Positions 1 through 64,000 of a stretch of 64,000 bases of DNA are shown in pieces. Source of the stretch: Alphaproteobacteria bacterium (GTDB taxonomy: Bacteria; Pseudomonadota; Alphaproteobacteria; UBA828); the NCBI GenBank assembly GCA_965214705.1, contig OZ243972.1, positions 832,001 through 896,000 on the forward strand, given 5' to 3'. The position numbers and the translations under genes are program-made. Under the pieces are notes generated by a model, which was not told where the DNA came from, did no database searches, and was given only the letters and a program-made list of their open reading frames with translations. Every line of letters starts with the position of its first letter. The first letter of the stretch is position 1.

Positions 1-1367
1 CCGCGGCCCTGGTTGGGACCGAGCGGGATACTGTAGTGCTCGCTGTTGCGCGCGGCCTCCAGGGTCTCGATGCAACCGACCGGGCCGAACTTGGGCCCGT
101 AGAGCGCACGGGTGCCCTCCTTCGCCGCGTTCATCAGGCGGAACTCGGCCGGGTCGATGTCGAGCTTCTTCGCGATCTCGTCGACCACCCCTTCGGCGGC
201 GAACTCGGAGATCGGTGCCCCCGGCGCGCGGTAGGCGGCCACCTTGGGCCGGTTCACCACCACGTCGTAGCCCTCGACCTCGGCGTTCTCGATGTCGTAG
301 GGCGCGAAGACGCACATGCAGCCGGGCTGGATCGGCGAGCCGGGGAAGGCGCCCGCCTGATAGGCAAGCCACGCCTTGGCGGCGGTGATCTTGCCGTCCT
401 TGGTGGCGCCCATCTTGATCGTCATGGCACCGCCAGAGGTCGGACCGCTCGCGCGGAAGACCTCCTCGCGCGACATCACGATCTTGACCGGCCGGCCGGC
501 AAGCTGCGAGAGCCGGAGCGCGACGGGCTCCAGATAGACCACGGTCTTGCCGCCGAAGCCGCCGCCGATCTCCGACGGGGTCACGCGGATGTTGCCGATG
601 TCGATGCCGAGCAGGTTGGCGCAGTAGGCGCGGACGGTGAACTGCCCCTGGGTGCAGCACCAGACCTCGCACTGGCCGTCCTCGCCGGCGCTGGCGACCA
701 CCGCGTGCGGCTCGATATAGCCCTGATGCACCGGCTTGGTGGTGAAGGTGCGCTCGACGATCACGTCGGCCTCGGCGAATCCCTTATCCAGATCGCCGCT
801 CTGGAAGTGCACCTTCTTGAAGACGTTGGACGGCGTCTCCGGCGTGGGCTCCACGCCCTGGGTGAACATGTCGTCATGCAGGACGGGCGCGTCTGGCTGC
901 ATCGCGTCGCGCACGTCGATCACGTGCGGCAGCACCTCGTAGTCCACCTCGATCAGGTCCAACGCCTGCTTGGCGATGGCCGCCGTGGTCGCCGCCACTG
1001 CGGCAACGGCATGGCCGTCATAGAGCGCCTTCTCCCGCGCCATCACGTTCTGCGACATGTCGCGGTAGTTGACCTGCACCTCGCCCGCTGGCACCCACTG
1101 GGAGGGCACCTCGGGCATCTCGTCGCGGGTGACGACCGCCTTCACGCCGGGGAGCGCGCGGGCCTTCGACGCATCGATGGAGCGGATGCGCGCGTGCGCA
1201 TGGGGGCTGCGCAGCACCCGGCCCACCAGCATGCCCGGCAGCGAGAGGTCCGCGCCGAACTTGGCCCTGCCGGTCACCTTGTCGACGCCGTCCGGGCGCC
1301 ACGGCCGCGTGCCGACGTACTTGAGCGAGCCGTTGCCGTTACCGATCTCCTGCTTGGCGGTTGCCAT
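1..1367 (-). CDS. Xanthine dehydrogenase/CoxL-family molybdopterin-binding large subunit (3' part outside window)
   Basis: Read by hand from ATG at 1367: MATAKQEIG...RPDGVDKVTGRAKFGADL...LRSPHAHARI...VHQGYIEPH...GGGFGGK. Follows the FAD and 2Fe-2S subunit genes. Confidence 0.9.
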   Translation of the reverse strand, partial: MATAKQEIGNGNGSLKYVGTRPWRPDGVDKVTGRAKFGADLSLPGMLVGRVLRSPHAHARIRSIDASKARALPGVKAVVTRDEMPEVPSQWVPAGEVQVNYRDMSQNVMAREKALYDGHAVAAVAATTAAIAKQALDLIEVDYEVLPHVIDVRDAMQPDAPVLHDDMFTQGVEPTPETPSNVFKKVHFQSGDLDKGFAEADVIVERTFTTKPVHQGYIEPHAVVASAGEDGQCEVWCCTQGQFTVRAYCANLLGIDIGNIRVTPSEIGGGFGGKTVVYLEPVALRLSQLAGRPVKIVMSREEVFRASGPTSGGAMTIKMGATKDGKITAAKAWLAYQAGAFPGSPIQPGCMCVFAPYDIENAEVEGYDVVVNRPKVAAYRAPGAPISEFAAEGVVDEIAKKLDIDPAEFRLMNAAKEGTRALYGPKFGPVGCIETLEAARNSEHYSIPLGPNQGR

Positions 1368-1370
1368 GAG

Positions 1371-1847
1371 CTATTCTCCCCTCAGCTCCGCCGCCGTCGT
1401 CATCACGGCGCGGATGATCTTGTCGTAGCCTGTACAGCGACAGAGATTGCCGGCCAGCCAGTAGCGCGCTTCCGTCTCGGTCGGGTCCGGGTTCTCTTCG
1501 AGCAGCGCCTTGGCGGCGACGAGGAAGCCCGGCGTGCAGATGCCGCATTGCAGCGCGGCATCCTCCAGGAATTGGCGCTGCAAGGGATGCAGCGTGTCGC
1601 CGTCGGCCATGCCCTCGATGGTGCCGATCTCGCGCCCCTCGGCCTCGGTGCCGAGCATGAGGCAGGAGCACACCAGAGTGCCGTCCACGGTCACGCTGCA
1701 GGCGCCGCAGTCGCCGGTGGCGCAGCCTTCCTTGGTGCCGGTGAGCTCCAGCTCGTCGCGCAGCACGTCGAGCAGGGTCTGCTCGCCTGAGCAGAGGAAC
1801 TCGGTCGGCTCGCCGTTGACGCTGGTGGTTACATGATACTTGGCCAT
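1371..1847 (-). CDS. (2Fe-2S)-binding small subunit, CoxS/XdhC type
   Basis: GTKEGCATGDCGACSV, CSC, QCGICTPG and GNLCRCTGY motifs. Start overlaps the upstream stop codon. Confidence 0.93.
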   Translation of the reverse strand: MAKYHVTTSVNGEPTEFLCSGEQTLLDVLRDELELTGTKEGCATGDCGACSVTVDGTLVCSCLMLGTEAEGREIGTIEGMADGDTLHPLQRQFLEDAALQCGICTPGFLVAAKALLEENPDPTETEARYWLAGNLCRCTGYDKIIRAVMTTAAELRGE

Positions 1848-2719
1848 CAGCCGTTGCTCCTCGCGCGCTCCAGGGCGATGAGCGCGGCGCGTCTCGCCAG
1901 CACCCCCGCCACCTTGACCCGGTATTCGATGGTCCCGCGCTTGTCGTCGATGGGATTGCAGGCGGCGCTCGCGGCGGCCGCAAGGTTGGCCAGCGCGTCG
2001 TCGTCCACCTTCGTGCCGATCAGCGCCTTGGCGCCGTCCTCGACCAGCAGCGGCGTGGGCGCAACCGCGCCGAGGCCGAGCCTTGCGTGGGTGCAGACGC
2101 CCGCCTCGTCGAGCGTGAGCGCGACGCCGGCGCCGACCACGGCGATGTCCATCTCGGTGCGCGGAATGAAGCGCAGGTAGGCATCGCCCGAACGCGGCGG
2201 CGGCTTGGGCATGACGAAGGAGACCACGATCTCGCCCGGACCGAGGCAGAGTTGGCCGGGCCCCGTGATCACGTCCTCCACCGGGACTGAGCGGGCGCCG
2301 TTCGGGCCCGCGACCTCGCACACGGCGCCTGCGGCGATCAGTGCCGGCACGCTATCGGCGGCGGGCGAGCCGTTGCAGAGGTTGCCGCCGAGCGAGGCGC
2401 GCCCCTGAATCTGGGTCGAGCCGATCAGCTCCAACGCCTCCACCACGCCCGGCCACGCGGCCTTCACGGTCTCGTTCTTGCCGAGCGTCGCGCCGGAGAC
2501 CGCCGCGCCGACGCGAATATCATCGCCGTTCACCGTCACGTCCATGAGCGCCGGGATACGCTTCAAATCGACGATGAGGCCGGGCCGGACAAAATCGGTG
2601 CGCAGCTGAACCAGGAGGTCGGTGCCGCCGGCGAGCGGCATGGCCTCGCTGTCGGCATCGGCGAGGAGCCGGACGGCGTCCTCGACCGTCTCGGGCGCCT
2701 CGAATTGTAGACTGCTCAT
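1847..2719 (-). CDS. FAD-binding medium subunit, CoxM type
   Basis: LAGGTDLL, QIQGRASLGGNLCNGSPAAD and PIDDKRGTIEYR motifs. Confidence 0.92.
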   Translation of the reverse strand: MSSLQFEAPETVEDAVRLLADADSEAMPLAGGTDLLVQLRTDFVRPGLIVDLKRIPALMDVTVNGDDIRVGAAVSGATLGKNETVKAAWPGVVEALELIGSTQIQGRASLGGNLCNGSPAADSVPALIAAGAVCEVAGPNGARSVPVEDVITGPGQLCLGPGEIVVSFVMPKPPPRSGDAYLRFIPRTEMDIAVVGAGVALTLDEAGVCTHARLGLGAVAPTPLLVEDGAKALIGTKVDDDALANLAAAASAACNPIDDKRGTIEYRVKVAGVLARRAALIALERARSNG

Positions 2720-2925
2720 GTGCGGGGGGTTCCTCCTGTTGCCGCGGCACCTAGTGGGCGCCTACTTTTACCCGAAAAGGCGCAGCGGTTCACAGGGGCA
2801 AAATGGTGGCCACGACCGGCCCTCGTCCGTGCCTGCGCCTTGCGGCCGGCGGCCCCCGCCGTCTACCCTTGCGCGAAGGACACATGACCAAGGACGGGCA
2901 CCTGGGAGAGTGGGAGCCCAGCCGC

Positions 2926-5070
2926 ATGACTGACTCCATCGAAAAGACCGTCGCCGACTGGGAAGCCTTGGCTGCGGCTGAGCTCAAGGGCAGAGACCCG
3001 GAAGAGCTCGCCTGGGAGACGCCCGAGGGCATCACGGTCAAGCCGCTCTACACCGCGGCCGACCTGGAGGCGCTGGAGGACCAGCCGGGTTTGCCGGGCT
3101 TCGCCCCCTACACGCGGGGCGTGCGCGCCACCATGTTCGCCAACCGGCCGTGGACCATTCGTCAATATGCGGGCTTCGCCACCGCCGAGGAGTCCAACGC
3201 CTTCTACAAGCGCAACCTCGCGGCCGGGCAGAAGGGGCTCTCCGTCGCCTTCGATCTCGCAACCCACCGGGGCTACGACAGCGACCATCCCAGGGTGCGC
3301 GGCGACGTGGGCAAGGCGGGCGTCGCCATCGACACCGTGGAGGACATGAAGCGCCTCTTCGACGGCATTCCCCTGGGCGATGTCAGCGTCTCCATGACCA
3401 TGAACGGGGCGGTGTTGCCGGTGCTGGCGGCCTACATCGTCGCGGCGGAGGAGCAGGGGGTCGGCGCGGGTAAGCTCGCCGGGACCATCCAGAACGATAT
3501 CCTCAAGGAGTTCATGGTCCGCAACACCTACATCTATCCGCCCGAGCCCAGCATGCGCATCGTGGCCGACATCATCGCGTACACGGCCGGGCACATGCCG
3601 CGCTTCAACTCGATCTCGATCTCCGGCTACCACATGCAGGAGGCCGGCGCGACGCTGGTGCAGGAGCTCGGTTTCACGCTGGCCGACGGCCTCGACTACG
3701 TGCGCGCCGCGCTCTCGCGCGGCCTCGCCATCGACGACTTCGCGCCTCGGCTGTCGTTCTTCTTCTGCATCGGCATGAACTTCTTCATGGAGGTCGCCAA
3801 GCTGCGGGCCGCGAGGCTGCTTTGGGCGCGCTACATGCAAGGCTTCGGGGCTGAGAACCCGCGCTCGCTCATGCTGAGGACCCATTGCCAGACCTCGGGC
3901 GTCTCGCTCGCCGAGCAGGATCCGTACAACAACGTGGTTCGCACGGCCTACGAGGCGCTGGCGGCGGTGCTCGGCGGCACCCAGTCGCTCCACACCAACG
4001 CACTCGACGAGGCGGTGGCGCTGCCGACCGATTTCTCGGCCCGGATCGCGCGCAACACCCAGCTTATCCTGCAGCACGAGACCGGCGTGCCCCGCGTCGT
4101 GGACCCGTTGGGAGGCTCCTACTACGTGGAGGCGCTTACCGTCTCGCTCGCGCGCGAGGCGCAGGCACTGATTGACGAGGTCGAGGAGCTGGGCGGCATG
4201 ACCAAGGCGGTGGCCGCCGGCATGCCCAAGCTCCGCATCGAGGAGGCCGCCGCCCGCCGGCAGGCGCGGCTCGACCGGGCCGAGGACGTGGTCGTCGGCG
4301 TCAACCGCTACCAATCGGAGGCGGACGACATGCCGGCGCTGCTCGATGTGGACAACGTCGCGGTGCGGGAGGCCCAGATCGCGCGGATTAATGACGTCCG
4401 CGCCGCACGGGACGAGGCGGCTTGCCAGGCGACGCTTGACAAGCTCACCGAGGGCGCGCGCGGCGACGGCAACCTGCTGGCGCTCTCCGTGGACGCGATC
4501 CGGGCGCGCGCCACGGTCGGCGAGGTCTCGGATGCGATGGAGGCGGCGTTCACGCGCCACCGCGCGACCGTGCGCACGGTCTCCGGCGTCTACGGCGCGG
4601 CCTATGCGCAGGACGACGCTTTCCAGACCATCCGGCGTGAGACCGCGCTCTTCGCCGAGGCCGAGGGGCGCCGGCCGCGCATCCTGGTGGTGAAACTCGG
4701 ACAGGACGGGCACGACCGCGGCGCCAAGGTGATCGCGACGGCCTTCGCCGACATCGGCTTCGATGTGGATATCGGCCCGCTGTTCCAGACGCCCGAAGAG
4801 GCCGCCCGCGATGCGCTGGAGAACGACGTGCATGTCGTAGGCGTCTCCAGCCAGGCCGCCGGCCACAAGACCCTGGTGCCGGAGCTGATCGAGGCGCTGC
4901 GGGAAGCCGGCGCGGGCCACGTGGTGGTGGTCTGCGGCGGGGTGATTCCGCCGCAGGACCATGACTTCCTGCACGAGGCCGGGGCTGCGGCCGTCTACGG
5001 CCCCGGCACCAACATCCCGGCCGCCGCGCAGGACATCATGGCGCTGATCCGCCGGCCCGAGGCCGCCTGA
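2926..5070 (+). CDS. scpA: Methylmalonyl-CoA mutase (B12-dependent)
   Basis: [28 protein letters not shown] and the C-terminal B12-binding [10 protein letters not shown] motif. GGGAG RBS before ATG 2926. Confidence 0.95.
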
Positions 5071-5177
5071 CGCGCGCCGGCATTTGATCCTCTCCCGCTT
5101 CGTGCTTATGTGACACGCGCACCTAACGCGCTCTGAGCCCCGCAAGCGGCGGGGCCAACGATCAGACTCACGACCCC

Positions 5178-7070
5178 ATGGTTGCTCTCGATCGCGAGGC
5201 CCGCGTGCGGGAAGCGGGAGAACACTCGCACCTGCACACCATTCGCACGCTGCTGCCCTATCTCTGGCCGCGTGGCTCGCTGGAGATGCGGGGCCGCGTG
5301 GTGCTGGCCGTGATCCTCCTCGTCGGCGCGAAGGTCGCGAACGTGTACGTGCCGATCCTCTACAAGGATGCGGTCGATATCCTCTCGGGCGAAACGGCGG
5401 CGGTCATCGTCGTGCCGGTGGCGATCCTGCTGGCCTACGGCGCGCTCCGGGTGCTCACCGTCGCCTTCGGCGAGCTCAGGGATGCGGTCTTCGCCAAGGT
5501 CGGCGAGCGGGCGATCCGCACCGTGGCACTTCAGGTCTTCAACCATCTCCACGAGCTTTCGCTCCGCTTCCATATCGAGCGCCGCACCGGCGGCCTGAGC
5601 CGCGCCATCGAGCGCGGCGTCAAGGGGATCGAGTTCCTGCTCACCTTCATGCTGTTCAACATCCTGCCGACCCTGGTGGAGGTCACCATGGTCTGCGGCA
5701 TCCTCTGGGTCCTCTACGGCGTCACGTACGCTGCGATAACCTTCGTCACCATCGGTTCCTTTATCGCCTTCACCCTCACGGTCACCGAGTGGCGGCTGAA
5801 GTACCGCCGGCGCATGAACGAGAAGGACAGCGAGGCCAACACCAAGGCGATCGACAGCCTGCTCAACTACGAGACGGTCAAGTATTTCGGCAACGAGATG
5901 CACGAGGCGCAGCGCTTCGACATCTCCCGCCGGCAGTACGAACGGGCGGCGGTGCAGAGCAAGACCAGCCTCTCGCTGCTCAACATCGGCCAGGGGATCA
6001 TCGTCGCGACCGGGCTCACCGGCATCACCATCATGGCCGGCTACGAGGTCGCCGCCGGCACCATGACCATCGGCGACTTCGTGCTGGTCAACACATACCT
6101 GCTCCAGCTCTACATCCCCTTGAATTTCCTGGGCTTCGTCTATCGTGAGATCAAGCAGTCGCTCACTGACATGGAGTCGATGTTCGGCATCCTCTCTGTG
6201 GAGCGCGAGATCGAGGACGCGCCGGACGCGCCGCCGCTCCAAGTCACGGCGGGCACCATCGAGTTCGAGGACGTGCGCTTCCGCTACGAGGAGCGGCGCG
6301 GCATCCTCGACGGCATCACCTTCCGCGTACCGCCCGGCACCACCACGGCCATCGTCGGCGCGAGCGGGGCCGGCAAGTCGACCATCTCGCGCATCCTCTT
6401 CCGCTTCTACGACATCGAGGGCGGCAGCGTCAGGATCGACGGGCAGGACGTGCGCGAGGTGAGCCAGGAGAGCCTTCGCGCCGCCATCGGCATCGTTCCG
6501 CAGGACACGGTGCTCTTCAACGACACGATCTACTACAACATCGCCTACGGCAGGCCCGAGGCAAGCCCGGAAGAGGTGGAGGAGGCGGCGCGGCTCGCTC
6601 ACATCCACGACTTCATCGCCGCGTTGCCCGACGGCTACGAGAGCATGGTCGGTGAGCGCGGCCTCAAGCTCTCGGGTGGTGAGAAGCAGCGGGTGGCGAT
6701 TGCGCGCACGATCCTCAAGAATCCCCGTATTCTGCTGTTCGACGAGGCCACCTCGGCGCTCGATTCGCAGACCGAGAAGGAGATTCAGGCGAGTCTGCGG
6801 GAGGTCAGCCGCGACCGCTCGACGCTCATGATCGCGCACCGCCTTTCCACGGTCATCGACGCCGACCAGATCCTTGTGCTGGACGGCGGGCGCATCGTCG
6901 AGCGCGGGCGCCACGCCGAGTTGCTGGTGCGGGACGGCCACTACGCCGAGATGTGGTGGCGCCAGCAGGAGACTGCGGAGCTCAGGGAGGAGCTTGAGCA
7001 ACGGCTCGCTGACGAGGAAGGCCGCGCCGCGGAGACGACGGCAGTGCCCGAGGAGACCCCGGCGCCATGA
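5178..7070 (+). CDS. Atm1/ABCB7-type ABC transporter, fused permease and ATPase
   Basis: LSLRFHIERRTGG, DSLLNYETVKYF, Walker A GASGAGKST, signature LSGGEKQRVAIAR. Confidence 0.92.
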   Translation: MVALDREARVREAGEHSHLHTIRTLLPYLWPRGSLEMRGRVVLAVILLVGAKVANVYVPILYKDAVDILSGETAAVIVVPVAILLAYGALRVLTVAFGELRDAVFAKVGERAIRTVALQVFNHLHELSLRFHIERRTGGLSRAIERGVKGIEFLLTFMLFNILPTLVEVTMVCGILWVLYGVTYAAITFVTIGSFIAFTLTVTEWRLKYRRRMNEKDSEANTKAIDSLLNYETVKYFGNEMHEAQRFDISRRQYERAAVQSKTSLSLLNIGQGIIVATGLTGITIMAGYEVAAGTMTIGDFVLVNTYLLQLYIPLNFLGFVYREIKQSLTDMESMFGILSVEREIEDAPDAPPLQVTAGTIEFEDVRFRYEERRGILDGITFRVPPGTTTAIVGASGAGKSTISRILFRFYDIEGGSVRIDGQDVREVSQESLRAAIGIVPQDTVLFNDTIYYNIAYGRPEASPEEVEEAARLAHIHDFIAALPDGYESMVGERGLKLSGGEKQRVAIARTILKNPRILLFDEATSALDSQTEKEIQASLREVSRDRSTLMIAHRLSTVIDADQILVLDGGRIVERGRHAELLVRDGHYAEMWWRQQETAELREELEQRLADEEGRAAETTAVPEETPAP

Positions 7071-8065
7071 CCGCGCGCCCGCACGGCCCCGGCCAGGTTC
7101 CGCCGGTGGCGGACATCCTCGCCGGCGACCGGCGAGCGCTGGCGACAGCGATCACGCTCATCGAATCCACGCGGGAGGAAGACCGCGCGGCGGCCGAGGA
7201 CCTGCTCCAGGCGCTGCTGCCGCACGCCGGCACGGCCGTCCGCCTCGGCATCTCGGGCGCGCCAGGGGTCGGCAAGTCGACCTTCATCGAGGCCTTCGGC
7301 ACGCGCGCCATCGCGGCCGGCCGCAGGATCGCGGTGCTCGCGATCGACCCTTCCAGCGAGCGATCGGGCGGCTCGATCCTGGGGGACAAGACCCGGATGC
7401 CGGAGCTCGCGCGGAACGACCAATGCTTCGTCCGTGCCTCGCCGACGGGCGGCACCCTCGGCGGCGTCGCCCGGCGCACGCGCGATGTCATGCTGGCCTG
7501 CGAGGCGGCGGGCTTCGACCTCGTGATGGTGGAGACCGTGGGCGTCGGCCAGTCCGAAGCCGCCGTCGCCGACATGACGGACCTCTACATGCTGCTGGTG
7601 CAGCCCGGTGCCGGCGACGAGCTGCAGGGCATCAAGCGCGGCGTAATGGAGCGCGCCGACATCGTCGTCGTCACCAAGGCCGACGGCGCCCTCGAAGGGC
7701 CCGCCGCCCACGCCAAGGCGGACTTCGAGGCGGCGCTCATGCTCCACGCGGGCGGAGGGCCGTGGACGCCCCGCGTCATCGCCTGCTCGTCGGTCGAGGG
7801 TACGGGCCTCGACGAGATCGCCGACGCGGTCGAGCGGCATCGGACGGTGATGGCGAAGGACGGCGCGCTGGAGGCCAAGCGGGCCGCGCAGGCGGGTGCG
7901 TGGCTCTGGCGCGAGGTCGAGGACTCTCTCGTGGCAGCGCTCCACGCCGACGAGCGACTGGCGCCCGCCGTCGCGGCGCTGGAGGCGGACGTGGCGGCGC
8001 AGACGCTCACCCCCGGCGCTGCCGCCCGCCGCATCGTCCAGCGCCTCCTGGAGCGCGACGCGTAG
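7067..8065 (+). CDS. meaB: Methylmalonyl-CoA mutase-associated GTPase
   Basis: GISGAPGVGKST, DPSSERSGGSILGDKTRM, ETVGVGQSE, GDELQGIKRG; lies close to the mutase gene. Confidence 0.95.
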   Translation: MTARPHGPGQVPPVADILAGDRRALATAITLIESTREEDRAAAEDLLQALLPHAGTAVRLGISGAPGVGKSTFIEAFGTRAIAAGRRIAVLAIDPSSERSGGSILGDKTRMPELARNDQCFVRASPTGGTLGGVARRTRDVMLACEAAGFDLVMVETVGVGQSEAAVADMTDLYMLLVQPGAGDELQGIKRGVMERADIVVVTKADGALEGPAAHAKADFEAALMLHAGGGPWTPRVIACSSVEGTGLDEIADAVERHRTVMAKDGALEAKRAAQAGAWLWREVEDSLVAALHADERLAPAVAALEADVAAQTLTPGAAARRIVQRLLERDA

Positions 8066-8140
8066 AGCGGCACCGATACCGATCGTCGCACCGAGCCGAC
8101 CGTCCCGCTAGGTTGTACCGGAGAGAATGGGAGACGAACG

Positions 8141-8254
8141 ATGGCGGGGTTCGAGGAATACACGTAGTACGACGGCTTGGGGTTGGCGGCGCTGGTGCGG
8201 CAGGGCGAAGTCTCACCTGACGAGCTGGTCGCCGCCGCCTTTGCTGCGCTGTCC
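8141..8254 (+). pseudogene. Amidase N-terminal fragment with in-frame stop
   Basis: MAGFEEYT*YDGLGLAALVRQGEVSPDELVAAA resembles the N-terminus of amidase-signature proteins. TAG at codon 9; similarity ends near 8250. Confidence 0.7.
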
Positions 8255-8316
8255 ATATCCCGGCCTTTCATCGGTGTCGGGCCGCTCAAGATAGCGGCTC
8301 TCTTGCGAAATTGAAC

Positions 8317-8334
8317 GAAACGTTATATCATTTC
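8317..8334. promoter_or_regulatory. Zur-type operator
   Basis: Imperfect palindrome GAAACGTTATATCATTTC directly upstream of zur and the Zn ABC operon. Confidence 0.75.
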
Positions 8335-8338
8335 TCTA

Positions 8339-11033
8339 ATGCCTCACAAGTCGAGACAGACGATGACGAAACCGCCGACCCGCCCCCGGTCCTACACTGA
8401 TCTGGATTGCCGCGGGCGGCACTCGGCACGCGAACGGGTCGCGCTCGCGGTATCCATTTGCGAGGGGCGCGGCGTAAACCCAAGTTGGCACTTTTCCGCT
8501 GCCTGTGTTCCCTATTGGTTTGATTCAACGCGATATTTTTCTCGGTCGATTCCAACATGGCCCCACATTTTGTGAGATTCTGTCAGCTCATCAGACGGGT
8601 CCTCGTGCGGTGGATGGCGGGGTCCACGCCCGCCGCCGAGGAGATTGCGGCAACCTCGGCGGCCGGGCGCGTGTCCTGGCGGTTGACGATCAAGGTGCCG
8701 TCGGTCTGGCGCAGGCGCGTGGTGATCCGCACCCAGGTCCGCATGCTCTCGCGGATCGACGCCCAGCACTTGTGGATGCCGCGCGCGGCCAGCCGGGTAC
8801 GGATCAGATGCACGGCGTGGTAGGCCAGCACGGCGATCAGCAGGTGGGCCGCGATGCGCCGGTCGAGCTGGTGCCAGATCGGGCGAAGGCCGAGCTCGGA
8901 TTTCAGGCTCCGGAATGTCGCCTCGATATCCGTGATCCGCCAGTACGTCCGCAGGACCGTCTCGATGTCCCAGTCGACGTGGCTGGTGCGCAGCACATAG
9001 GCACCGGCGCCCTCATCGGCCTCGTCGTATCGCGGCCTGCGCTTGAAGCGCACGGCGGTGGCATTGGGGCCGGTTTTCGCCCTCTCGACCGTGATCTCGT
9101 AGTGCCTGGCGACGGCGGAGAAGCGCTGCTTGAGGCGGCCTATGCTCTCCAGCACCTTGTCGTAGCGCTTGAGGCGGCCCTTGACCGGGAGGCCGCCGTG
9201 GAGCCTTTCCAGCGCCGCCTCGAAGCGGTTCCGCCTCAGGCCGATGATCGCGTTCTCGGCCTTCTTCTTGCCCTCGCTGACGACGTAGAGCCGCGCCTCG
9301 CCGTCCTCGCTGGCAAGCCGCCAGGCCCGCACCTCGTGGCGCGCGCTGGTGATCAGCAGGGCCTCGGGTCCGCCCTCGGGCGGCGCAGGCCTGGCACCGC
9401 GGCTGACCGCGATCCAGTCGTAGCCCTGCTCGCCCAGCCAGACGATGTTCTCCTCGGTGGCGATGCCCGCGTCCATGACCACCGTGGGCTTCGGCGCCGT
9501 GCCGCCGCACACCGCCTCGAGCCGCGCCAGCGCCTCGTGCAGCGTGCCCGGCTCGCTCACGTTGCCCGGCAGGATCTCGCAACTGCGCGGGAAGCCCGCG
9601 CCGTCGAGCGCCAGCGCCAGCGTGATGAGGGGACAGTCGTCGCGCTTCTGCTTGGAGCGCCCGAACCTGGGAAGCTCGCCGCCCGTGTGGCCGTGGTAGT
9701 GGACGTTGGTGAGATCGTAGAAGGCGATCGTCTCGGGCAGGTCGAGCAGTGCGCGCTCACGGTTGAACAGCTCCCGCTGGATGGCGGCGCGGTGGCGCCA
9801 GAGCAGGTCGCCGATGCGGTAGAGCGTCTTGCGCCGCAGCGCCTTGCGGTCGCCCTCCAGGCCCAGGAGCTCGGCGGCCGCGCTGTCGTGGCGGAGCCAG
9901 CGGCTGGTATCACGCTCGCTGGCGGGATGGACCATCCTGGCGACGATCAGCGCGCTGGCGATGCGCCCGTCGCGGCCCTTGATGTCGAGGCCGTGGAGGA
10001 TTTCGGCGAAGCCGAGGGCGTCGAGGGCCTTGAGGCACAGGCGCTCGCAGCCGACCGTGCGCGGGTTCTCGTGCTCCAGGGTATCGAGGTCGACGGTGGC
10101 GATGTCGGGCTTGCGCGCCTCTTCCTGCATCGCCTCGACGCGGAACCCCCTGGCCCTGAGCTTGGCGACGATGTCCTCGGCTGCGGCCCGCACATCCGCC
10201 TCGCCCTCGAACAGCGGCGGCTTGCCGTGAAGCAGCGCCTCGGCGAGTTCGGTGACGGCCTTCCACTTCTCGCGCGGCACCGGATAGTCGGTGCCGAGAT
10301 TGAGCAGCGTCCTGTGGCGCACCTTGTCGCCGACGCGCTGGGCGAGCACGAGGCGATGGCTTCGGACCGGCTGGCCGGCCTTGTCGGTGTGTGTCCTGGT
10401 TGCCTTGATGTACATGGCGGCGCCGTTTCTGCGATGCCTGTTTCGCATACACGGCGTTCGCGGCATCTGGCAAGAGGGATATCGACTCAACTCAAAAGTC
10501 CTGGCCCCACAATTGGCTTCCAGGACCACGAATGGCAAATGTGGGTCTCAGGTGTCCTCCAACCCCAACATCTAGTGGTTCAGCGCCGCAAAACTGGCTC
10601 GAACAGGCTCGGCTGGTCGGAAAAAGTGCCAACTTGGGTAAAGATGACAGAGCTGCGGAGGCGTGTCCTGGAGCTGCTTTGGGCGAGCGGTCGGCCGACG
10701 GGCGCCTACGAACTGATCGAAGCGGTCAAGCTCAGAGACTCGCGTCCGGTCGGGCCGCCGACCGTGTACCGGGCGCTCGAGTTCCTGATGGCGCAGGGCC
10801 TCGTTTCCAGGATCGAAAGCCTGAACGCCTACGTCCCGTGCGCCCATCCCGAGCGCGACCACGATTGCCTTTTCTTCATCTGCAGCGGCTGCCGGGCATC
10901 GGTCGAGCTCGAGGATCCGCGGATCGGAGGACTACTTGCCGAGGATGCCGCCGTCCTCGGGTTCGCCGCGACACGTCGAATGGTCGAGGTCCAGGGCACG
11001 TGTGCACAGTGCGCAGAAGCCGGCGCGGCGTAG
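8339..11033 (+). pseudogene. zur: Fur-family zinc uptake regulator, split by IS1634
   Basis: Joining 8339-8478 to 10643-11033 gives a continuous 176-aa ORF: ...CEGRGV/KMTELRRRVLELL...PPTVYRALEFL...HPERDHDCLFFICSGC...GTCAQC. The start may instead be 8363. Confidence 0.88.
8479..10638 (-). mobile_element. IS1634-family element, type A copy 1 (transposase 8583-10415)
   Basis: Terminal IRs CCCAAGTTGGCACTTTT, 4-bp TSD TAAA, transposase motifs FYDLTN, GRSKQKRDD, MDAG, IEATFRSLKSELGLRP. Length 2160 bp. Confidence 0.93.
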
Positions 11034-11129
11034 GCGGAAACGAGGAGCTCCACCCAGGGAGAGCCGGTATCCGGATGGAGCGTCGCGGCGGCTGGACGCA
11101 GGCGCCGCCGCTCGGCGGGGAGCGCTGAC

Positions 11130-11264
11130 ATGAGAACGCGGTACACCCCTTCAATCCGACTGCTGCCGCTCGGCGCCGGCCCGCGGCTGCTCGGGGCGGC
11201 CCTGATCGTTGCCGCGCTCTGGGGCGCGTTCTTCTGGGCGACGTCCACGCCGGGGGGGCCGTGA
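11130..11264 (+). CDS. Small 44-aa membrane peptide coupled to the Zn ABC ATPase gene
   Basis: MRTRYTPSIRLLPLGAGPRLLGAALIVAALWGAFFWATSTPGGP; one hydrophobic helix; stop overlaps the next start (GTGA). Confidence 0.6.
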   Translation: MRTRYTPSIRLLPLGAGPRLLGAALIVAALWGAFFWATSTPGGP

Positions 11265-12004
11265 CCTACGCCCTCAAGTTTCAGGACCTGAGCCTCGGCT
11301 ACGACCGGCATCCGGCCGTGCATCGCCTGCACGGCGAGATCGCCGAGGGCAGCCTGACGGCCATCGTCGGACCCAACGGGGCCGGTAAATCCACGGTGCT
11401 GAAGGGGGTGACCGGCTCACTCCGCCCGCTCGAAGGACGGATCGCCTTCGGCGGGGTCGCGCGGGACGACATCGCCTACCTGCCGCAGCAATCGGACGTC
11501 GACCGGTCTTTCCCGATCGTAGTCTCCGACCTCGTGGCGATGGGCCTCTGGCGGGAGATCGGCGGCTTTGCGGGCTTGCGGGCCAGTCACCGCTCACGCG
11601 TCGCCGACGCAATTTCCGCGGTCGGCCTCGAAGGGTTCGAGAAGCGGCCGATCGGGTCGCTGTCGGGCGGGCAGTTACAGCGTGCGCTGTTTGCCCGCCT
11701 GCTGCTGCAGGACGCACGGCTCGTCCTGCTTGACGAGCCCTTCACGGCAATCGACGCGAGAACGGTGGCGGACCTGATCGGCGTGGTGCGGCGCTGGCAC
11801 GGCGAAGGCCGCACGGTGCTCGCCGTCTTGCACGACGTGGACACGGTACGGGCTCACTTCCCCCGCACGCTGATGCTGGCGCGCGAACTCGTCGCCCACG
11901 GACCCACGGCGCGGGTGCTGACGGCCGAGAACCAGTTCCGCGCGCGCCAGATGTGCGAGGCCTGCGTCGGCCCGCCGCATACTTGCGGGCGAAGCGCTGC
12001 ATGA
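11261..12004 (+). CDS. Zn/Mn ABC transporter ATP-binding protein (AztA-like)
   Basis: GPNGAGKST, LSGGQLQR, LLDEPF. Confidence 0.9.
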   Translation: MTYALKFQDLSLGYDRHPAVHRLHGEIAEGSLTAIVGPNGAGKSTVLKGVTGSLRPLEGRIAFGGVARDDIAYLPQQSDVDRSFPIVVSDLVAMGLWREIGGFAGLRASHRSRVADAISAVGLEGFEKRPIGSLSGGQLQRALFARLLLQDARLVLLDEPFTAIDARTVADLIGVVRRWHGEGRTVLAVLHDVDTVRAHFPRTLMLARELVAHGPTARVLTAENQFRARQMCEACVGPPHTCGRSAA

Positions 12005-12870
12005 TGTGGGAGCTCCTCGTCCAGCCCTTCGCCGATTTCGGCTTCATGCGGCGCGCGCTGATGGGCTGCATTGCGATCTCGGTCGGCGCGACACCGGTCG
12101 GGGTATTCCTGATGCTGCGCCGCATGAGCCTGACGGGCGACGCGATGGCCCATGCAATCCTGCCGGGTGCGGCAGTCGGGTTTCTCGTCTCGGGCCTCTC
12201 GCTGGGGGCGATGACCATCGGCGGGCTGATCGCAGGCATGGCCGTGGCGCTCCTCTCGGGCTTCGTGACCCGATTCACGGCGCTGCGCGAGGACGCGAGC
12301 CTGGCGGCCTTTTACCTGATCTCACTGGCGGTGGGCGTGCTGATCGTGTCCACCCGGGGCAGCAATGTCGACCTGATGCATGTGCTCTTCGGGACCGTGC
12401 TCGCGCTCGACGACGACGCCCTGACTCTGCTCTGTTCCATCGCGAGCATTTCGGTCTTCGCGCTCGCGGCCCTGTTCCGGCCGCTCGTGCTCGAATGCGC
12501 GGATCCGCAGTTCCTGCGCTCGGTGAGCGGGCTCAGCGCCATGACGCATTTCGCGTTTCTTGCTCTCGTCGTGCTCAACCTCGTGGCCGGCTTTCACGCG
12601 CTCGGCACGCTGATGGCCGTCGGCATCATGATCCTTCCCGCCGCCGCCGCGCGGTTCTGGGCCGTCGGCATCGGCGCCCTGATCGCCGTCGCGGTCTCGG
12701 TCGCGATGCTCTCGAGCCTGAGCGGCCTTCTGCTCTCCTACCACTTCAGCCTGCCCTCCGGGCCGGCGATCATTCTTGTCGCGGGTCTCGCCTACGCGCT
12801 GTCGCTGGTCTTCGGACCGGTGGGCGGTCTCGCCGGGCGGGCCTTCCCGCGTCGCCATCTCGAAGCCTGA
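12001..12870 (+). CDS. Zn/Mn ABC transporter permease (AztB-like)
   Basis: RRMSLTGDAMAHAILPG, multiple TM helices, PSGPAII. Confidence 0.9.
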   Translation: MMWELLVQPFADFGFMRRALMGCIAISVGATPVGVFLMLRRMSLTGDAMAHAILPGAAVGFLVSGLSLGAMTIGGLIAGMAVALLSGFVTRFTALREDASLAAFYLISLAVGVLIVSTRGSNVDLMHVLFGTVLALDDDALTLLCSIASISVFALAALFRPLVLECADPQFLRSVSGLSAMTHFAFLALVVLNLVAGFHALGTLMAVGIMILPAAAARFWAVGIGALIAVAVSVAMLSSLSGLLLSYHFSLPSGPAIILVAGLAYALSLVFGPVGGLAGRAFPRRHLEA

Positions 12871-12881
12871 AAGGAGTATCA

Positions 12882-13964
12882 ATGCTCACCCGCAGAACGC
12901 TTCTGATATCCGCCACCGCCCTCTTCGCCCTGTCGCTCGCCGCTCCGGCCATCGCAGAGACCGACAAACCGACCCCGGTGGTCGCCACCTTCTCGATCCT
13001 CGGCGACATGGTGAAGCGGATCGGCGGAGAGCACGTCGCTCTCACGACGCTCGTGGGCCCCGACGGGGATACGCATGTCTACCAGCCGACCCCCGCCGAT
13101 GCGCGGGCCCTCAGCGAAGCGAGGATCCTTGTCGTCAACGGGCTGCAGTTCGAAGGCTGGCTGGACCGTCTGATCGACGCTTCGGACTTTCGCGGTATCC
13201 GGGTGGTGGCGACCGACGGCATCGAGCCGATCGCGTTCGACGATGAGCACGGTCACGATGACGACCACGAAGAGCATGCGGAGGAGGTCGGGCATGACCA
13301 CGATCACGATGACCAGGCCGAGGTCGATCATGATGATGAGCACGAGGAGCATGCCGAGACGGCGATGCACGATCATGACGACGACCACGATGACGAGGCG
13401 CATGCCGAGGCAGGCCACGACCACCATGACCATGGCGCTTTCGACCCGCACGGCTGGCAGAGCCTCGGCAACGCCGTAGCCTATGTCGACAACATCACTG
13501 CCGCTCTGGCTCAGGCCGATCCGGCGAACGCGGCCGACTTCTACCAAAGCCGCGCAGCTTATGTCGCCGAGATCGAGGCGCTCGATGCAGAGATCCGCGA
13601 GATCATGGCAGCCCTGTCGGCCGATCGCCGCATCGTCGTCACCTCGCACGACGCGTTCCAGTATTTCGGCGGCGATTATGGGCTGACCTTCATCGCGCCG
13701 CAGGGGCTCAGCACCGAGTCGGAGGCATCCGCAAAGGATGTCGCCCGCCTCATCCAACAGATCCGTGAGCGGGGCATTCGTGCCGTCTTCATCGAGAACA
13801 TTGGCGATAGGCGCCTGCTCGAGCAGATCGCCAACGAGACCGGGGCCACCATCGGCGGCACGCTCTATCCCGGTGCGCTGTCCGGCCCGGACGGTCCGGC
13901 ACCGACCTACCTCGACATGATGCGGCACAACGCGACGACGCTCGCGCAGGCGCTGGCTTCGTAA
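12882..13964 (+). CDS. Zn ABC transporter substrate-binding protein with long His/Asp-rich loop (AztC/ZnuA-like)
   Basis: Signal peptide, VVATFSILGD, DTHVYQP, DPHGW, TSHDAFQY; AAGGAG RBS. Confidence 0.92.
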   Translation: MLTRRTLLISATALFALSLAAPAIAETDKPTPVVATFSILGDMVKRIGGEHVALTTLVGPDGDTHVYQPTPADARALSEARILVVNGLQFEGWLDRLIDASDFRGIRVVATDGIEPIAFDDEHGHDDDHEEHAEEVGHDHDHDDQAEVDHDDEHEEHAETAMHDHDDDHDDEAHAEAGHDHHDHGAFDPHGWQSLGNAVAYVDNITAALAQADPANAADFYQSRAAYVAEIEALDAEIREIMAALSADRRIVVTSHDAFQYFGGDYGLTFIAPQGLSTESEASAKDVARLIQQIRERGIRAVFIENIGDRRLLEQIANETGATIGGTLYPGALSGPDGPAPTYLDMMRHNATTLAQALAS

Positions 13965-14141
13965 GGTTTGGCGCACAGCCTTCGAAAGCCGGGACGCCGG
14001 ACTTCCAGGGACGAGAGGGACAGGTCGGCACACCACGCATGAGGTCGTGTCCCGAACAGCGCTTTCAGCCAGCATCTACGAACGGAGTAGAGGCCGCTGG
14101 GTGCGACTGAACGACTTCAAAGATTGAAGGAGACGGAATCC

Positions 14142-15098
14142 ATGAACCAGATCCCCGTTACCGTTCTGACCGGCTATCTCGGCGCCGGCAAGACAACGCT
14201 CCTGAACCGCATCCTGACCGAGGAGCACGGCAAGAAATACGCCGTGGTCGTCAACGAGTTCGGCGAAATCGGCATCGACAACGACCTCGTGGTCAACGCC
14301 GACGAGGAAGTGTTCGAGATGAACAACGGTTGCATCTGCTGCACCGTACGCGGGGATCTGATTCGCATCCTTGGCGGTTTGATGAAACGGCAAGACGGCT
14401 TCGATGGAATCCTCATCGAGACCACGGGCCTTGCCGATCCCGCGCCCGTCGCCCAGACCTTCTTCGTGGACGAAGACGTTCGGCGACGGACCTGGCTCGA
14501 TTCGATCGTAACGGTGGTCGACGCCCGCCATGTCGTCCGGCGGCTGGAAGACAGCCATGAGGCGCTGGAACAGATTGCCTTTGCCGACGTCATCCTTCTC
14601 AACAAGACGGATCTTGTGCCGGCCGATGAGCTGGCGCAGGTGGAAACGCGCATCCGTTCGATCAATGCGACGGCGGCTATCCATCGCACACAGCGATGCG
14701 AGGTGGGTCTCGACACGGTTCTGGGGCGCCGAGCCTTCGATCTTGATCGCATCCTGGCGATCGAGCCGGACTTTCTTTCGGAAGACGACCATGAACACGA
14801 CGATGCCGTGAAGAGCGTCTGCCTGCGCACCGACCGGCCGTTGGACGGAACCCGCCTCACAGGGTGGTTGCAGCGCCTACTCGCCGAGCGTGGTCAAGAC
14901 TTTCTGCGAACCAAAGGGATCCTGTCGATCGCCGGTCAGGACAAGCAGTTTGTCGTCCAGGCGGTCCATATGCTGATGGAGGGTAATTTCACGAAGCCGT
15001 GGAGCCCTAACGAGAAACGAGAGAGTCGCTTGGTCTTCATCGGACGAAACATCGATGAGCTGGAGCTGCGTCAGCAGTTCGACGCCTGCATCGCATGA
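14142..15098 (+). CDS. COG0523/CobW-family GTPase metallochaperone
   Basis: GYLGAGKTT, NEFGE, NGCICC, ETTGLADP, CobW C-terminal domain. Confidence 0.93.
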   Translation: MNQIPVTVLTGYLGAGKTTLLNRILTEEHGKKYAVVVNEFGEIGIDNDLVVNADEEVFEMNNGCICCTVRGDLIRILGGLMKRQDGFDGILIETTGLADPAPVAQTFFVDEDVRRRTWLDSIVTVVDARHVVRRLEDSHEALEQIAFADVILLNKTDLVPADELAQVETRIRSINATAAIHRTQRCEVGLDTVLGRRAFDLDRILAIEPDFLSEDDHEHDDAVKSVCLRTDRPLDGTRLTGWLQRLLAERGQDFLRTKGILSIAGQDKQFVVQAVHMLMEGNFTKPWSPNEKRESRLVFIGRNIDELELRQQFDACIA

Positions 15099-16150
15099 GC
15101 TTGTCCGCTGAGCTGGACAAGACGTCGCTGCTCGATCGTATCGGCACCGGCCGCTCGCTCGACGCTTATGTGGTGGGCGTTGCGTTCCTTGAGGAGGGAT
15201 TGCTCGCGGCTGCACTCGGGGACGGTCGGGTCGCGTTCATCGACAGCGAGAGCACGAATCCTCCCTCCTTCGTTTCGGTGCACGACGGGGCTTGTCTGTC
15301 GCTGGCCGTCGACTTGGGGCAGCAGCGCGTTCTGACGGGCGGAGACGACGCTCGGCTGGTGAGCACCGATACCGACGGCGAGACCACCGAAATCGCAGCC
15401 ATTGCGGGGCGATGGGTCGAGCCGATTGCCGTGAGCAGGGCATCCGGACTATGCGCTGCGGTCTTCGGCAAGACAGTTTCCCTTTTCGCGCAAGATGGAA
15501 GAGCGGTTGGAGCGTTCGATCATGCGAACACGGTCGGCGGTCTGGCATTCGACCCGAAAGGGCGGCGGATCGCTGCCGCGCACTACGGTGGAGTCAGCCT
15601 CTGGTGGGCGAAGCCCAGCACGCAGAAACCCAAACGACTCAGCTGGTCGGGTTCGCACCTTAGTCTGACCTGGAGCCCGGACGGGAAATACATCGTCACC
15701 GCAATGCAGGAGAACTTGCTGCACGGTTGGCGTATCTCCGACAGCGCCGATATGCAGATGCCTGGCTACCCGACGAAGGTCAAGTCGATGAGCTGGCTGC
15801 CGAAGGGAAGGTATCTGGCGACCGCCGGCGCGGAGTCCGTGGTTTGTTGGCCATTCCACGGCAAGGGCGGCCCACTGGGCAAGGCGGCGCTCGACCTCGG
15901 GTGGGGCTTCGAGGGTGTGGTGACGGTGGTGGCTGCCCACCCCCGGCATGACGTTGTCGCCGCCGGATACGAGGACGGTGCCACCATCCTCGTGCAGATC
16001 GACCGCGATCATCCGGTTGTGGTCAAGCGACCCGGCAAGGGCGCTGTGACCGCACTCGCCTGGTCGGCAGATGGGCAGCATCTCGCACTCGGTACCGAGA
16101 GCAGCTTTGTCGGCCGAATTAGCCTTTCCGACTGGCGGACTCCATCATGA
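15095..16150 (+). CDS. WD40-repeat protein
   Basis: Repeated LAFDPKG, LTWSPDG and LAWSADG blades; start overlaps the COG0523 stop. Confidence 0.85.
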   Translation: MSLSAELDKTSLLDRIGTGRSLDAYVVGVAFLEEGLLAAALGDGRVAFIDSESTNPPSFVSVHDGACLSLAVDLGQQRVLTGGDDARLVSTDTDGETTEIAAIAGRWVEPIAVSRASGLCAAVFGKTVSLFAQDGRAVGAFDHANTVGGLAFDPKGRRIAAAHYGGVSLWWAKPSTQKPKRLSWSGSHLSLTWSPDGKYIVTAMQENLLHGWRISDSADMQMPGYPTKVKSMSWLPKGRYLATAGAESVVCWPFHGKGGPLGKAALDLGWGFEGVVTVVAAHPRHDVVAAGYEDGATILVQIDRDHPVVVKRPGKGAVTALAWSADGQHLALGTESSFVGRISLSDWRTPS

Positions 16151-16184
16151 GCGCGAACAGAGGAACTCCAATCGAGGTTCTTCC

Positions 16185-16394
16185 ATGAAACGGAGGGCAA
16201 AACGCGCGCAATCCCCATGCATCGACGTCTGCCGACTCGACCCGAAGACGGGGTGGTGCCTGGGCTGTGGCAGGACCGCCGCCGAGATCGGAGAATGGCG
16301 CAAGCTCACACCGTTCCGCCGAGGCCGGCTTGAACGGGAATTCGCGCGGCGCCTGGTGAAGCTCGGACAGCGCACGCCATTGGAACACGAATGA
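16185..16394 (+). CDS. DUF1289-family Cys-rich protein
   Basis: SPCIDVCRLD..GWCLGCGRTAAEI..W pattern. Confidence 0.85.
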   Translation: MKRRAKRAQSPCIDVCRLDPKTGWCLGCGRTAAEIGEWRKLTPFRRGRLEREFARRLVKLGQRTPLEHE

Positions 16395-16722
16395 AACGGT
16401 TGGCGATCACTATTCACGATCCATGAACCCAGTTTCTGGCGGTTTTTGTGTGCGAGGCGTACCCCGGAGATAGCGATCTCAGAAGTGCCGATTTGGGTCG
16501 GGCTCGTTGGGCCGAAGGAGGATTCGAGAGCGCCGCCCGCGCCGGCCATCCGGCCGCGACGCTGTGCCCCGCGAGGACGAGGCGCGCGCGGCCGACGAGC
16601 TCGATCTGCTGCCGGACGGGTCTGCCATCGCCGAGATGCTGGGCGACCATGCGGTGATTCGGGAGCAGGCTCGGGCGTGCGCTGATCACAAGACCAGGTA
16701 GAGCCAGCAAGCCCGCATCGGC

Positions 16723-17142
16723 TCAGGAGAAGGAAGTCTGGCCCTCTATCAATTCGTGGGTGCAATCGAGCGGCGGAATACGCGCAAGGATGCCGCTTCG
16801 CATGCTCGGGGGCCGCTTGTTACGCTCCACGAACCCATCGCTTCGCGACAGCCACATCCGGACTGCTACGAGAATATCGTCGACGTGGCGTGCCGGATCC
16901 AGGTCGCCGAACAGGTATGTGAATCGGTCGCGATGAGAGAACGCAATAACGCAGGGGCGCAAACACTGACTCATGCAGCGTACGCGGCGCAGATTGAAAG
17001 GTGGCGGCAAAACTGCACCAAATAGGGACTGTTGCAATGCACTCGCCAGCACCGCGCCAGGGCGCTGGCGGTTTGCAGTGTCTGGCCAGCCCTGCGGTCG
17101 ACAGCGCGTGCATACCGAAATGGTCGGTAGCTCAATAATCAT
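16723..17142 (-). CDS. DUF1636-family metal-binding protein
   Basis: VCTRC, CMSQCLRPC, TYLFGDL, ILARIPP. Confidence 0.82.
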   Translation of the reverse strand: MIIELPTISVCTRCRPQGWPDTANRQRPGAVLASALQQSLFGAVLPPPFNLRRVRCMSQCLRPCVIAFSHRDRFTYLFGDLDPARHVDDILVAVRMWLSRSDGFVERNKRPPSMRSGILARIPPLDCTHELIEGQTSFS

Positions 17143-17852
17143 GATAGCGGCGTCTCGTGTTCGACCCCTCTCGGCCACGGCTCCGGAGATGCGTCCGATC
17201 GCTTGTTGAGGGAGAGCAGCAATCGCGTGCAGCCAGTGCCCGCGATGGGCGGCGAGCGGTGCACGATTCCGCTGCCTGGTCCGGCGCAGTTTCCCTTGAA
17301 TATCGCCACGTCGTTGCCACGGATGTGCTCTAGCGGCCCTTTGAACCGCTTCTGTGCGCGCAACGCCCGCTCGGCGTGGATCGATTGGACCCACTCGGTG
17401 CCGGGACCGCGGTACGTTGTCAGGAGGCGCGCCTCCACGTAGTCCCGGTGGAACTTCCAGCAGGAATCGTGGCTGACGCGCGCCAGCCTTACATCAACGA
17501 GATCACTCCGGGCGATGCCAGCAAAAGCCGAGACGAGATCATCGACGTCCCCGACCAGCAGGTCGCGCATGTCTCCGGCAGGCATACCAATTTCGTCCAA
17601 ATGCGGTTCCACCGCACGTCGAAGGTCGCCGGGCCGGACAAGAATACGCAGGTCGGGAAGACACGAAGCATCCATTCGGTCGAGCCATGTCTGCAGGCAC
17701 ATGGGAAGCGCGCGCCGCCAGATCACGAGCTCCATGTTGGGCTTGTTAATGGCGGCGAGGCCTTCCGCTGCGTCGCACGTCGCGATGCCCACGCCCAACG
17801 TGGCGGAGGTCCTAACGGACTCACCTTCCAGGGATACCGACGGAACGGTCAT
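17139..17852 (-). CDS. DUF1826-family protein
   Basis: [34 protein letters not shown]; typical COG0523 neighbour. Confidence 0.85.
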
Positions 17853-19081
17853 GACGGCTCGGCCCGCTTCCAGACCGGGAATGGATCCTTGAGCTTTTTC
17901 CAGGCAGCAGGCTGCATGGCTTTGGCGTTGGCATCGCCGACAAGGCAGGCGTCGAGCCGGCGTCGGATCGCGGCCTCGTCCATGTCGGTGCCGATGAAGA
18001 CGATTTCCTGGTGGCGGTCTCCGTAGACGGGATCCCAGGATTTGGCGATGTTCCGACGCCATTCCGGGTGATCGGGCCAATGTTCCTTGGGGGCGTTCGC
18101 CCACCAGAAGCCCACGGCCCTATGGCGGACAAGCGCGCCGGCCTGGCTCAACTCGCCGACCCATTCAGGACGGTTGGCCAACCAGAAGCGCCCCTTGGCA
18201 CGAATGACCCCCGGCCACGACGAGTTGATGAAGGCGTGGAATTTCTCGGGATGAAAGGGACGGCGTGCCTGATACACGAAGCTGCGCACCCCATACTCCT
18301 CGGTCTCCGGCTTGTGCTCGGCGAAGCCGTATAGCTCCTTGAACCAAAGCGGGTGTTCCTGAGCCTTGTCATGGTCGAACCGGCCGGTGTTCAGCACCTT
18401 GTCCAGCGACACACGGGACATGCTGGTCTCGATGAGTTCCGCATCGGTGTTGAGCGACCGGATGATCTTGCGCGCGGCATCGAGCTGTTCGGGCCTTGCC
18501 GCATCGATCTTGTTCAGAATGATGACGTCGGCGAATTCGATCTGATCGACGAGCAGATTGACCAGCGCGCGGTTGTCGTCCTCGCCCAGCGCCTCGCCCC
18601 GGTCCTTGAGGAAATCGGTTGATGCGTAGTCGCGCAGGAGGTTTGCGGCATCGACCACGGTCACCATCGTATCGAGGCGCGAGACATCCTCCAGGCTCTC
18701 GCCCTCTTCCGTCCGGAAGTTGAAGGTGGCCGCTACGGGCAGCGGCTCGGAAATGCCGGTCGATTCGATGAGAAGGTAGTCGAACCGGCCATCCTGAGCG
18801 AGCCGACGCACCTCCTTGAGAAGGTCATCGCGCAACGTGCAGCAGATGCAGCCATTGGTCATTTCGACCAGAGTCTCTTCGGTGTGGCTCAGATCTGCGC
18901 CGCCGTCGCGGATGAGATCGGCGTCGATGTTCACCTCGCTCATGTCGTTGACGATGACCGCGACGCGCTTGCCTTCGCGGTTGTTAAGGATGTGGTTCAT
19001 CAGCGTGGTCTTGCCGGCGCCAAGGAAGCCGGAAAGTACGGTGACGGGCAGAATGGGTCGTTCCAGGGGCTGGGTTGTCAT
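17849..19081 (-). CDS. COG0523 Zn metallochaperone GTPase, ZigA/YciC type
   Basis: [61 protein letters not shown]. Confidence 0.93.
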
Positions 19082-19153
19082 GGCAATTCTTCAGAGCGTG
19101 ATTGCGACGTCGGGGGCGCTGGGTGCGAGCGCCGCCTGGCTCGTTGGAGACCC

Positions 19154-19657
19154 TCAAAGCTGCGTCGGATTCGGCGCGTCACCGTAGACGTCCTTTGGAT
19201 CAAAGGACCTCCGTGACTCCGCGAACACGAGTCGAACAGGTCCACCAGAAGGGCCGCCGAGCTCAACCGACCGGTAGAAGCAGGAACGGTATCCGACGTG
19301 ACAACTGGCGCCCGAACCGGCGACCCGGACGCGCAGCCAGACGGCGTCCTGGTCGTCGTCGATGCGCATCTCGACAACCTCTTGGACGAGGCCGCTGGTT
19401 GCGCCCTTGCGCCAAAGGCACTGGCGGCTTCGGCTCCAGTAGTGCGCTTCGCCGGTCGCGATCGTTCGCTGCAGAGCCTCACCATTCATGTAGCCCAGCA
19501 TCAACACTTCGCCCGTGTTGGCGTCGGTCGTGATGCAGGGGAGCAGTCCGTCGGCATCGAACTTGGGTGCCAAGGCGAGGCCTTCCTCGACCTGCTCGAC
19601 CGTCGTCCGGGCAGCGAAGGCGGCGACGGCTGCTGGAACGGATTTGTCAGGAGCCAT
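19154..19657 (-). CDS. hisI: Phosphoribosyl-AMP cyclohydrolase paralog
   Basis: [27 protein letters not shown]; DDDQD in place of DCDxD. Confidence 0.92.
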
Positions 19658-20300
19658 TGGAGCCGCTTCGGGGGCTTCCGATCATCGCGAGAAACTCCCG
19701 GCGGGTCGCCGGGTCGTCGCGAAAGGAGCCGAGCATGCGGCTGGTCACCATGCTGACACCCGGCTTGCGAATCCCGCGCGTGGTCATGCATTGGTGCGCC
19801 GCCTCGATGACGACACCGACACCGCGCGGCTTCAGCACCTCCTGTAAGGTATCCGCGATCTGCGACGTCAGCGCCTCCTGGATCTGCATCCGCTTGGCGA
19901 GCACCTCGACAAGGCGCGCAAGCTTGGAAATCCCGACGATGCGGCCCGCCGGCAGGTAACCGATATGCGCCTTACCCAGGATGGGAACCATGTGGTGCTC
20001 GCAGTGCGATTCGAGGCGGATGTCGCGCAAGACGATCATCTCGTCGTAGGCGGCGGTCTCCTCGAACGTCGTCGCAAGCAGCGCGACCGGATCTTCGTTG
20101 TATCCGGCGAAGAACTCCTCATAGGCCCGCACCACGCGCGCGGGCGTGCCTGCGAGGCCTTCGCGGTCGGGGTCGTCGCCCGTCCATTCGATCAGCGTCC
20201 GCACCGCCGCTTCCGCCTCGGACCGGCTGGGCCGTCGGCGCCCGCCCGAGCCGGTGAACACTGATTCTGTGGGCCGGCTTCCGACCACCGCTGTGTCCAT
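19647..20300 (-). CDS. folE: GTP cyclohydrolase I, type IA
   Basis: [37 protein letters not shown]. Confidence 0.95.
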
Positions 20301-20331
20301 GTCAAACCCTTTCCGGCGGCCACGCCCGGCT

Positions 20332-22059
20332 CTTGAGTAACTTCTCTCTAAGCCGTTGACATAGAGGCATTTGTGTTTTTGTTGTCGTCGTCGATCTCGA
20401 CCAGTTGGAAGCCGAGCTTCTTGGCCTGTCGACGGAGCGAAGAGAACTTTCGGTCCAGGCGTCGGCTCTCGTAGACCTCCATCCCCTTCTCGGCATATTG
20501 CTGGCCGCGGGTCACCATCAGGTAGATCAGGCAGGCGAGTTCTCGGGCGGTGGCGACAACGGCTACGCTGGTGTCCATCCGGGCGAGGCGGCTGCGGTGC
20601 TTGGCGCCGATGAAGGTTTGGCTGGTGCGAGCGGTCATGGCCGCCATGCGCAGTGCCTGGCCAACGCGGTTGACCACCTTGGGCCCCCGGCCCGGCAACG
20701 GTTTGCCGCCGCTGATCCTGGTCCCAGGCGCCAGCCCCAGCCAGGAACTGAAGTGCTGTGCGGAGGGAAAGGCGGAGAAGTCAGGACCGATCTCGGCGGC
20801 GATCACCAGGGCAGTGTTGACGCCGACGGTGGGGATTGCGGTGAGATCGACCCCCATCATCTTATGCAGCGCCATAGCCATGGCCTTATCCTGCCCGCGG
20901 AGCGCCCTGCCGCTGCTGCTTGGGGTCTCGTTCGACGCCGTGCCCGATGATCCGACACTGGGAGTGTCCTCGGGCGTACCCTCATCCGTCGGATCGTCCG
21001 GCGGGGTCAGGTGCTCAACCTCCGCCATGATCCGCGCCTCGCAGTCCGCGATCTGCTGCTCCAGAAAGTCGTAGCGCTGCATCGCCTGCTCAAGCGCGAA
21101 CAGGTGCTCCTCGCGCCAAGTGCCCTCCAGGCTCGCGGCAATCGTGTCGGCGCTGGCCTTGATCCGCCTGTCGCGAAGCGACGCCAGCCGCCCGGGGTCG
21201 CGCTCGCCGGCGATGATCGCCCGCAGGATGCGCTCACCCGTCTTCCCCATGATATCGCTGATCACCGAGTCCAGACGCACGTTCATCTGGGTCAGCGCCT
21301 TCTGCATATGCAGCACGCAGCGAGAGCGGTCCTCGATCAACTGCTTCGCCTGGCGCATGAAGGAGCGCAACGGGCAGATCGCGTCGCCCGGCCGGAAGGC
21401 GCCGCGCAGAAGGCCGTAGGACATCAGCTGCCAGATCCACTGGCAGTCCAGCACATCGCTCTTGCGCCCGCCGATCTGCTTCGTCATCCGGGGCGGCACA
21501 AGCATCACCTCGAAGCCGGCTCGATCCAGGACCTCGTAAACCGGGATCCAGTAGACCGAGGTCGACTCCATCGCCACCTTCGTCACACCGCACGACTTCA
21601 GCCACTCGGCCATCGCATCCAGGTCGCGCGTGAACGCGCCGAACTCCCTCACCGGTTCCTCGGCTCGCTCCGGATCCACCGCCACGAAGTGCCGGTCCTT
21701 GCCGATGTCGATCCCGGCGCAATTCGGGTGCACTACCTTGAGGCGCTGCCTCCTTCTCCGCTTGCGCGCCATCGAGAGCCCCCCCAAACTCCGTTGACGT
21801 TGCGGGTGGGGAGGAACCGCGGCGAAGTCTCAATCTCTTGAACGAGGTCACGGGCGAACCCGCGCCATCAGTGACAGAAGCCGATCACGGTTCGGGCCAA
21901 GCTTCCAAACGGGTGCCCTCGCACGCCACTGAAGGGACGGCCTCGTCTGCCCTACCCGCTACCACTTCACGCTTCAACCGTCGAAGACTCAACCCCAGTC
22001 GAAGACTCTACCCCCAGTTACTTCAGCGACTGAGCCGCTGCGCCGCAGTGGTGGTGGCT
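20332..22059 (-). mobile_element. IS110-family element (recombinase 20348-21772) with upstream non-coding region
   Basis: AGIDIG, MESTSVYW, RKSDVLD (DEDD) and SWLGLAP..SGG. No terminal IRs; GGCT at 20328-20331 and 22056-22059 are the candidate junction repeats. Ends are inferred. Confidence 0.85.
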
Positions 22060-22093
22060 TCCAAGGGGGGCTGGGCGCTTGCAATCGATCAAC

Positions 22094-22111
22094 GCAACGT
22101 TATAGCGTTGC
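22094..22111. promoter_or_regulatory. Second Zur-type operator, for the folE-hisI-COG0523 arm
   Basis: Palindrome GCAACGTTATAGCGTTGC, sharing the AACGTTATA core with 8317-8334; lies about 65 bp from folE once the IS110 is removed. Confidence 0.65.
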
Positions 22112-22357
22112 ATACTCAAAGCGCAATAGAGATCAAGCCGATGACGCTCCCGTCGACCCAGCCTCGGCACTGCACCGTGTTGTTAAGCACGCTTTGTTGA
22201 CCCCCCACAATCCGGCCAGATCAATGGGTTACTGCGCCGATCGGCACCGAACCCGTACGCCAATCAACAAACTGACTGACCACGCCACTCAAACCGCCCC
22301 TCTGAAAGTGGTTATCACCCAAATCCACATAAGAGCGCTGGCTGACGGTCGTGCAAC

Positions 22358-23389
22358 TCAGTCGGGCTTGCGGGCAAGGAAGCAATAGAGCGGAGTGAAT
22401 ATGCCCAATTTGCCGCCCGCGACATAGGCGTTCGCCGTGCGGTCCATCAGTTGGACAACGGCCGCTGAACCATTGGGAAAGAGCCGGAGCACCTCCGCCA
22501 TCCGCAGACCCGCGAATATCGCCCTGCGACCCAAGGGCGTCCTGCGAAAAGCGTTGCCCAATGTCCCGCTCCGGCCTTCCATTGGCCGATGCCACGGTAT
22601 GCCCTGGCCTTCCCTGTCGTCCCTGTTCGCTGCTTCGATGACGTCGAAGCCCGCAGCCTCAAGCGCGCGATTCACCTCCGAGAACGTGGCGATCTCTTTC
22701 AGGGCAATTCCCCGCTTGAGTTCATCCTTGATAGTGCGGTGACGGCTGTCGCTGGGGTCAAACTTTTCCGTCATGCACATCTCCTGACCCCACAGCAGGG
22801 CTCCCGGTTTGAGCACACGATATATCTCCGCAAACGCGCGCTCCTTGTCCGGCGCGTGGCAGGTCGACTCGATGGCATAACCCGCATCGAACGAGTTGGC
22901 CTCAATCGCACTCATATCCATGAAGTTGCATTTGATATACTCCGCCATATCGTCGAGCCCCGTCTCGATATTCCTCCGCTTGGCCTGTTCCAACTGCTGT
23001 TCGTTATTGTTGAGGCCGACAACCCTGGTGCCGCCTTCGCGGATGACCCGCCGCATGGGACCGCCCACGCCGCAGCCGACATCGACAACCACCATGCCCT
23101 CTCGTAATTCCAGCTTCTCGATCATCAGACGCTGATGGCGAACGACCGAGTCCTCCAGAGATTCCTCGCGCGTCAATGGCGCGAAATGCAGGGACTCGCC
23201 CCACCCGAATTGCATGATTCCGCTGCACAGCTCGTAGTAATCGTTCACCGTCTCGGTGAAGTCATAATCGCCGTCATCGGCATCGGCCCGCTCCATTCTG
23301 TCGAATCGATCACCGAAGCGTGCTACACGACCTCTGACGTCCCGGACTTGGTAAAGGATCCGCAGGTATCTGGACAAACTTGCTAACAT
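22358..23389 (-). CDS. Sterol C-24 methyltransferase (SMT/Erg6-like)
   Basis: All SMT signature regions present: FGWGESLHFAP, VDVGCGVGGP, YAIESTCHAP, EIYRVLKPG, and C-terminal GGKLGIFTPLYCFLARKP. Confidence 0.88.
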   Translation of the reverse strand: MLASLSRYLRILYQVRDVRGRVARFGDRFDRMERADADDGDYDFTETVNDYYELCSGIMQFGWGESLHFAPLTREESLEDSVVRHQRLMIEKLELREGMVVVDVGCGVGGPMRRVIREGGTRVVGLNNNEQQLEQAKRRNIETGLDDMAEYIKCNFMDMSAIEANSFDAGYAIESTCHAPDKERAFAEIYRVLKPGALLWGQEMCMTEKFDPSDSRHRTIKDELKRGIALKEIATFSEVNRALEAAGFDVIEAANRDDREGQGIPWHRPMEGRSGTLGNAFRRTPLGRRAIFAGLRMAEVLRLFPNGSAAVVQLMDRTANAYVAGGKLGIFTPLYCFLARKPD

Positions 23390-23825
23390 GTGCTGCCTCG
23401 TTTATTGTCCATCTCGCAGTTTAGCTCTTTGGTAGCGGATGGCAACGACGCCGGAAGCATTTGCTAGTCTTACAGCGGCTTGTCTCCACATCACAAGGGA
23501 GGGATCCAGGCGAGGGGAGGCGCCCTTCGCCGCCGGCACCGGGGAAAAAACTAAGCGAAGCCGGTTGACGGCTGGTGCCGGGACCATCGACATGGCCCTG
23601 CTGTCGGGCTCATGCGCCGTCCATTTCGCTGACGAACTCAACGGTCGTTTCATTACACTAAAGGCGCCGAGCACGGGCCACTAGCAATGCAGGGGCCGTC
23701 GAGGCGACCCCAAAGACGTGACGGGTGGCGAAAACCGGGCTAAATTTCGCGCGACATGGTGAGAGGGGGCGCTTGTCTGGGAACGATCGGCCCCCATCTC
23801 AGCTCTTATGGGAGGCCTTGGCCCG

Positions 23826-25613
23826 ATGCCCGACTCGGCCGCTACGGCCCAAGAGCTGCGTCTGCCCGAGGAGCTTATCCTGATGCTCCTCAACGAGCAG
23901 AACGGCTATTTCCACCAGGTCCCCGGCTGGAATCTGAACTGCGCGGTGGTGGGCGCGGTGCTCGCGGAACTCTCCCTGCTCTCGCGCATTGACACTGATC
24001 TCGATTCGCTGATCCTCGCCGATTCAGCGGAGACAGGCGATCCGGTGCTCGATCCCGTCCTAAAGGAAATCGCCGGGGAGTCCGTTCAACGGGACGCCGT
24101 GTACTGGATCGAACGGCTTGCCAGCAAGGCGGAGTCGATCATCGACCACACCCTCGAACGCTTGGTCGAGCTGAAGATCCTGGAGCATCACGACGGCGAT
24201 TTCTGGACGCTGGCCGCCGCGACGTGGCGCGAGGAGTTGTCCGGTGGTTCCCAGGAAGGCACCGTTGGCCAGTTCGTAAAAACGCGTGTCCTCAAGGCGC
24301 TCTTCACCGAAGAGATTCCCGACCCCAGGGACATCATCGTCATCTGCCTCGTCAATACGTGCGACGTCTTTCGCTTCATGTTCGAAATCGACGACGAGAC
24401 CCAAGAGCGGATCGATTTCATTTGCCGGATGGATTTGATCGGCCGTTCCATCGCCGCCGCGGTCGAGCACAACATCTCCAGCCCGTCGCTGCGGCCTTCG
24501 GCGCTGACTAAGAAAATACCCGTCGTCCCCCTGCACAAGCTCTTGCTGAACCCGCGTCTTCGGGGCGGCAACATCGCCGCCATTTTCGCGCACATCGCGG
24601 AAGAACACGGTCCGGTTTTCCAAATCCGTCCTCCGTTCCAGGAACCCACGACCTTCCTCGCCGGGCCCCAAGTCAACCGTTGGATACACCGGAACGGGCG
24701 CATGTATCTGCGGTCCAGGGACTATTTCACCGACATCGAGAAGGTTTATGGCGCGTCCGGGGTGATTGCCTCGCTCGACGGGGCCGACCATTTTCAACTG
24801 CGCAAGGCGATGCAGCCGGGCACTTCCCGCGGGAGGCTGGAGGATCGACTGCATGACCTCTACGGCCATGCTCGCGCGTTTATGGCGGACTGGAATGTGG
24901 GATCGTCGCTGCCGGCGACCAGCATGTGCCGACTGATGATCAACGCGCAGATATCCCCGCTGGTCATCAGCATTGATTCACAGGACTTCGTGGAGGACCT
25001 GATCAGATTCAAAGAGCGCGCGCTCACCACCCACGTGGCCAAAGTTCTGCCCAAGTTCATGCTGAACACCCCATCGATGAAACGTGCGTCAAGGGCCATC
25101 GACGTCGGGGTACAGCGGATCCTGGGCCTCCACACGCCCGCCCAGCGGGTCGGTTGCCCGCGGGATCTCGCCGACGACCTGCTCAGCCTCCACGCCAGTG
25201 ACCCGCAGTTCCTGCCCGAATCGAACCTGGCCTTCGCTCTTTCGACGCCCATGCTGGCTAGCATGTATCTGGGAGACGCGTTCGGCTGCGCGCTCTACGC
25301 CATGGCGTCGCAGCCTACGCTCTACGAACGGATCCGTGCCGAAGCCGACGCCCTCTTCGAGAACGGCGATCCGGATGCCAAGGACTTCGCCGACGAGTCC
25401 ATCGACGTTACGCGGCGCTTCATCTTGGAATGCCTGCGCATGTACCCCATCGTGCCCGCGTCCATCCGCAACGTCATGAATTCATGCGTTGTCGAGGGCC
25501 ACGAGCTGCCCGTGGGGGCGCGCATCGCCATCGCCTCGACGGCGCCGCATTACATGAGCGACGTCTTCCCGGACCCCTTCACATTCGACATCGACCGCTA
25601 TCTGCCGCCGCGT
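23826..25613 (+). pseudogene. GPP34/GOLPH3-domain-cytochrome P450 fusion, C-terminally truncated
   Basis: N-terminus LRLPEELILMLL..GAVLAELSLLSRI..TGDPVLD..LERLVELKIL is GPP34-like. The P450 part has LDGADHFQLRK, ECLRMYP (ExxR) and FPDPFTFDIDRY, then runs into ISAs1 sequence before the heme-Cys motif. Confidence 0.8.
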
Positions 25614-26980
25614 GCGCGCCCCGGTCGAGCAGGTAGCGGGCGAACTTGCGCTGGGTTAGCAGCGCGTCCGTCGTGACCGTCTTGCCCGCGATGTTCGGGA
25701 TCAGGTCCACCAGCGCCGTCACGGTGCCGATCTCGTTGGTGCGCTTTGTCTCCTCGTCGGCCCCGACTTTCAGGAGAAGTTTTTTTGGGCGAGCGTGGCC
25801 TTGGTCTCGTGCCCGACCGCGCTCATGACATGAGCCTGGGTCCCGTCCTCGTCGATGGCCCCCCTCAGGGTCTTGCCGTCGATGGCAAGCGCCGCGTCGC
25901 CTGAGCCGTGGGCCTCCTGCCACTTGCGCAACGCCTCGTCCAACTGGTCCGGGTCCACCCGGATCACCACATTGCGGATGGTCGACATCGAAGGCGGCCG
26001 GCGCACCCCGTCGCGCAGCCGCACGCCGAAGCGGGCCAGCGCCTTCTCGCCGAGATCGTCGACCCACTCGGAGATGGCCTTCCAGCCTCGCATGCCGCAG
26101 AGCGTCGCGCCACTCGCAAGCGCGAGCACGCTGGGCAGCGAATGCCGCCGTCCCTTGCGCGTGCGGGGGTCGTCGATGTCCTTGAAGTAGGCGTAGAGCG
26201 ACTCTTGCTGAGCGGCGCTGATCATGGTTCTCGGAACTCCTTTCTTCCACAACTCCCGATCCAGCCCGGCAGCGGACAGCCGGCGGCAGGCGTCGGGAAC
26301 CAGGGGGCGCAGCAGCACAAGCTTCGGCGTCGAGCCGGCGACATAGCCCGAGCGGTGGCGCCGGAAGCCGCGGGTCTGGCCGACCGCCAGCCATCCAGCC
26401 GCCCGGTAGACCGTGCCCCGGAACCTCGCCGCGTCCACGAATGTTTCCAGCATCAGCACGGGGTGGCCGAAGCGGGCCGGCCAGTCGCGCGCCAAGCGCC
26501 GCGCGCAAAGCCCCAGCACCCGCGAGCCGAGGTTCGGAACACCCCGTCCCGGCAGGATCAGGAAGCGCGCGTTGTTCGCGATCAGATGCAGCCGCCCGTG
26601 CTGCGTGCGGAAGTCCCAGCCGATCCACTCGTCCCGCGCCCGGCACTTGCGCGCCGCAGCCGAAAACACGGCCAGCGCCAGCCACTCGCCGCGCCGATGG
26701 GCGACGTACCACGCCGTCGCCCCCACCTTCGCAGACGCACCCAGGTAGTGATGCCCCTCCATCAGCGCGCGGAACCGGGCCTCGTCCTCCGGCCGGACAG
26801 CAGCGACATCGACCTCGGAAAGATCCACCGTAGAAACCGTCCCCCTGCTCGAAGCCGATCCGCAGCAGAACACCGCGAATCCAGTCGCCTCAATCCATAG
26901 CAGGGTTGGCGCGCGCTGACCAGACCCAAGGTCAACTCGTAGCGCAGAACTCAAAATCAGGCTTGGACAAATTCGCCCTG
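25612..26980 (-). mobile_element. Truncated ISAs1-family element with N-terminal DUF4338 domain
   Basis: HHYLG/RDEWIGW/NNARFLILP/LETFVD (DUF4338), then DPRTRKGRRH, AIDGKTLRG, NEI, TDALLTQ. End CAGGGCGAATTTG at 26980; A7C frameshift site at 25779-25786; 3' part deleted. Confidence 0.82.
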
Positions 26981-27204
26981 CCGTCGGCCCCATGGCGGCT
27001 TGACTGGCCGCACGTAATGCAGAACCCTGCTGCCATGTTGATCCTCAGCGCTCCCACCGGTCGCAGGGACGGCAGAGGCAGGTATGACACTGGCGCCTCT
27101 TGCGCAGCGAACGCGTCGGCGGAAAGGTACGCTGAGTCACATCCTTCAAGCCAAGTACCGACCTCGCTGACGTTGCACGGTGTCAGCCAAGAACGGTGGA
27201 GAGG

Positions 27205-27301
27205 ACACAAACGTAGTGCCATAATCCAGGGCCGAGAATAATTTAACGCCGCCTTTTCAACAACTTGGACCTCGCGCTCGGACTAAAATGGCGAAGATGG
27301 G
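27205..27301 (+). mobile_element. Orphan right end of an IS1634 type-B relative
   Basis: CACAAACGTAGTGCCATAATCC...AAAATGGCGAAGATGGG matches the right end of the elements at 58024 and 60184. Confidence 0.75.
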
Positions 27302-27831
27302 TCAAGAACAAACGTCTCGTCAGCCTCGACGATCCCGGCAAGCCGGTCCGGCGCCTGGCGCACCGCCGCCAGAAAGCGGTGGCGCCAGCGATGCGCCGTG
27401 CTCGGCGCAATCCCGCAGCGCGCGGCAGACTCCTTGATCGTCTCGCCCTCGGCAAGCGACGCGCCAAAGGCCAGCCAGCGCTCCTTGTGGTGAAGCCCGG
27501 ACAGTGCCGTGCCCGTGAGCGCACCGAAGGTCTTGCCGCACTCCTTGCACCGGAAGCGGCGAAGACCGCGCGCCTTGCCCCGCGACACCGCCCCGCCGGC
27601 GCCGCAATGCGGACAGCGCCGCTCGTCATCCACGCCCAGCTCGATCGCTGCCAGCGAGGCCGCGCCCTCCGGCGGGTCCGACAGCACCGCCGCGACCTCC
27701 TTGCGCTGCGACGCCGTCAACTCATCGACACGCGAGAACCAGTCCCGAAACCGCTCGTGATCCATCTCTCTGACCCCCAATGCGAATCGGGAGCGATTCT
27801 ATCACGGTGCATACGTTTCACGAATTGAGCC
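27302..27831 (-). mobile_element. IS1595-family element, 5' fragment
   Basis: CPHCG..FRCKEC Zn ribbon, HTH, VEADETF. Near-identical to the copy starting at 35444; end GGCTCAATTCG. Confidence 0.85.
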
Positions 27832-27897
27832 TTAGAAAAAGGCACTAGTCTAGAGCCAGCAAAACCGGTGTGAAGCAGGAAGGTATAGACCCTGCTC

Positions 27898-28109
27898 GGG
27901 TGTAGTTCTCGTATGGCGATGATTGACTCGGCTTGATCCATGAGTTCCTGCGGTGCGGAGCATCCTCACCTCCCGGTGACGCCCACTGTCGTGACAAAAG
28001 CCCGCCCTGGAACGGGCGATTGTCACGAAACTACGATTTCGCCTGTTTGCCTCGACCCATGAACCACGTTGTATCAATGGCTTACGATTGCCATACGAGA
28101 ACTACACCC
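27898..28109. mobile_element. 212-bp non-autonomous ISKra4-type element (MITE-like)
   Basis: Terminal IR GGGTGTAGTTCTCGTATGGC / GCCATACGAGAACTACACCC; interior resembles 30340-30516. Confidence 0.8.
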
Positions 28110-28290
28110 CGTCGTTGAGCTTCGCGATGCCGATGAGGGTGTACATCACCGCCGCTTGCTCGCCGCCAAGATCAGAGCCGGCGCACAGCCAGGAATTGCG
28201 TCCGAGTGCAATACCGCGAAGCGCTCGCTCGCCCGCGTTGTTTGTCAGGCAGATGTGGCCATCATCTAGGAAGCGGGCATACCGACAAAC
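28110..28290 (-). pseudogene. IS66 transposase fragment
   Basis: FLDDGHICLTNNAGERALRGIALGRNSWLCAGSD..AAVMYTLIGIAKLND. Confidence 0.85.
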
Positions 28291-28311
28291 CAAAGCCGCT
28301 GGCTGCCCTCG

Positions 28312-28837
28312 TTAGAGAGCAATCGCAGCCAAGAACATTATGCCGCCTTCGACGCGCTGTTGGATGGTCTGAAGCTTGGCGAAACCGTGCTTCCCGGCCG
28401 CACCGTGAGTTGCCTCGTTGAAGATGTGGAACAGCTGAAGAATGTCGTCGATATCCTTTTCGACGAACCCGAGTATTTCTGGCGAATCGACACCCTTCCG
28501 CTTCAGCAGGTAGCGAATCTTGGCGCGGCGCGATGGCCCAGTTCTATTGGGCGTAAGCTCGCAGTTAGGGTCGGCTTCCAAGACATCCTCGTTGTCCGCC
28601 CATTTGTCGAGAATCTCCGTGAAAACCTCTCGCGCACTGGTGCAGAAGTGCCGCCCGGCGTCCGGATTATCCGGATTGAGGGAAAAGAGCGCCCCACGCC
28701 AGCGGTCGCAAAGGTCCTGAGAGAACCCAGATAAGTACTCCAGGATTCCGGAGTCCTGAACGCTTTCGGAAACCTTTGTCTGTTCCACAATGAGGGCTTC
28801 AGCCACCGCCGCACTGTTGCTAGCTTCCTTCTCCGAC
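28312..28837 (-). pseudogene. C-terminal part of a putative pPIWI-associating-nuclease-like defence protein
   Basis: RWRGALFSLNPDNPDAGRHFCTSARE...RRAKIRYLL...FNEATH; 5' end abuts an ISKra4 IR. Family call is from memory. Confidence 0.5.
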
Positions 28838-30516
28838 GGGTGTGATTCTCGTATGGCGATATGCCAGTCGTGATGGCACTAAAGGATATGGGCTGGTTCA
28901 TTTTGGTCAAGCAGCGAGTGCCAGGACTTCGGTTGGGCTGATGTTGTCGTTAGCTGGTCCGGATCGGGCGTCCATGAGCGCATCCCATGCCCGGTCGAAG
29001 AGGCCGGATTTGATCAGGGCGCGGAAGGTCAGAACCGCCTGCCCGCCGTCGATCCGCCAGCGCATGCCCGAGCGTTTCAAGCGCTGCGCGACGAGGGTCT
29101 TGCAGGCCGCCTCGACCACACCCGAGCCGATGGCGATGCCCTCTTCCTTCAGGGCGTGGTAGCGCATCCGATGGCGGTGCTTTCGGAAGAAGGCCAGCTC
29201 GCGCTCGATCTCGGCCGGGTCCCCCTTTGCCCTGTCCAGGAGGTAGCGCAGTGCCCGGATCACCTTGTCGACGCCGCGGGGGTCGTGGCGCAGGATTTCG
29301 CGGTGCTTCTCGAACCAGTGGCGCGCCACCGCATGGTCAGAGGCCACGCGGAGATGCTCGCAAGCGTGCCAGAAGTCGATGACCTCGGTCTCGGGCGAGA
29401 GGCTTTCGAGGAAGGTCCAGTTGTCGGCGGCCCCGTCGGCGACGGCGCCGATCCTGATCTTCGGGCTCACACGGCGGATATGGGCGACCTCGCTTGCAAG
29501 TTGCGCTTTCAGCGCGGCCTTGCCGCTCTCGGGCATACGGCCGAGATAGAGGGTCTTCAGCCGTTGGCCCTCGGCGTCGTGGAAGGAGACCGTGCCGCAA
29601 GAGGCCTCGCGCCAGCACGCCTCGGCACGGCCGTCCTCGCCGGCCCGCAGCGCCACCATGACGCCGTCAAGGGAGACGGACGCGGTGACCGCATCGGGCG
29701 GTATGCCCTGGGTTTCACGGATGCTGGCCAGCGTCTCCGGGGCGACGCTCTCCCAGTGCTCATGCATGCTCAGGGCCAGGCGCTGCAGCGTGCTCACCGA
29801 CGGCGTCATTCCGCCCATTTTCGCGAAGAACTCCTCCGCTTCACGCGGCGTACAGTGGCCCATCATCATCAGCCCGAGCTGCGCCGCCGGCCGCGTCAGG
29901 TAGTCGTCGATGAGGCCCAGGCTCTCGTCCACCGGCACCAGCGACGTGCTGCTCGCGCCGCTGCGATAGCGCGCACGCCGATAGGTCACGGGACCGAGCG
30001 TCGTCATGATCGTCTTCGGCGTCGCCGCCACCCGGACCCAGCTCTGTCCGTCGCGCTCGATCCGGCTCGCACCGTCGTCGCGGCTCTCGGCGAAGGCCCC
30101 AAGGAGCTTGCAACCCAAGCCGTTCATGGCGTCCCGCAGCCCCGTCTCAACCGTTTCGAACGTCTCGGCAGACGGGTCAGACCCAGCCTGTTCGCGACAG
30201 AACTCCACCACCTGGGCGACCGCTTCGGCGACTTCGGCAGGCAGGCCCAAAAGGTCGATGGACGAGGCGATGAGAGACTGCGACACTGGCATGGGAACGC
30301 TCCTGATGTTGGGTCTGATGTTGGGTTGTCGGCGCGGCATCCTACCGCATCTCGCGGTGCGGAGCGTTCCCACCCACCACTGCTGGATGCCGCCGTTGTG
30401 ACAAAATCCGGCCCTGCACCGGCCGATTGTCACGAAAACCCGATTCTGGCTGCCTACGGCCACCCGCCAATCGCGCTAAATCAATGACTTACGATCGCCA
30501 TGCCAGACCTACACCC
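28838..30516 (-). mobile_element. ISKra4-family element (transposase 28907-30292)
   Basis: IRs GGGTGTGATTCTCGTATGGCGAT / ATCGCCATGCCAGACCTACACCC; motifs SLDG, ADGA..NW, DFWHACEHL, IGSGVVEAACK, RLKRSGMRW. Confidence 0.88.
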
Positions 30517-30669
30517 CAACGACGTCGACACCCAGGCGGCTCGAAGACATCCTCGATCGCATCGCCAATCTGCCTCAGACCCGGCTACACGAGCTCCTGC
30601 CCTGGCATTGGAAGGCTGATCGCGAACAGGCCCTAGCTGCATAGGCTGCGGCCTACGCCGGATGTTTAC
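30517..30669 (+). pseudogene. IS66 transposase C-terminus and terminal repeat
   Basis: NDVD..DILDRIANLPQTRLHELLPWHW; ends ...GCCGGATGTTTAC. Confidence 0.8.
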
Positions 30670-30772
30670 GAAGGACGGTACGAATCACCTTACTGAAGTC
30701 TACGTCGGCACCTCTTTCTTGCCGTCTAGCTTCACTTTCTTGCTTCGCGTGTTGAAGAGAAGGTCAGGAGAC

Positions 30773-31375
30773 TCAACGTCCAGCAGACCTAGCCGCAGCT
30801 TCTATCCAAGATCCAATGTTCGTGCGACCGTCTTGGTTTACAAAATCATAACTTCGGCAGTGTCTGGATAGTGGCGTAACCTGGTTGGTGGTAGGTGCGC
30901 GGCACCAAAGGTCAGCTTCCGGTATTGCGCGAGTGTAGTCGGAATACTGCACCCACTTCCCGCCCTTTAGTTCGGCCAAGTATATTCGATCATTGGACTT
31001 ATACAGGCCTACCTTCGACATTGGGTCGGACCCTTTCTGTGACGTTTGTTTTTTTCTATCTCTTACTCCATGAATGAAGACCGTTAGGAGACCATTACCC
31101 TTGATAATGCTACGAGCAATTTCGTAGCGTACCCATCGTCGTTCGGAAGTTCTTGCGCCGGTAAGTACGCAAGTGACAGACGTATTGTTCATGCCCTTGC
31201 GGAGAAAGGCCTTTAGTACATCATCGCTCTCTTTCTTGCTGGCTTCAAAGACACTGCTATCAAAGAAGCCCGAAGAGATTTGGTCTTGTGGTCTCACAAT
31301 CCAACAGTTACGTACATTCCACGCACGCCAGGCATCGGGTCCGTAGTGGAAGGAAAAGAAAGTTCGTCTAGCCAT
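30773..31375 (-). CDS. TIR-domain protein, Thoeris ThsB/DUF1863-like
   Basis: MARRTFFSFHY..DAWRAWNVRN, TSVTCVL, RRWVRYEI (catalytic Glu position), GNGLL; visibly lower GC. Confidence 0.85.
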   Translation of the reverse strand: MARRTFFSFHYGPDAWRAWNVRNCWIVRPQDQISSGFFDSSVFEASKKESDDVLKAFLRKGMNNTSVTCVLTGARTSERRWVRYEIARSIIKGNGLLTVFIHGVRDRKKQTSQKGSDPMSKVGLYKSNDRIYLAELKGGKWVQYSDYTRAIPEADLWCRAPTTNQVTPLSRHCRSYDFVNQDGRTNIGSWIEAAARSAGR

Positions 31376-31904
31376 CGAGAGTCCTATTTGATGCCGAGGC
31401 GTGGCTCGCTCTTGACCGAGCGCATGCGAATGATAAGTGTTGCTACGGCCCGTGATACTGTCAAGACGGAATCAGTTGAGGCAGCACAAGACCGGCGGGA
31501 AGAGGGGGCGCAACGCTTGAGTTGGTGTGCGCAGGGTGGGCAGAGCCGGACGGCCGGCTAGGCGAGGTGATCGCTTCCCGAGGCTGGGGCATAGCGCCTA
31601 GCTGGTACGGAATGCTCATCGAAGCTCTTGCGAGCATCCTTTGTGCCGGTTATCCGGTGGGTGCACGGCGCTGATTGATTCGAGCGGGAGTGGTGTGGAG
31701 GGTAGCTGTAATTTGGCCGCCGCGGACCGGAGTAGTTGAAACTCTCCGCCGGTGCGTGCAAAGGGCTGATGCCGAAGCGATCTGTGTAAGGGTTCGTTCG
31801 ACGGTGGACGTCCAGATTGCGCGAGGCGGGGAATGACGGCTATGTCCGCAAACGCGGTAGTTGTGACTGTCCACTAATTACGAAGACTAGAGACACGGCT
31901 TCAA

Positions 31905-32504
31905 TCAGGATTTGGTACGGGATAGAGATTTTTCAATCTTAGCTAAGGAATCGGCAATTTTTGAAAGAGGAGAGAATAGCGAACTGGTTGGAGGAATTCC
32001 GAGAAATTGACGTACATCCAAAGTGTACGCGTCTTCAAATGTTTTTCCTCTTAAGTTTTGCCACTTAACCACAACTTGAAATGGTCGCAATGCGTTCTTC
32101 GCTCGGTCTTCTCCTGTTCCAAACAATCTATGGTCGCCAAACAGCATCTCCGTTCTTTCTCCCTGAAGTAGGAAGCCATGGGGTTTTCGATTCGGCTCAT
32201 TTCTCAGCACAATACGGTCGTAATGATGTTCCTCGAGAATAAGTTCGAAATCAATTTCTCTTGCGGGTCCACGCCCCACATTCGCCAACACGAGATTGGT
32301 AAAGGGCTGGAGTGGGTCAGCCGCCAAGTAAGCGACCACTTCGGGTTCAGTCCCCACTTTGGCCAATTTTCTGTTATCGCATATGAGGCGCCATGTCAGT
32401 ACGGCCGTGACTACTGCCGATATCGCAATTATCGCCGTCGAGATGACTGTAACGAGTTGTGAGTAGGGCAAAAGGCAGGTCTCAACGGCTGCATTTATGT
32501 CCAT
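31905..32504 (-). CDS. Hypothetical protein with N-terminal TM helix
   Basis: 199-aa ORF in AT-richer DNA, hydrophobic N-terminus, NVGRGPA motif, GGAG upstream. Confidence 0.65.
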   Translation of the reverse strand: MDINAAVETCLLPYSQLVTVISTAIIAISAVVTAVLTWRLICDNRKLAKVGTEPEVVAYLAADPLQPFTNLVLANVGRGPAREIDFELILEEHHYDRIVLRNEPNRKPHGFLLQGERTEMLFGDHRLFGTGEDRAKNALRPFQVVVKWQNLRGKTFEDAYTLDVRQFLGIPPTSSLFSPLSKIADSLAKIEKSLSRTKS

Positions 32505-32691
32505 CAGTAGTTTGTCTCCGGTTTATGCAACGACGCCACAGCTCTCGATATAGCTGGATGGTGTTGATCTAGCATTCGAGTCAGTGGTTGAGAGTGGGGA
32601 CACACAAAGGCAGGTGGTCCGGTCGAGACGACGGACACAGCGGCCCACCCATGCCCTGTAGAAGATGCGGGGCTTCATCGGTGTCAGCTCT

Positions 32692-34152
32692 CTAGTATTT
32701 CGTCCTTACGAACATACCGATCGTGCCATAGCATTGATAGCCAGTCCGCTTATGTTTGTGCTTGTTCAATGTCGCATTGTAAATTCTCTTGTTGAAGATC
32801 TTCCCGCAAACGGTGCATTTGAAGACGTATGTTGGACCACTTGCAGCCCTGGAACCCACACTTCGGGGTGTTCTGCGTGCGGGTGAACGCCGCACGGTCC
32901 GTGCGCGGCCCGCACTCAATGTGCTTTCAGCGCTGGACCTTGATGTCCTCGGAATGCTCTGAGGCCCCCATGGCGTTAGCTCGATTGGGTATCGCGGCGC
33001 GAATGGCGTTTGGGTGGGTTTGACTCCGAGAATGCTGTCGACCAAATAGCTGCGCGGCTGGCCGCTGTCCGCGCGTACGGCCATGAGCAATACGTCTCCG
33101 GCCTGTGAGCGGCGGAGCGAGTAGGCTTCGATCGCGCGTGTCGAACGATTGCCCTGCTTGTCGCGGTAGTCGATCTCCACGAGAAGGCGGTTTGCGGCAG
33201 CAAAGCGGATCATTTCGATGAGACTCTGCCCTCGGCTGCCTGCGGGCAAATCGAGTACACGCTCGCGGATGAGCGTGTCGCCGGCGCCGACAGGCATCGC
33301 CGCAAGCGGCTGAGCGACGGCGCCTTGGAGCCAATCGAAGATTTCCGGGAGCGCGTCCCAAAACGTCGTGACCGGGAGCAGCGCGGGGAGCTGGTGCTCC
33401 AGCATGTGAATCCAACCAGTCTCAAGTTCCGCACGGTGCGGCTCAAGGTCGGTCATGCGCGGAATGCTGATGCCCTTGAATTCACACTTGGCGCGCAGGA
33501 CTTCCATGAAGCGCTGCGATTCCGGACGTGCCTCGGTGTTCCGATACAGATGTACGACGTCATAGAGATCGCGTGGGCGCGTCCGTTCCGCGAGCGCTCT
33601 GAACTTCTCCGCGAACGCCTCCGTGTAATCGTAGGCCAGGACTTCGATGCCATCTTCCGGAGCATCGCTGTATGGATGGAAAATCTGCGCGTTGACCGGG
33701 GGGAGAACGATCCGCTCGTCGGCGGTCAAGTCAAGCTTGATGCGCGGGAGGGCGTGGGTCGATGAGACGGGGCCCTTGTAACTGATCTTGCCTTGGCACG
33801 AGAATTGACCCCGGGGGTTCTCGTAGATATCGAACTCCTGTTTGTCGGCCGGAATCTCAATGCCGGTTTGGTCGTAGATCCATTCACCAATTTCAGAAAA
33901 TGCGCCCTTCAAGAAGCTGGCGTCGAGATGCTGCGGTTCGCGGAGCGTGAAGTCGAGATCCTCCGAGAATCGATAGGTCTCGAAGAAGCACTTTTTCAGG
34001 CACGTGCCGCCTTTGAATATCCAACTCTCCGCGAGATCCTTGTGCCCATAGATGCCGGCGAGCATCCAGCCGAGAACATAGTCCTTCTCCACGACGTGCG
34101 GCGTGAGTGATGTCTGCTGGGCTATAGCAAGGATTTCGCGTTTGTCGATCAT
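32692..34152 (-). CDS. AbiEii-type nucleotidyltransferase toxin with C-terminal WYL-like domain and Zn finger
   Basis: EKDY, FKGGTCLKK, RFSEDLDF, EKFRAL..R.RPRDLYD; then VEIDYRDKQGNRSTRAIEAYSL..PRSYLVDSI; then CTVC..HKH..C. Confidence 0.85.
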   Translation of the reverse strand: MIDKREILAIAQQTSLTPHVVEKDYVLGWMLAGIYGHKDLAESWIFKGGTCLKKCFFETYRFSEDLDFTLREPQHLDASFLKGAFSEIGEWIYDQTGIEIPADKQEFDIYENPRGQFSCQGKISYKGPVSSTHALPRIKLDLTADERIVLPPVNAQIFHPYSDAPEDGIEVLAYDYTEAFAEKFRALAERTRPRDLYDVVHLYRNTEARPESQRFMEVLRAKCEFKGISIPRMTDLEPHRAELETGWIHMLEHQLPALLPVTTFWDALPEIFDWLQGAVAQPLAAMPVGAGDTLIRERVLDLPAGSRGQSLIEMIRFAAANRLLVEIDYRDKQGNRSTRAIEAYSLRRSQAGDVLLMAVRADSGQPRSYLVDSILGVKPTQTPFAPRYPIELTPWGPQSIPRTSRSSAESTLSAGRARTVRRSPARRTPRSVGSRAASGPTYVFKCTVCGKIFNKRIYNATLNKHKHKRTGYQCYGTIGMFVRTKY

Positions 34153-34958
34153 TGCGTTTCCTTGAGAGCCCAGCGCTGCGGCACGCGCAGGCGCCATTTT
34201 GTCACGACGAGCGGCCCATCCTGGGCAGGATCGAGCTTCGCATGACCGCCGCTCAGATGCTGCTCGCAAAGCCGGCCCAGTTCAGCACCGCCAGGAAAGC
34301 GCTCGGCCAGAAACCCGAGGCGCTTGAAGACAGCGCCGTTGCCGAGGCGCACTGCGTGGTCGACGAGCTTCTCGTCGTCACGATCATCGCGTCGCAGATA
34401 GGCAGCGAGGCAGTCGGATATGTGCTGGATGCCGCCACCGATCGCCGGATCGTCGAGCATGTCGATGATCGTTCGGTGCACGTCGGAGACGGGCACTCGC
34501 GTCTGATGACGCCAGACATGCTTCGTGCCGAAGATCTTCCGCTCGTGGATGTGCTTCAGCGAAAAGAGCGTGCCGTGCCGCTCCTGGCGCTTCTGGCGCA
34601 CCGGCTGTGCGGTCATCACGAAGATATCCTTGAAGATCTGTTCGGTCAGGTCCCAGTGCTCGGCTGCCGTGCGGCCGCCGATGTAGGCTGGAGCGAAGAG
34701 TGCGGGAACGAGCACCCAAGGGTCATCGAGGACGCGATCTGAGCCCATGGTGTCGATGGAAGCGGCGACATAGGCACCACGACCCACTCGTCTCAGCCAT
34801 CCCTGCTCAACCCAGCGGGACAGACGTTGGGCGGCGCCGGTACGGTCGAGCTGGAGGGCAAGCACCACGTCATCGACATAAATCACGTCGCCGGCGGTGG
34901 ACAGCACCCGGACAAGCTGCGCGCGTCCTCGGGGGAGGTGGGGCATGCTTTCTTCCAT
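34149..34958 (-). CDS. AbiEi-type (type IV TA) antitoxin/regulator
   Basis: N-terminal wHTH (LSRWVEQGWLRRVGRGAY), AYIGGRTAAEHWDLTEQI, SDVHRTIIDML; stop overlaps the toxin start. Confidence 0.85.
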   Translation of the reverse strand: MEESMPHLPRGRAQLVRVLSTAGDVIYVDDVVLALQLDRTGAAQRLSRWVEQGWLRRVGRGAYVAASIDTMGSDRVLDDPWVLVPALFAPAYIGGRTAAEHWDLTEQIFKDIFVMTAQPVRQKRQERHGTLFSLKHIHERKIFGTKHVWRHQTRVPVSDVHRTIIDMLDDPAIGGGIQHISDCLAAYLRRDDRDDEKLVDHAVRLGNGAVFKRLGFLAERFPGGAELGRLCEQHLSGGHAKLDPAQDGPLVVTKWRLRVPQRWALKETQ

Positions 34959-35443
34959 ATCCCCAGCTTAGCGTAAAGTGCGAATTTTAACAATCAGAAC
35001 AAAAGGAGTGGGCAATTCATTCGCTTTCAACAATTCGCAAAAATCGTGAATTAGGGTAATTCAGGAAATCCCGGACCGAAGCCAGCCTTTCTGGCTGCCG
35101 GGTTCACACTCAGTGTTGCGGTCGCCTAAAGATCATGAAGTCCAGTGTAGGGCATGTCGACATAAATGCTGTCACCATGCGCACGCGTGTACATTCCATT
35201 CTGGTTGAGAAGCCGTTCCAAGACTTCGATCAACGGATCATAGATTTTCAGGTCGCTCCATTCCTCAAGATCGAAGAATGGCTGGACTGCGTCTCGACAG
35301 GCATCAAGCACCCATCCCGAGGGGTAGCCAGCGAGATCCCTGAGCTTGGCGCGGTAGCGAGCTGCGAGTTCGGGATGATCGTCCGCGTTCGCCTCAACCC
35401 AGTCAGCATGACCGAGGCCATATCCGATCGCTTGGAATAGAAA

Positions 35444-36250
35444 GGCTCAATTCGTGAAACGTATGCACCGTGATAGAATCGCTCCCGATTCGCATTGGGG
35501 GTCAGAGAGATGGATCACGAGCGGTTTCGGGACTGGTTCTCGCGTGTCGATGAGTTGACGGCGTCGCAGCGCAAGGAGGTCGCGGCGGTGCTGTCGGACC
35601 CGCCGGAGGGCGCGGCCTCGCTGGCAGCGATCGAGCTGGGCGTGGATGACGAGCGGCGCTGTCCGCATTGCGGCGCCGGCGGGGCGGTGTCGCGGGGCAA
35701 GGCGCGCGGTCTTCGCCGCTTCCGGTGCAAGGAGTGCGGCAAGACCTTCGGTGCGCTCACGGGCACGGCACTGTCCGGGCTTCACCACAAGGAGCGCTGG
35801 CTGGCCTTTGGCGCGTCGCTTGCCGAGGGCGAGACGATCAAGGAGTCTGCCGCGCGCTGCGGGATTGCGCCGAGCACGGCGCATCGCTGGCGCCACCGCT
35901 TTCTGGCGGCGGTGCGTCAGGCGCCGGACCGGCTTGCCGGGATCGTCGAGGCGGACGAGACGTTCGTCCTTGAGAGCCGGAAGGGCGAACGGAAGCTGGA
36001 GCGCAAGCCGCGCCGGCGCCGCGGCAAGGCCCGCAAGCGCGGGCTCTCGCGCGAGCAGGTGCCGATCCTGGTCGCCGCCGACCGTGCCGGCGCGACCCTC
36101 AGCCGTACCCTGCCCGCTCTCAACGCAGACAACGTGAAGGAGGTGCTGGAGCCGGTCCTCGCCCCGGATGCGCTGCTGGTCTCCGACGCCAACCGCTGCT
36201 ATCCGCCCGTCGCGGCGGCGCTCGACATCCCTCACGAGAGCATCAACGCG
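35444..36250 (+). mobile_element. IS1595-family element, 3'-truncated
   Basis: Same left end and transposase as 27302-27831; continues through LVSD to HESINA, then runs into unrelated sequence. Confidence 0.85.
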
Positions 36251-36466
36251 TTCGAGGGTTTCAGCTTCGCGACTGCCGGGGAGATGGAGGGTGCACCGGG
36301 CAGGGCGCTCGATCACATCGCCCATACGCCGGACCTGACGCCGGCCGGCGGCATCGGGTTGTGGCCCCGGGAAGACCGTCACGACAATCGCCTGTCCGGC
36401 CGCTTCGGAGTATGGGGCGACTTCGCCTTCGGCGCGACCGGCAGGCGGCTCGCAAGGTGGGCTTGA
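36251..36466 (+). pseudogene. Possible endonuclease/exonuclease/phosphatase C-terminal remnant
   Basis: LDHIAHTPDL...LSGRFGVW resembles a degenerate IDHI...SDH tail. Confidence 0.35.
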
Positions 36467-36684
36467 GGATTGTCTCGTCATTGCCGGAGGGAGCGTGCCG
36501 GACCGGCGTGTCCGATGGTGGCCGTTCCCGGATCGATGGTGACTTGGCGGGATGGCTGAATTCCGGGAGGGGCAACCGACGGCTTCGGGTTGACGCGGCC
36601 GGTCAGCGCGAGACCGTCTTGCCCGGGATTTAGTCCTTCTGCCGGGCTTGAACGCAGTCGGGAATCTTCCCATCCTGGTGCTGG

Positions 36685-38715
36685 ATGGTTCTATGGTCGT
36701 CAGTCCGCGTCGAGCAGCGCATGCGCGCCGGCGGGCGACTGGAGTCTCGCACGGAGGAAAGGTCGATCCTGGTGCAACCCATCGCTTGCGTGCCGGAGGC
36801 GGCCGAGGAAGACGGCCTCCAGCCGACGGTGCTGCCGGAGTTCGTGACGCCGGACTGGCTGAAGGACAACCACCACCTGATGAGGGCCGACCTGCGGAAG
36901 CTCGCGTCGGCGATGGCGGAGGACTATTCGGACTGGCCGGCGGCGGTGGACGGCAGCGACGACGCGGCGTTCTGGCGCGCCGTTCACACCCTTGCGCAGC
37001 GCTGGGCGTGGTTCCTGTGGCTGTTCGAGGAGCGGATCCTCGAACTGTTCGGCCGGGTCAAGGGGCGCAAGAAGCAGCTCGGCCGGCTGGTTCTCAAGTC
37101 GGCCTCCGAGCGGGCGCAGGCGCTGCGGCCCGCCGTGCCGGGTGTCGCCGAGGATTTCATCCTCGACCATTTCGAGACGCTCTGGGAGGAGGGGGAGCGC
37201 GAACTGGTCGCGCAATCGGTCTGGGTCCTGTGGTGCACCGGAGGCCCCGAGTCCCGCTACATGATGTCATCCTGGCTGGAGGAGCCCGAGATCGAGCGCC
37301 TGGTGGGGCATGCGGTCCATCGCAGCCGCTTCCGGGGCCTTGGCGAGCGCGACGATCTGGTGGATCGGCTGGCCTGCGAGGCGGGCGGGCCGCATCTGGA
37401 GAGGCTGGCCGCGCGCGCCGACGACGACTGCGCCCTGCTGCGCAAGGACATGGCCGATGCCTACAGCCGGCTGAAGACGTATGTCACCGAGCATGACGAA
37501 GCGTCGGCGAGCCTTTTGTCGTACCTGGTTCTTGAGTTTGCAGCGCTCGCTGACGAGCTTGCCGAGATCGAGACCGCGCGGAACCTGGCCCTTGCGCGCA
37601 GCCGCCACGGCGCCCTGCGCTCGCTGCTGGAGGGAGCCGTCGGGGCGGCGGGGCAAACGGCGCCTGCCGAGGAGGCGGTTGCGCTGACGGGGCGAATCGA
37701 AGCGCTGTTGCGGGACACCGCCCTGCCGCGCTGCATCCCCGACCCCGAGTGGGAGAACTGCCGTGAGCAGGCGGAGCGCTTCCGCAGCGCGATCGTCGAG
37801 CCGGGCGCGCACGAGCTTGCCCTGCGAGAGGCGTCCGGCCGCTACGCTGAGAACCCCAGCGCGGAGAACCTCGAGGCGCTGCACGCGGCGGCCTCGGCCG
37901 AGCGCGAACACCCGCGTTCGCTCGAGCCGGCGAAAGAGGCGCTGGACGAGGTCACCGCCTGTCTCGGCGATCTCGTGCAGCGTTTCGGTTCCCTGGCGAA
38001 CCGCGACGGAGCGGAAGAGGAGGAGGTCGACGGCAGGGAGGCGTTCGGCGGCGGGACGCGTGATCACGAGCGCGCGCTGCGCGCCGAGATCGGCGATCTG
38101 AAGGCTGCGAACCGGACGGCGGAGGAGCGGATTGCGGCTCTCGAGCAGGCTCTGGCCGACGCCGGGGCGGAAAACGACGGGCTGCGGCGCGAGAAGCACC
38201 GGCTGCAGCAGCGGCTCGCCGCCATCGATGGCGCACGGGATCCCTCCCCGGCGGAAGACGAGACCGTGCCTGCGCTTGAGAGCTACGCCGATCTTCCGTC
38301 CTGGGCGGAGCGGTATTTTCAGGGGCGCGTGGTGCTCGCCGGACGCGCGCTCAGGGCGCTCAAGAGTGCGGGGTTCGAGGACGTGGCTCTCGTCGGCAGG
38401 GCGATCGAGGTGCTGGCAGGAAGCTACTGGCGGATGAAGACCGGCGGCGGCGGCAAGGCGCTGCGCGATGCCTTCGAGGGCGAGCTGCGTGAACTGCGGC
38501 TGCAGGAGACGCGGAGCATCAGCCGGGACCGGCAGGGCAAGGCGCGCGACGATTTCTCGATCGAGTGGGACGGCCGCAGGCTCATGCTGGATCGCCAACT
38601 GAAGAACAACACGAAGACGCGCGATCCCAGGCACTGCCTTCGTGTGTATTTCACCTGGGACGAGACGACCCGGCAGGTCGTGATCGGCCACCTTCCCGGA
38701 CACATGAGAACATAG
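36685..38715 (+). CDS. Large helical/coiled-coil protein with RelE-like C-terminal module
   Basis: Long ORF with GC-rich codon usage, a heptad-rich stretch and the tail RDPRHCLRVYFTWD..VVIGHLPGH. Start may be GTG 36772 (GGAGG upstream). Confidence 0.7.
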   Translation: MVLWSSVRVEQRMRAGGRLESRTEERSILVQPIACVPEAAEEDGLQPTVLPEFVTPDWLKDNHHLMRADLRKLASAMAEDYSDWPAAVDGSDDAAFWRAVHTLAQRWAWFLWLFEERILELFGRVKGRKKQLGRLVLKSASERAQALRPAVPGVAEDFILDHFETLWEEGERELVAQSVWVLWCTGGPESRYMMSSWLEEPEIERLVGHAVHRSRFRGLGERDDLVDRLACEAGGPHLERLAARADDDCALLRKDMADAYSRLKTYVTEHDEASASLLSYLVLEFAALADELAEIETARNLALARSRHGALRSLLEGAVGAAGQTAPAEEAVALTGRIEALLRDTALPRCIPDPEWENCREQAERFRSAIVEPGAHELALREASGRYAENPSAENLEALHAAASAEREHPRSLEPAKEALDEVTACLGDLVQRFGSLANRDGAEEEEVDGREAFGGGTRDHERALRAEIGDLKAANRTAEERIAALEQALADAGAENDGLRREKHRLQQRLAAIDGARDPSPAEDETVPALESYADLPSWAERYFQGRVVLAGRALRALKSAGFEDVALVGRAIEVLAGSYWRMKTGGGGKALRDAFEGELRELRLQETRSISRDRQGKARDDFSIEWDGRRLMLDRQLKNNTKTRDPRHCLRVYFTWDETTRQVVIGHLPGHMRT

Positions 38716-38771
38716 CCTGCACCGGCCTCCGATGGGGGATTATATACTTGACTGAATGGGCGGCTGATAAA

Positions 38772-41375
38772 TCAGCCGTCTCTTCTTAGGACAGAAGCCA
38801 GCCACCAACTCAATCGGTGAAAGAGCCGCCGGCGCTCGGTGAGGTGGTTGACAATCTTGCCGCGCGTCCCCGGCGCGCGGCGCACCTTCCCCTGGTTCGC
38901 CAAGTGAATACATTCTCCGTTCACGTGGTTGCGTCCCATGCCTCTCAACTACCCACTGTTGAGTCAGTCCCATTCTTGATCATGTCCAAGTCCTTCAAGG
39001 CACGGTAGGTGATGGTGGCGTGTCGCAGGTAGACATAGCCTTTCCAGAGCAGTTGGGTTCCCGGCAGAGGCTGGTGTTTTCGTGGATCGAAGCCAGCGAA
39101 CCTTGCGACGTCGATGACGAAGGTGCGGATATCCGGGGGCTTGTCTGGCGGCGGGCGGGCTCGAACCATGCCGTAGGCCATCAGCCTGATGTAGAGGATG
39201 GCGATTTCGTCGTCGGAGACGATGTGGTTGGCCGGAATGTCCGGCGTGTCGCGCGCGATCCGTTCGAGATCGAAGACGTGGCAGGCGGTGATGGCATCGA
39301 AGGCGACGCACTTTCGCAGGTCATCGGCGTGGTCGAGCTTTCGGTCCTCGACGCGGGTGCCGGTCTTCAGGACCTTGAAGTACTCCTCGATGGTCCATCG
39401 GCGCTCGTACCAGGTGACGACGGTCTGGGCGGTCTCGGCGTCGGCGCTGCCCTCGGTGCTGAACAGCAGCCAGTTGAGCGGGTCCTTGCCGGCGGGCGGG
39501 TTGGGTTCGGTCGCGGACACGGCGAGCACGTCGACCGGCTCCGGGCTCTCGGCGTCGCGCGGTGGCGCCAGGCTGACCCTGGCGGCGCGCAGCTCGAGCG
39601 TTGCCGTACGCCTGGACCGCGCCCGCTTGCCGCCGCAGGCGCCGATCTCCACGGTCTTGCCGGCAAGGCGCGGGAGAGCGGCGACATGCTTCCACAGGTC
39701 CTCCTTCTCGCCGGTCTCCAGGATGACCTTTCGTCGCCGCGAACGGTTCGCGCGCACGAGGAGCCCGGCGCCTTGGGACACCGCAGTTTCGAGCAACGCC
39801 CAGATGTCGGCTTCCCGGTCGCAGACCGTGACCACCTGTGTCGCGGGACAGGCGCGGGCCAACTCCTGCGCGCGGTCGTGCCCGTGCTCCCAGCGCACGC
39901 TCTCCCTGTCCTCGTCATTGCCGTCGCGGAAGGTCGCATCGAGCGCGAACACGCCGAGCGGCCGCCCGGCCACGTTGACCGCCAAGCCGACATGCGCCAC
40001 CAACCCGCAGGCGCCCTTGCCGCCGCCGCCCACCCCGACGAGGCCTTCGGTCGCCGCGAGCCCGTCGTAGTTCAGCGTGGTGGTGTCCTGGATCGCGAGA
40101 ACGATGTCCTCAAGCTGGCAGCGCTCCACCATCGTTGCCTGGTGCGGCTCCAGGATGTGCTCCATGCTCACCTTCCCGCTCGACAGCAGTCGGTAGGCCG
40201 CCTTGCGATCCGGCTTGGCCGGAAAGATCGCCGGGATCGCGGCCCCCGGGCGCTCCAGCCACGCCCGTCCCATGCGCTCGATCCGATCGCGGACCCGGCC
40301 GTCAGGATGCGTGCTGCGCGCATATTCCCGCCCCGCCCAGTCCGTGTCCTCGTCCATGTGCAACGCCGGCGCCGCACGGATATCCCGCGCCGGCTCGGCG
40401 CACAAGATGGCCTGCCAATCCGCCGCCAGCGGCTTCATCCACACCGTCCGCGCCGCCCCGGCGGCGGACCCCGGCGGCTGGCCCGAGGTGTGCTGGGGAC
40501 AGCACCGCCAGCCCGCCGCCCGGTAGCAGGTGCCGGCATGCTCGGGGCCGACATAGCTGTAGGCCAGGACCGGGCGCGCGGTGTACGCCGCCTCCCAGTC
40601 TCCCGCCACGCGGCCGGCCGCCAGCTCCAGCACCCGCGAGGCCAGACCGTGGACGCGCACGCCGGGCAGAAGCAGGAAGCGATGGTTGTTGATCGCCAGC
40701 GGCAGGTTCAAAGCCCGCGCGTCCGCCGACCAGCCGATAAAGTCGTCGCGCGCCTTCTGGTGCCAGCTCGCGGCGCAAAACCCGATGCCGCCGAGGCGGC
40801 CATGAAGCGAGGAACGCACCCAGTAGCGCAGCTGCCCGCCCGGAGCCCGCGCCCAGCCCTGCGGGTGGTGCGTTGCAATCATCGCTTGCCACAGGCGCCG
40901 CTCGGCATCGCCGTCGACCAACTCCAGCGTCACCGAGCCCAAATCCGTGAGCCGACAGCGAAGCGAGAGATCGGGGAAGGCTTCGATGGCCGCACCCTCG
41001 CGACGCCCCCGGCCGAACGCCGCCCGCGCCGCCGGCAGCGCGAGCCCCAGCTTGTCCGCCAGAACCGGCAGAGCCTTGCGCGCCGACGCAAGGCAGTGCT
41101 CGCCCCGATCGCCGGTCCAGTCCTCCAGCGCGCAGAGATCGCGGGCAAGAGAACTGCGAGTGCGGCCCTCCTCCAGGACCGCCTTGCTCAACCACTCGAT
41201 CGTGTCGGCGTGAAACTGGTGAAGGCCAACTTGCATGGCCCGATATGTATGCTGGGCCGCTCATTGAGTCAACTGTGGACCGGTGTGAGGTCCCATGCTT
41301 AACCGCTCGGCGATCTCAGTCATCGTCGAGTCCGGGCCGGCGGCGCAACAGCTCAATGATCCGATCCGCATGCAT
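38772..41375 (-). pseudogene. Small winged-helix protein, frameshifted and split by IS4
   Basis: Removing the IS gives MHADRIIELLRRRPGLDDD-(frameshift)-EIAERLSMGRNHVNGECIHLANQGKVRR..GKIVNHL. Confidence 0.55.
38942..41289 (-). mobile_element. IS4-family (IS50/Tn5-like) element with DUF4338-fused transposase (38945-41236)
   Basis: 9-bp TSD GTCCCATGC (38933-38941 and 41290-41298); imperfect IRs CTCTCAACTACCCACTGTTGAGTC / CTCACACCGGTCCACAGTTGACTC; QDTTTL, DREAD, YERRWTIEEYFKVLKTG. Confidence 0.9.
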
Positions 41376-41811
41376 CCTGTTGGGGCTCCTCGGTCAAACT
41401 ATCAGCCTCCCCGTGATCGGCCTGCGGCTCGTGCCGCAAGAGCGCGCGGCCCACCATCTCGGGCGTTGCTCCCTTGTAGCAGTGGATATCGACCAACGAA
41501 TTCGCCCGTCATGTGGCACCACGTTTTTCGCAGCCCGGTACCCGGACGGGAGGGAGAAGCCCGGACATCCGGGATTCTTTCAATCCGTGATCGTCAAATC
41601 AGCGACCAAACTGTTGAAGATGAGCCTAATGTCCGGTTCCCAGGGCTCGTTTTTTGTCCGACAAGGCGCGGCGTGGGCGTATTCAGCGACCCATTTTGGG
41701 ACGCATTTTGTTGTCTGAGCGCCGGTTTGGGCCTCATGGAGGTAGCACCAACCTCGCAGGCGGCCACTCCGCACTGATTCTTGGCACTTGATGACGACAA
41801 AAAATTGGTCC

Positions 41812-42500
41812 TGTCCTGATTCCGAAGTTCGCATAGCTATGATTGAGCTGGCGCGAGTTCGAGGGTTCTCAGGCAGAAGCGCTTGATGGAAGCCAGGATT
41901 TCGTCGGCTGACTTGTGCCAGCGGAACGGCTTGGGGTCCTCGTTGACGGCCTCGATGTAGGCGGTGATCGCCTGCTCCAACTCGACGGTCGAGCGGTGAA
42001 CCCCGCGACGGATCTGCTTCTCCGTCAGATCGGAGAAGAACCGCTCCACCTGGTTGAGCCACGACGCCGAGGTCGGCGTGAAGTGGACATGCCAACGAGG
42101 CCGCTTGGCGAACCAGGCGCGGACTTCCTTTGTCTTGTGCGTCGAGTAGTTGTCCATGACGATATGGATGTCGAGATCCTCGGGCACGTTGGCCTCGATG
42201 TGGTCCAGGAACTTGCGGAACTCTCGGCTTCGGTGACGGCGGAAACACTTGCCGATGACCTCGCCGGTGGCGACGTCGAGGGCGGCGAACAACGAGGTCG
42301 TGCCGTTGCGCTTGTAGTCATGGGTGCGCCGCTCGGCCTGGCCCGGCCGCAGCGGCAGCAAGGGCCGGGTGCGGTCGAGGGCCTGAACCTGGGACTTCTC
42401 GTCCACACAGAGAACCATGGCATGCTGCGGCGGGTCCACGTACAGGCCGACGATGTCGCGCACCTTGTCCACGAAGTACGGGTCCGCCGACAGCTTGAAG
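41812..42500 (-). mobile_element. IS630-family element, 5'-truncated
   Basis: [45 protein letters not shown]; N-terminal HTH absent. Confidence 0.85.
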
Positions 42501-42624
42501 GCACATACCTCGAGAACGCGGCACGATTGACTTTCGGCGGGGCTGCTTGATACAAGGCCAAGGTCTGCGGGCCCCAGCGCACCGCGCATCGTCCGTCGCC
42601 AACGGGAAGCGGCCTTGAGGCGCC

Positions 42625-43659
42625 ATGGCCTTCCTGCGCAACGCTTGGTATGTGGCCGCGTGGGCCGGGGATGTCGGCCGGTCGCCGATCCGCCGGACGG
42701 TCCTCGGCGAGAATGTCGTGCTGTTCAGGAAGGAGAACCGGGACCCGGTCGCGCTCGCGGATCGCTGCCCGCACAAGCTGCTCCCGCTCTCCAGGGGACG
42801 GCTCAAGGGGGATCTACTGCAGTGCGGCTATCACGGCTTGGCCTATGACGAGACCGGTGCCTGCGTCCACGTCCCCGGCCAGGACGCGATCCCGGCGGAC
42901 GCCAAGGTCCATAGCTATCCGGTTTCCGAGAACATGGGGCTGGTGTGGATCTGGATGGGCGATCCCGCGCGCGCCGACCGGGCCGACATTTACGATCTTC
43001 CCGAGTACCACGATCCCGCCTGGGGCGTCTCCCACGGCGACACCATCCATCAGAGATCGGACTATCTGCTGCTGTGCGACAATCTGTGCGATCCGTCCCA
43101 TGTGAGCTACGTGCATCCGACGACGCTCGGCAACCCCGACGGCGAGGGCGTTCCGGTCACCTTCGAGGAGCGGGAATGGGGCGTCACCACCTCGCGTTGG
43201 ACACTCGACAGCGAGCCGGTCGGCTTGGTGAAGGCCTTCGACAGGTTCGACGGAAGGGTCGACCGGTGGCAGTTCTACCACATGCGTCTGCCGTCGATCG
43301 CGATCATCGACTTCGGCACCGTGGCCGCGGGCACCGGCGCGCCCGAGGGCAATCTCGACGATTGCTTCCGGCTCTACGCCTGCCACTTTCTCACGCCGGA
43401 GACGGCGACGACCTGCTTCGACCGCTGGCTGCACGTCCGCAATTTCGCGCCTGACGACGGGTCGGTTGGCGAGAAGATCAGCGAGATGTTCCGCGTGGCG
43501 TTCGCCGAGGACAAGGAGATCCTCGAAGCGATTCAGATCGAGGAGGACAACGATGCCGGCGGGCCGCGGGTCGGGCTCGACATCGACGCGCCGCCCTACC
43601 TGTTCCGCCGCATGGTGAAGCGGCGCATCCGGGCCGAGGCGCGCGCCGCCGCCGGATAG
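42625..43659 (+). CDS. Rieske non-heme iron oxygenase alpha subunit (VanA-like)
   Basis: [34 protein letters not shown]. Confidence 0.9.
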
Positions 43660-43762
43660 CGCGGGGTGTCTCCCCGCGCATGCGGGAAACGGCGGCGCGT
43701 GCCGGTCTTCCGCGCAACCGACCTCCGGGGCCGGGGCCCGGCGCATCGGATGGAGAAGAACG

Positions 43763-44200
43763 ATGAAGACGATTGGCGGGCTGTGCGTTGCGCTGTCGAT
43801 ATTCACCGTGGGTTTCGCGGGCGGTGCATATGCCGATGTCGAGAATATCTGGCTCACCGAGGGCGGCAAATCGCATGTGAAGATCGAGCCCTGCGGCGAG
43901 AGGCTGTGCGGCGAGATCGTCTGGCTCAGGGAGCCCAACAGGGACGACGGCTCGGCAAAGCTCGACCGCAGGAACGAGGATAAGTCCCTTCGTGGCCGGC
44001 CGATACTGGGTCTCCAGGTGCTGACGGACTTCGAGGACGAGGGCGGCGGCACGTGGAGGGGCGGCGAAATCTACAACCCCGAGGACGGCAAGACTTACAG
44101 CTCCAAGCTGGAGCTCGTCGATTCGAATACCCTGGAGGTCAGCGGTTGCGTCTTCTTCGGCCTCCTCTGCAAGACGCAGACCTGGACCCGCGTCGAGTGA
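43763..44200 (+). CDS. DUF2147-family secreted protein
   Basis: Signal peptide, LCGEIVW, GEIYNPEDGKTY, CKTQTWTR. Confidence 0.85.
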   Translation: MKTIGGLCVALSIFTVGFAGGAYADVENIWLTEGGKSHVKIEPCGERLCGEIVWLREPNRDDGSAKLDRRNEDKSLRGRPILGLQVLTDFEDEGGGTWRGGEIYNPEDGKTYSSKLELVDSNTLEVSGCVFFGLLCKTQTWTRVE

Positions 44201-44311
44201 AGCGCCCGTTCGCTTTCGGCCAGTGCCCGGCATTCGTCGCGGTCGACGTCTCGCCGACGAGCTTCTGCCGGGGAAGGGAGGCCGTTCGTGAGGTTTGAAA
44301 GGAATGAAGGC

Positions 44312-45361
44312 ATGGTTCCAAGAGGCTCGTCCCGGCTCGCGGCGAGACTCGGGGCGTGGGTCTGCGGCGCGTTCGTCCTGGTTGCCGCCTGTGCCTCCGG
44401 GTTCGCTGCGTTGCCCTCGGCCTGCACCACGGACGGGCGCGTCCTCGTTGTCGGCTTCTACGCATTCTTCGCGCCGGTGAGCCACAGCGCCGACGGCGAC
44501 CCCGGGTCCGACGGTTTCGACACCCATCTCGGCTACGAGGCGGATCTGCTGACCGCCCTCGAGGCGATGGAAGGCGCGGGACTGTCGTTTTCCCGCCGTG
44601 GTATCGCGGTCTGGGAGAATATCTGGTTGCGTCCGGTCGGTTCGCACTACGACGTCGTGGGCGGCGGCATCACGATCCTCGACTCCCGGACCCGCGACGC
44701 GGCGGGCGAGAAGGCGGTCGTCTTCACCTCGGGTCATATCGCGTTTCGCCAATCGCTTCTGGTGCGCGCCGACGATGCCGGGCGCCTTGCAGGATATGAC
44801 GATCTGACCGGCGATGTGCGCGTCGGCGTTCTGGCCGGAACGACGGGGGAGTTCCGCCTGTTGGAGTTGACGGGCCTCGTCGATGCGGCCGGCGTTCTGG
44901 CCACGGGGGCGCGCGTGGACACGCCGGGCGGCGTGGCGGTTGCCGACGGCAGCGTAGCTTACGTCATCAATGCCGCCGGCGCATCGCCGCAACTCGTGGG
45001 ACGGCGGCATATCCACCCGCCATCGAACGCCATGCCTCAAGTAGTCTATCTCGGCGACGAAACCGGCGAGACGGAACTCCTCGAAGCCCTTCGCACCGGC
45101 GGGATAGACGCGGTGGCGAGAGGCGAGATCGGCAACCGCGACGCCGCGGTCGACGGCGCCTTCGCTGTCACGGCTCTCGATTCCCGGACCGAACATGGCG
45201 GCTTTGCGCTTGCTGCAACGGACGCGGCGCTGGCGGCTTGCTTCGACCGCAAGATCGACTGGCTGACCGATGGCGGGCGGATCGGGTATGGCGAGTGGCG
45301 CGGCGACTCCTCGGTCTTCATGCAGCGCGCCGAACGGTGGGACCTCGATCGGGAAGGTTGA
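44312..45361 (+). CDS. Periplasmic substrate-binding protein (family 3-like)
   Basis: FFAPVS, GYEADLL, GITILDSR, VGVLAGTTGE; start uncertain. Confidence 0.7.
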   Translation: MVPRGSSRLAARLGAWVCGAFVLVAACASGFAALPSACTTDGRVLVVGFYAFFAPVSHSADGDPGSDGFDTHLGYEADLLTALEAMEGAGLSFSRRGIAVWENIWLRPVGSHYDVVGGGITILDSRTRDAAGEKAVVFTSGHIAFRQSLLVRADDAGRLAGYDDLTGDVRVGVLAGTTGEFRLLELTGLVDAAGVLATGARVDTPGGVAVADGSVAYVINAAGASPQLVGRRHIHPPSNAMPQVVYLGDETGETELLEALRTGGIDAVARGEIGNRDAAVDGAFAVTALDSRTEHGGFALAATDAALAACFDRKIDWLTDGGRIGYGEWRGDSSVFMQRAERWDLDREG

Positions 45362-45902
45362 GGGACGGAATCGCGCGCCGCCAACCACGGCGGCGGGATC
45401 GTCACGCCGCATCGCCTGAGACCTCGCGGGTTTGGGCGATCACGGGATCGACCGCGGAACGCAGGGCTTCGTCTTCCGTGCCCCGTCAGGGCGGCGGAGA
45501 CGGAAACGGTCGAGCCGCCGGTCGCCGGTACGGCTTCATCAGAGAGGGCAAGCCAGGCAACTGCGGCTCTCGCGTGCGCAGGTCGAGCGGATTGTCGGCA
45601 GGCCGAAGCGTGTCGGGAGCTGACGCAGCCGACGGCCAAACGAGGGGCGGAGAGGGTCGCCTTCAGGACGGGAACACTGCGCACATGGCAGTTGACAGCC
45701 CGGCTTCGTGTCGAGGCTGAGGAGCATGTTCACGGCAGCCACTCGCGAAGCGCGAATCGCACAAATGGAACCGTTCGCGAAGAAGTCCTGAATTTCACGA
45801 ACTTGCCATTGCGGGCGGCAGACCTCGCCGTCGAGCATGGACGCGCTGTGAGGCCGCACAGGGGTGCGGCCGGCCGGATCGCCCGAAACAGGAGGTACTG
45901 TC

Positions 45903-46334
45903 ATGATGATCGGATTGCTCGCCGCCGCCGCCGTGGCCGCACTCGTCAGCGTTGAAGCCGCGGCCGCCGACCTTTCCATCGAGGTGCACGGGATCCGCTC
46001 CGACGACGGACGGCTCTACCTCGCCGTTCACGGACCGGGGGAGAAGGACTCCTTCCCCGCCGCAACCGATGTGGTGAAAGGATTCCGCGAGCCCGCCCGC
46101 GCCGGGACAGTGCGATTCGTGGTGCACGACCTCGCTCCGGGACGGTACGCGATGACCGCGTTCCATGACGAAAACGACAACGGTGAGCTCGACACGGACG
46201 AACGCGGGATCCCCTCGGAAGGATATGCGTTCGGGAACGACGCGAGCGCTGCCTTCGGGCCGCCGAGCTTCGACTCCGCTGCCGTCACCGTCGACGGCAC
46301 GTCCACCGTCGCCGTGATGACAATGCAGTATTAG
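45903..46334 (+). CDS. DUF2141-family secreted protein
   Basis: AGGAGG RBS, signal peptide, PGRYAMTAFHDENDNGELD..GIPSEGYAFGN..GPPSF. Confidence 0.88.
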   Translation: MMIGLLAAAAVAALVSVEAAAADLSIEVHGIRSDDGRLYLAVHGPGEKDSFPAATDVVKGFREPARAGTVRFVVHDLAPGRYAMTAFHDENDNGELDTDERGIPSEGYAFGNDASAAFGPPSFDSAAVTVDGTSTVAVMTMQY

Positions 46335-46489
46335 TGTCTCCGCCGCTCGGCAGGGGAGGGGGGCCGGAGTCGGTCCCCCTCATCGAGGTCAGGTCGAATT
46401 GTCTTGGCCCAATCTGAACAACGGAGCCGCAATTGTCGCCGCTGTGAATATAGCCGGCTTGTCTACGCTGGACCCGATGGGCAGTCGCT

Positions 46490-46597
46490 ACGTTGAGCCG
46501 GGCGGGCCTGGGCGCCCTGGAGCCCGGCCAGCGTGTGAACCTCATGGTGGAGCAGGGAGCGCGCGGGCCCCAGGCGACGGATGTCGAACCGATCCGA
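46490..46597 (+). pseudogene. Cold-shock domain C-terminal fragment
   Basis: TLSRAGLGALEPGQRVNLMVEQGARGPQATDV; the RNP1/RNP2 half is missing. Confidence 0.65.
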
Positions 46598-46717
46598 GCG
46601 GTGCGCCGCGCATCCGCCCGGCAGTACCGGCGCCGACGGCGGCCGGCATCGCATCTATCGCAAGGGAGAGCGCGCCCCCAATGCGGGCGCCGTTCGGGCC
46701 CGGTGGAGAGGAGCGCC

Positions 46718-47059
46718 CTATTCGACCATCCGCTTGAGGCCCGCGAGCGGCCGTACCTTGACCGCCGTCGAGGCCGGCTTGGCGGGCACCTGGATCTCCT
46801 CCCCCGTGCGCGGCGAGACCATCGTCCGCGCCTTCCTGGCGGGCTTGCGCGCACGTGTGATCCTCAACAGGCCGGGAAGCGTGAAGGTGCCGACGGCGCG
46901 TTTCTTGATGTGGCGCTCGATGAGAAGCCCCAACTCGTCGAGCACCGCCGAGACGTCCCTCTTCGGAAGCCCCGTCGATTCGGAAAGCGAAGCCACCAAT
47001 TGCGTCTTGGTCATCGCCTTCTTGAGCGCGGTGGCCTTGCGGGGAGGGGATACCGTCAT
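46718..47059 (-). CDS. HU-family DNA-binding protein
   Basis: MTKTQLVASLSEST, FTLPGL, KPARKAR..SPRTGEEIQVPAKP. Confidence 0.9.
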   Translation of the reverse strand: MTVSPPRKATALKKAMTKTQLVASLSESTGLPKRDVSAVLDELGLLIERHIKKRAVGTFTLPGLLRITRARKPARKARTMVSPRTGEEIQVPAKPASTAVKVRPLAGLKRMVE

Positions 47060-47208
47060 GTCCTGAGCCTCCGATGGTGTGGCTGAGGGCGGCTGGATAC
47101 TACGCCGGCAAGCCGGTGCCAAGGCCGCGCGCAAACGTACGCGCCCGGCCGGCACCGGGAAAGGAACCGGCGGGCCTCGCCACGCGCCGACGGACCCGCC
47201 CGCTCCGG

Positions 47209-48774
47209 TCAGCGCCCTTTGCCGTCCAGAGCGTATTCCTCCGCCCGCCAGGCGGCCAGACTCGAGTCGAGAACATGCTCCATGACCGGCAGCGTCTGCA
47301 GCGCCGCGCCGTCGATCAACGCTGCCGCCGTCGCGGCGAAGGACCGCCAGTCCCCCTCCCCCGTTGCGGCACTCAACACGTGTGCCGCTCTCGCAATGAG
47401 AAGCGACCAGTAGTCGCGCCGCCTGTCGAGCGCCGCCCGGAATGCCGCAGTCGCTTGCCGCCGGCCGCCAATCCCCTTCACTGCCTCGTCCACGATCGCC
47501 GTGCCCTCGTACCAGGTCTTCACCAGACTGTGGTCGTAGGGCCACTCGGCGCTCCGCTCGATTAGCCGCGCCCGCTCGCGAGGCCGCAAGCCCGCGATCT
47601 CGCCCGCAGGGTCAACGTGCAAGAGCCAGTCCTGCGCCGTCATCGGCTGCGGCTTCAGCGTGCCCAGGCCGCAGGCCCGGGCCACGTCGATCAGGCCCGG
47701 CGGCCCGGGCTTCCCGGCAGACAGACCCTCCGCAAGCGCCGCCGATAGCGCGGGCTCCAGCGCCTCCAAAGCCAGCTCCATGTTGCACGTCTGAGCCAAC
47801 TGGCCCGACAGCATGGCTCCCGCCTCCTCCCCCCGAACCAGGAAAGCCTCCTTCACCCCATGACCGATCTTCAAGAGCACCAGGGCGGCCGCAGGCCCGT
47901 CCGCGCCCTCGAGCGAGACCGCGAAGCTCTGGCTGCCCGAGCCGTCCGGCAAGGATCCGAGAAGCCCGGCAGGCCGAAGCGCAGGACGCTCGAGCGGCCC
48001 GGCCAGCTCGTGCCGCCGCGCGCCCCGAAGAGCCGCGTCCAACGCCGCGCGGGCGTCGTCCGCCGGAACCCAGATCCGGATCAGCGGCAGAGCCGAGGCG
48101 GCCGCAGCATCGAGGCTGCCCCGTTCCGCCCGCTCCCCGAGGCCTGCCGCCGCCGCCCGGCGCACCTCCGGCGCCGGATCCAGCAGCCAATACAGCGCGA
48201 GGGGGCCGCACCACGCCTCGTCACGCCCCGCCACCTGATGCACGAAGGCCAGGCGCAACGGCGGCGGCATCCCGCTCAGCAGCTCGTTCAGAAAGCCGTG
48301 CAGCATGTAGTCGTCGCCGTCCGCCTCGCGCCGGAGACCGTCGATTTGTGCATCGAAGTCGTCCGGCAACCCTTCAGCCTCGATTGCGCTCCCCGCGCCC
48401 GTCATGAGAGCCGACACCAGGGCCTGCGGCACCTCCAGCTCGGCAATGGCGTAGGCCCGGGCCAGGGAAACGCCCGCATCGAGATCCAGGCCGCCGGACC
48501 CGCACAGCGCGGCGATCGCCTCTTCCGCCTCCGACAGAAAGCCGGCGCCCAGCCGTCCGCGGTTCTCCTTGTTCATACGCGCCTGGTCGAGCAGCAGCGT
48601 GAACAGGGTCAACCGCGCTTCCGCGTCCGCCTTGCCGCCCGAGATCAGCGCCGAGGCCGAACCGGGTGTCCCCAGGAGCAACGTGCTGCGGTCCCGCGCC
48701 AGGCGCATCGCGGCGTCGGGGCCGTCTGCCTTGCCGAGCTGCTTGAGAAGGGAACGAAGCCGAGCGTCCGACAC
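47209..48774 (-). CDS. Hypothetical protein (521 aa)
   Basis: Long ORF with AGAAAGGAG RBS before GTG; no family recognised. Confidence 0.75.
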   Translation of the reverse strand: MSDARLRSLLKQLGKADGPDAAMRLARDRSTLLLGTPGSASALISGGKADAEARLTLFTLLLDQARMNKENRGRLGAGFLSEAEEAIAALCGSGGLDLDAGVSLARAYAIAELEVPQALVSALMTGAGSAIEAEGLPDDFDAQIDGLRREADGDDYMLHGFLNELLSGMPPPLRLAFVHQVAGRDEAWCGPLALYWLLDPAPEVRRAAAAGLGERAERGSLDAAAASALPLIRIWVPADDARAALDAALRGARRHELAGPLERPALRPAGLLGSLPDGSGSQSFAVSLEGADGPAAALVLLKIGHGVKEAFLVRGEEAGAMLSGQLAQTCNMELALEALEPALSAALAEGLSAGKPGPPGLIDVARACGLGTLKPQPMTAQDWLLHVDPAGEIAGLRPRERARLIERSAEWPYDHSLVKTWYEGTAIVDEAVKGIGGRRQATAAFRAALDRRRDYWSLLIARAAHVLSAATGEGDWRSFAATAAALIDGAALQTLPVMEHVLDSSLAAWRAEEYALDGKGR

Positions 48775-49038
48775 CGACGCGCTCCTTTCTTCTGTGGGCT
48801 ATTTCCCCTGTGGGGCCGCCGGTCGATCATGGCATGCGCGGCATGGGGAACAAGGGGCATTCTTGTGCCGGCGGCGAAAAGGCCGCGCCGGGCCGGGCCG
48901 CTGGCGAGGGCGCGAGGCAGGTCGTTGCCGGGCGCGCAGCGACGCCTCAGAATGAGCGGAAGAATCGATTGGCTTTCGAAGCGGAAGCAGCGTTCCATGG
49001 ACCGCGTGGGACGGCACCGTCGAAAGGGAACCGGGCGC

Positions 49039-49416
49039 ATGACCGAGCGGCGCTGGCAGGACATCTGGATGGAGCAGTGCGAGGCCGCCGAGGCCGTCAT
49101 GCACCGCTTCGGCGTCGAGGCCGCCTTCGACTACATCGTCGGCGAGAAGCTGGTGAGCTTCGCGCAGGCGGCTGCGGAGCGCCCGGAGTTCGCGCAGGCT
49201 TTGCCGGGTTTCGTGTCGCGGCTGAGGCGCATGTTCACGGCGGAGGAGATGCAGGACAATTTCACCCGGTTCGAGCGGCTGTTGCGGGACAAGGAAGAGG
49301 CTGCTGCGGAAGCCCCCGAGTTGAGCATCGAGGATCCGAAGGCGATCGCCGAACGGGCGCGGCAGCTGGGTCTTCTCAGGGAGTTGCTATTCGCTCCCGC
49401 GCTCGGGACATCGTGA
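49039..49416 (+). CDS. Hypothetical protein (125 aa) coupled to recD2
   Basis: MTERRWQDIWMEQCEAA..FDYIVGEKL; stop overlaps the recD2 GTG. Confidence 0.7.
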   Translation: MTERRWQDIWMEQCEAAEAVMHRFGVEAAFDYIVGEKLVSFAQAAAERPEFAQALPGFVSRLRRMFTAEEMQDNFTRFERLLRDKEEAAAEAPELSIEDPKAIAERARQLGLLRELLFAPALGTS

Positions 49417-51622
49417 CGCGGGGAGCCCGGCCGCAAGCGCAGTCTTCGGATCGCGAGGTCCTGGCCGGGCTGGTCGAGCGCGTCACCTTCCACAACCCCG
49501 AGAACGGCTTCTGCGTGCTCCGGACCAAGGCGCGGGGCCATCGCGACCTGGTCACGGTGGTGGGCCACGCCGCCATGGTCGGGGCCGGGGAATGGATCAC
49601 GGCGTCCGGCGAGTGGATCAACGACCGCACCCACGGGCACCAGTTCAAGGCGCGCTTCATGCGCACCTCCGCCCCGTCCTCGGTCGAGGGCGTCGAGAGG
49701 TATCTGGGCTCGGGCACGATCCGGGGCATCGGCCCGGTCTACGCCGGCAAGCTGGTCCGGGCGTTCGGCGAGACGGTCTTCGACGTCATCGAGGCGGCGC
49801 CCGAGCGGCTGCGCGAGGTGACGGGGATCGGCAAGGTCCGGGCGAAGCGCATCACCGACGCCTGGGCGGAGCAGAAGGCGGTCCGCGAGATCATGGTGTT
49901 CCTGCACAGCCACGGGGTGGGCACGGCGCGGGCGGTGCGGATATTCAAGACCTACGGCGCCGACGCCGTGGAGGTCATGACGGAGAACCCGTACCGGCTG
50001 GCCCGCGACATCCGCGGCATCGGGTTCAAGACCGCCGATGCGATCGCGATGAAGCTCGGCATCGAGAAGACGGCCATGGTCCGCGTTCGCGCGGGCATCT
50101 CGTGTGCGCTGACCGAGGCGATGGACGAGGGGCATTGCGGCCTGCCGGCGGACGAGCTGGGACCGCTGGCATCCCGGCTCCTGGAGGTGCCCGACGACCT
50201 GATCCGCACCGCGCTCGACCTGGAGCTGGCGGAGGGCACCGTGGTCGCGGACACGGTGGAGGATATCCCCTGCATCTTCCTCGGGGGCCTCTACCGGGCG
50301 GAACAGGCGATCGCGGAGCGGCTTCTCAGGATCGCGGCCGGCAAGCTGCCCTGGGCCGCAATCGACGCGGAGAAGGCGCTGCCGTGGGTCGAGCGGAAGA
50401 CGGGGCTCACGCTGGCGGCCGGTCAGGCCGAAGCGGTCCGTCTGGCGCTCACGTCCAAGGTCACGGTCGTCACCGGGGGTCCGGGCGTCGGCAAGACGGC
50501 GATCGTCAACGCGATCCTGCGCATCCTCTCGGCCAAGGGCGTGGACATTCTCCTGTGCGCGCCGACCGGGCGCGCCGCGAAGCGGATGAGCGAGGCCACC
50601 GGGATGGAGGCGAAGACGGTGCATCGCCTGCTTGAGGTCGATCCCCGGCACGGCGGGTTCAAACGCGACGGGGACAACCCTCTCGACTGCGGCCTGCTGG
50701 TGATCGGCGAGATCTCGATGGTGAACGTCATGCTGATGCGGGCGCTGCTGACGGCGGTGCCCGACGAGGCCGCGCTGCTGATCGTGGGCGACGTCGACCG
50801 GCTGCCCTCCGTGGGACCCGGCCAGGTGCTCGCCGACATCATCGCATCCGGCGCGGTCCCGGTGGTGCGGCTGACCGAGGTGTTCCGCCAGGCGGCGCGA
50901 AGCCGGATCGTCACGACCGCGCACGGCATCAACCGGGGCGCCATCCCCGATCTCTCGCGACCCGACAGCGACAGCGACTTCTATTTCGTACCGGCGGACG
51001 ATCCGGAGACCGCCGCCGCGAGGATCGTAGAGCTGGTGAAGACGCGCATCCCGAAGCGCTTCGGCCTCGACCCGGTGCGCGATATCCAGGTGCTGTGTCC
51101 GATGAACCGCGGCGGCGCGGGCGCGCGTTCGCTCAACATCGAGCTCCAGTCCGCCCTCAACCCTGCCGGCGAGCGCAAGGTGGAGCGCTTCGGCTGGACC
51201 TTCGCGCCCGGCGACAAGGTGATTCAGATCGAGAACGACTACGACAAGGAGGTCTACAACGGCGACATCGGCCATGTCGCCGACGTGGACCCCGAGCGGG
51301 GGAGCTGACTGCGCAGTTCGAGGGAAGCGATCACGTCTACGGCTTCGGCGAGCTCGACACGCTGGTGCCGGCCTATGCCGCGACCGTGCACAAGAGCCAG
51401 GGCTCGGAGCATCCGGCCGTGGTTATCCCGGTTCTGACGCAGCACTACGCCATGCTGCGGCGCAACCTGCTCTACACAGGCATCACGCGGGGCAAGCGGC
51501 TGGTGGTCCAGAAGGCGGTGGCGATCGCGGTGCGCAACGTCTCGGGCCGGCGGCGCTGGTCGAAGCTCGACGAATGGCTGGACCGCCGCCCGGCTCGTTC
51601 CGACGCTCGGCGAACGTCGTGA
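49413..51622 (+). pseudogene. recD2: RecD2-like helicase, frameshifted and degenerate
   Basis: LAGLVERVTF, GIGFKTAD, TGGPGVGKT, APTGRAAKR, AYAATVHKSQGSE. Frameshift near 51300; Walker B reads VIGE instead of VIDE. Confidence 0.88.
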
Positions 51623-51653
51623 CGAGCGGGCGCGGCCCCGCAATCGCCGCCGC

Positions 51654-51815
51654 TCAGGGAGACGAAGGCCGGGCGCCGCCGCGAAGGATATCCTCGCCGA
51701 TGCTGGCCGCGATCCGCGCCGCAGACGCGTTCATCGCTTCCCGTGTCAAGTGAGCGTACCGCGCCGTCGTCGGCACCTCTGCGTGGCCCAACAGCCGCGC
51801 GATCATCGGAAGGCT
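51654..51815 (-). pseudogene. Tyrosine integrase C-terminal remnant
   Basis: ESLPMIARLLGHAEVPTTARYAH (box II LLGH..TT.RY). Confidence 0.8.
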
Positions 51816-52094
51816 CTCGCGGGCCTCAAGCGGATGGTCGAATAGAGCCTTCCTCTGCCCGACCCGGCTTGCGCCCACCTCGCGAACGGAGATATCACCC
51901 ACATACTTTCAATCGGCCTTCCCCTTGAAATACGCCCTTTCCCCGAGCGGCATGGCTGAGGTTGTTCTTGTTGGCCCGCCGGCACTTCGTCGCCGGGGTG
52001 GGCAACCGCGTCGCACCTTGACGCCATCCGCTCCGTCCCTCCACCGGCGCGCTCTGGCCTGATTGCCGTCGGCCATGCCACAGTCGAAGCCGTC

Positions 52095-54011
<1,917 letters not shown>

Positions 54012-54894
54012 GCGCCCTCACGCCCCGTACCGCGCCGTGTCCGTGCCGCGACAACGCCAGGGCGACGAGGCACGCATCCAACCGCCAACCCGGCTGCTAC
54101 AACGTCACCCTGCCTTGGTGACGAAATCACCGAATAAGCGCACTTCTCGGCAGCCATCGACACCACTTGACGGCTCCCGCCGCGCCCAACCCTGGCCGGG
54201 CTCAGTGAAAATCGCGGCTGCGGAACAGCTTCTTCGCCTGCTCGCGCGGATGCCGCGCACCGGCGGCGTTGCGGACGGAGGTGCGTTGCGGCGCGACCGC
54301 AGCGGCCTCCTGCGCCGGCGTCCGGCCTTGTTCTCCGCCTCGGGCGGCGGCCGGTCGTGCGACATCGCCGGCGCCCGGACGGGCAGGATCCATGCCGGCG
54401 CCGTTCCGTCGTGAATCCCCGAGGGAGTCGAGCAGAACGGACAGGTCCTCGATTCTCGACGAGATCACGTGGGCGACGATACCCTCGCGCTGCAGCCTGC
54501 CGCGGATGCGCAGCAGCCGGCCGGCCATGACCTCCTTGCGGTGCTTCTCGAACGTCTTCGGCCAGACGACGATGTTGGCGACGCCGGTATGGTCTTCCAG
54601 CGTGATGAAGATCACGCCGCTTGCGGTGCCGGGACGCTGCCGCGTGATGACGAGGCCGGCAACGGTCATCCATCGGCCGTCCGGCGCATCGCGGATATCG
54701 GCGGCGCAGACGAACGGGCCAAGAGACGGCGCGAGCAACGAAACCGGATGCTCTCGCAGCGTCAGCCGCGTCGCGACATAGTCCTCGAAAACCTCTTCGC
54801 GCTCGGACATGGCCGGCAAGCGGGCGGGGACATCGGGCAGGCCCTCGCCGGTTTGCTCGAACAGCGGCAGCGGACGTTCGCCGCCGAGCCCCTT

Positions 54895-57054
54895 CCCAAG
54901 TTGGCACTTTTCCGCTGCCTGTGTTCCCTATTGGTTTGATTCAACGCGATATTTTTCTCGGTCGATTCCAACATGGCCCCACATTTTGTGAGATTCTGTC
55001 AGCTCATCAGACGGGTCCTCGTGCGGTGGATGGCGGGGTCCACGCCCGCCGCCGAGGAGATTGCGGCAACCTCGGCGGCCGGGCGCGTGTCCTGGCGGTT
55101 GACGATCAAGGTGCCGTCGGTCTGGCGCAGGCGCGTGGTGATCCGCACCCAGGTCCGCATGCTCTCGCGGATCGACGCCCAGCACTTGTGGATGCCGCGC
55201 GCGGCCAGCCGGGTACGGATCAGATGCACGGCGTGGTAGGCCAGCACGGCGATCAGCAGGTGGGCCGCGATGCGCCGGTCGAGCTGGTGCCAGATCGGGC
55301 GAAGGCCGAGCTCGGATTTCAGGCTCCGGAATGTCGCCTCGATATCCGTGATCCGCCAGTACGTCCGCAGGACCGTCTCGATGTCCCAGTCGACGTGGCT
55401 GGTGCGCAGCACATAGGCACCGGCGCCCTCATCGGCCTCGTCGTATCGCGGCCTGCGCTTGAAGCGCACGGCGGTGGCATTGGGGCCGGTTTTCGCCCTC
55501 TCGACCGTGATCTCGTAGTGCCTGGCGACGGCGGAGAAGCGCTGCTTGAGGCGGCCTATGCTCTCCAGCACCTTGTCGTAGCGCTTGAGGCGGCCCTTGA
55601 CCGCAAGGCCGCCGTGGAGCCTTTCCAGCGCCGCCTCGAAGCGGTTCCGCCTCAGGCCGATGATCGCGTTCTCGGCCTTCTTCTTGCCCTCGCTGACGAC
55701 GTAGAGCCGCGCCTCGCCGTCCTCGCTGGCAAGCCGCCAGGCCCGCACCTCGTGGCGCGCGCTGGTGATCAGCAGGGCCTCGGGTCCGCCCTCGGGCGGC
55801 GCAGGCCTGGCACCGCGGCTGACCGCGATCCAGTCGTAGCCCTGCTCGCCCAGCCAGACGATGTTCTCCTCGGTGGCGATGCCCGCGTCCATGACCACCG
55901 TGGGCTTCGGCGCCGTGCCGCCGCACACCGCCTCGAGCCGCGCCAGCGCCTCGTGCAGCGTGCCCGGCTCGCTCACGTTGCCCGGCAGGATCTCGCAACT
56001 GCGCGGGAAGCCCGCGCCGTCGAGCGCCAGCGCCAGCGTGATGAGGGGACAGTCGTCGCGCTTCTGCTTGGAGCGCCCGAACCTGGGAAGCTCGCCGCCC
56101 GTGTGGCCGTGGTAGTGGACGTTGGTGAGATCGTAGAAGGCGATCGTCTCGGGCAGGTCGAGCAGTGCGCGCTCACGGTTGAACAGCTCCCGCTGGATGG
56201 CGGCGCGGTGGCGCCAGAGCAGGTCGCCGATGCGGTAGAGCGTCTTGCGCCGCAGCGCCTTGCGGTCGCCCTCCAGGCCCAGGAGCTCGGCGGCCGCGCT
56301 GTCGTGGCGGAGCCAGCGGCTGGTATCACGCTCGCTGGCGGGATGGACCATCCTGGCGACGATCAGCGCGCTGGCGATGCGCCCGTCGCGGCCCTTGATG
56401 TCGAGGCCGTGGAGGATTTCGGCGAAGCCGAGGGCGTCGAGGGCCTTGAGGCACAGGCGCTCGCAGCCGACCGTGCGCGGGTTCTCGTGCTCCAGGGTAT
56501 CGAGGTCGACGGTGGCGATGTCGGGCTTGCGCGCCTCTTCCTGCATCGCCTCGACGCGGAACCCCCTGGCCCTGAGCTTGGCGACGATGTCCTCGGCTGC
56601 GGCCCGCACATCCGCCTCGCCCTCGAACAGCGGCGGCTTGCCGTGAAGCAGCGCCTCGGCGAGTTCGGTGACGGCCTTCCACTTCTCGCGCGGCACCGGA
56701 TAGTCGGTGCCGAGATTGAGCAGCGTCCTGTGGCGCACCTTGTCGCCGACGCGCTGGGCGAGCACGAGGCGATGGCTTCGGACCGGCTGGCCGGCCTTGT
56801 CGGTGTGTGTCCTGGTTGCCTTGATGTACATGGCGGCGCCGTTTCTGCGATGCCTGTTTCGCATACACGGCGTTCGCGGCATCTGGCAAGAGGGATATCG
56901 ACTCAACTCCAAAGTCCTGGCCCCACAATTGGCTTCCAGGACCACGAATGGCAAATGTGGGTCTCAGGTGTCCTCCAACCCCAACATCTAGTGGTTCAGC
57001 GCCGCAAAACTGGCTCGAACAGGCTCGGCTGGTCGGAAAAAGTGCCAACTTGGG
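54895..57054 (-). mobile_element. IS1634-family element, type A copy 2 (transposase 54999-56831)
   Basis: Near-identical to 8479-10638; TSD CCTT. Confidence 0.93.
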
Positions 57055-58023
57055 CCTTGACCGCCCAGAGCGCGTCCCTGCGGTCGAGCCCGTGTCCGGC
57101 GAAGGCGTCCGCCTCGGCGAGCCTGGCAAGGGCGGCGCGGTCGAGCCCCGCGCGCCGCCAGACCGCATCGATCTCCCGGTATCCGTTGCCGCGCGCGGCG
57201 GCGAGCCAGAGCCCGTCCTCCTCCCTGAAGCCCTTGATCTGACGGAACCCCAGGCGGACCGCCAAAGTTCCGTCTCCCGCGAGCTCCAGGACATTGTCCC
57301 AGTAGCTGCGCTCGACGCAGACAGGACGGACATCCACGCCGTGCTCGCGGGCGTCGCGGACGATCTGGGCCGGCGCGTAGAAGCCCATCGGCTGGGCGTT
57401 CAAGAGCGCGCAGGCGAAGACTTCCGGGTGATGCCGCTTGAGCCAGGCCGACGCGTAGACGAGCAGCGCGAAGCTCGCCGAGTGGCTTTCCGGGAAGCCG
57501 TATCCGGAGAAGCCCTCGAGCTGGCGGAAACAACTTTCGGCGAAGTCCCGGCCGTATCCGTTGTCGAGGCAGCCCTGAACGAACCGTTCCCTGAACGTCT
57601 CGACCGTGCCGGGGCCGCGGAAGCTGCCAAGAGCCCGGCGGAGCCGGTCCGCATCCGAGGCCGAGAAACCGGCCGCCACGACGGCGATCTGCATGGCCTG
57701 TTCCTGGAACAGGGGGACGCCGAGAGTCTTGCCCAGCACCGCTTCGAGGTCGGGCGATGGATACACAACCTCTTCCTCGCCGCGCCGGCGCCGGATGTAG
57801 GGATGCACCATGTCGCCCTGGATCGGGCCCGGCCGGACGATCGCGACCTCGATGACAAGGTCGTAGAAGGTGCGCGGGCGCATGCGCGGCAGGAAGCTCA
57901 TCTGGGCACGGGACTCGACCTGGAAAACGCCAACAGTGTCGGCGGCGCAGAGCATGTCGTACACGGCGGGGTCTTCCTGGGGGATCGTCGCCAGCGTGTA
58001 GTCCAGCCCCTTCCATGTCTTGA

Positions 58024-60119
58024 CCCATCTTTGCCACTTTTCGGTCCCGAAGGCCTGATTTTGGGTAGCCTTTGGGATCTAAGGCACTGATTTTGTTGGA
58101 TTGTGTTTTGGGAAGTCCATTGTAGTGCCATAATCTTTGGTCTGTGGGCCGGCGCTCCTTGACAGTCCGCAAACTGTCCGTGACCCTGCCGCCATGTTCA
58201 TTCGCAAAACCCTCACCGGTCGCGGAGACGGTGGCGAGCGCTATGCCACCTACCGCCTCGTGCGCAGCGAACGCATCGGCGGAAGGGTGCGCCAGGTCAC
58301 GCTCCTCAATCTCGGCGCCGACTTCGGTGTGCCCGAGGAGCAATGGCGCGAATTGGCGCTTCTGATCGAAACCCTTCTCGCCGGCAGCGAGCCGCTGCTG
58401 GAGCCGGATGCCGCCTTGCGCCCCGTCGCCGAGGACGTCGTACGGCGGCTTCACGCCCGCGATCTCGGCGCGTCGCGGCCCGGGGACGAGAGCGACCTGG
58501 CCACGGTCCGTCTCGATAGCCTCTCCCACGAACAGGTCCGCTCGGTGGGCTGCGAGCGCCTGGCTCTCGCCGCGCTTGACGACCTTCGCTTCATCGAGAC
58601 GCTGGAGAGGCTGGGCGCAAGTGAGCGCGACGCACGCATCGCGGCGGCACTGGTGGTCGCGCGCATGATCCATCCCTCCAGCGAGCGCGAGGCCTTCCGC
58701 TGGCTGAGCGCGAACAGCGCGACCCTGGAGTTGCTCGATGTCGACAGCGGCAAGTCGCTCACGCTCAGCAAGCTCTACCGCATCGGCGACCTCTTGTGGC
58801 GTCACCGCGCGGCGCTTGAAGAGGCGCTGTGCGCCCGGGAGCGCGATCTCTTCGGCATCCCCGACACCATCGTCTTCTTCGACCTGACCAACACCCATAT
58901 GACCGGACGGCCCAGCTCCGCGCTGGCCCGCTTCGGGCGCTCGAAGCAGAGGCGTGACGATTGTCCGATCGTGACCCTGGCCCTGTCGCTGAACCAGGCC
59001 GGCTTTCCGCAGCACAGCGAGATCCTGCCCGGCAACATCTCCGAGCCGGCCACTCTCGCCGACGCCATCGGGCGGCTGGAATGCCAAGCGCGCGGCAGCA
59101 ACGCCCCCAGGCCCACGGTCATCATGGACGCCGGCATCTCCACCGAGGCCAACCTCGCCTGGCTGCGGGCGGGCGGCTATCACTGGATCACCGTTCGCCG
59201 CGGCGTCTCGGCGCCGCCCGGGCGCGAAGCCGATGCCGCCTTCGAAACCCGGGCCGGCCACGATGCCCGCGCCTGGCGTCTCGCGGCAGGGGACGACGAA
59301 GCGCACCTGTGCGTCTGGAGCCATGAGCGCCAGCAGAAGGACGAGGCCGTGCTCGCCCGTCAGCGTCACAACTTCGAGGACGCCCTGCGCGCCCTGCATG
59401 GCGGGCTGTCGAAGAAGAACCACATCAAGCAGTTCACCAAGGTGATGGAGAAGCTGGGCCGGCTGAAGGAAAGGTACAGGCGCGTCCACCGTCAGTACGA
59501 CATCGAGGTCGAGCCCGGAGAGAAGGGGCGGGCCAGTGCGGTCCGCTGGAGGCGCAACGCTCTCCATGCCGAGCGCGACCGCCAAGCGGGCATCTATGTG
59601 CTGCGCACCAGCCACGTCGAGTGGGATCTTGAAACCGTGGTCCGAACCTACTGGAAGCTCACAGAGCTCGAGGCCACCTTCCGCAGCCTGAAATCCGAAA
59701 TCGGCCTGCGCCCGGTCTGGCACTCCAAGACCTCGCGCATCGCCGCCCACCTGTTCATCGCCGTCCTCGCCTACCACGCGGTTCATCTGCTGCGAACCCG
59801 TCTGGCGGCGCACGGCTTGCATGACCGCTGGAGTACGATCCGCGACAAGCTCGCGGGCTGGGTGCGTCTCACCTCCACCATCCGGGAGGTGGACGGAAAC
59901 CGCATCGTCATCCGCCAGGATGCTCAACCCGACGCCGAGGCGCGCGTCATCGCGCAGGCGGCGGGCCTCACGGTGGATCCCCACAGGCGCCGGGCCGTGC
60001 TCCCGGGAGTGTCGCGATGAGCGCACAAACGTAGTGCCATAATCCCAGATGGGCCAGAAAATCAGCCCATCATCGCAACTACTTAGGTCGCAGGCGCGCG
60101 CCAAAATGGCAAAGATGGG
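58024..60119 (+). mobile_element. IS1634-family element, type B copy 1 (transposase 58194-60020)
   Basis: IRs CCCATCTTTGCCA, TSD TTGA, 2096 bp. Confidence 0.93.
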
Positions 60120-60183
60120 TTGAGAAGATCGAAGGCCTTTCGGATGCAGGTGAGCATGCCGAGCGCAAGCACGTCGATCTTGA

Positions 60184-62279
60184 CCCATCTTTGCCACTTT
60201 TCGGTCCCGAAGGCCTGATTTTGGGTAGCCTTTGGGATCTAAGGCACTGATTTTGTTGGATTGTGTTTTGGGAAGTCCATTGTAGTGCCATAATCTTTGG
60301 TCTGTGGGCCGGCGCTCCTTGACAGTCCGCAAACTGTCCGTGACCCTGCCGCCATGTTCATTCGCAAAACCCTCACCGGTCGCGGAGACGGTGGCGAGCG
60401 CTATGCCACCTACCGCCTCGTGCGCAGCGAACGCATCGGCGGAAGGGTGCGCCAGGTCACGCTCCTCAATCTCGGCGCCGACTTCGGTGTGCCCGAGGAG
60501 CAATGGCGCGAATTGGCGCTTCTGATCGAAACCCTTCTCGCCGGCAGCGAGCCGCTGCTGGAGCCGGATGCCGCCTTGCGCCCCGTCGCCGAGGACGTCG
60601 TACGGCGGCTTCACGCCCGCGATCTCGGCGCGTCGCGGCCCGGGGACGAGAGCGACCTGGCCACGGTCCGTCTCGATAGCCTCTCCCACGAACAGGTCCG
60701 CTCGGTGGGCTGCGAGCGCCTGGCTCTCGCCGCGCTTGACGACCTTCGCTTCATCGAGACGCTGGAGAGGCTGGGCGCAAGTGAGCGCGACGCACGCATC
60801 GCGGCGGCACTGGTGGTCGCGCGCATGATCCATCCCTCCAGCGAGCGCGAGGCCTTCCGCTGGCTGAGCGCGAACAGCGCGACCCTGGAGTTGCTCGATG
60901 TCGACAGCGGCAAGTCGCTCACGCTCAGCAAGCTCTACCGCATCGGCGACCTCTTGTGGCGTCACCGCGCGGCGCTTGAAGAGGCGCTGTGCGCCCGGGA
61001 GCGCGATCTCTTCGGCATCCCCGACACCATCGTCTTCTTCGACCTGACCAACACCCATATGACCGGACGGCCCAGCTCCGCGCTGGCCCGCTTCGGGCGC
61101 TCGAAGCAGAGGCGTGACGATTGTCCGATCGTGACCCTGGCCCTGTCGCTGAACCAGGCCGGCTTTCCGCAGCACAGCGAGATCCTGCCCGGCAACATCT
61201 CCGAGCCGGCCACTCTCGCCGACGCCATCGGGCGGCTGGAATGCCAAGCGCGCGGCAGCAACGCCCCCAGGCCCACGGTCATCATGGACGCCGGCATCTC
61301 CACCGAGGCCAACCTCGCCTGGCTGCGGGCGGGCGGCTATCACTGGATCACCGTTCGCCGCGGCGTCTCGGCGCCGCCCGGGCGCGAAGCCGATGCCGCC
61401 TTCGAAACCCGGGCCGGCCACGATGCCCGCGCCTGGCGTCTCGCGGCAGGGGACGACGAAGCGCACCTGTGCGTCTGGAGCCATGAGCGCCAGCAGAAGG
61501 ACGAGGCCGTGCTCGCCCGTCAGCGTCACAACTTCGAGGACGCCCTGCGCGCCCTGCATGGCGGGCTGTCGAAGAAGAACCACATCAAGCAGTTCACCAA
61601 GGTGATGGAGAAGCTGGGCCGGCTGAAGGAAAGGTACAGGCGCGTCCACCGTCAGTACGACATCGAGGTCGAGCCCGGAGAGAAGGGGCGGGCCAGTGCG
61701 GTCCGCTGGAGGCGCAACGCTCTCCATGCCGAGCGCGACCGCCAAGCGGGCATCTATGTGCTGCGCACCAGCCACGTCGAGTGGGATCTTGAAACCGTGG
61801 TCCGAACCTACTGGAAGCTCACAGAGCTCGAGGCCACCTTCCGCAGCCTGAAATCCGAAATCGGCCTGCGCCCGGTCTGGCACTCCAAGACCTCGCGCAT
61901 CGCCGCCCACCTGTTCATCGCCGTCCTCGCCTACCACGCGGTTCATCTGCTGCGAACCCGTCTGGCGGCGCACGGCTTGCATGACCGCTGGAGTACGATC
62001 CGCGACAAGCTCGCGGGCTGGGTGCGTCTCACCTCCACCATCCGGGAGGTGGACGGAAACCGCATCGTCATCCGCCAGGATGCTCAACCCGACGCCGAGG
62101 CGCGCGTCATCGCGCAGGCGGCGGGCCTCACGGTGGATCCCCACAGGCGCCGGGCCGTGCTCCCGGGAGTGTCGCGATGAGCGCACAAACGTAGTGCCAT
62201 AATCCCAGATGGGCCAGAAAATCAGCCCATCATCGCAACTACTTAGGTCGCAGGCGCGCGCCAAAATGGCAAAGATGGG
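60184..62279 (+). mobile_element. IS1634-family element, type B copy 2 (transposase 60354-62180)
   Basis: Same translated protein and ends as copy 1; has its own TSD TTGA. Confidence 0.93.
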
Positions 62280-63825
62280 TTGAGTATGCCGAGCGCGTCG
62301 ATGTCGTCCTTGTCCCATTCGATGATCGTCCGCTCTTCCATTGCCGCGTTCTCGACCGGGCAAAGCTCGTCGAGCCGGCCGCGCGTGACGACGAAGCCGC
62401 CGACATGCTGCGAGAGGTGACGCGGAAAGCCGACGATCTCCCGCGCCAGCTCCAGGGCCTGCCTGAGCCGCCGGTCGCCGGCGGCGAGGCCGGCGGCCTT
62501 CGCGCGGTCCTCGTCGATGCCCCGGCTCGAGATGCCCCAGACCTGGCTCGACAGCGCCGCGACCGCGTCCCCGGAAAGCCCCATGGCTTTGCCCACCTCG
62601 CGGATCGCCGCGCGCCACCGGAAATGAATGACCGTCGAGCAGATGCCGGCGCGGTGGCGTCCGTACTTCTCGTAGATGTGCTGAATGACCTCCTCGCGGC
62701 GTTCGTGCTCGAAATCGACGTCGATATCGGGCGGCTCGTTACGAGCCTCGGAGACGAAGCGCTCGAAGACCATCGAGATCGTCTCCGGCGACGCCTCGGT
62801 GACGCCGAGCGCGTAGCAGACGGCCGAGTTCGCCGCCGAGCCGCGGCCCTGGCAGAGAATGCCCCTGGACCGCGCGAAGGCGACGATGTCGCGGACGGTG
62901 AGGAAGTACCGCGCGTAGTCGAGACCGGCGATCATGCCGAGCTCTTTCTCGACGAGGGCGCGGACCTTCAGCGGAACGCCGCCGGGGTAGCGCTCGACAA
63001 GCCCGGCCTCGGTCAACCGCCGCAGGCGATCGTCGGGCTCAAGGCCGTCGGCGACCTCGTCGGGGTACTCGTATTTCAGTTCGTCGAGCGAGAACCCGCA
63101 CTGCCCGGCGATGCGGCACGCGTTCTCGACCGCCTCGCCGTGCGCGTGGAAAAGGCGGCGCATCTCGAATTCGGACTTGAGGCGGCGTTCCGCGTTCGGC
63201 TGCGCCAGGCGGCCGAGCCGGTCGACGGTCGTCTTCTCCCGGATGCAGGAGAGCACGTCGGCAAGCCGCCGCCGGCCGCCCCGGTGCATCAGCGCGTCGC
63301 CGATCGCGGCGGCGGGAACGCCAGCGCGCGCGGCGATCCGGCGGCGCTCCGCGAAGCGGTTCTCGTCCTCGCCGTCGTAGCGCGGCGCCATGCCGAGATG
63401 GACGAAGCCCGGGAACGCGTTGGCGAGCCGCGCGGCAGTCCAGTGGAGGTCCCGGTCGCCGGCGACGACAAGCACGCTGCCCTGCGCCCATTCCAGGACG
63501 TCGTCGAGGCCGAGATCGCAGCGGCCCTTCACGGTGCGGCGCTTGCCGACCGTGAGCAGCCGGCAGAGCCTTCCGTAAGCCGGGCGAGCCGTCGGATAGG
63601 CGAGAATCTCGGCGCCGCATCCGAGCGCCAACCGCGCGCCGACGATGTAGCGGACCCCGAGCTCCTTCGCCGCGGCGTGGCCGCGCACGATCCCGGCAAA
63701 GCTGTTCGTGTCCGTAATGGCGATGCCGGCGAGGCCGAGTTCATGGGCGCGGACGACGTACTCGTCCGGGTGCGAGGCGCCGGTCAGAAACGTGAAGTTG
63801 CTGGTGACGGAAAGCTCGACGTAGC

Positions 63826-64000
63826 TCACGGGAACCTGCCTGCCACGAACCAGTCCAGCGGCCGTTCGCCGGGATGGCTCATCAGCCACAATCGCGGCCC
63901 GCTGCGCGTCTGGACCCGCCAGTAGTCTCGGATGCGGGGATCTCCCGCCTTCCACCATTCCGGCGCCAACCGCTCGGGACCTATCGCGCTCTTCGTTTCG
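63826..64000 (-). CDS. imuB: ImuB (Y-family polymerase-like) C-terminus, partial
   Basis: Read by hand: GPERLAPEWW..RDYWRVQ..GPRLWL..WFVAGRFP*; stop overlaps the dnaE2 GTG. Confidence 0.8.
   Translation of the reverse strand, partial: ETKSAIGPERLAPEWWKAGDPRIRDYWRVQTRSGPRLWLMSHPGERPLDWFVAGRFP

Follow-up and report, generated by a model that had tools for sequence, protein, structure and literature searches.

A divergent sterol methyltransferase-family gene beside an interrupted GPP34-P450 fusion: the probable remains of a recurrent cassette of sponge- and coral-associated bacteria

The locus

The window analysed here is a 64,000-nucleotide stretch of an alphaproteobacterial genome, and positions refer to it unless a contig is named. 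Two genes diverge from a shared spacer (Table 1): one encodes a SAM-dependent methyltransferase of the sterol methyltransferase (SMT) family, and the other joins a GPP34 domain to a cytochrome P450 and breaks off at an insertion sequence (IS). The measured spacer agrees with the roughly 430 bp given in an earlier, sequence-only reading of this DNA, and a relative (L008), whose cassette is 98.8% identical to the window's, has the same layout with a gap of 438 bp.

Table 1. Features of the SMT/GPP34-P450 locus in window coordinates
Feature	Position	Strand	Evidence
IS110-family transposase, other flank of SMT	20348..21787	-	Pfam DEDD_Tnp_IS110 + Transposase_20
SMT-family SAM methyltransferase, divergent "L89" clade	22358..23389	-	intact ORF, Pfam, full-length alignment
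Divergent intergenic region, SMT / GPP34-P450	23390..23807	.	418 bp, from ORF coordinates
GPP34-P450 fusion, truncated pseudogene	23808..25611	+	Pfam; alignment to 673-675-aa homologues
Insertion sequence interrupting P450, 1369 bp	25612..26980	-	repeat copies, Pfam, run X1 contig breaks
Transposase ORF of the 1369-bp IS	~25770..26993	-	Pfam DDE_Tnp_1_assoc + DruA-like domain
Mosaic of other repeat/IS fragments	26981..28110	.	blastn repeats, Pfam
IS1595-like HTH/Zn-ribbon ORF within mosaic	27283..27780		Pfam

The methyltransferase gene is intact, as first described: its frame is open, the product has 343 amino acids, the commonest length among its relatives, and the alignment with homologues runs from residue 1 to 343. 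A class I methyltransferase domain (Methyltransf_11, PF08241, 70 bits) is followed by the sterol methyltransferase C-terminal domain (Sterol_MT_C, PF08498), for which a profile search had been suggested and which scores 60 bits against a cut-off of 21.7. The sequence-only reading also credited the protein with every SMT signature region, which holds for the regions but not for all of their residues. We numbered residues after a recent preprint (10.64898/2025.12.19.695621), a mapping under which 9/9 canonical SMTs match the published residue at every mapped position. Among the 25 residues that the preprint's main text reports as conserved in functional SMTs, which keep GWGxxFHF in Region I, three differ in the window protein (T78S, F89L and L341M), and M replaces Y81. 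Its Region I reads GWGESLHF, with M at position 81 in place of an aromatic residue. All SAM-binding and catalytic residues are present (Region II DxGxGxxGP, E195, G217 and H90), and the protein is 45% identical to a second, canonical SMT encoded on contig C3 of the same genome. A predicted structure was unusable for pocket analysis: its mean pLDDT was 63.7, and values fell below 50 in Region I as well as over much of the C-terminal domain.

The neighbouring gene does hold both of the domains claimed for it in one ORF (23808..25676, +), with GPP34 (PF05719, 97 bits) at residues 19-220 (~23862-24467) and p450 (PF00067, 82 bits) at residues 251-603 (from ~24558), but the P450 is truncated before its haem loop. 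The P450 match ends at profile position 393/462, and after the motif DIDRYLPPR the sequence diverges from its full-length homologues (673-675 aa), one of which, P0001, is 97% identical. The last ~72 codons are missing, and with them the haem Cys loop that is present in 16/16 aligned homologues. Contigs of run X1 break at 25612, the start of the 1369-bp repeat, which agrees with the end coordinate of 25613 given earlier; contigs from other sequencing runs read on past this point with the P450 intact. The P450 in this window is therefore a pseudogene, cut before the haem-cysteine loop.

A tblastn search across the genome with the C-terminal part of P0001 returned no remnant of the lost end. One candidate, at C1:1113363-1114574, was rejected as an unfused paralogue (34% identical); its neighbours, an SDR and a luciferase-like oxygenase gene, are unrelated to the cassette. 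At its N-terminus the fusion lacks any hydrophobic stretch resembling a signal, and its top 19-residue hydropathy falls at residue 170, within the domain. The predicted structure of full-length P0001 (mean pLDDT 68) gave no substrate information: a Foldseek search against the PDB ranked CYP184A1, CYP51s and P450 BM3 alike (TM ~0.55) and so did not discriminate between P450 families. A predicted complex of the SMT with the GPP34 domain scored 0.00, which speaks neither for nor against binding.

The IS element that interrupts the P450 has no inverted repeats of note at its ends; contigs C1, C2 and C3 hold 19 more full-length copies of it, 99.7-100% identical. Because the copies are so alike, the insertion is recent, and because all three contigs share the same IS, they belong together. 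The mosaic beyond the element takes the place of whatever originally came after the P450, and on the SMT side the segment 16430-22269 is absent between matching blocks of the relative L008. The mobile-DNA setting first proposed is thus borne out, both by the IS elements in which the locus is embedded and by the spread of the SMT gene across phyla. A comparison with a ~99% relative showed 40 differences in 3343 bp, of which the SMT holds 6 synonymous and 3 non-synonymous, too few for dN/dS to judge selection.

A separate clade of the SMT family

A quick IQ-TREE tree of 62 rows, built without Erg6 or SMT2 rows and without a non-SMT outgroup, nests the window clade with plant SMT1, algal and bacterial SMTs (SH-aLRT 100, stem 0.91). 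As the sequence-only reading proposed, the protein falls inside the sterol methyltransferase family and not with other methyltransferases, and judged by this tree it forms a separate, strongly supported clade there. We call this the L89 clade, since its change in Region I is fixed: F89L and Y81M occur in 81/81 members, with T78 and G86 variable. H90, E195, D125, G127, G129 and P133 are kept in 80-81/81 members, and the set comprising the SAM motif DxGxGxxGP, E195, G217 and H90 is kept in 75-81/81. Across 98 cluster representatives with a readable motif, position 89 is F in 88, L in 8 and I in 2, and the eight with L are those nearest the query.

Given this change in Region I, it cannot be taken for granted that the clade methylates ordinary delta-24 sterols at C-24. 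According to the preprint's main text (10.64898/2025.12.19.695621), one or more conserved residues are altered in 7/11 SMTs that showed no activity on desmosterol or 24-methylenecholesterol, and L89-clade members may be among those inactive enzymes.

Recurrence of the pair and its partners

The pairing seen in this window is found in many other genomes. A GPP34-P450 gene lies within 10 kb of the L89-clade SMT in 64/80 species-representative genomes, from at least 11 phyla (11 named), and the two are directly adjacent (gap <700 bp) in 50/80, with 20 convergent, 18 P450->SMT, 8 SMT->P450 and 4 divergent arrangements. Where no fusion is nearby (16 genomes), 14 have a near-full-length one elsewhere, and 78/80 SMT carriers have an intact fusion somewhere in the genome. 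Broken fusions also occur outside this genome, i.e., in G052 (in-frame stops) and G045. More than half of the SMT loci (42/80) are on contigs of at least 1 Mb. SMT and P450 distances are correlated (Mantel r 0.465; 0/2000 permutations as high), and distances are nearly equal within and between phyla (0.29 vs 0.33). The converse linkage is weaker: an SMT is within 8 kb in 27/80 fusion-bearing metagenome loci, some of which are redundant or short. The SMT and GPP34-P450 pair is a real, recurrent unit.

That unit is larger than the two-gene cassette first proposed, usually comprising four genes. A Rieske oxygenase with a KshA_C domain is found in 56/80 loci, an RND transporter of the MMPL/Sterol-sensing/Patched kind in 34 and one of the AcrB type in 24; fusion, KshA-like Rieske oxygenase and RND transporter occur together in 47/80. 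Among neighbour families present in at least 7/80 loci, Pfam recognises only the fusion, RND parts, the Rieske oxygenase, an ABC ATPase and an SDR; KstD and Hsa genes are missing from this set, and the 80 neighbourhoods show no conserved redox partner. Further clusters of neighbouring ORFs had no Pfam match and are probably shadow frames. In the present genome no transporter adjoins the SMT/P450 pair, and the KshA-like Rieske gene is 575 kb distant; the Rieske gene at 42625-43659 was discarded as a cassette partner, being of VanA type, not KshA type.

The best solved relatives of the cassette Rieske protein are KshA enzymes (3-ketosteroid 9-alpha-hydroxylases, 75 bits), of which it is a relative and not a member. 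For the fusion P450 they are CYP51s, but at 65 bits it does not show the high similarity to solved CYP51s expected of that family; the CYP51 proper of this genome scores 348 bits against the same structures. The RND partner matches HAE3, HpnN, Patched and BstA models, but far below the family cut-offs (HpnN 90 bits vs 752; BstA 39 vs 1400), and so is likewise a relative of the sterol/hopanoid transporters HpnN and BstA, not a member. Both the Rieske and the RND comparisons concern partners outside the window. The steroid assignment of the cassette rests on family-level resemblance, similarity to KshA and CYP51 being low.

Sterol supply and habitat

Whole-genome profile searches for the cyclase (PF13243) and squalene epoxidase (PF08491) gave no match inside the window, as the sequence-only reading had noted, and the oxidosqualene cyclase (OSC), CYP51 and sterol reductase genes that can adjoin an SMT are likewise absent from it. 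The matches are on contig C3, plus one weak match at C1:1486167. C3 carries a canonical, complete-looking sterol cluster: a squalene epoxidase-cyclase fusion (SE-OSC, TIGR03463, 743 bits), a CYP51 (348 bits to 6mcw), an ERG24-type reductase (ERG4/ERG24), an SdmA-like oxygenase and its own SMT. The earlier argument that a lack of OSC implies exogenous sterol therefore fails for this organism.

Among carriers in general the argument does better. An OSC-like cyclase is found in 16/80 carrier genomes and is absent from 64/80, and 40/80, including at least 14 essentially one-contig assemblies, have no cyclase above cut-off, counts in which the incompleteness of metagenome-assembled genomes (MAGs) may hide some cyclases. 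A squalene-hopene-type cyclase occurs in many carriers, mainly in Chloroflexota. The proposal that the enzymes act on exogenous or host sterols thus gains from most carriers and loses from this genome, which has its own OSC.

Near-identical DNA turned up in sequencing runs whose label is sponge metagenome (three studies), coral metagenome or only a code (X13 and X14 among the runs compared). In an RNA run from a close relative (X20), short contigs fall on both genes, which is a weak hint only, as an RNA library may hold DNA; these contigs give no expression level, and stretches without them carry no meaning.

Interpretation

In eukaryotes, the sterol side chain is methylated by Erg6/SMT and then desaturated at C-22 by a P450 (CYP61/CYP710). 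The cassette would resemble this in that a SAM methyltransferase and a P450 may act in succession on a sterol side chain; it differs in that the nearest solved relatives of the fusion P450 are CYP51s, at only 65 bits. We consider it probable that IS elements have eroded, at this locus, a copy of a horizontally moving, sterol-modifying cassette of sponge- and coral-associated bacteria. The full cassette would consist of the L89-clade SMT and the GPP34-P450, joined in most cases by a KshA-like Rieske oxygenase and by an RND transporter of MMPL/sterol-sensing or AcrB type. We infer that the transporter would carry a sterol across the envelope, the methyltransferase would transfer the SAM methyl onto a sterol double bond (probably in the side chain), and the P450 and Rieske enzyme would oxygenate or desaturate the sterol, with the GPP34 domain perhaps replacing the missing membrane anchor and keeping the P450 at a lipid surface. 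Because most carriers cannot cyclise oxidosqualene, the sterol on which the cassette usually acts probably comes from outside, from the host. At the present locus the methyltransferase is the one part left intact, and in this genome it could act on sterols from the organism's own pathway.

A more specific proposal, which we rate as unlikely but worth stating, is that symbionts unable to make sterols take up and remodel those of the host, with the L89-clade SMT catalysing an alkylation foreign to canonical SMTs (at a different position of the side chain, or with an oxidised intermediate as substrate) and the P450 and KshA-like oxygenase supplying or consuming that intermediate. Bacteria acting on host sterols would then be the source of part of the unusual sponge sterols, and hence of the "sponge" sterane biomarkers, and the GPP34 domain, instead of being a phagocytosis effector, would direct a sterol enzyme to membranes or lipids.

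The strongest competitor, possible although we doubt it, concerns this genome only: the window SMT would be a second methyltransferase of its own sterol pathway (e.g., for a second or different alkylation), and the broken P450 would be irrelevant. It draws on the C3 pathway (SE-OSC, CYP51, ERG4/ERG24 reductase, SdmA-like oxygenase and canonical SMT), on the 45% identity of the two SMTs, on the IS that ties the three contigs together and on the synonymous and non-synonymous differences from the 99% relative (6 vs 3), although these are too few to show selection and the L89 clade is mostly found in genomes without OSC (64/80) and nearly always with the fusion (78/80). We think it distinctly unlikely that the methyltransferase works on a non-sterol lipid (squalene, a hopanoid, another isoprenoid or an unsaturated acyl chain), with the changed Region I reflecting the new substrate. 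The long stem (0.91), the fixed F89L and Y81M, the restriction of L89 to the 8 of 98 representatives nearest the query and the squalene-hopene-type cyclases of many carriers would fit such a change, and the triterpene methyltransferases of Botryococcus are SMT-like; yet 40/80 carriers have no triterpenoid cyclase above cut-off, the C-terminal sterol-MT domain, E195 and H90 (sterol binding, deprotonation) are kept, and the cassette partners resemble steroid enzymes and sterol-sensing-type transporters. About equally improbable is that the whole locus is a decaying relic whose partner is destroyed and whose SMT, also functionless, awaits loss. The truncated P450, the many IS copies, the missing transporter and Rieske partners and the broken fusions of G052 and G045 suggest decay, against which stand the intact, full-length SMT frame with all catalytic residues, the recency of the insertion (IS copies 99.7-100% identical) and, as a weak hint only, the RNA-library contigs that touch both genes in a close relative.

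Two further readings seem to us very unlikely. In the one, the GPP34-P450 is a eukaryote-like effector that binds host PI4P and allows escape from phagocytosis, with the SMT unrelated or loosely related; this matches the role and the restriction to sponge symbionts put forward in the main text of PMC11706023, as well as the solid GPP34 match (97 bits). However, the fusion has no signal-like segment, a P450 requires haem and cytoplasmic redox partners, tight linkage of the gene to those for RND transporters, a methyltransferase and a Rieske oxygenase is what one sees in metabolic modules, and that main text is silent on sterols and methyltransferases. In the other, host steroids would be food, and the KshA-like oxygenase and P450 would initiate the opening of their rings and the breakdown of their side chains (as in the 9,10-seco pathway). 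Its support comes from KshA, the nearest solved relative of the cassette Rieske protein, and from a KshA cluster that, as reported by Holert et al. 2018 (PMC5790920), occurs only in sponge MAGs, shows signs of horizontal transfer and is read as degradation, but the pathway has no place for a methyltransferase, and KstD and Hsa genes are missing from the families found in at least 7/80 neighbourhoods.

Relation to described systems

The sequence-only reading ranked the locus as its best candidate for an undescribed system. Its two halves are separately in print, and what appears to be undescribed is their linkage. Bacterial SMTs of sponge symbionts have been described (Brown et al. 2023, PMC10070321), and the window SMT shares with those of that study and of 10.64898/2025.12.19.695621 the Methyltransf_11 and Sterol_MT_C family and the habitat. 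It differs at two Erg6 positions, F89 (here L) and Y81 (here M), whereas functional SMTs keep GWGxxFHF, and its clade is linked to GPP34-P450 and not to sterol synthesis clusters. In the main texts of both articles, the scope of our search, P450 and GPP34 have 0 occurrences.

The fusion corresponds to GPP34_L, which the main text of PMC11706023 describes as GPP34 plus cytochrome P450, found only in sponge symbionts, with a proposed role in PI4P binding and control of phagocytosis. Shared are the two-domain architecture and the spread over many symbiont phyla; the window copy differs in being truncated before the haem loop. The present analysis shows the GPP34-P450 gene travelling together with genes for RND transporters, an SMT-family enzyme and a KshA-like oxygenase, and "sterol" and "methyltransferase" each have 0 occurrences in that main text. 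Literature searches at main-text level found no printed link of GPP34 or GPP34-P450 to sterols or SMTs, a negative on which the figure of flanking genes in PMC11706023 and the tables and alignments of the Brown papers may bear.

Steroid gene clusters of Ircinia symbionts have an ERG24-CYP51-LSS order with SMT1/ERG6 on the opposite strand and have been transferred horizontally among ~10 phyla (PMC9531527). The present genome's C3 cluster (L005) has this ERG24-CYP51-LSS layout, whereas the window locus is without ERG24, CYP51 and LSS and its SMT is of another clade.

Two separately published marks of sponge symbiosis, bacterial SMTs and GPP34-P450, are thus one genetic unit, found with a steroid-type Rieske oxygenase and a transporter mostly in genomes without sterol synthesis. 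This opens a testable metabolic reading for GPP34-P450, points to a separate class of SMT-like enzymes, and bears on which organisms make the side-chain-modified sterols of sponges and hence on the interpretation of sterane biomarkers. To this the window adds only an eroded example, which illustrates how a cassette can decay through IS activity. Some contig prefixes among the fusion loci (LXNI and JGIcombinedJ30088) are sponge-metagenome prefixes printed in PMC10070321 and 10.64898/2025.12.19.695621.

The pair and its recurrence

The sequence-only reading of this DNA had coupled a sterol methyltransferase (SMT) with a divergent GPP34-P450 gene (the fusion) as a candidate pair for remodelling exogenous or host sterols. 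We scanned one genome per species with an SMT alignment and obtained 80 loci with SMTs 62-99% identical, 42 of them on contigs 1 Mb or longer. Judged by record title, their genomes (the carriers) span 11 named phyla: Chloroflexota (29), Pseudomonadota (26), Gemmatimonadota (6), Latescibacterota (4), Thermodesulfobacteriota (3), Nitrospirota and Acidobacteriota (2 each), and Nitrospinota, Binatota, Rhodothermota and Actinomycetota (1 each), with 4 unplaced.

The two genes are neighbours in other genomes: a fusion lies within 10 kb of the SMT in 64/80 loci and immediately adjoins it in 50, in all four possible arrangements. Fourteen of the 16 other carriers have a near-full-length fusion elsewhere, one has a stop-broken copy and one a fragment, so 78 of the 80 carry an intact fusion. 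The closest relative locus (L008) matches at 98.8% over 3345 bp and keeps the divergent layout, with an intact fusion of 673 aa. The converse linkage is weaker: among 80 fusion-bearing metagenome loci, several of them short or duplicates, an SMT lies within 8 kb in 27 (adjacent in 16), a KshA-like gene occurs in 33 and an MMPL gene in 29. Several genomes hold tandem GPP34-P450 genes, 59-64% identical to the full-length fusion homologue P0001.

Partner genes

Clustering every ORF of the 80 SMT loci revealed a Rieske+KshA_C oxygenase (56 loci), RND transporters of the MMPL/sterol-sensing/Patched type (34), AcrB-type RND pumps (24) with HlyD (17) and OEP (11) partners, and an SDR (15). The other conserved clusters had no Pfam match, and no kstD or hsa genes were prominent among the clusters. 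The pair itself stands, but a cassette of two genes is too small, because the Rieske oxygenase and RND transporter join the fusion beside the SMT in 47/80 loci (none of the three is present in 13). The best solved relatives are KshA enzymes for the Rieske protein (75 bits) and CYP51s for the fusion P450 (65 bits); the RND partner matched HAE3, HpnN, Patched and BstA models, far under their cut-offs. The Rieske orthologue of the window's genome (62-64% identity) is solitary, beside rpoC and 575 kb from the SMT locus.

The SMT clade

The expected C-terminal domain is present, as the window SMT matches Pfam Sterol_MT_C at 60 bits (cut-off 21.7); no NCBIfam model scored above cut-off. Among 150 family cluster representatives, the Erg6 F89 position is F in 88, L in 8 and I in 2, with no readable motif in 52, and the eight with L are exactly those nearest the query. 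Our 62-row tree combined named plant SMT1 and algal SMTs with two bacterial SMTs, the SMT of the genome's own sterol cluster, and representatives without names. In this arbitrarily rooted tree, which has no Erg6, SMT2 or non-SMT outgroup rows, the window clade (12 rows, SH-aLRT 100, stem 0.91 changes per site) is placed within the SMT family, close to other bacterial groups, in keeping with the sequence-only reading. A FastTree run recovered it again.

We then mapped 25 residues that the available part of a 2025 preprint gives as conserved in functional SMTs; as a control, all mapped positions showed the published residue in nine of nine canonical sequences. The clade's 81 members retain the SAM motif, H90, E195, G217, W286 and most C-terminal residues, all 81 have F89 replaced by L and Y81 by M, and T78, G86, G147 and L341 are variable. 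Because the SAM and catalytic residues are kept and F89 and Y81 replaced, the enzyme looks active, with a remodelled side-chain pocket. According to the preprint, at least one conserved residue is altered in 7/11 SMTs that showed no activity on desmosterol or 24-methylenecholesterol, and such enzymes may require other sterols.

An eroded copy in the window

The window corresponds to C1:832001-896000 of an assembly of 7.92 Mb in three contigs at 67% G+C. Full-length fusion homologues have 673-675 aa, but the window P450 departs from the family past its DIDRYLPPR motif, its profile match ends at position 393 of 462, and in the alignment it has neither the haem loop nor the loop's cysteine. The break is at 25612, the first base of a 1369-bp insertion sequence. 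When the last 83 residues of P0001, which is 97% identical to the window copy, were searched by tblastn, no remnant of the lost end was found genome-wide. The genome has no second fusion, just a P450 paralogue that is not fused (34% identity) and three GPP34 genes, all short. With the haem loop missing, the lost end absent and no other fusion, the P450 gene is a pseudogene; the window holds an eroded cassette copy in which the methyltransferase is the sole survivor. Fusion decay is not specific to the window, since copies in two other genomes (G052 and G045) are also broken.

In other public runs, contigs continue beyond 25612 with an intact reading, whereas those of the run with the exact window sequence stop there, so the insertion is recent and particular to this lineage. 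The insertion sequence has 20 full-length near-identical copies over the three contigs, and partial copies besides; this copy number and near-identity indicate a recent expansion. Its transposase ORF has a DruA-like N-terminal domain. G+C is 0.56-0.63 across 14-36 kb of the window vs 0.67-0.70 elsewhere.

Features of the window, of sterol cluster L005 on contig C3, and of GPP34-P450 genes in other genomes
Feature	Position	Strand	Remarks
ORF with FUR domain	window 8505-11033		
CobW-type GTPases (two)	window 14124-15098; 17849-19081		
WD40 beta-propeller protein	window 15095-16150		
ORF likened by eye to GTP cyclohydrolase I	window 19647-20300		
IS110 transposase	window 20348-21787		other flank of SMT
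SMT-family protein, 343 aa	window 22358-23389	-	class I methyltransferase domain + Sterol_MT_C
Divergent spacer, 418 bp	window, up to 23807		between SMT and fusion
GPP34-P450 fusion ORF	window 23808-25676	+	GPP34 domain residues 19-220, then P450 domain
Insertion sequence, 1369 bp	window 25612-26980		19 more full-length copies, 99.7-100% identity, all three contigs
Mosaic of other repeats	window 26981-28110		downstream of insertion sequence
Predicted pPIWI-associating nuclease domain protein	window 28312-28806	-	128 bits
AbiEii-WYL protein	window 32692-34269	-	
Squalene epoxidase-oxidosqualene cyclase fusion, 1152 aa	L005:12631-16089 = C3:2424631-2428089	-	TIGR03463 743 bits vs hopene cyclase 271
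True CYP51	L005 on C3		348 bits to Methylococcus enzyme
ERG4/ERG24 reductase	L005 on C3		
SdmA-like Rieske oxygenase	L005 on C3		401 bits
Canonical SMT, 396 aa	L005 on C3	opposite	GWGQSFHF motif
Tandem GPP34-P450 genes	L011:3789-8131; G043:C1:286221-290940; G071:C1:15893-20023; G079:C1:2269185-2273388		
Decayed GPP34-P450 copies	G052:C1:106515-107692; G045:C424:54-734		in-frame stops or pieces

Sterol supply

The window does lack a cyclase and a squalene epoxidase, as first noted, and both sit on contig C3 instead. The step from that absence to exogenous sterol fails for this organism, because its genome carries its own sterol cluster with an oxidosqualene cyclase (OSC); the three contigs belong together because they share the insertion sequence copies. 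The window SMT could equally act on the organism's own sterols. The cluster's layout is that of the "cluster of steroid genes" of Ircinia symbionts in the available part of PMC9531527, and a text search of the triterpenoid cyclase review PMC12414744 found no mention of an epoxidase-OSC fusion. A few kb from the cluster, L005:472-9101 contains a TrwC relaxase/helicase ORF of 1157 aa and DDE transposases, and the cluster could itself lie within a mobile element.

PF13243 matches of the carriers form two score classes. The lower (160-201 bits) includes the genome's own OSC fusion (178 bits) and, judging by that case, would represent OSCs; it occurs in 14/50 plus 2/30, i.e., 16/80 carriers, whose OSC-class matches likewise lie within open frames of 1144-1670 aa. 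Any cyclase above cut-off occurs in 21/50 plus 19/30, i.e., 40/80. Incompleteness does not explain this scarcity, because at least 14 carriers in which one contig is nearly the whole assembly have no PF13243 match. The carriers are mostly unable to make sterols.

Spread and interpretation

Median SMT distance is almost the same within phyla (0.29) as between them (0.33). SMT and P450 distances are correlated (Mantel r 0.465, reached by 0/2000 permutations), in a kind of test that relatedness inflates. The SMTs of L037 (Latescibacterota, 5.6-Mb contig) and L041 (Gemmatimonadota MAG, 17-kb contig) differ by only 5% and their fusion/P450 by 8.5%, reflecting either transfer in the very recent past or misbinning of the short contig. 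Nearly identical DNA occurs in runs labelled sponge metagenome (three studies) and a coral metagenome, and contigs of two public runs (X13 and X14) confirmed relatives at 98-99% identity. The analysis supports a cassette of four parts that moves horizontally among host-associated bacteria.

We read the cassette as a putative module that handles outside sterols and modifies them, because every one of its partners resembles a protein that handles steroids and most carriers are unable to make sterols. The GPP34 domain would probably be a membrane-targeting part for an anchorless P450; an N-terminal hydrophobic segment was looked for in the fusion and none was found. Any order of the cassette reactions would be inferential. 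Alternatively, GPP34-P450 may be a phagocytosis effector, as published in PMC11706023, but this leaves the linkage with the SMT unexplained. In literature full texts as available, supplements aside, we found no statement linking GPP34-P450 with SMT genes.

Other genes around the locus

Between blocks that match L008, window 16430-22269 has no counterpart. The pPIWI-associating nuclease and AbiEii-WYL genes lie where G+C is low (0.56 at 30-34 kb), adjoining the SMT locus, and another DruA-like/DDE ORF is at 38945-41236. The CobW/WD40/FUR-domain group (window 8505-20300) resembles a metal-starvation set.

Follow-up and report, generated by a model that had tools for sequence, protein, structure and literature searches.

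The open reading frame described here lies on the plus strand of the window, i.e. the whole 64,000-nucleotide stretch of DNA from an Alphaproteobacteria bacterium (GCA_965214705.1) that was analysed. It spans positions 23808..25676 and encodes 622 amino acids; the start shared with homologs is the seventh residue (M7, nt 23826), and an alternative upstream ATG is present at 23808. Pfam searches showed that ORF residues 19-220 (23862..24467, +) match the GPP34/GOLPH3 family PF05719 with an E-value of 1.6e-27 (97.3 bits vs. a cut-off of 29.1) over profile positions 1-199 of 201, which places a full-length GPP34 domain of this family at the N-terminus. A truncated cytochrome P450 domain (ORF residues 251-602, 24558..25612, +) follows in the same frame; its match to PF00067 (residues 251-603, E 5.2e-23, 82 bits vs. 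a cut-off of 22.8) covers profile positions 18-393 of 462 and ends before the haem-binding loop. An ExxR motif and a PERF-like FDIDRY are present, while the haem loop and the L helix are absent. For the fusion protein, no NCBIfam family scored above its cut-off. The central claim of a preliminary description of this DNA, a GPP34-like N-terminus running in frame into a P450, was borne out by these domain matches, as was the assignment of the N-terminus, which matches GPP34 over the full profile; the premature end of the P450 match was not remarked on there. The recognizable gene remnant covers 23826..25612 (+) and represents codons 1-596 of a 673-codon gene. G+C content at the locus is 0.60-0.63, compared with 0.66-0.70 over most of the window.

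An intact, divergently oriented gene of the sterol methyltransferase (SMT) type is located at 22358..23389 (-; 343 aa; Pfam Methyltransf_11 and Sterol_MT_C, E 2.1e-16). Next to it, an interval of about 5.8 kb (16433-22269), against some 0.7 kb in the intact relative L031, accommodates an IS110-family transposase (20348..21787, -) and a second gene for a CobW-type GTPase (17849..19081, -). A WD40 beta-propeller protein of 351 aa, encoded at 15095-16150 (+), adjoins CobW and ZnuA-type zinc genes; WD40 repeats belong to a class described as eukaryotic-like in sponge symbionts. On the other side of the fusion gene, we found an IS1595-type transposase fragment with a zinc ribbon and HTH (27283-27780, -) and an AbiEii nucleotidyltransferase toxin fused to a WYL domain (32692-34269, -). 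The region between 25.6 and 36 kb is low in G+C (0.56-0.63) and looks like a patchwork of mobile elements.

Comparison with the full-length ortholog P0001 (673 aa), which is 97-99% identical to the window ORF, revealed 4 residue differences over the shared part, ending at ...DRYLPPR (R602). Past this point P0001 reads NEHRSPGYAPYGLGTHKCLG..., and the frame in the window continues for 20 unrelated codons, read out of insertion-sequence DNA, to a stop (25613..25676, +). DNA identity to the intact ortholog locus L031 amounts to 98.8% up to nt 25612 (codon 602), where the gene is joined to position 834 of a 2202-bp insertion sequence (IS). The IS copy in the window (25612..26980, -) is internally truncated and comprises positions 834-2202 of 2202 at 100% identity. 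Many genome copies began at the same base, as if the window copy were a complete element; this was rejected, as extension of the flanks showed the full element to be 833 bp longer. The 2202-bp IS has terminal inverted repeats and a transposase with DruA-like (PF14236) and DDE_Tnp_1_assoc domains that reads in two frames. It occurs in the genome in 19 full-length and 6 partial copies of about 99.6-100% identity. In sequencing run X1, the word depth of the IS was ~185 vs. 5 for unique flank. As the gene and the IS are both cut at the joint, a deletion or rearrangement is indicated here rather than a simple insertion. On alignment with the intact ortholog, the window copy was shown to have lost its haem loop through this rearrangement at nt 25612; the last 77 codons, corresponding to the Cys-ligand haem loop, the L helix, and the C-terminal sheets, are gone. 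A tblastn search with the last 83 residues of P0001 over the 7.9-Mb genome (three contigs, rated 98.5% complete) retrieved only a 39%-identical paralog, megablast of L031 gave no match in the genome for its positions 9788-10998, and the genome contains no second fused GPP34-P450 copy. Since the Cys-ligand loop and everything after it are deleted, the window copy cannot be a working P450, and the earlier view of it as a membrane-targeted enzyme is not supported for this copy. With a whole GPP34 domain and an open frame, the truncated protein might still retain some role.

Given the abundance of near-identical IS copies in this genome, we considered that the truncation is an assembly artefact and that the living cell has an intact gene. 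Contigs assembled from two public sequencing runs of two studies (X1 and X5), one of which may be the source of the assembly, match the window without mismatch from the P450 to position 25641. They end there, inside the repeat, as a unitig would, so that the overlap on the IS side is 29-30 letters, against a criterion of 31 letters for a record to count as bridging. Two further runs, X7 and X10 (the latter labelled sponge metagenome), continue with the intact reading ...RNEHR...; parts of the stretch are without cover in both, a gap to which no weight was given. Yet a mis-join through a repeat would run through an IS end and would not begin at IS position 834. Moreover, the junction words are present in contigs from both studies, none of the loose ends listed for X1 and X5 (all but three) continues the intact gene at 25612, and none of the three contigs of the nearly complete genome contains the missing 3′ end. 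We thus regard an artefact as most improbable, and the support of the junction by public-run contigs as good but not final.

The fusion itself is widespread. From a collection of 5.8 billion proteins, 8000 candidates were scored and 2348 were retained at E <= 0.001; the best 120 of them all carry PF05719 and PF00067 and are mostly 673-676 aa long. Of 124 pattern matches in a scan of species-representative genomes, 42 stretches were confirmed, giving 40 loci carried by metagenome-assembled genomes (MAGs) of Alpha- and Gammaproteobacteria, Nitrospirales, Dehalococcoidia, Acidimicrobiales/Ca. Poriferisodalis, Ca. Binatia, and others. The presence of both domains in the best 120 homologs and of 40 loci in other genomes demonstrates that the fusion is genuine and not a contig chimera. 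Among 1.84 billion cluster representatives, 400 proteins matched at E <= 1e-30, including dozens of fused proteins of 650-690 aa with identity down to 28%. The architecture, which the preliminary description did not know as characterised, is in print: GPP34-P450 proteins of sponge symbionts were published in 2025 as GPP34_L (Microbiome 2025;13:4, PMC11706023), the text of that paper reporting no biochemistry. According to the same source, 656 of 663 long GPP34 proteins consist of GPP34 and a P450, some short GPP34 proteins nest within the long clade, and GPP34 proteins, P450 fusions especially, occur in sponge-symbiont genomes and not in the free-living relatives analysed; the role proposed for GPP34_L is phagosome evasion (PMC11706023). 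The two domains are joined by a proline-containing hinge in this family. A possible link to sponges is seen also in our data: related loci come from MAGs titled Candidatus Poriferihabitaceae and Poriferisodalis, and 0.35-0.43 of the words sampled from the stretch were recovered in runs labelled sponge metagenome (the one examined covers the P450 part); the share in a coral metatranscriptome run (X20) is 0.06. The window ORF combines both domains in one polypeptide and, judged from its sequence, is a degenerate member of the published GPP34_L family.

We next turn to the P450 core, which can be assessed in the window copy up to the joint and in its intact relatives beyond it. The I-helix stretch LSTPMLASMYLGDA (25239..25280, +) is shared by the subfamily and aligns opposite FAGQHTS in the CYP51 of this genome and VAALDTV in a P450-only paralog. 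It reads LASM-YLGD, with Tyr replacing the Thr and a gap of one residue where the acid would stand, and an HMMER alignment to the solved structure 6mcw agrees with this placement within one residue. The (A/G)Gx(D/E)T acid-alcohol pair is hence missing from the window I-helix, and the non-canonical helix noticed earlier was corroborated by both translation and alignment. In an alignment of 29 subfamily members (P0001 and 28 of the 40 loci, near-duplicates and partial loci omitted), Y481, G483, and D484 (P0001 numbering) are invariant in 29/29 rows, and so are E535 and R538 of the ExxR motif as well as H612 and C614. The haem-thiolate signature FxxGxxxCxG with its Cys ligand, looked for in full-length homologs, was found in intact relatives (YAPYGLGTHKCLG) and is missing from the window copy. 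A wider alignment comprised 42 full-length fused and 20 P450-only proteins, picked from 150 of the 400 representatives, plus P0001 and 5 loci. Its 48 fused rows fell into 13 with the gap and no pair, 27 with D/E-T, 4 with H-T, and 4 with something else. All 13 pairless rows have Trp at position 35, the counterpart of GOLPH3 W81, compared with 3 of the other 35 fused rows. Loss of the pair, as far as this alignment goes, is a trait of one subfamily and not of all GPP34-P450 fusions. Most GPP34-P450 clusters have a canonical AGLDT-type I-helix and lack the W81-equivalent Trp, which the pairless subfamily keeps among the rows picked. The altered I-helix suggests chemistry that proceeds without the usual proton relay for O2 activation.

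A structure model of the intact ortholog had a mean pLDDT of 65.6 and a pTM of 0.50. Values of mostly 76-95 were obtained over residues 11-120 and 151-220 of the GPP34 part, and values below 50 over residues 377-477, the P450 F-G region. Foldseek matched the modelled fold to CYP184A1 and Methylococcus capsulatus CYP51 with TM-scores of 0.66-0.69 (normalised by target length), so that the P450 fold anticipated for this protein was recovered in the predicted structure; the Foldseek list was filled by P450s and held no GPP34 row. With its weak P450 half, the model is adequate for confirming folds and of no use for contacts between the domains.

For the GPP34 half, a profile of the first 235 residues of the subfamily was searched against the PDB and retrieved GOLPH3 (3kn1, 9qpq) and Vps74 (2zii, 2zih, 4tu3) with E-values from 2.9e-5 to 7.7e-4, the best being 2.9e-5 for GOLPH3 and 4.3e-4 for Vps74. 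The PI4P pocket of GOLPH3 is formed by W81, R90, R171, and R174, and a hairpin (190-201) together with W161 inserts into the bilayer, as described in PMC13408441. Alignment to 9qpq pairs W81 with W35, R90 with V42, R171 with E103, and R174 with I106, so that one of the four pocket residues is kept; this alignment is weak (E 5.5e-5), and single columns may be off by one residue. W35 is invariant in the 29 subfamily rows. Because the three pocket arginines are replaced by V, E, and I, PI4P recognition of the GOLPH3 kind is unlikely, and the PI4P-type membrane targeting that had been proposed by analogy becomes doubtful, only the Trp of the four pocket residues known from GOLPH3 (PMC13408441) being retained. 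The 10-residue stretch that holds W161 in GOLPH3 is absent from the fusion subfamily. The hairpin with an aromatic tip is kept, with G124 and F126 invariant, and peripheral membrane contact through it is possible.

The surroundings of the gene in other genomes favour a link to sterols. ORFs were called in the 40 loci and clustered, and the clusters were named by Pfam; overlapping ORFs were resolved by conservation across loci, given the shadow ORFs of high-GC DNA. Recurrent neighbours comprised an RND/MMPL protein of ~780 aa with a sterol-sensing domain (24/40 loci), a Rieske protein with a KshA_C domain (22/40), an FAD amine-oxidase-like protein (17/40), a LolA_like protein (16/40), a DUF1302-like protein (10/40), a squalene epoxidase-oxidosqualene cyclase (SE-OSC) fusion of 1152 aa (7/40), and squalene synthase (3/40). 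SMT was present in 13/40 loci by clustering and in 15/40 by tblastn, where one match was a 57-residue fragment. At least one of these neighbours was found in 37 of the 40 loci, from several phyla; the exceptions are L043, L044, and L046, of which two match the fusion gene only in part. Among solved structures, the Rieske neighbour is most closely related to KshA enzymes (E 2.5e-22). The intact relative L031 has a LolA-like gene after the P450, in a stretch that is missing from the window genome, and within the window the divergent SMT is the only neighbour of the sterol set that remains. The RND pump, Rieske oxygenase, and FAD oxidase families are common in general; a specific pointer to sterols comes only from the sterol-sensing and KshA_C domains, the SE-OSC fusion, and the SMT. 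The results show that the intact gene belongs to a horizontally shared island for the handling of sterol-like lipids. A link of the GPP34-P450 family to sterols is likely, the evidence for it being entirely that of gene neighbourhood. The initial guess of a lipid or sterol substrate fits the conserved neighbours (SMT, KshA-like Rieske protein, sterol-sensing RND protein, and SE-OSC fusion) and stands on this same basis.

Our literature search, which covered main texts, retrieved no paper linking GPP34 or the fused P450 to sterol genes of bacteria. Clusters of such genes that include SMTs were reported from sponge symbionts by Brown et al. (2023; PMC10070321); P450, erg11, and CYP51 are not mentioned in the main text of that paper, the cluster genes being listed in its figure 3 and supplementary data.

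The best solved relatives of the fused P450 by sequence are the M. capsulatus CYP51s (E 3.3e-17). Identity to CYP51 is ~20% and the match covers residues 458-645 only; together with the lack of the I-helix His-Thr, this places the protein outside the CYP51 family. A canonical CYP51 (E 7.4e-103 to 6mcw, I-helix FAGQHTS) is encoded elsewhere in the same genome, in a sterol cluster on contig C3 at about 2424693-2431642 (L051, L052). Also encoded in this cluster are an SdmA-like Rieske protein (401 bits vs. a cut-off of 600), a reductase of the ERG4/ERG24 type, and an SE-OSC fusion that shares 71% identity with its counterpart in L040. Genes for an IS91-type transposase, a TrwC relaxase, and an integrase of the phage type flank the cluster, which may itself be mobile. 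The P450-only paralog (C1:1113360-1114589; L053:8192-9787, -) shares 34% identity with the fused P450 but resembles CYP51 more closely (E 8.4e-39), and its I-helix is of the canonical AALDT form; elsewhere in the genome, GPP34 also occurs as three stand-alone genes (L003-L005).

With the CYP51 of the window genome (G000) as query, an ortholog was identified in 2 of the 5 other carrier genomes searched (G004 and G005), and no CYP51 above 28% identity in G001-G003 (best 21-27%). In these three genomes (L038, L039, and L045, respectively), the SE-OSC fusion lies directly 5′ of the GPP34-P450 gene, and G001 and G003 have a second open frame of ~688 aa matching a P450. An OSC-type gene was detected in 11 of the 26 carrier genomes examined (G000-G005 and 20 further). 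Among the 20 further carriers, 5 have an OSC-type gene, 1 a 70-residue fragment, and 3 only cyclases at 29-33% identity, while 11 gave no cyclase match at E <= 1e-20; in all, no cyclase was found with the query used in 15 of 26. As a cyclase was not found in over half of the carriers examined, a host-derived rather than self-made substrate is likely in many cases. The island thus probably often resides in bacteria unable to make sterols, which favours action on lipids that are taken up. The substrate could also be a non-sterol, such as another polycyclic or host lipid.

Taken together, we consider it probable that the window gene is a GPP34_L remnant, dead as a P450 in this strain, and that its intact relatives belong to a sterol-handling island in which they serve as a sterol enzyme with a GPP34 dock. 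The island comprises the SMT, the KshA-like Rieske protein, the FAD amine-oxidase-like protein, the HpnN/sterol-sensing RND pump, the LolA-like and DUF1302-like partners, and sometimes the SE-OSC fusion. The intact enzyme would oxidise or rearrange a sterol at the cytoplasmic face of the membrane, and the substrate may often be drawn from the host and not made by the carrier. Docking to the membrane periphery or to a lipid would fall to the GPP34 domain, through the retained hydrophobic hairpin and not through a PI4P pocket. The fused P450 is distantly related to CYP51 and, in the pairless subfamily, has lost the acid-alcohol pair; its altered I-helix suggests chemistry bypassing the usual proton relay for O2 activation. 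More tentatively, we propose that the intact subfamily is a sterol-tailoring haem enzyme and not a host effector, whose GPP34 domain docks at the membrane or hands over the lipid without PI4P within a cross-phylum island for uptake or synthesis, modification, and export, and whose Tyr-x-Gly-Asp I-helix could support peroxide-dependent or rearranging chemistry on oxygenated sterols.

The published proposal is a different one. In it, GPP34_L is a host-directed effector that is released, binds PI4P on the sponge phagosome through GPP34, and blocks maturation (PMC11706023). The restriction of P450 fusions to sponge-symbiont genomes as opposed to the free-living relatives analysed there (PMC11706023) agrees with such a role, and so do the related loci in Candidatus Poriferihabitaceae and Poriferisodalis MAGs, the intact form in a run labelled sponge metagenome, and the invariant W35. 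On the other hand, none of the residues aligned with R90, R171, and R174 (V, E, and I) is basic, the N-terminus (MPDSAATAQELRLPEE...) has no hydrophobic signal-like stretch, and P450 function depends on haem and on redox partners in the cytoplasm. In 37 of 40 loci, the gene also has lipid-tailoring and pump genes around it, a context not considered in the main text of PMC11706023 in so far as the words sterol, squalene, and methyltransferase are absent from it. We find an effector role for these proteins unlikely. Alternatively, the subfamily could be a diverged sterol 14-alpha-demethylase replacing CYP51. This would explain why the M. capsulatus CYP51s are its best solved relatives, 6mcw is among the fold matches, the fusion gene comes immediately after the SE-OSC fusion, in the same orientation, in L038-L040 and L045, and G001-G003 yielded no CYP51 above the identity given. 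It is at odds with the low and partial similarity to CYP51, the replacement of the I-helix His-Thr, the true CYP51 carried also by G000, G004, and G005, and the lack of a detected cyclase in most carriers examined, and such a replacement is in our opinion very unlikely.

The GPP34-P450 fusion is among the most widespread sponge symbiont-specific genes, and its sole published reading is phagosome evasion (PMC11706023). The sterol-type neighbours (SMT, steroid-type Rieske protein, sterol-sensing pump, and, in some loci, the cyclase) offer a testable metabolic alternative, which bears on who makes or remodels sponge sterols. If the sterol-tailoring reading is true, symbionts contribute to the unusual sterol inventory of sponges. 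Sponge sterols serve as biomarkers. The window would then exemplify loss of the P450 half by an IS-associated deletion, which fits the short GPP34 proteins nested in the long clade (PMC11706023). At the strain level, the enzyme has been lost here and is retained by a relative whose DNA is 98.8% identical over the portion of the locus common to both. There is also a message for annotation: the ORF appears whole (622 aa, both domains called) and is nonetheless a pseudogene without a haem ligand.

Among known systems, the published GPP34_L proteins have the same order of domains as the window gene, GPP34 and then cytochrome P450, from which the window copy differs in lacking the last 77 codons; in contrast to the present analysis, the text of PMC11706023 describes no I-helix or other P450 motifs. 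The sterol clusters of Brown et al. (PMC10070321) share the SMT with Methyltransf_11 and Sterol_MT_C domains, which here adjoins the fusion gene, and, as in those clusters, OSC and SdmA-type genes occur in the same genomes as the fusion gene. GOLPH3 and Vps74 (3kn1, 9qpq, 2zih) share with the fusion protein the Pfam family, the profile match, the W81 counterpart, and the hairpin with an aromatic tip. They differ in that R90, R171, and R174 are not conserved and the W161 stretch is absent in the fusion protein, which, unlike GOLPH3/Vps74, is bacterial and fused to an enzyme. The CYP51-ferredoxin of M. capsulatus (6mcw/7jj1) is the nearest solved P450 and among the top fold matches and likewise occurs in a sterol gene context; its I-helix reads AGxHTS vs. 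ASM-YLG in the fusion protein, and its fusion partner is a C-terminal ferredoxin, whereas that of the protein studied here is an N-terminal GPP34 domain.
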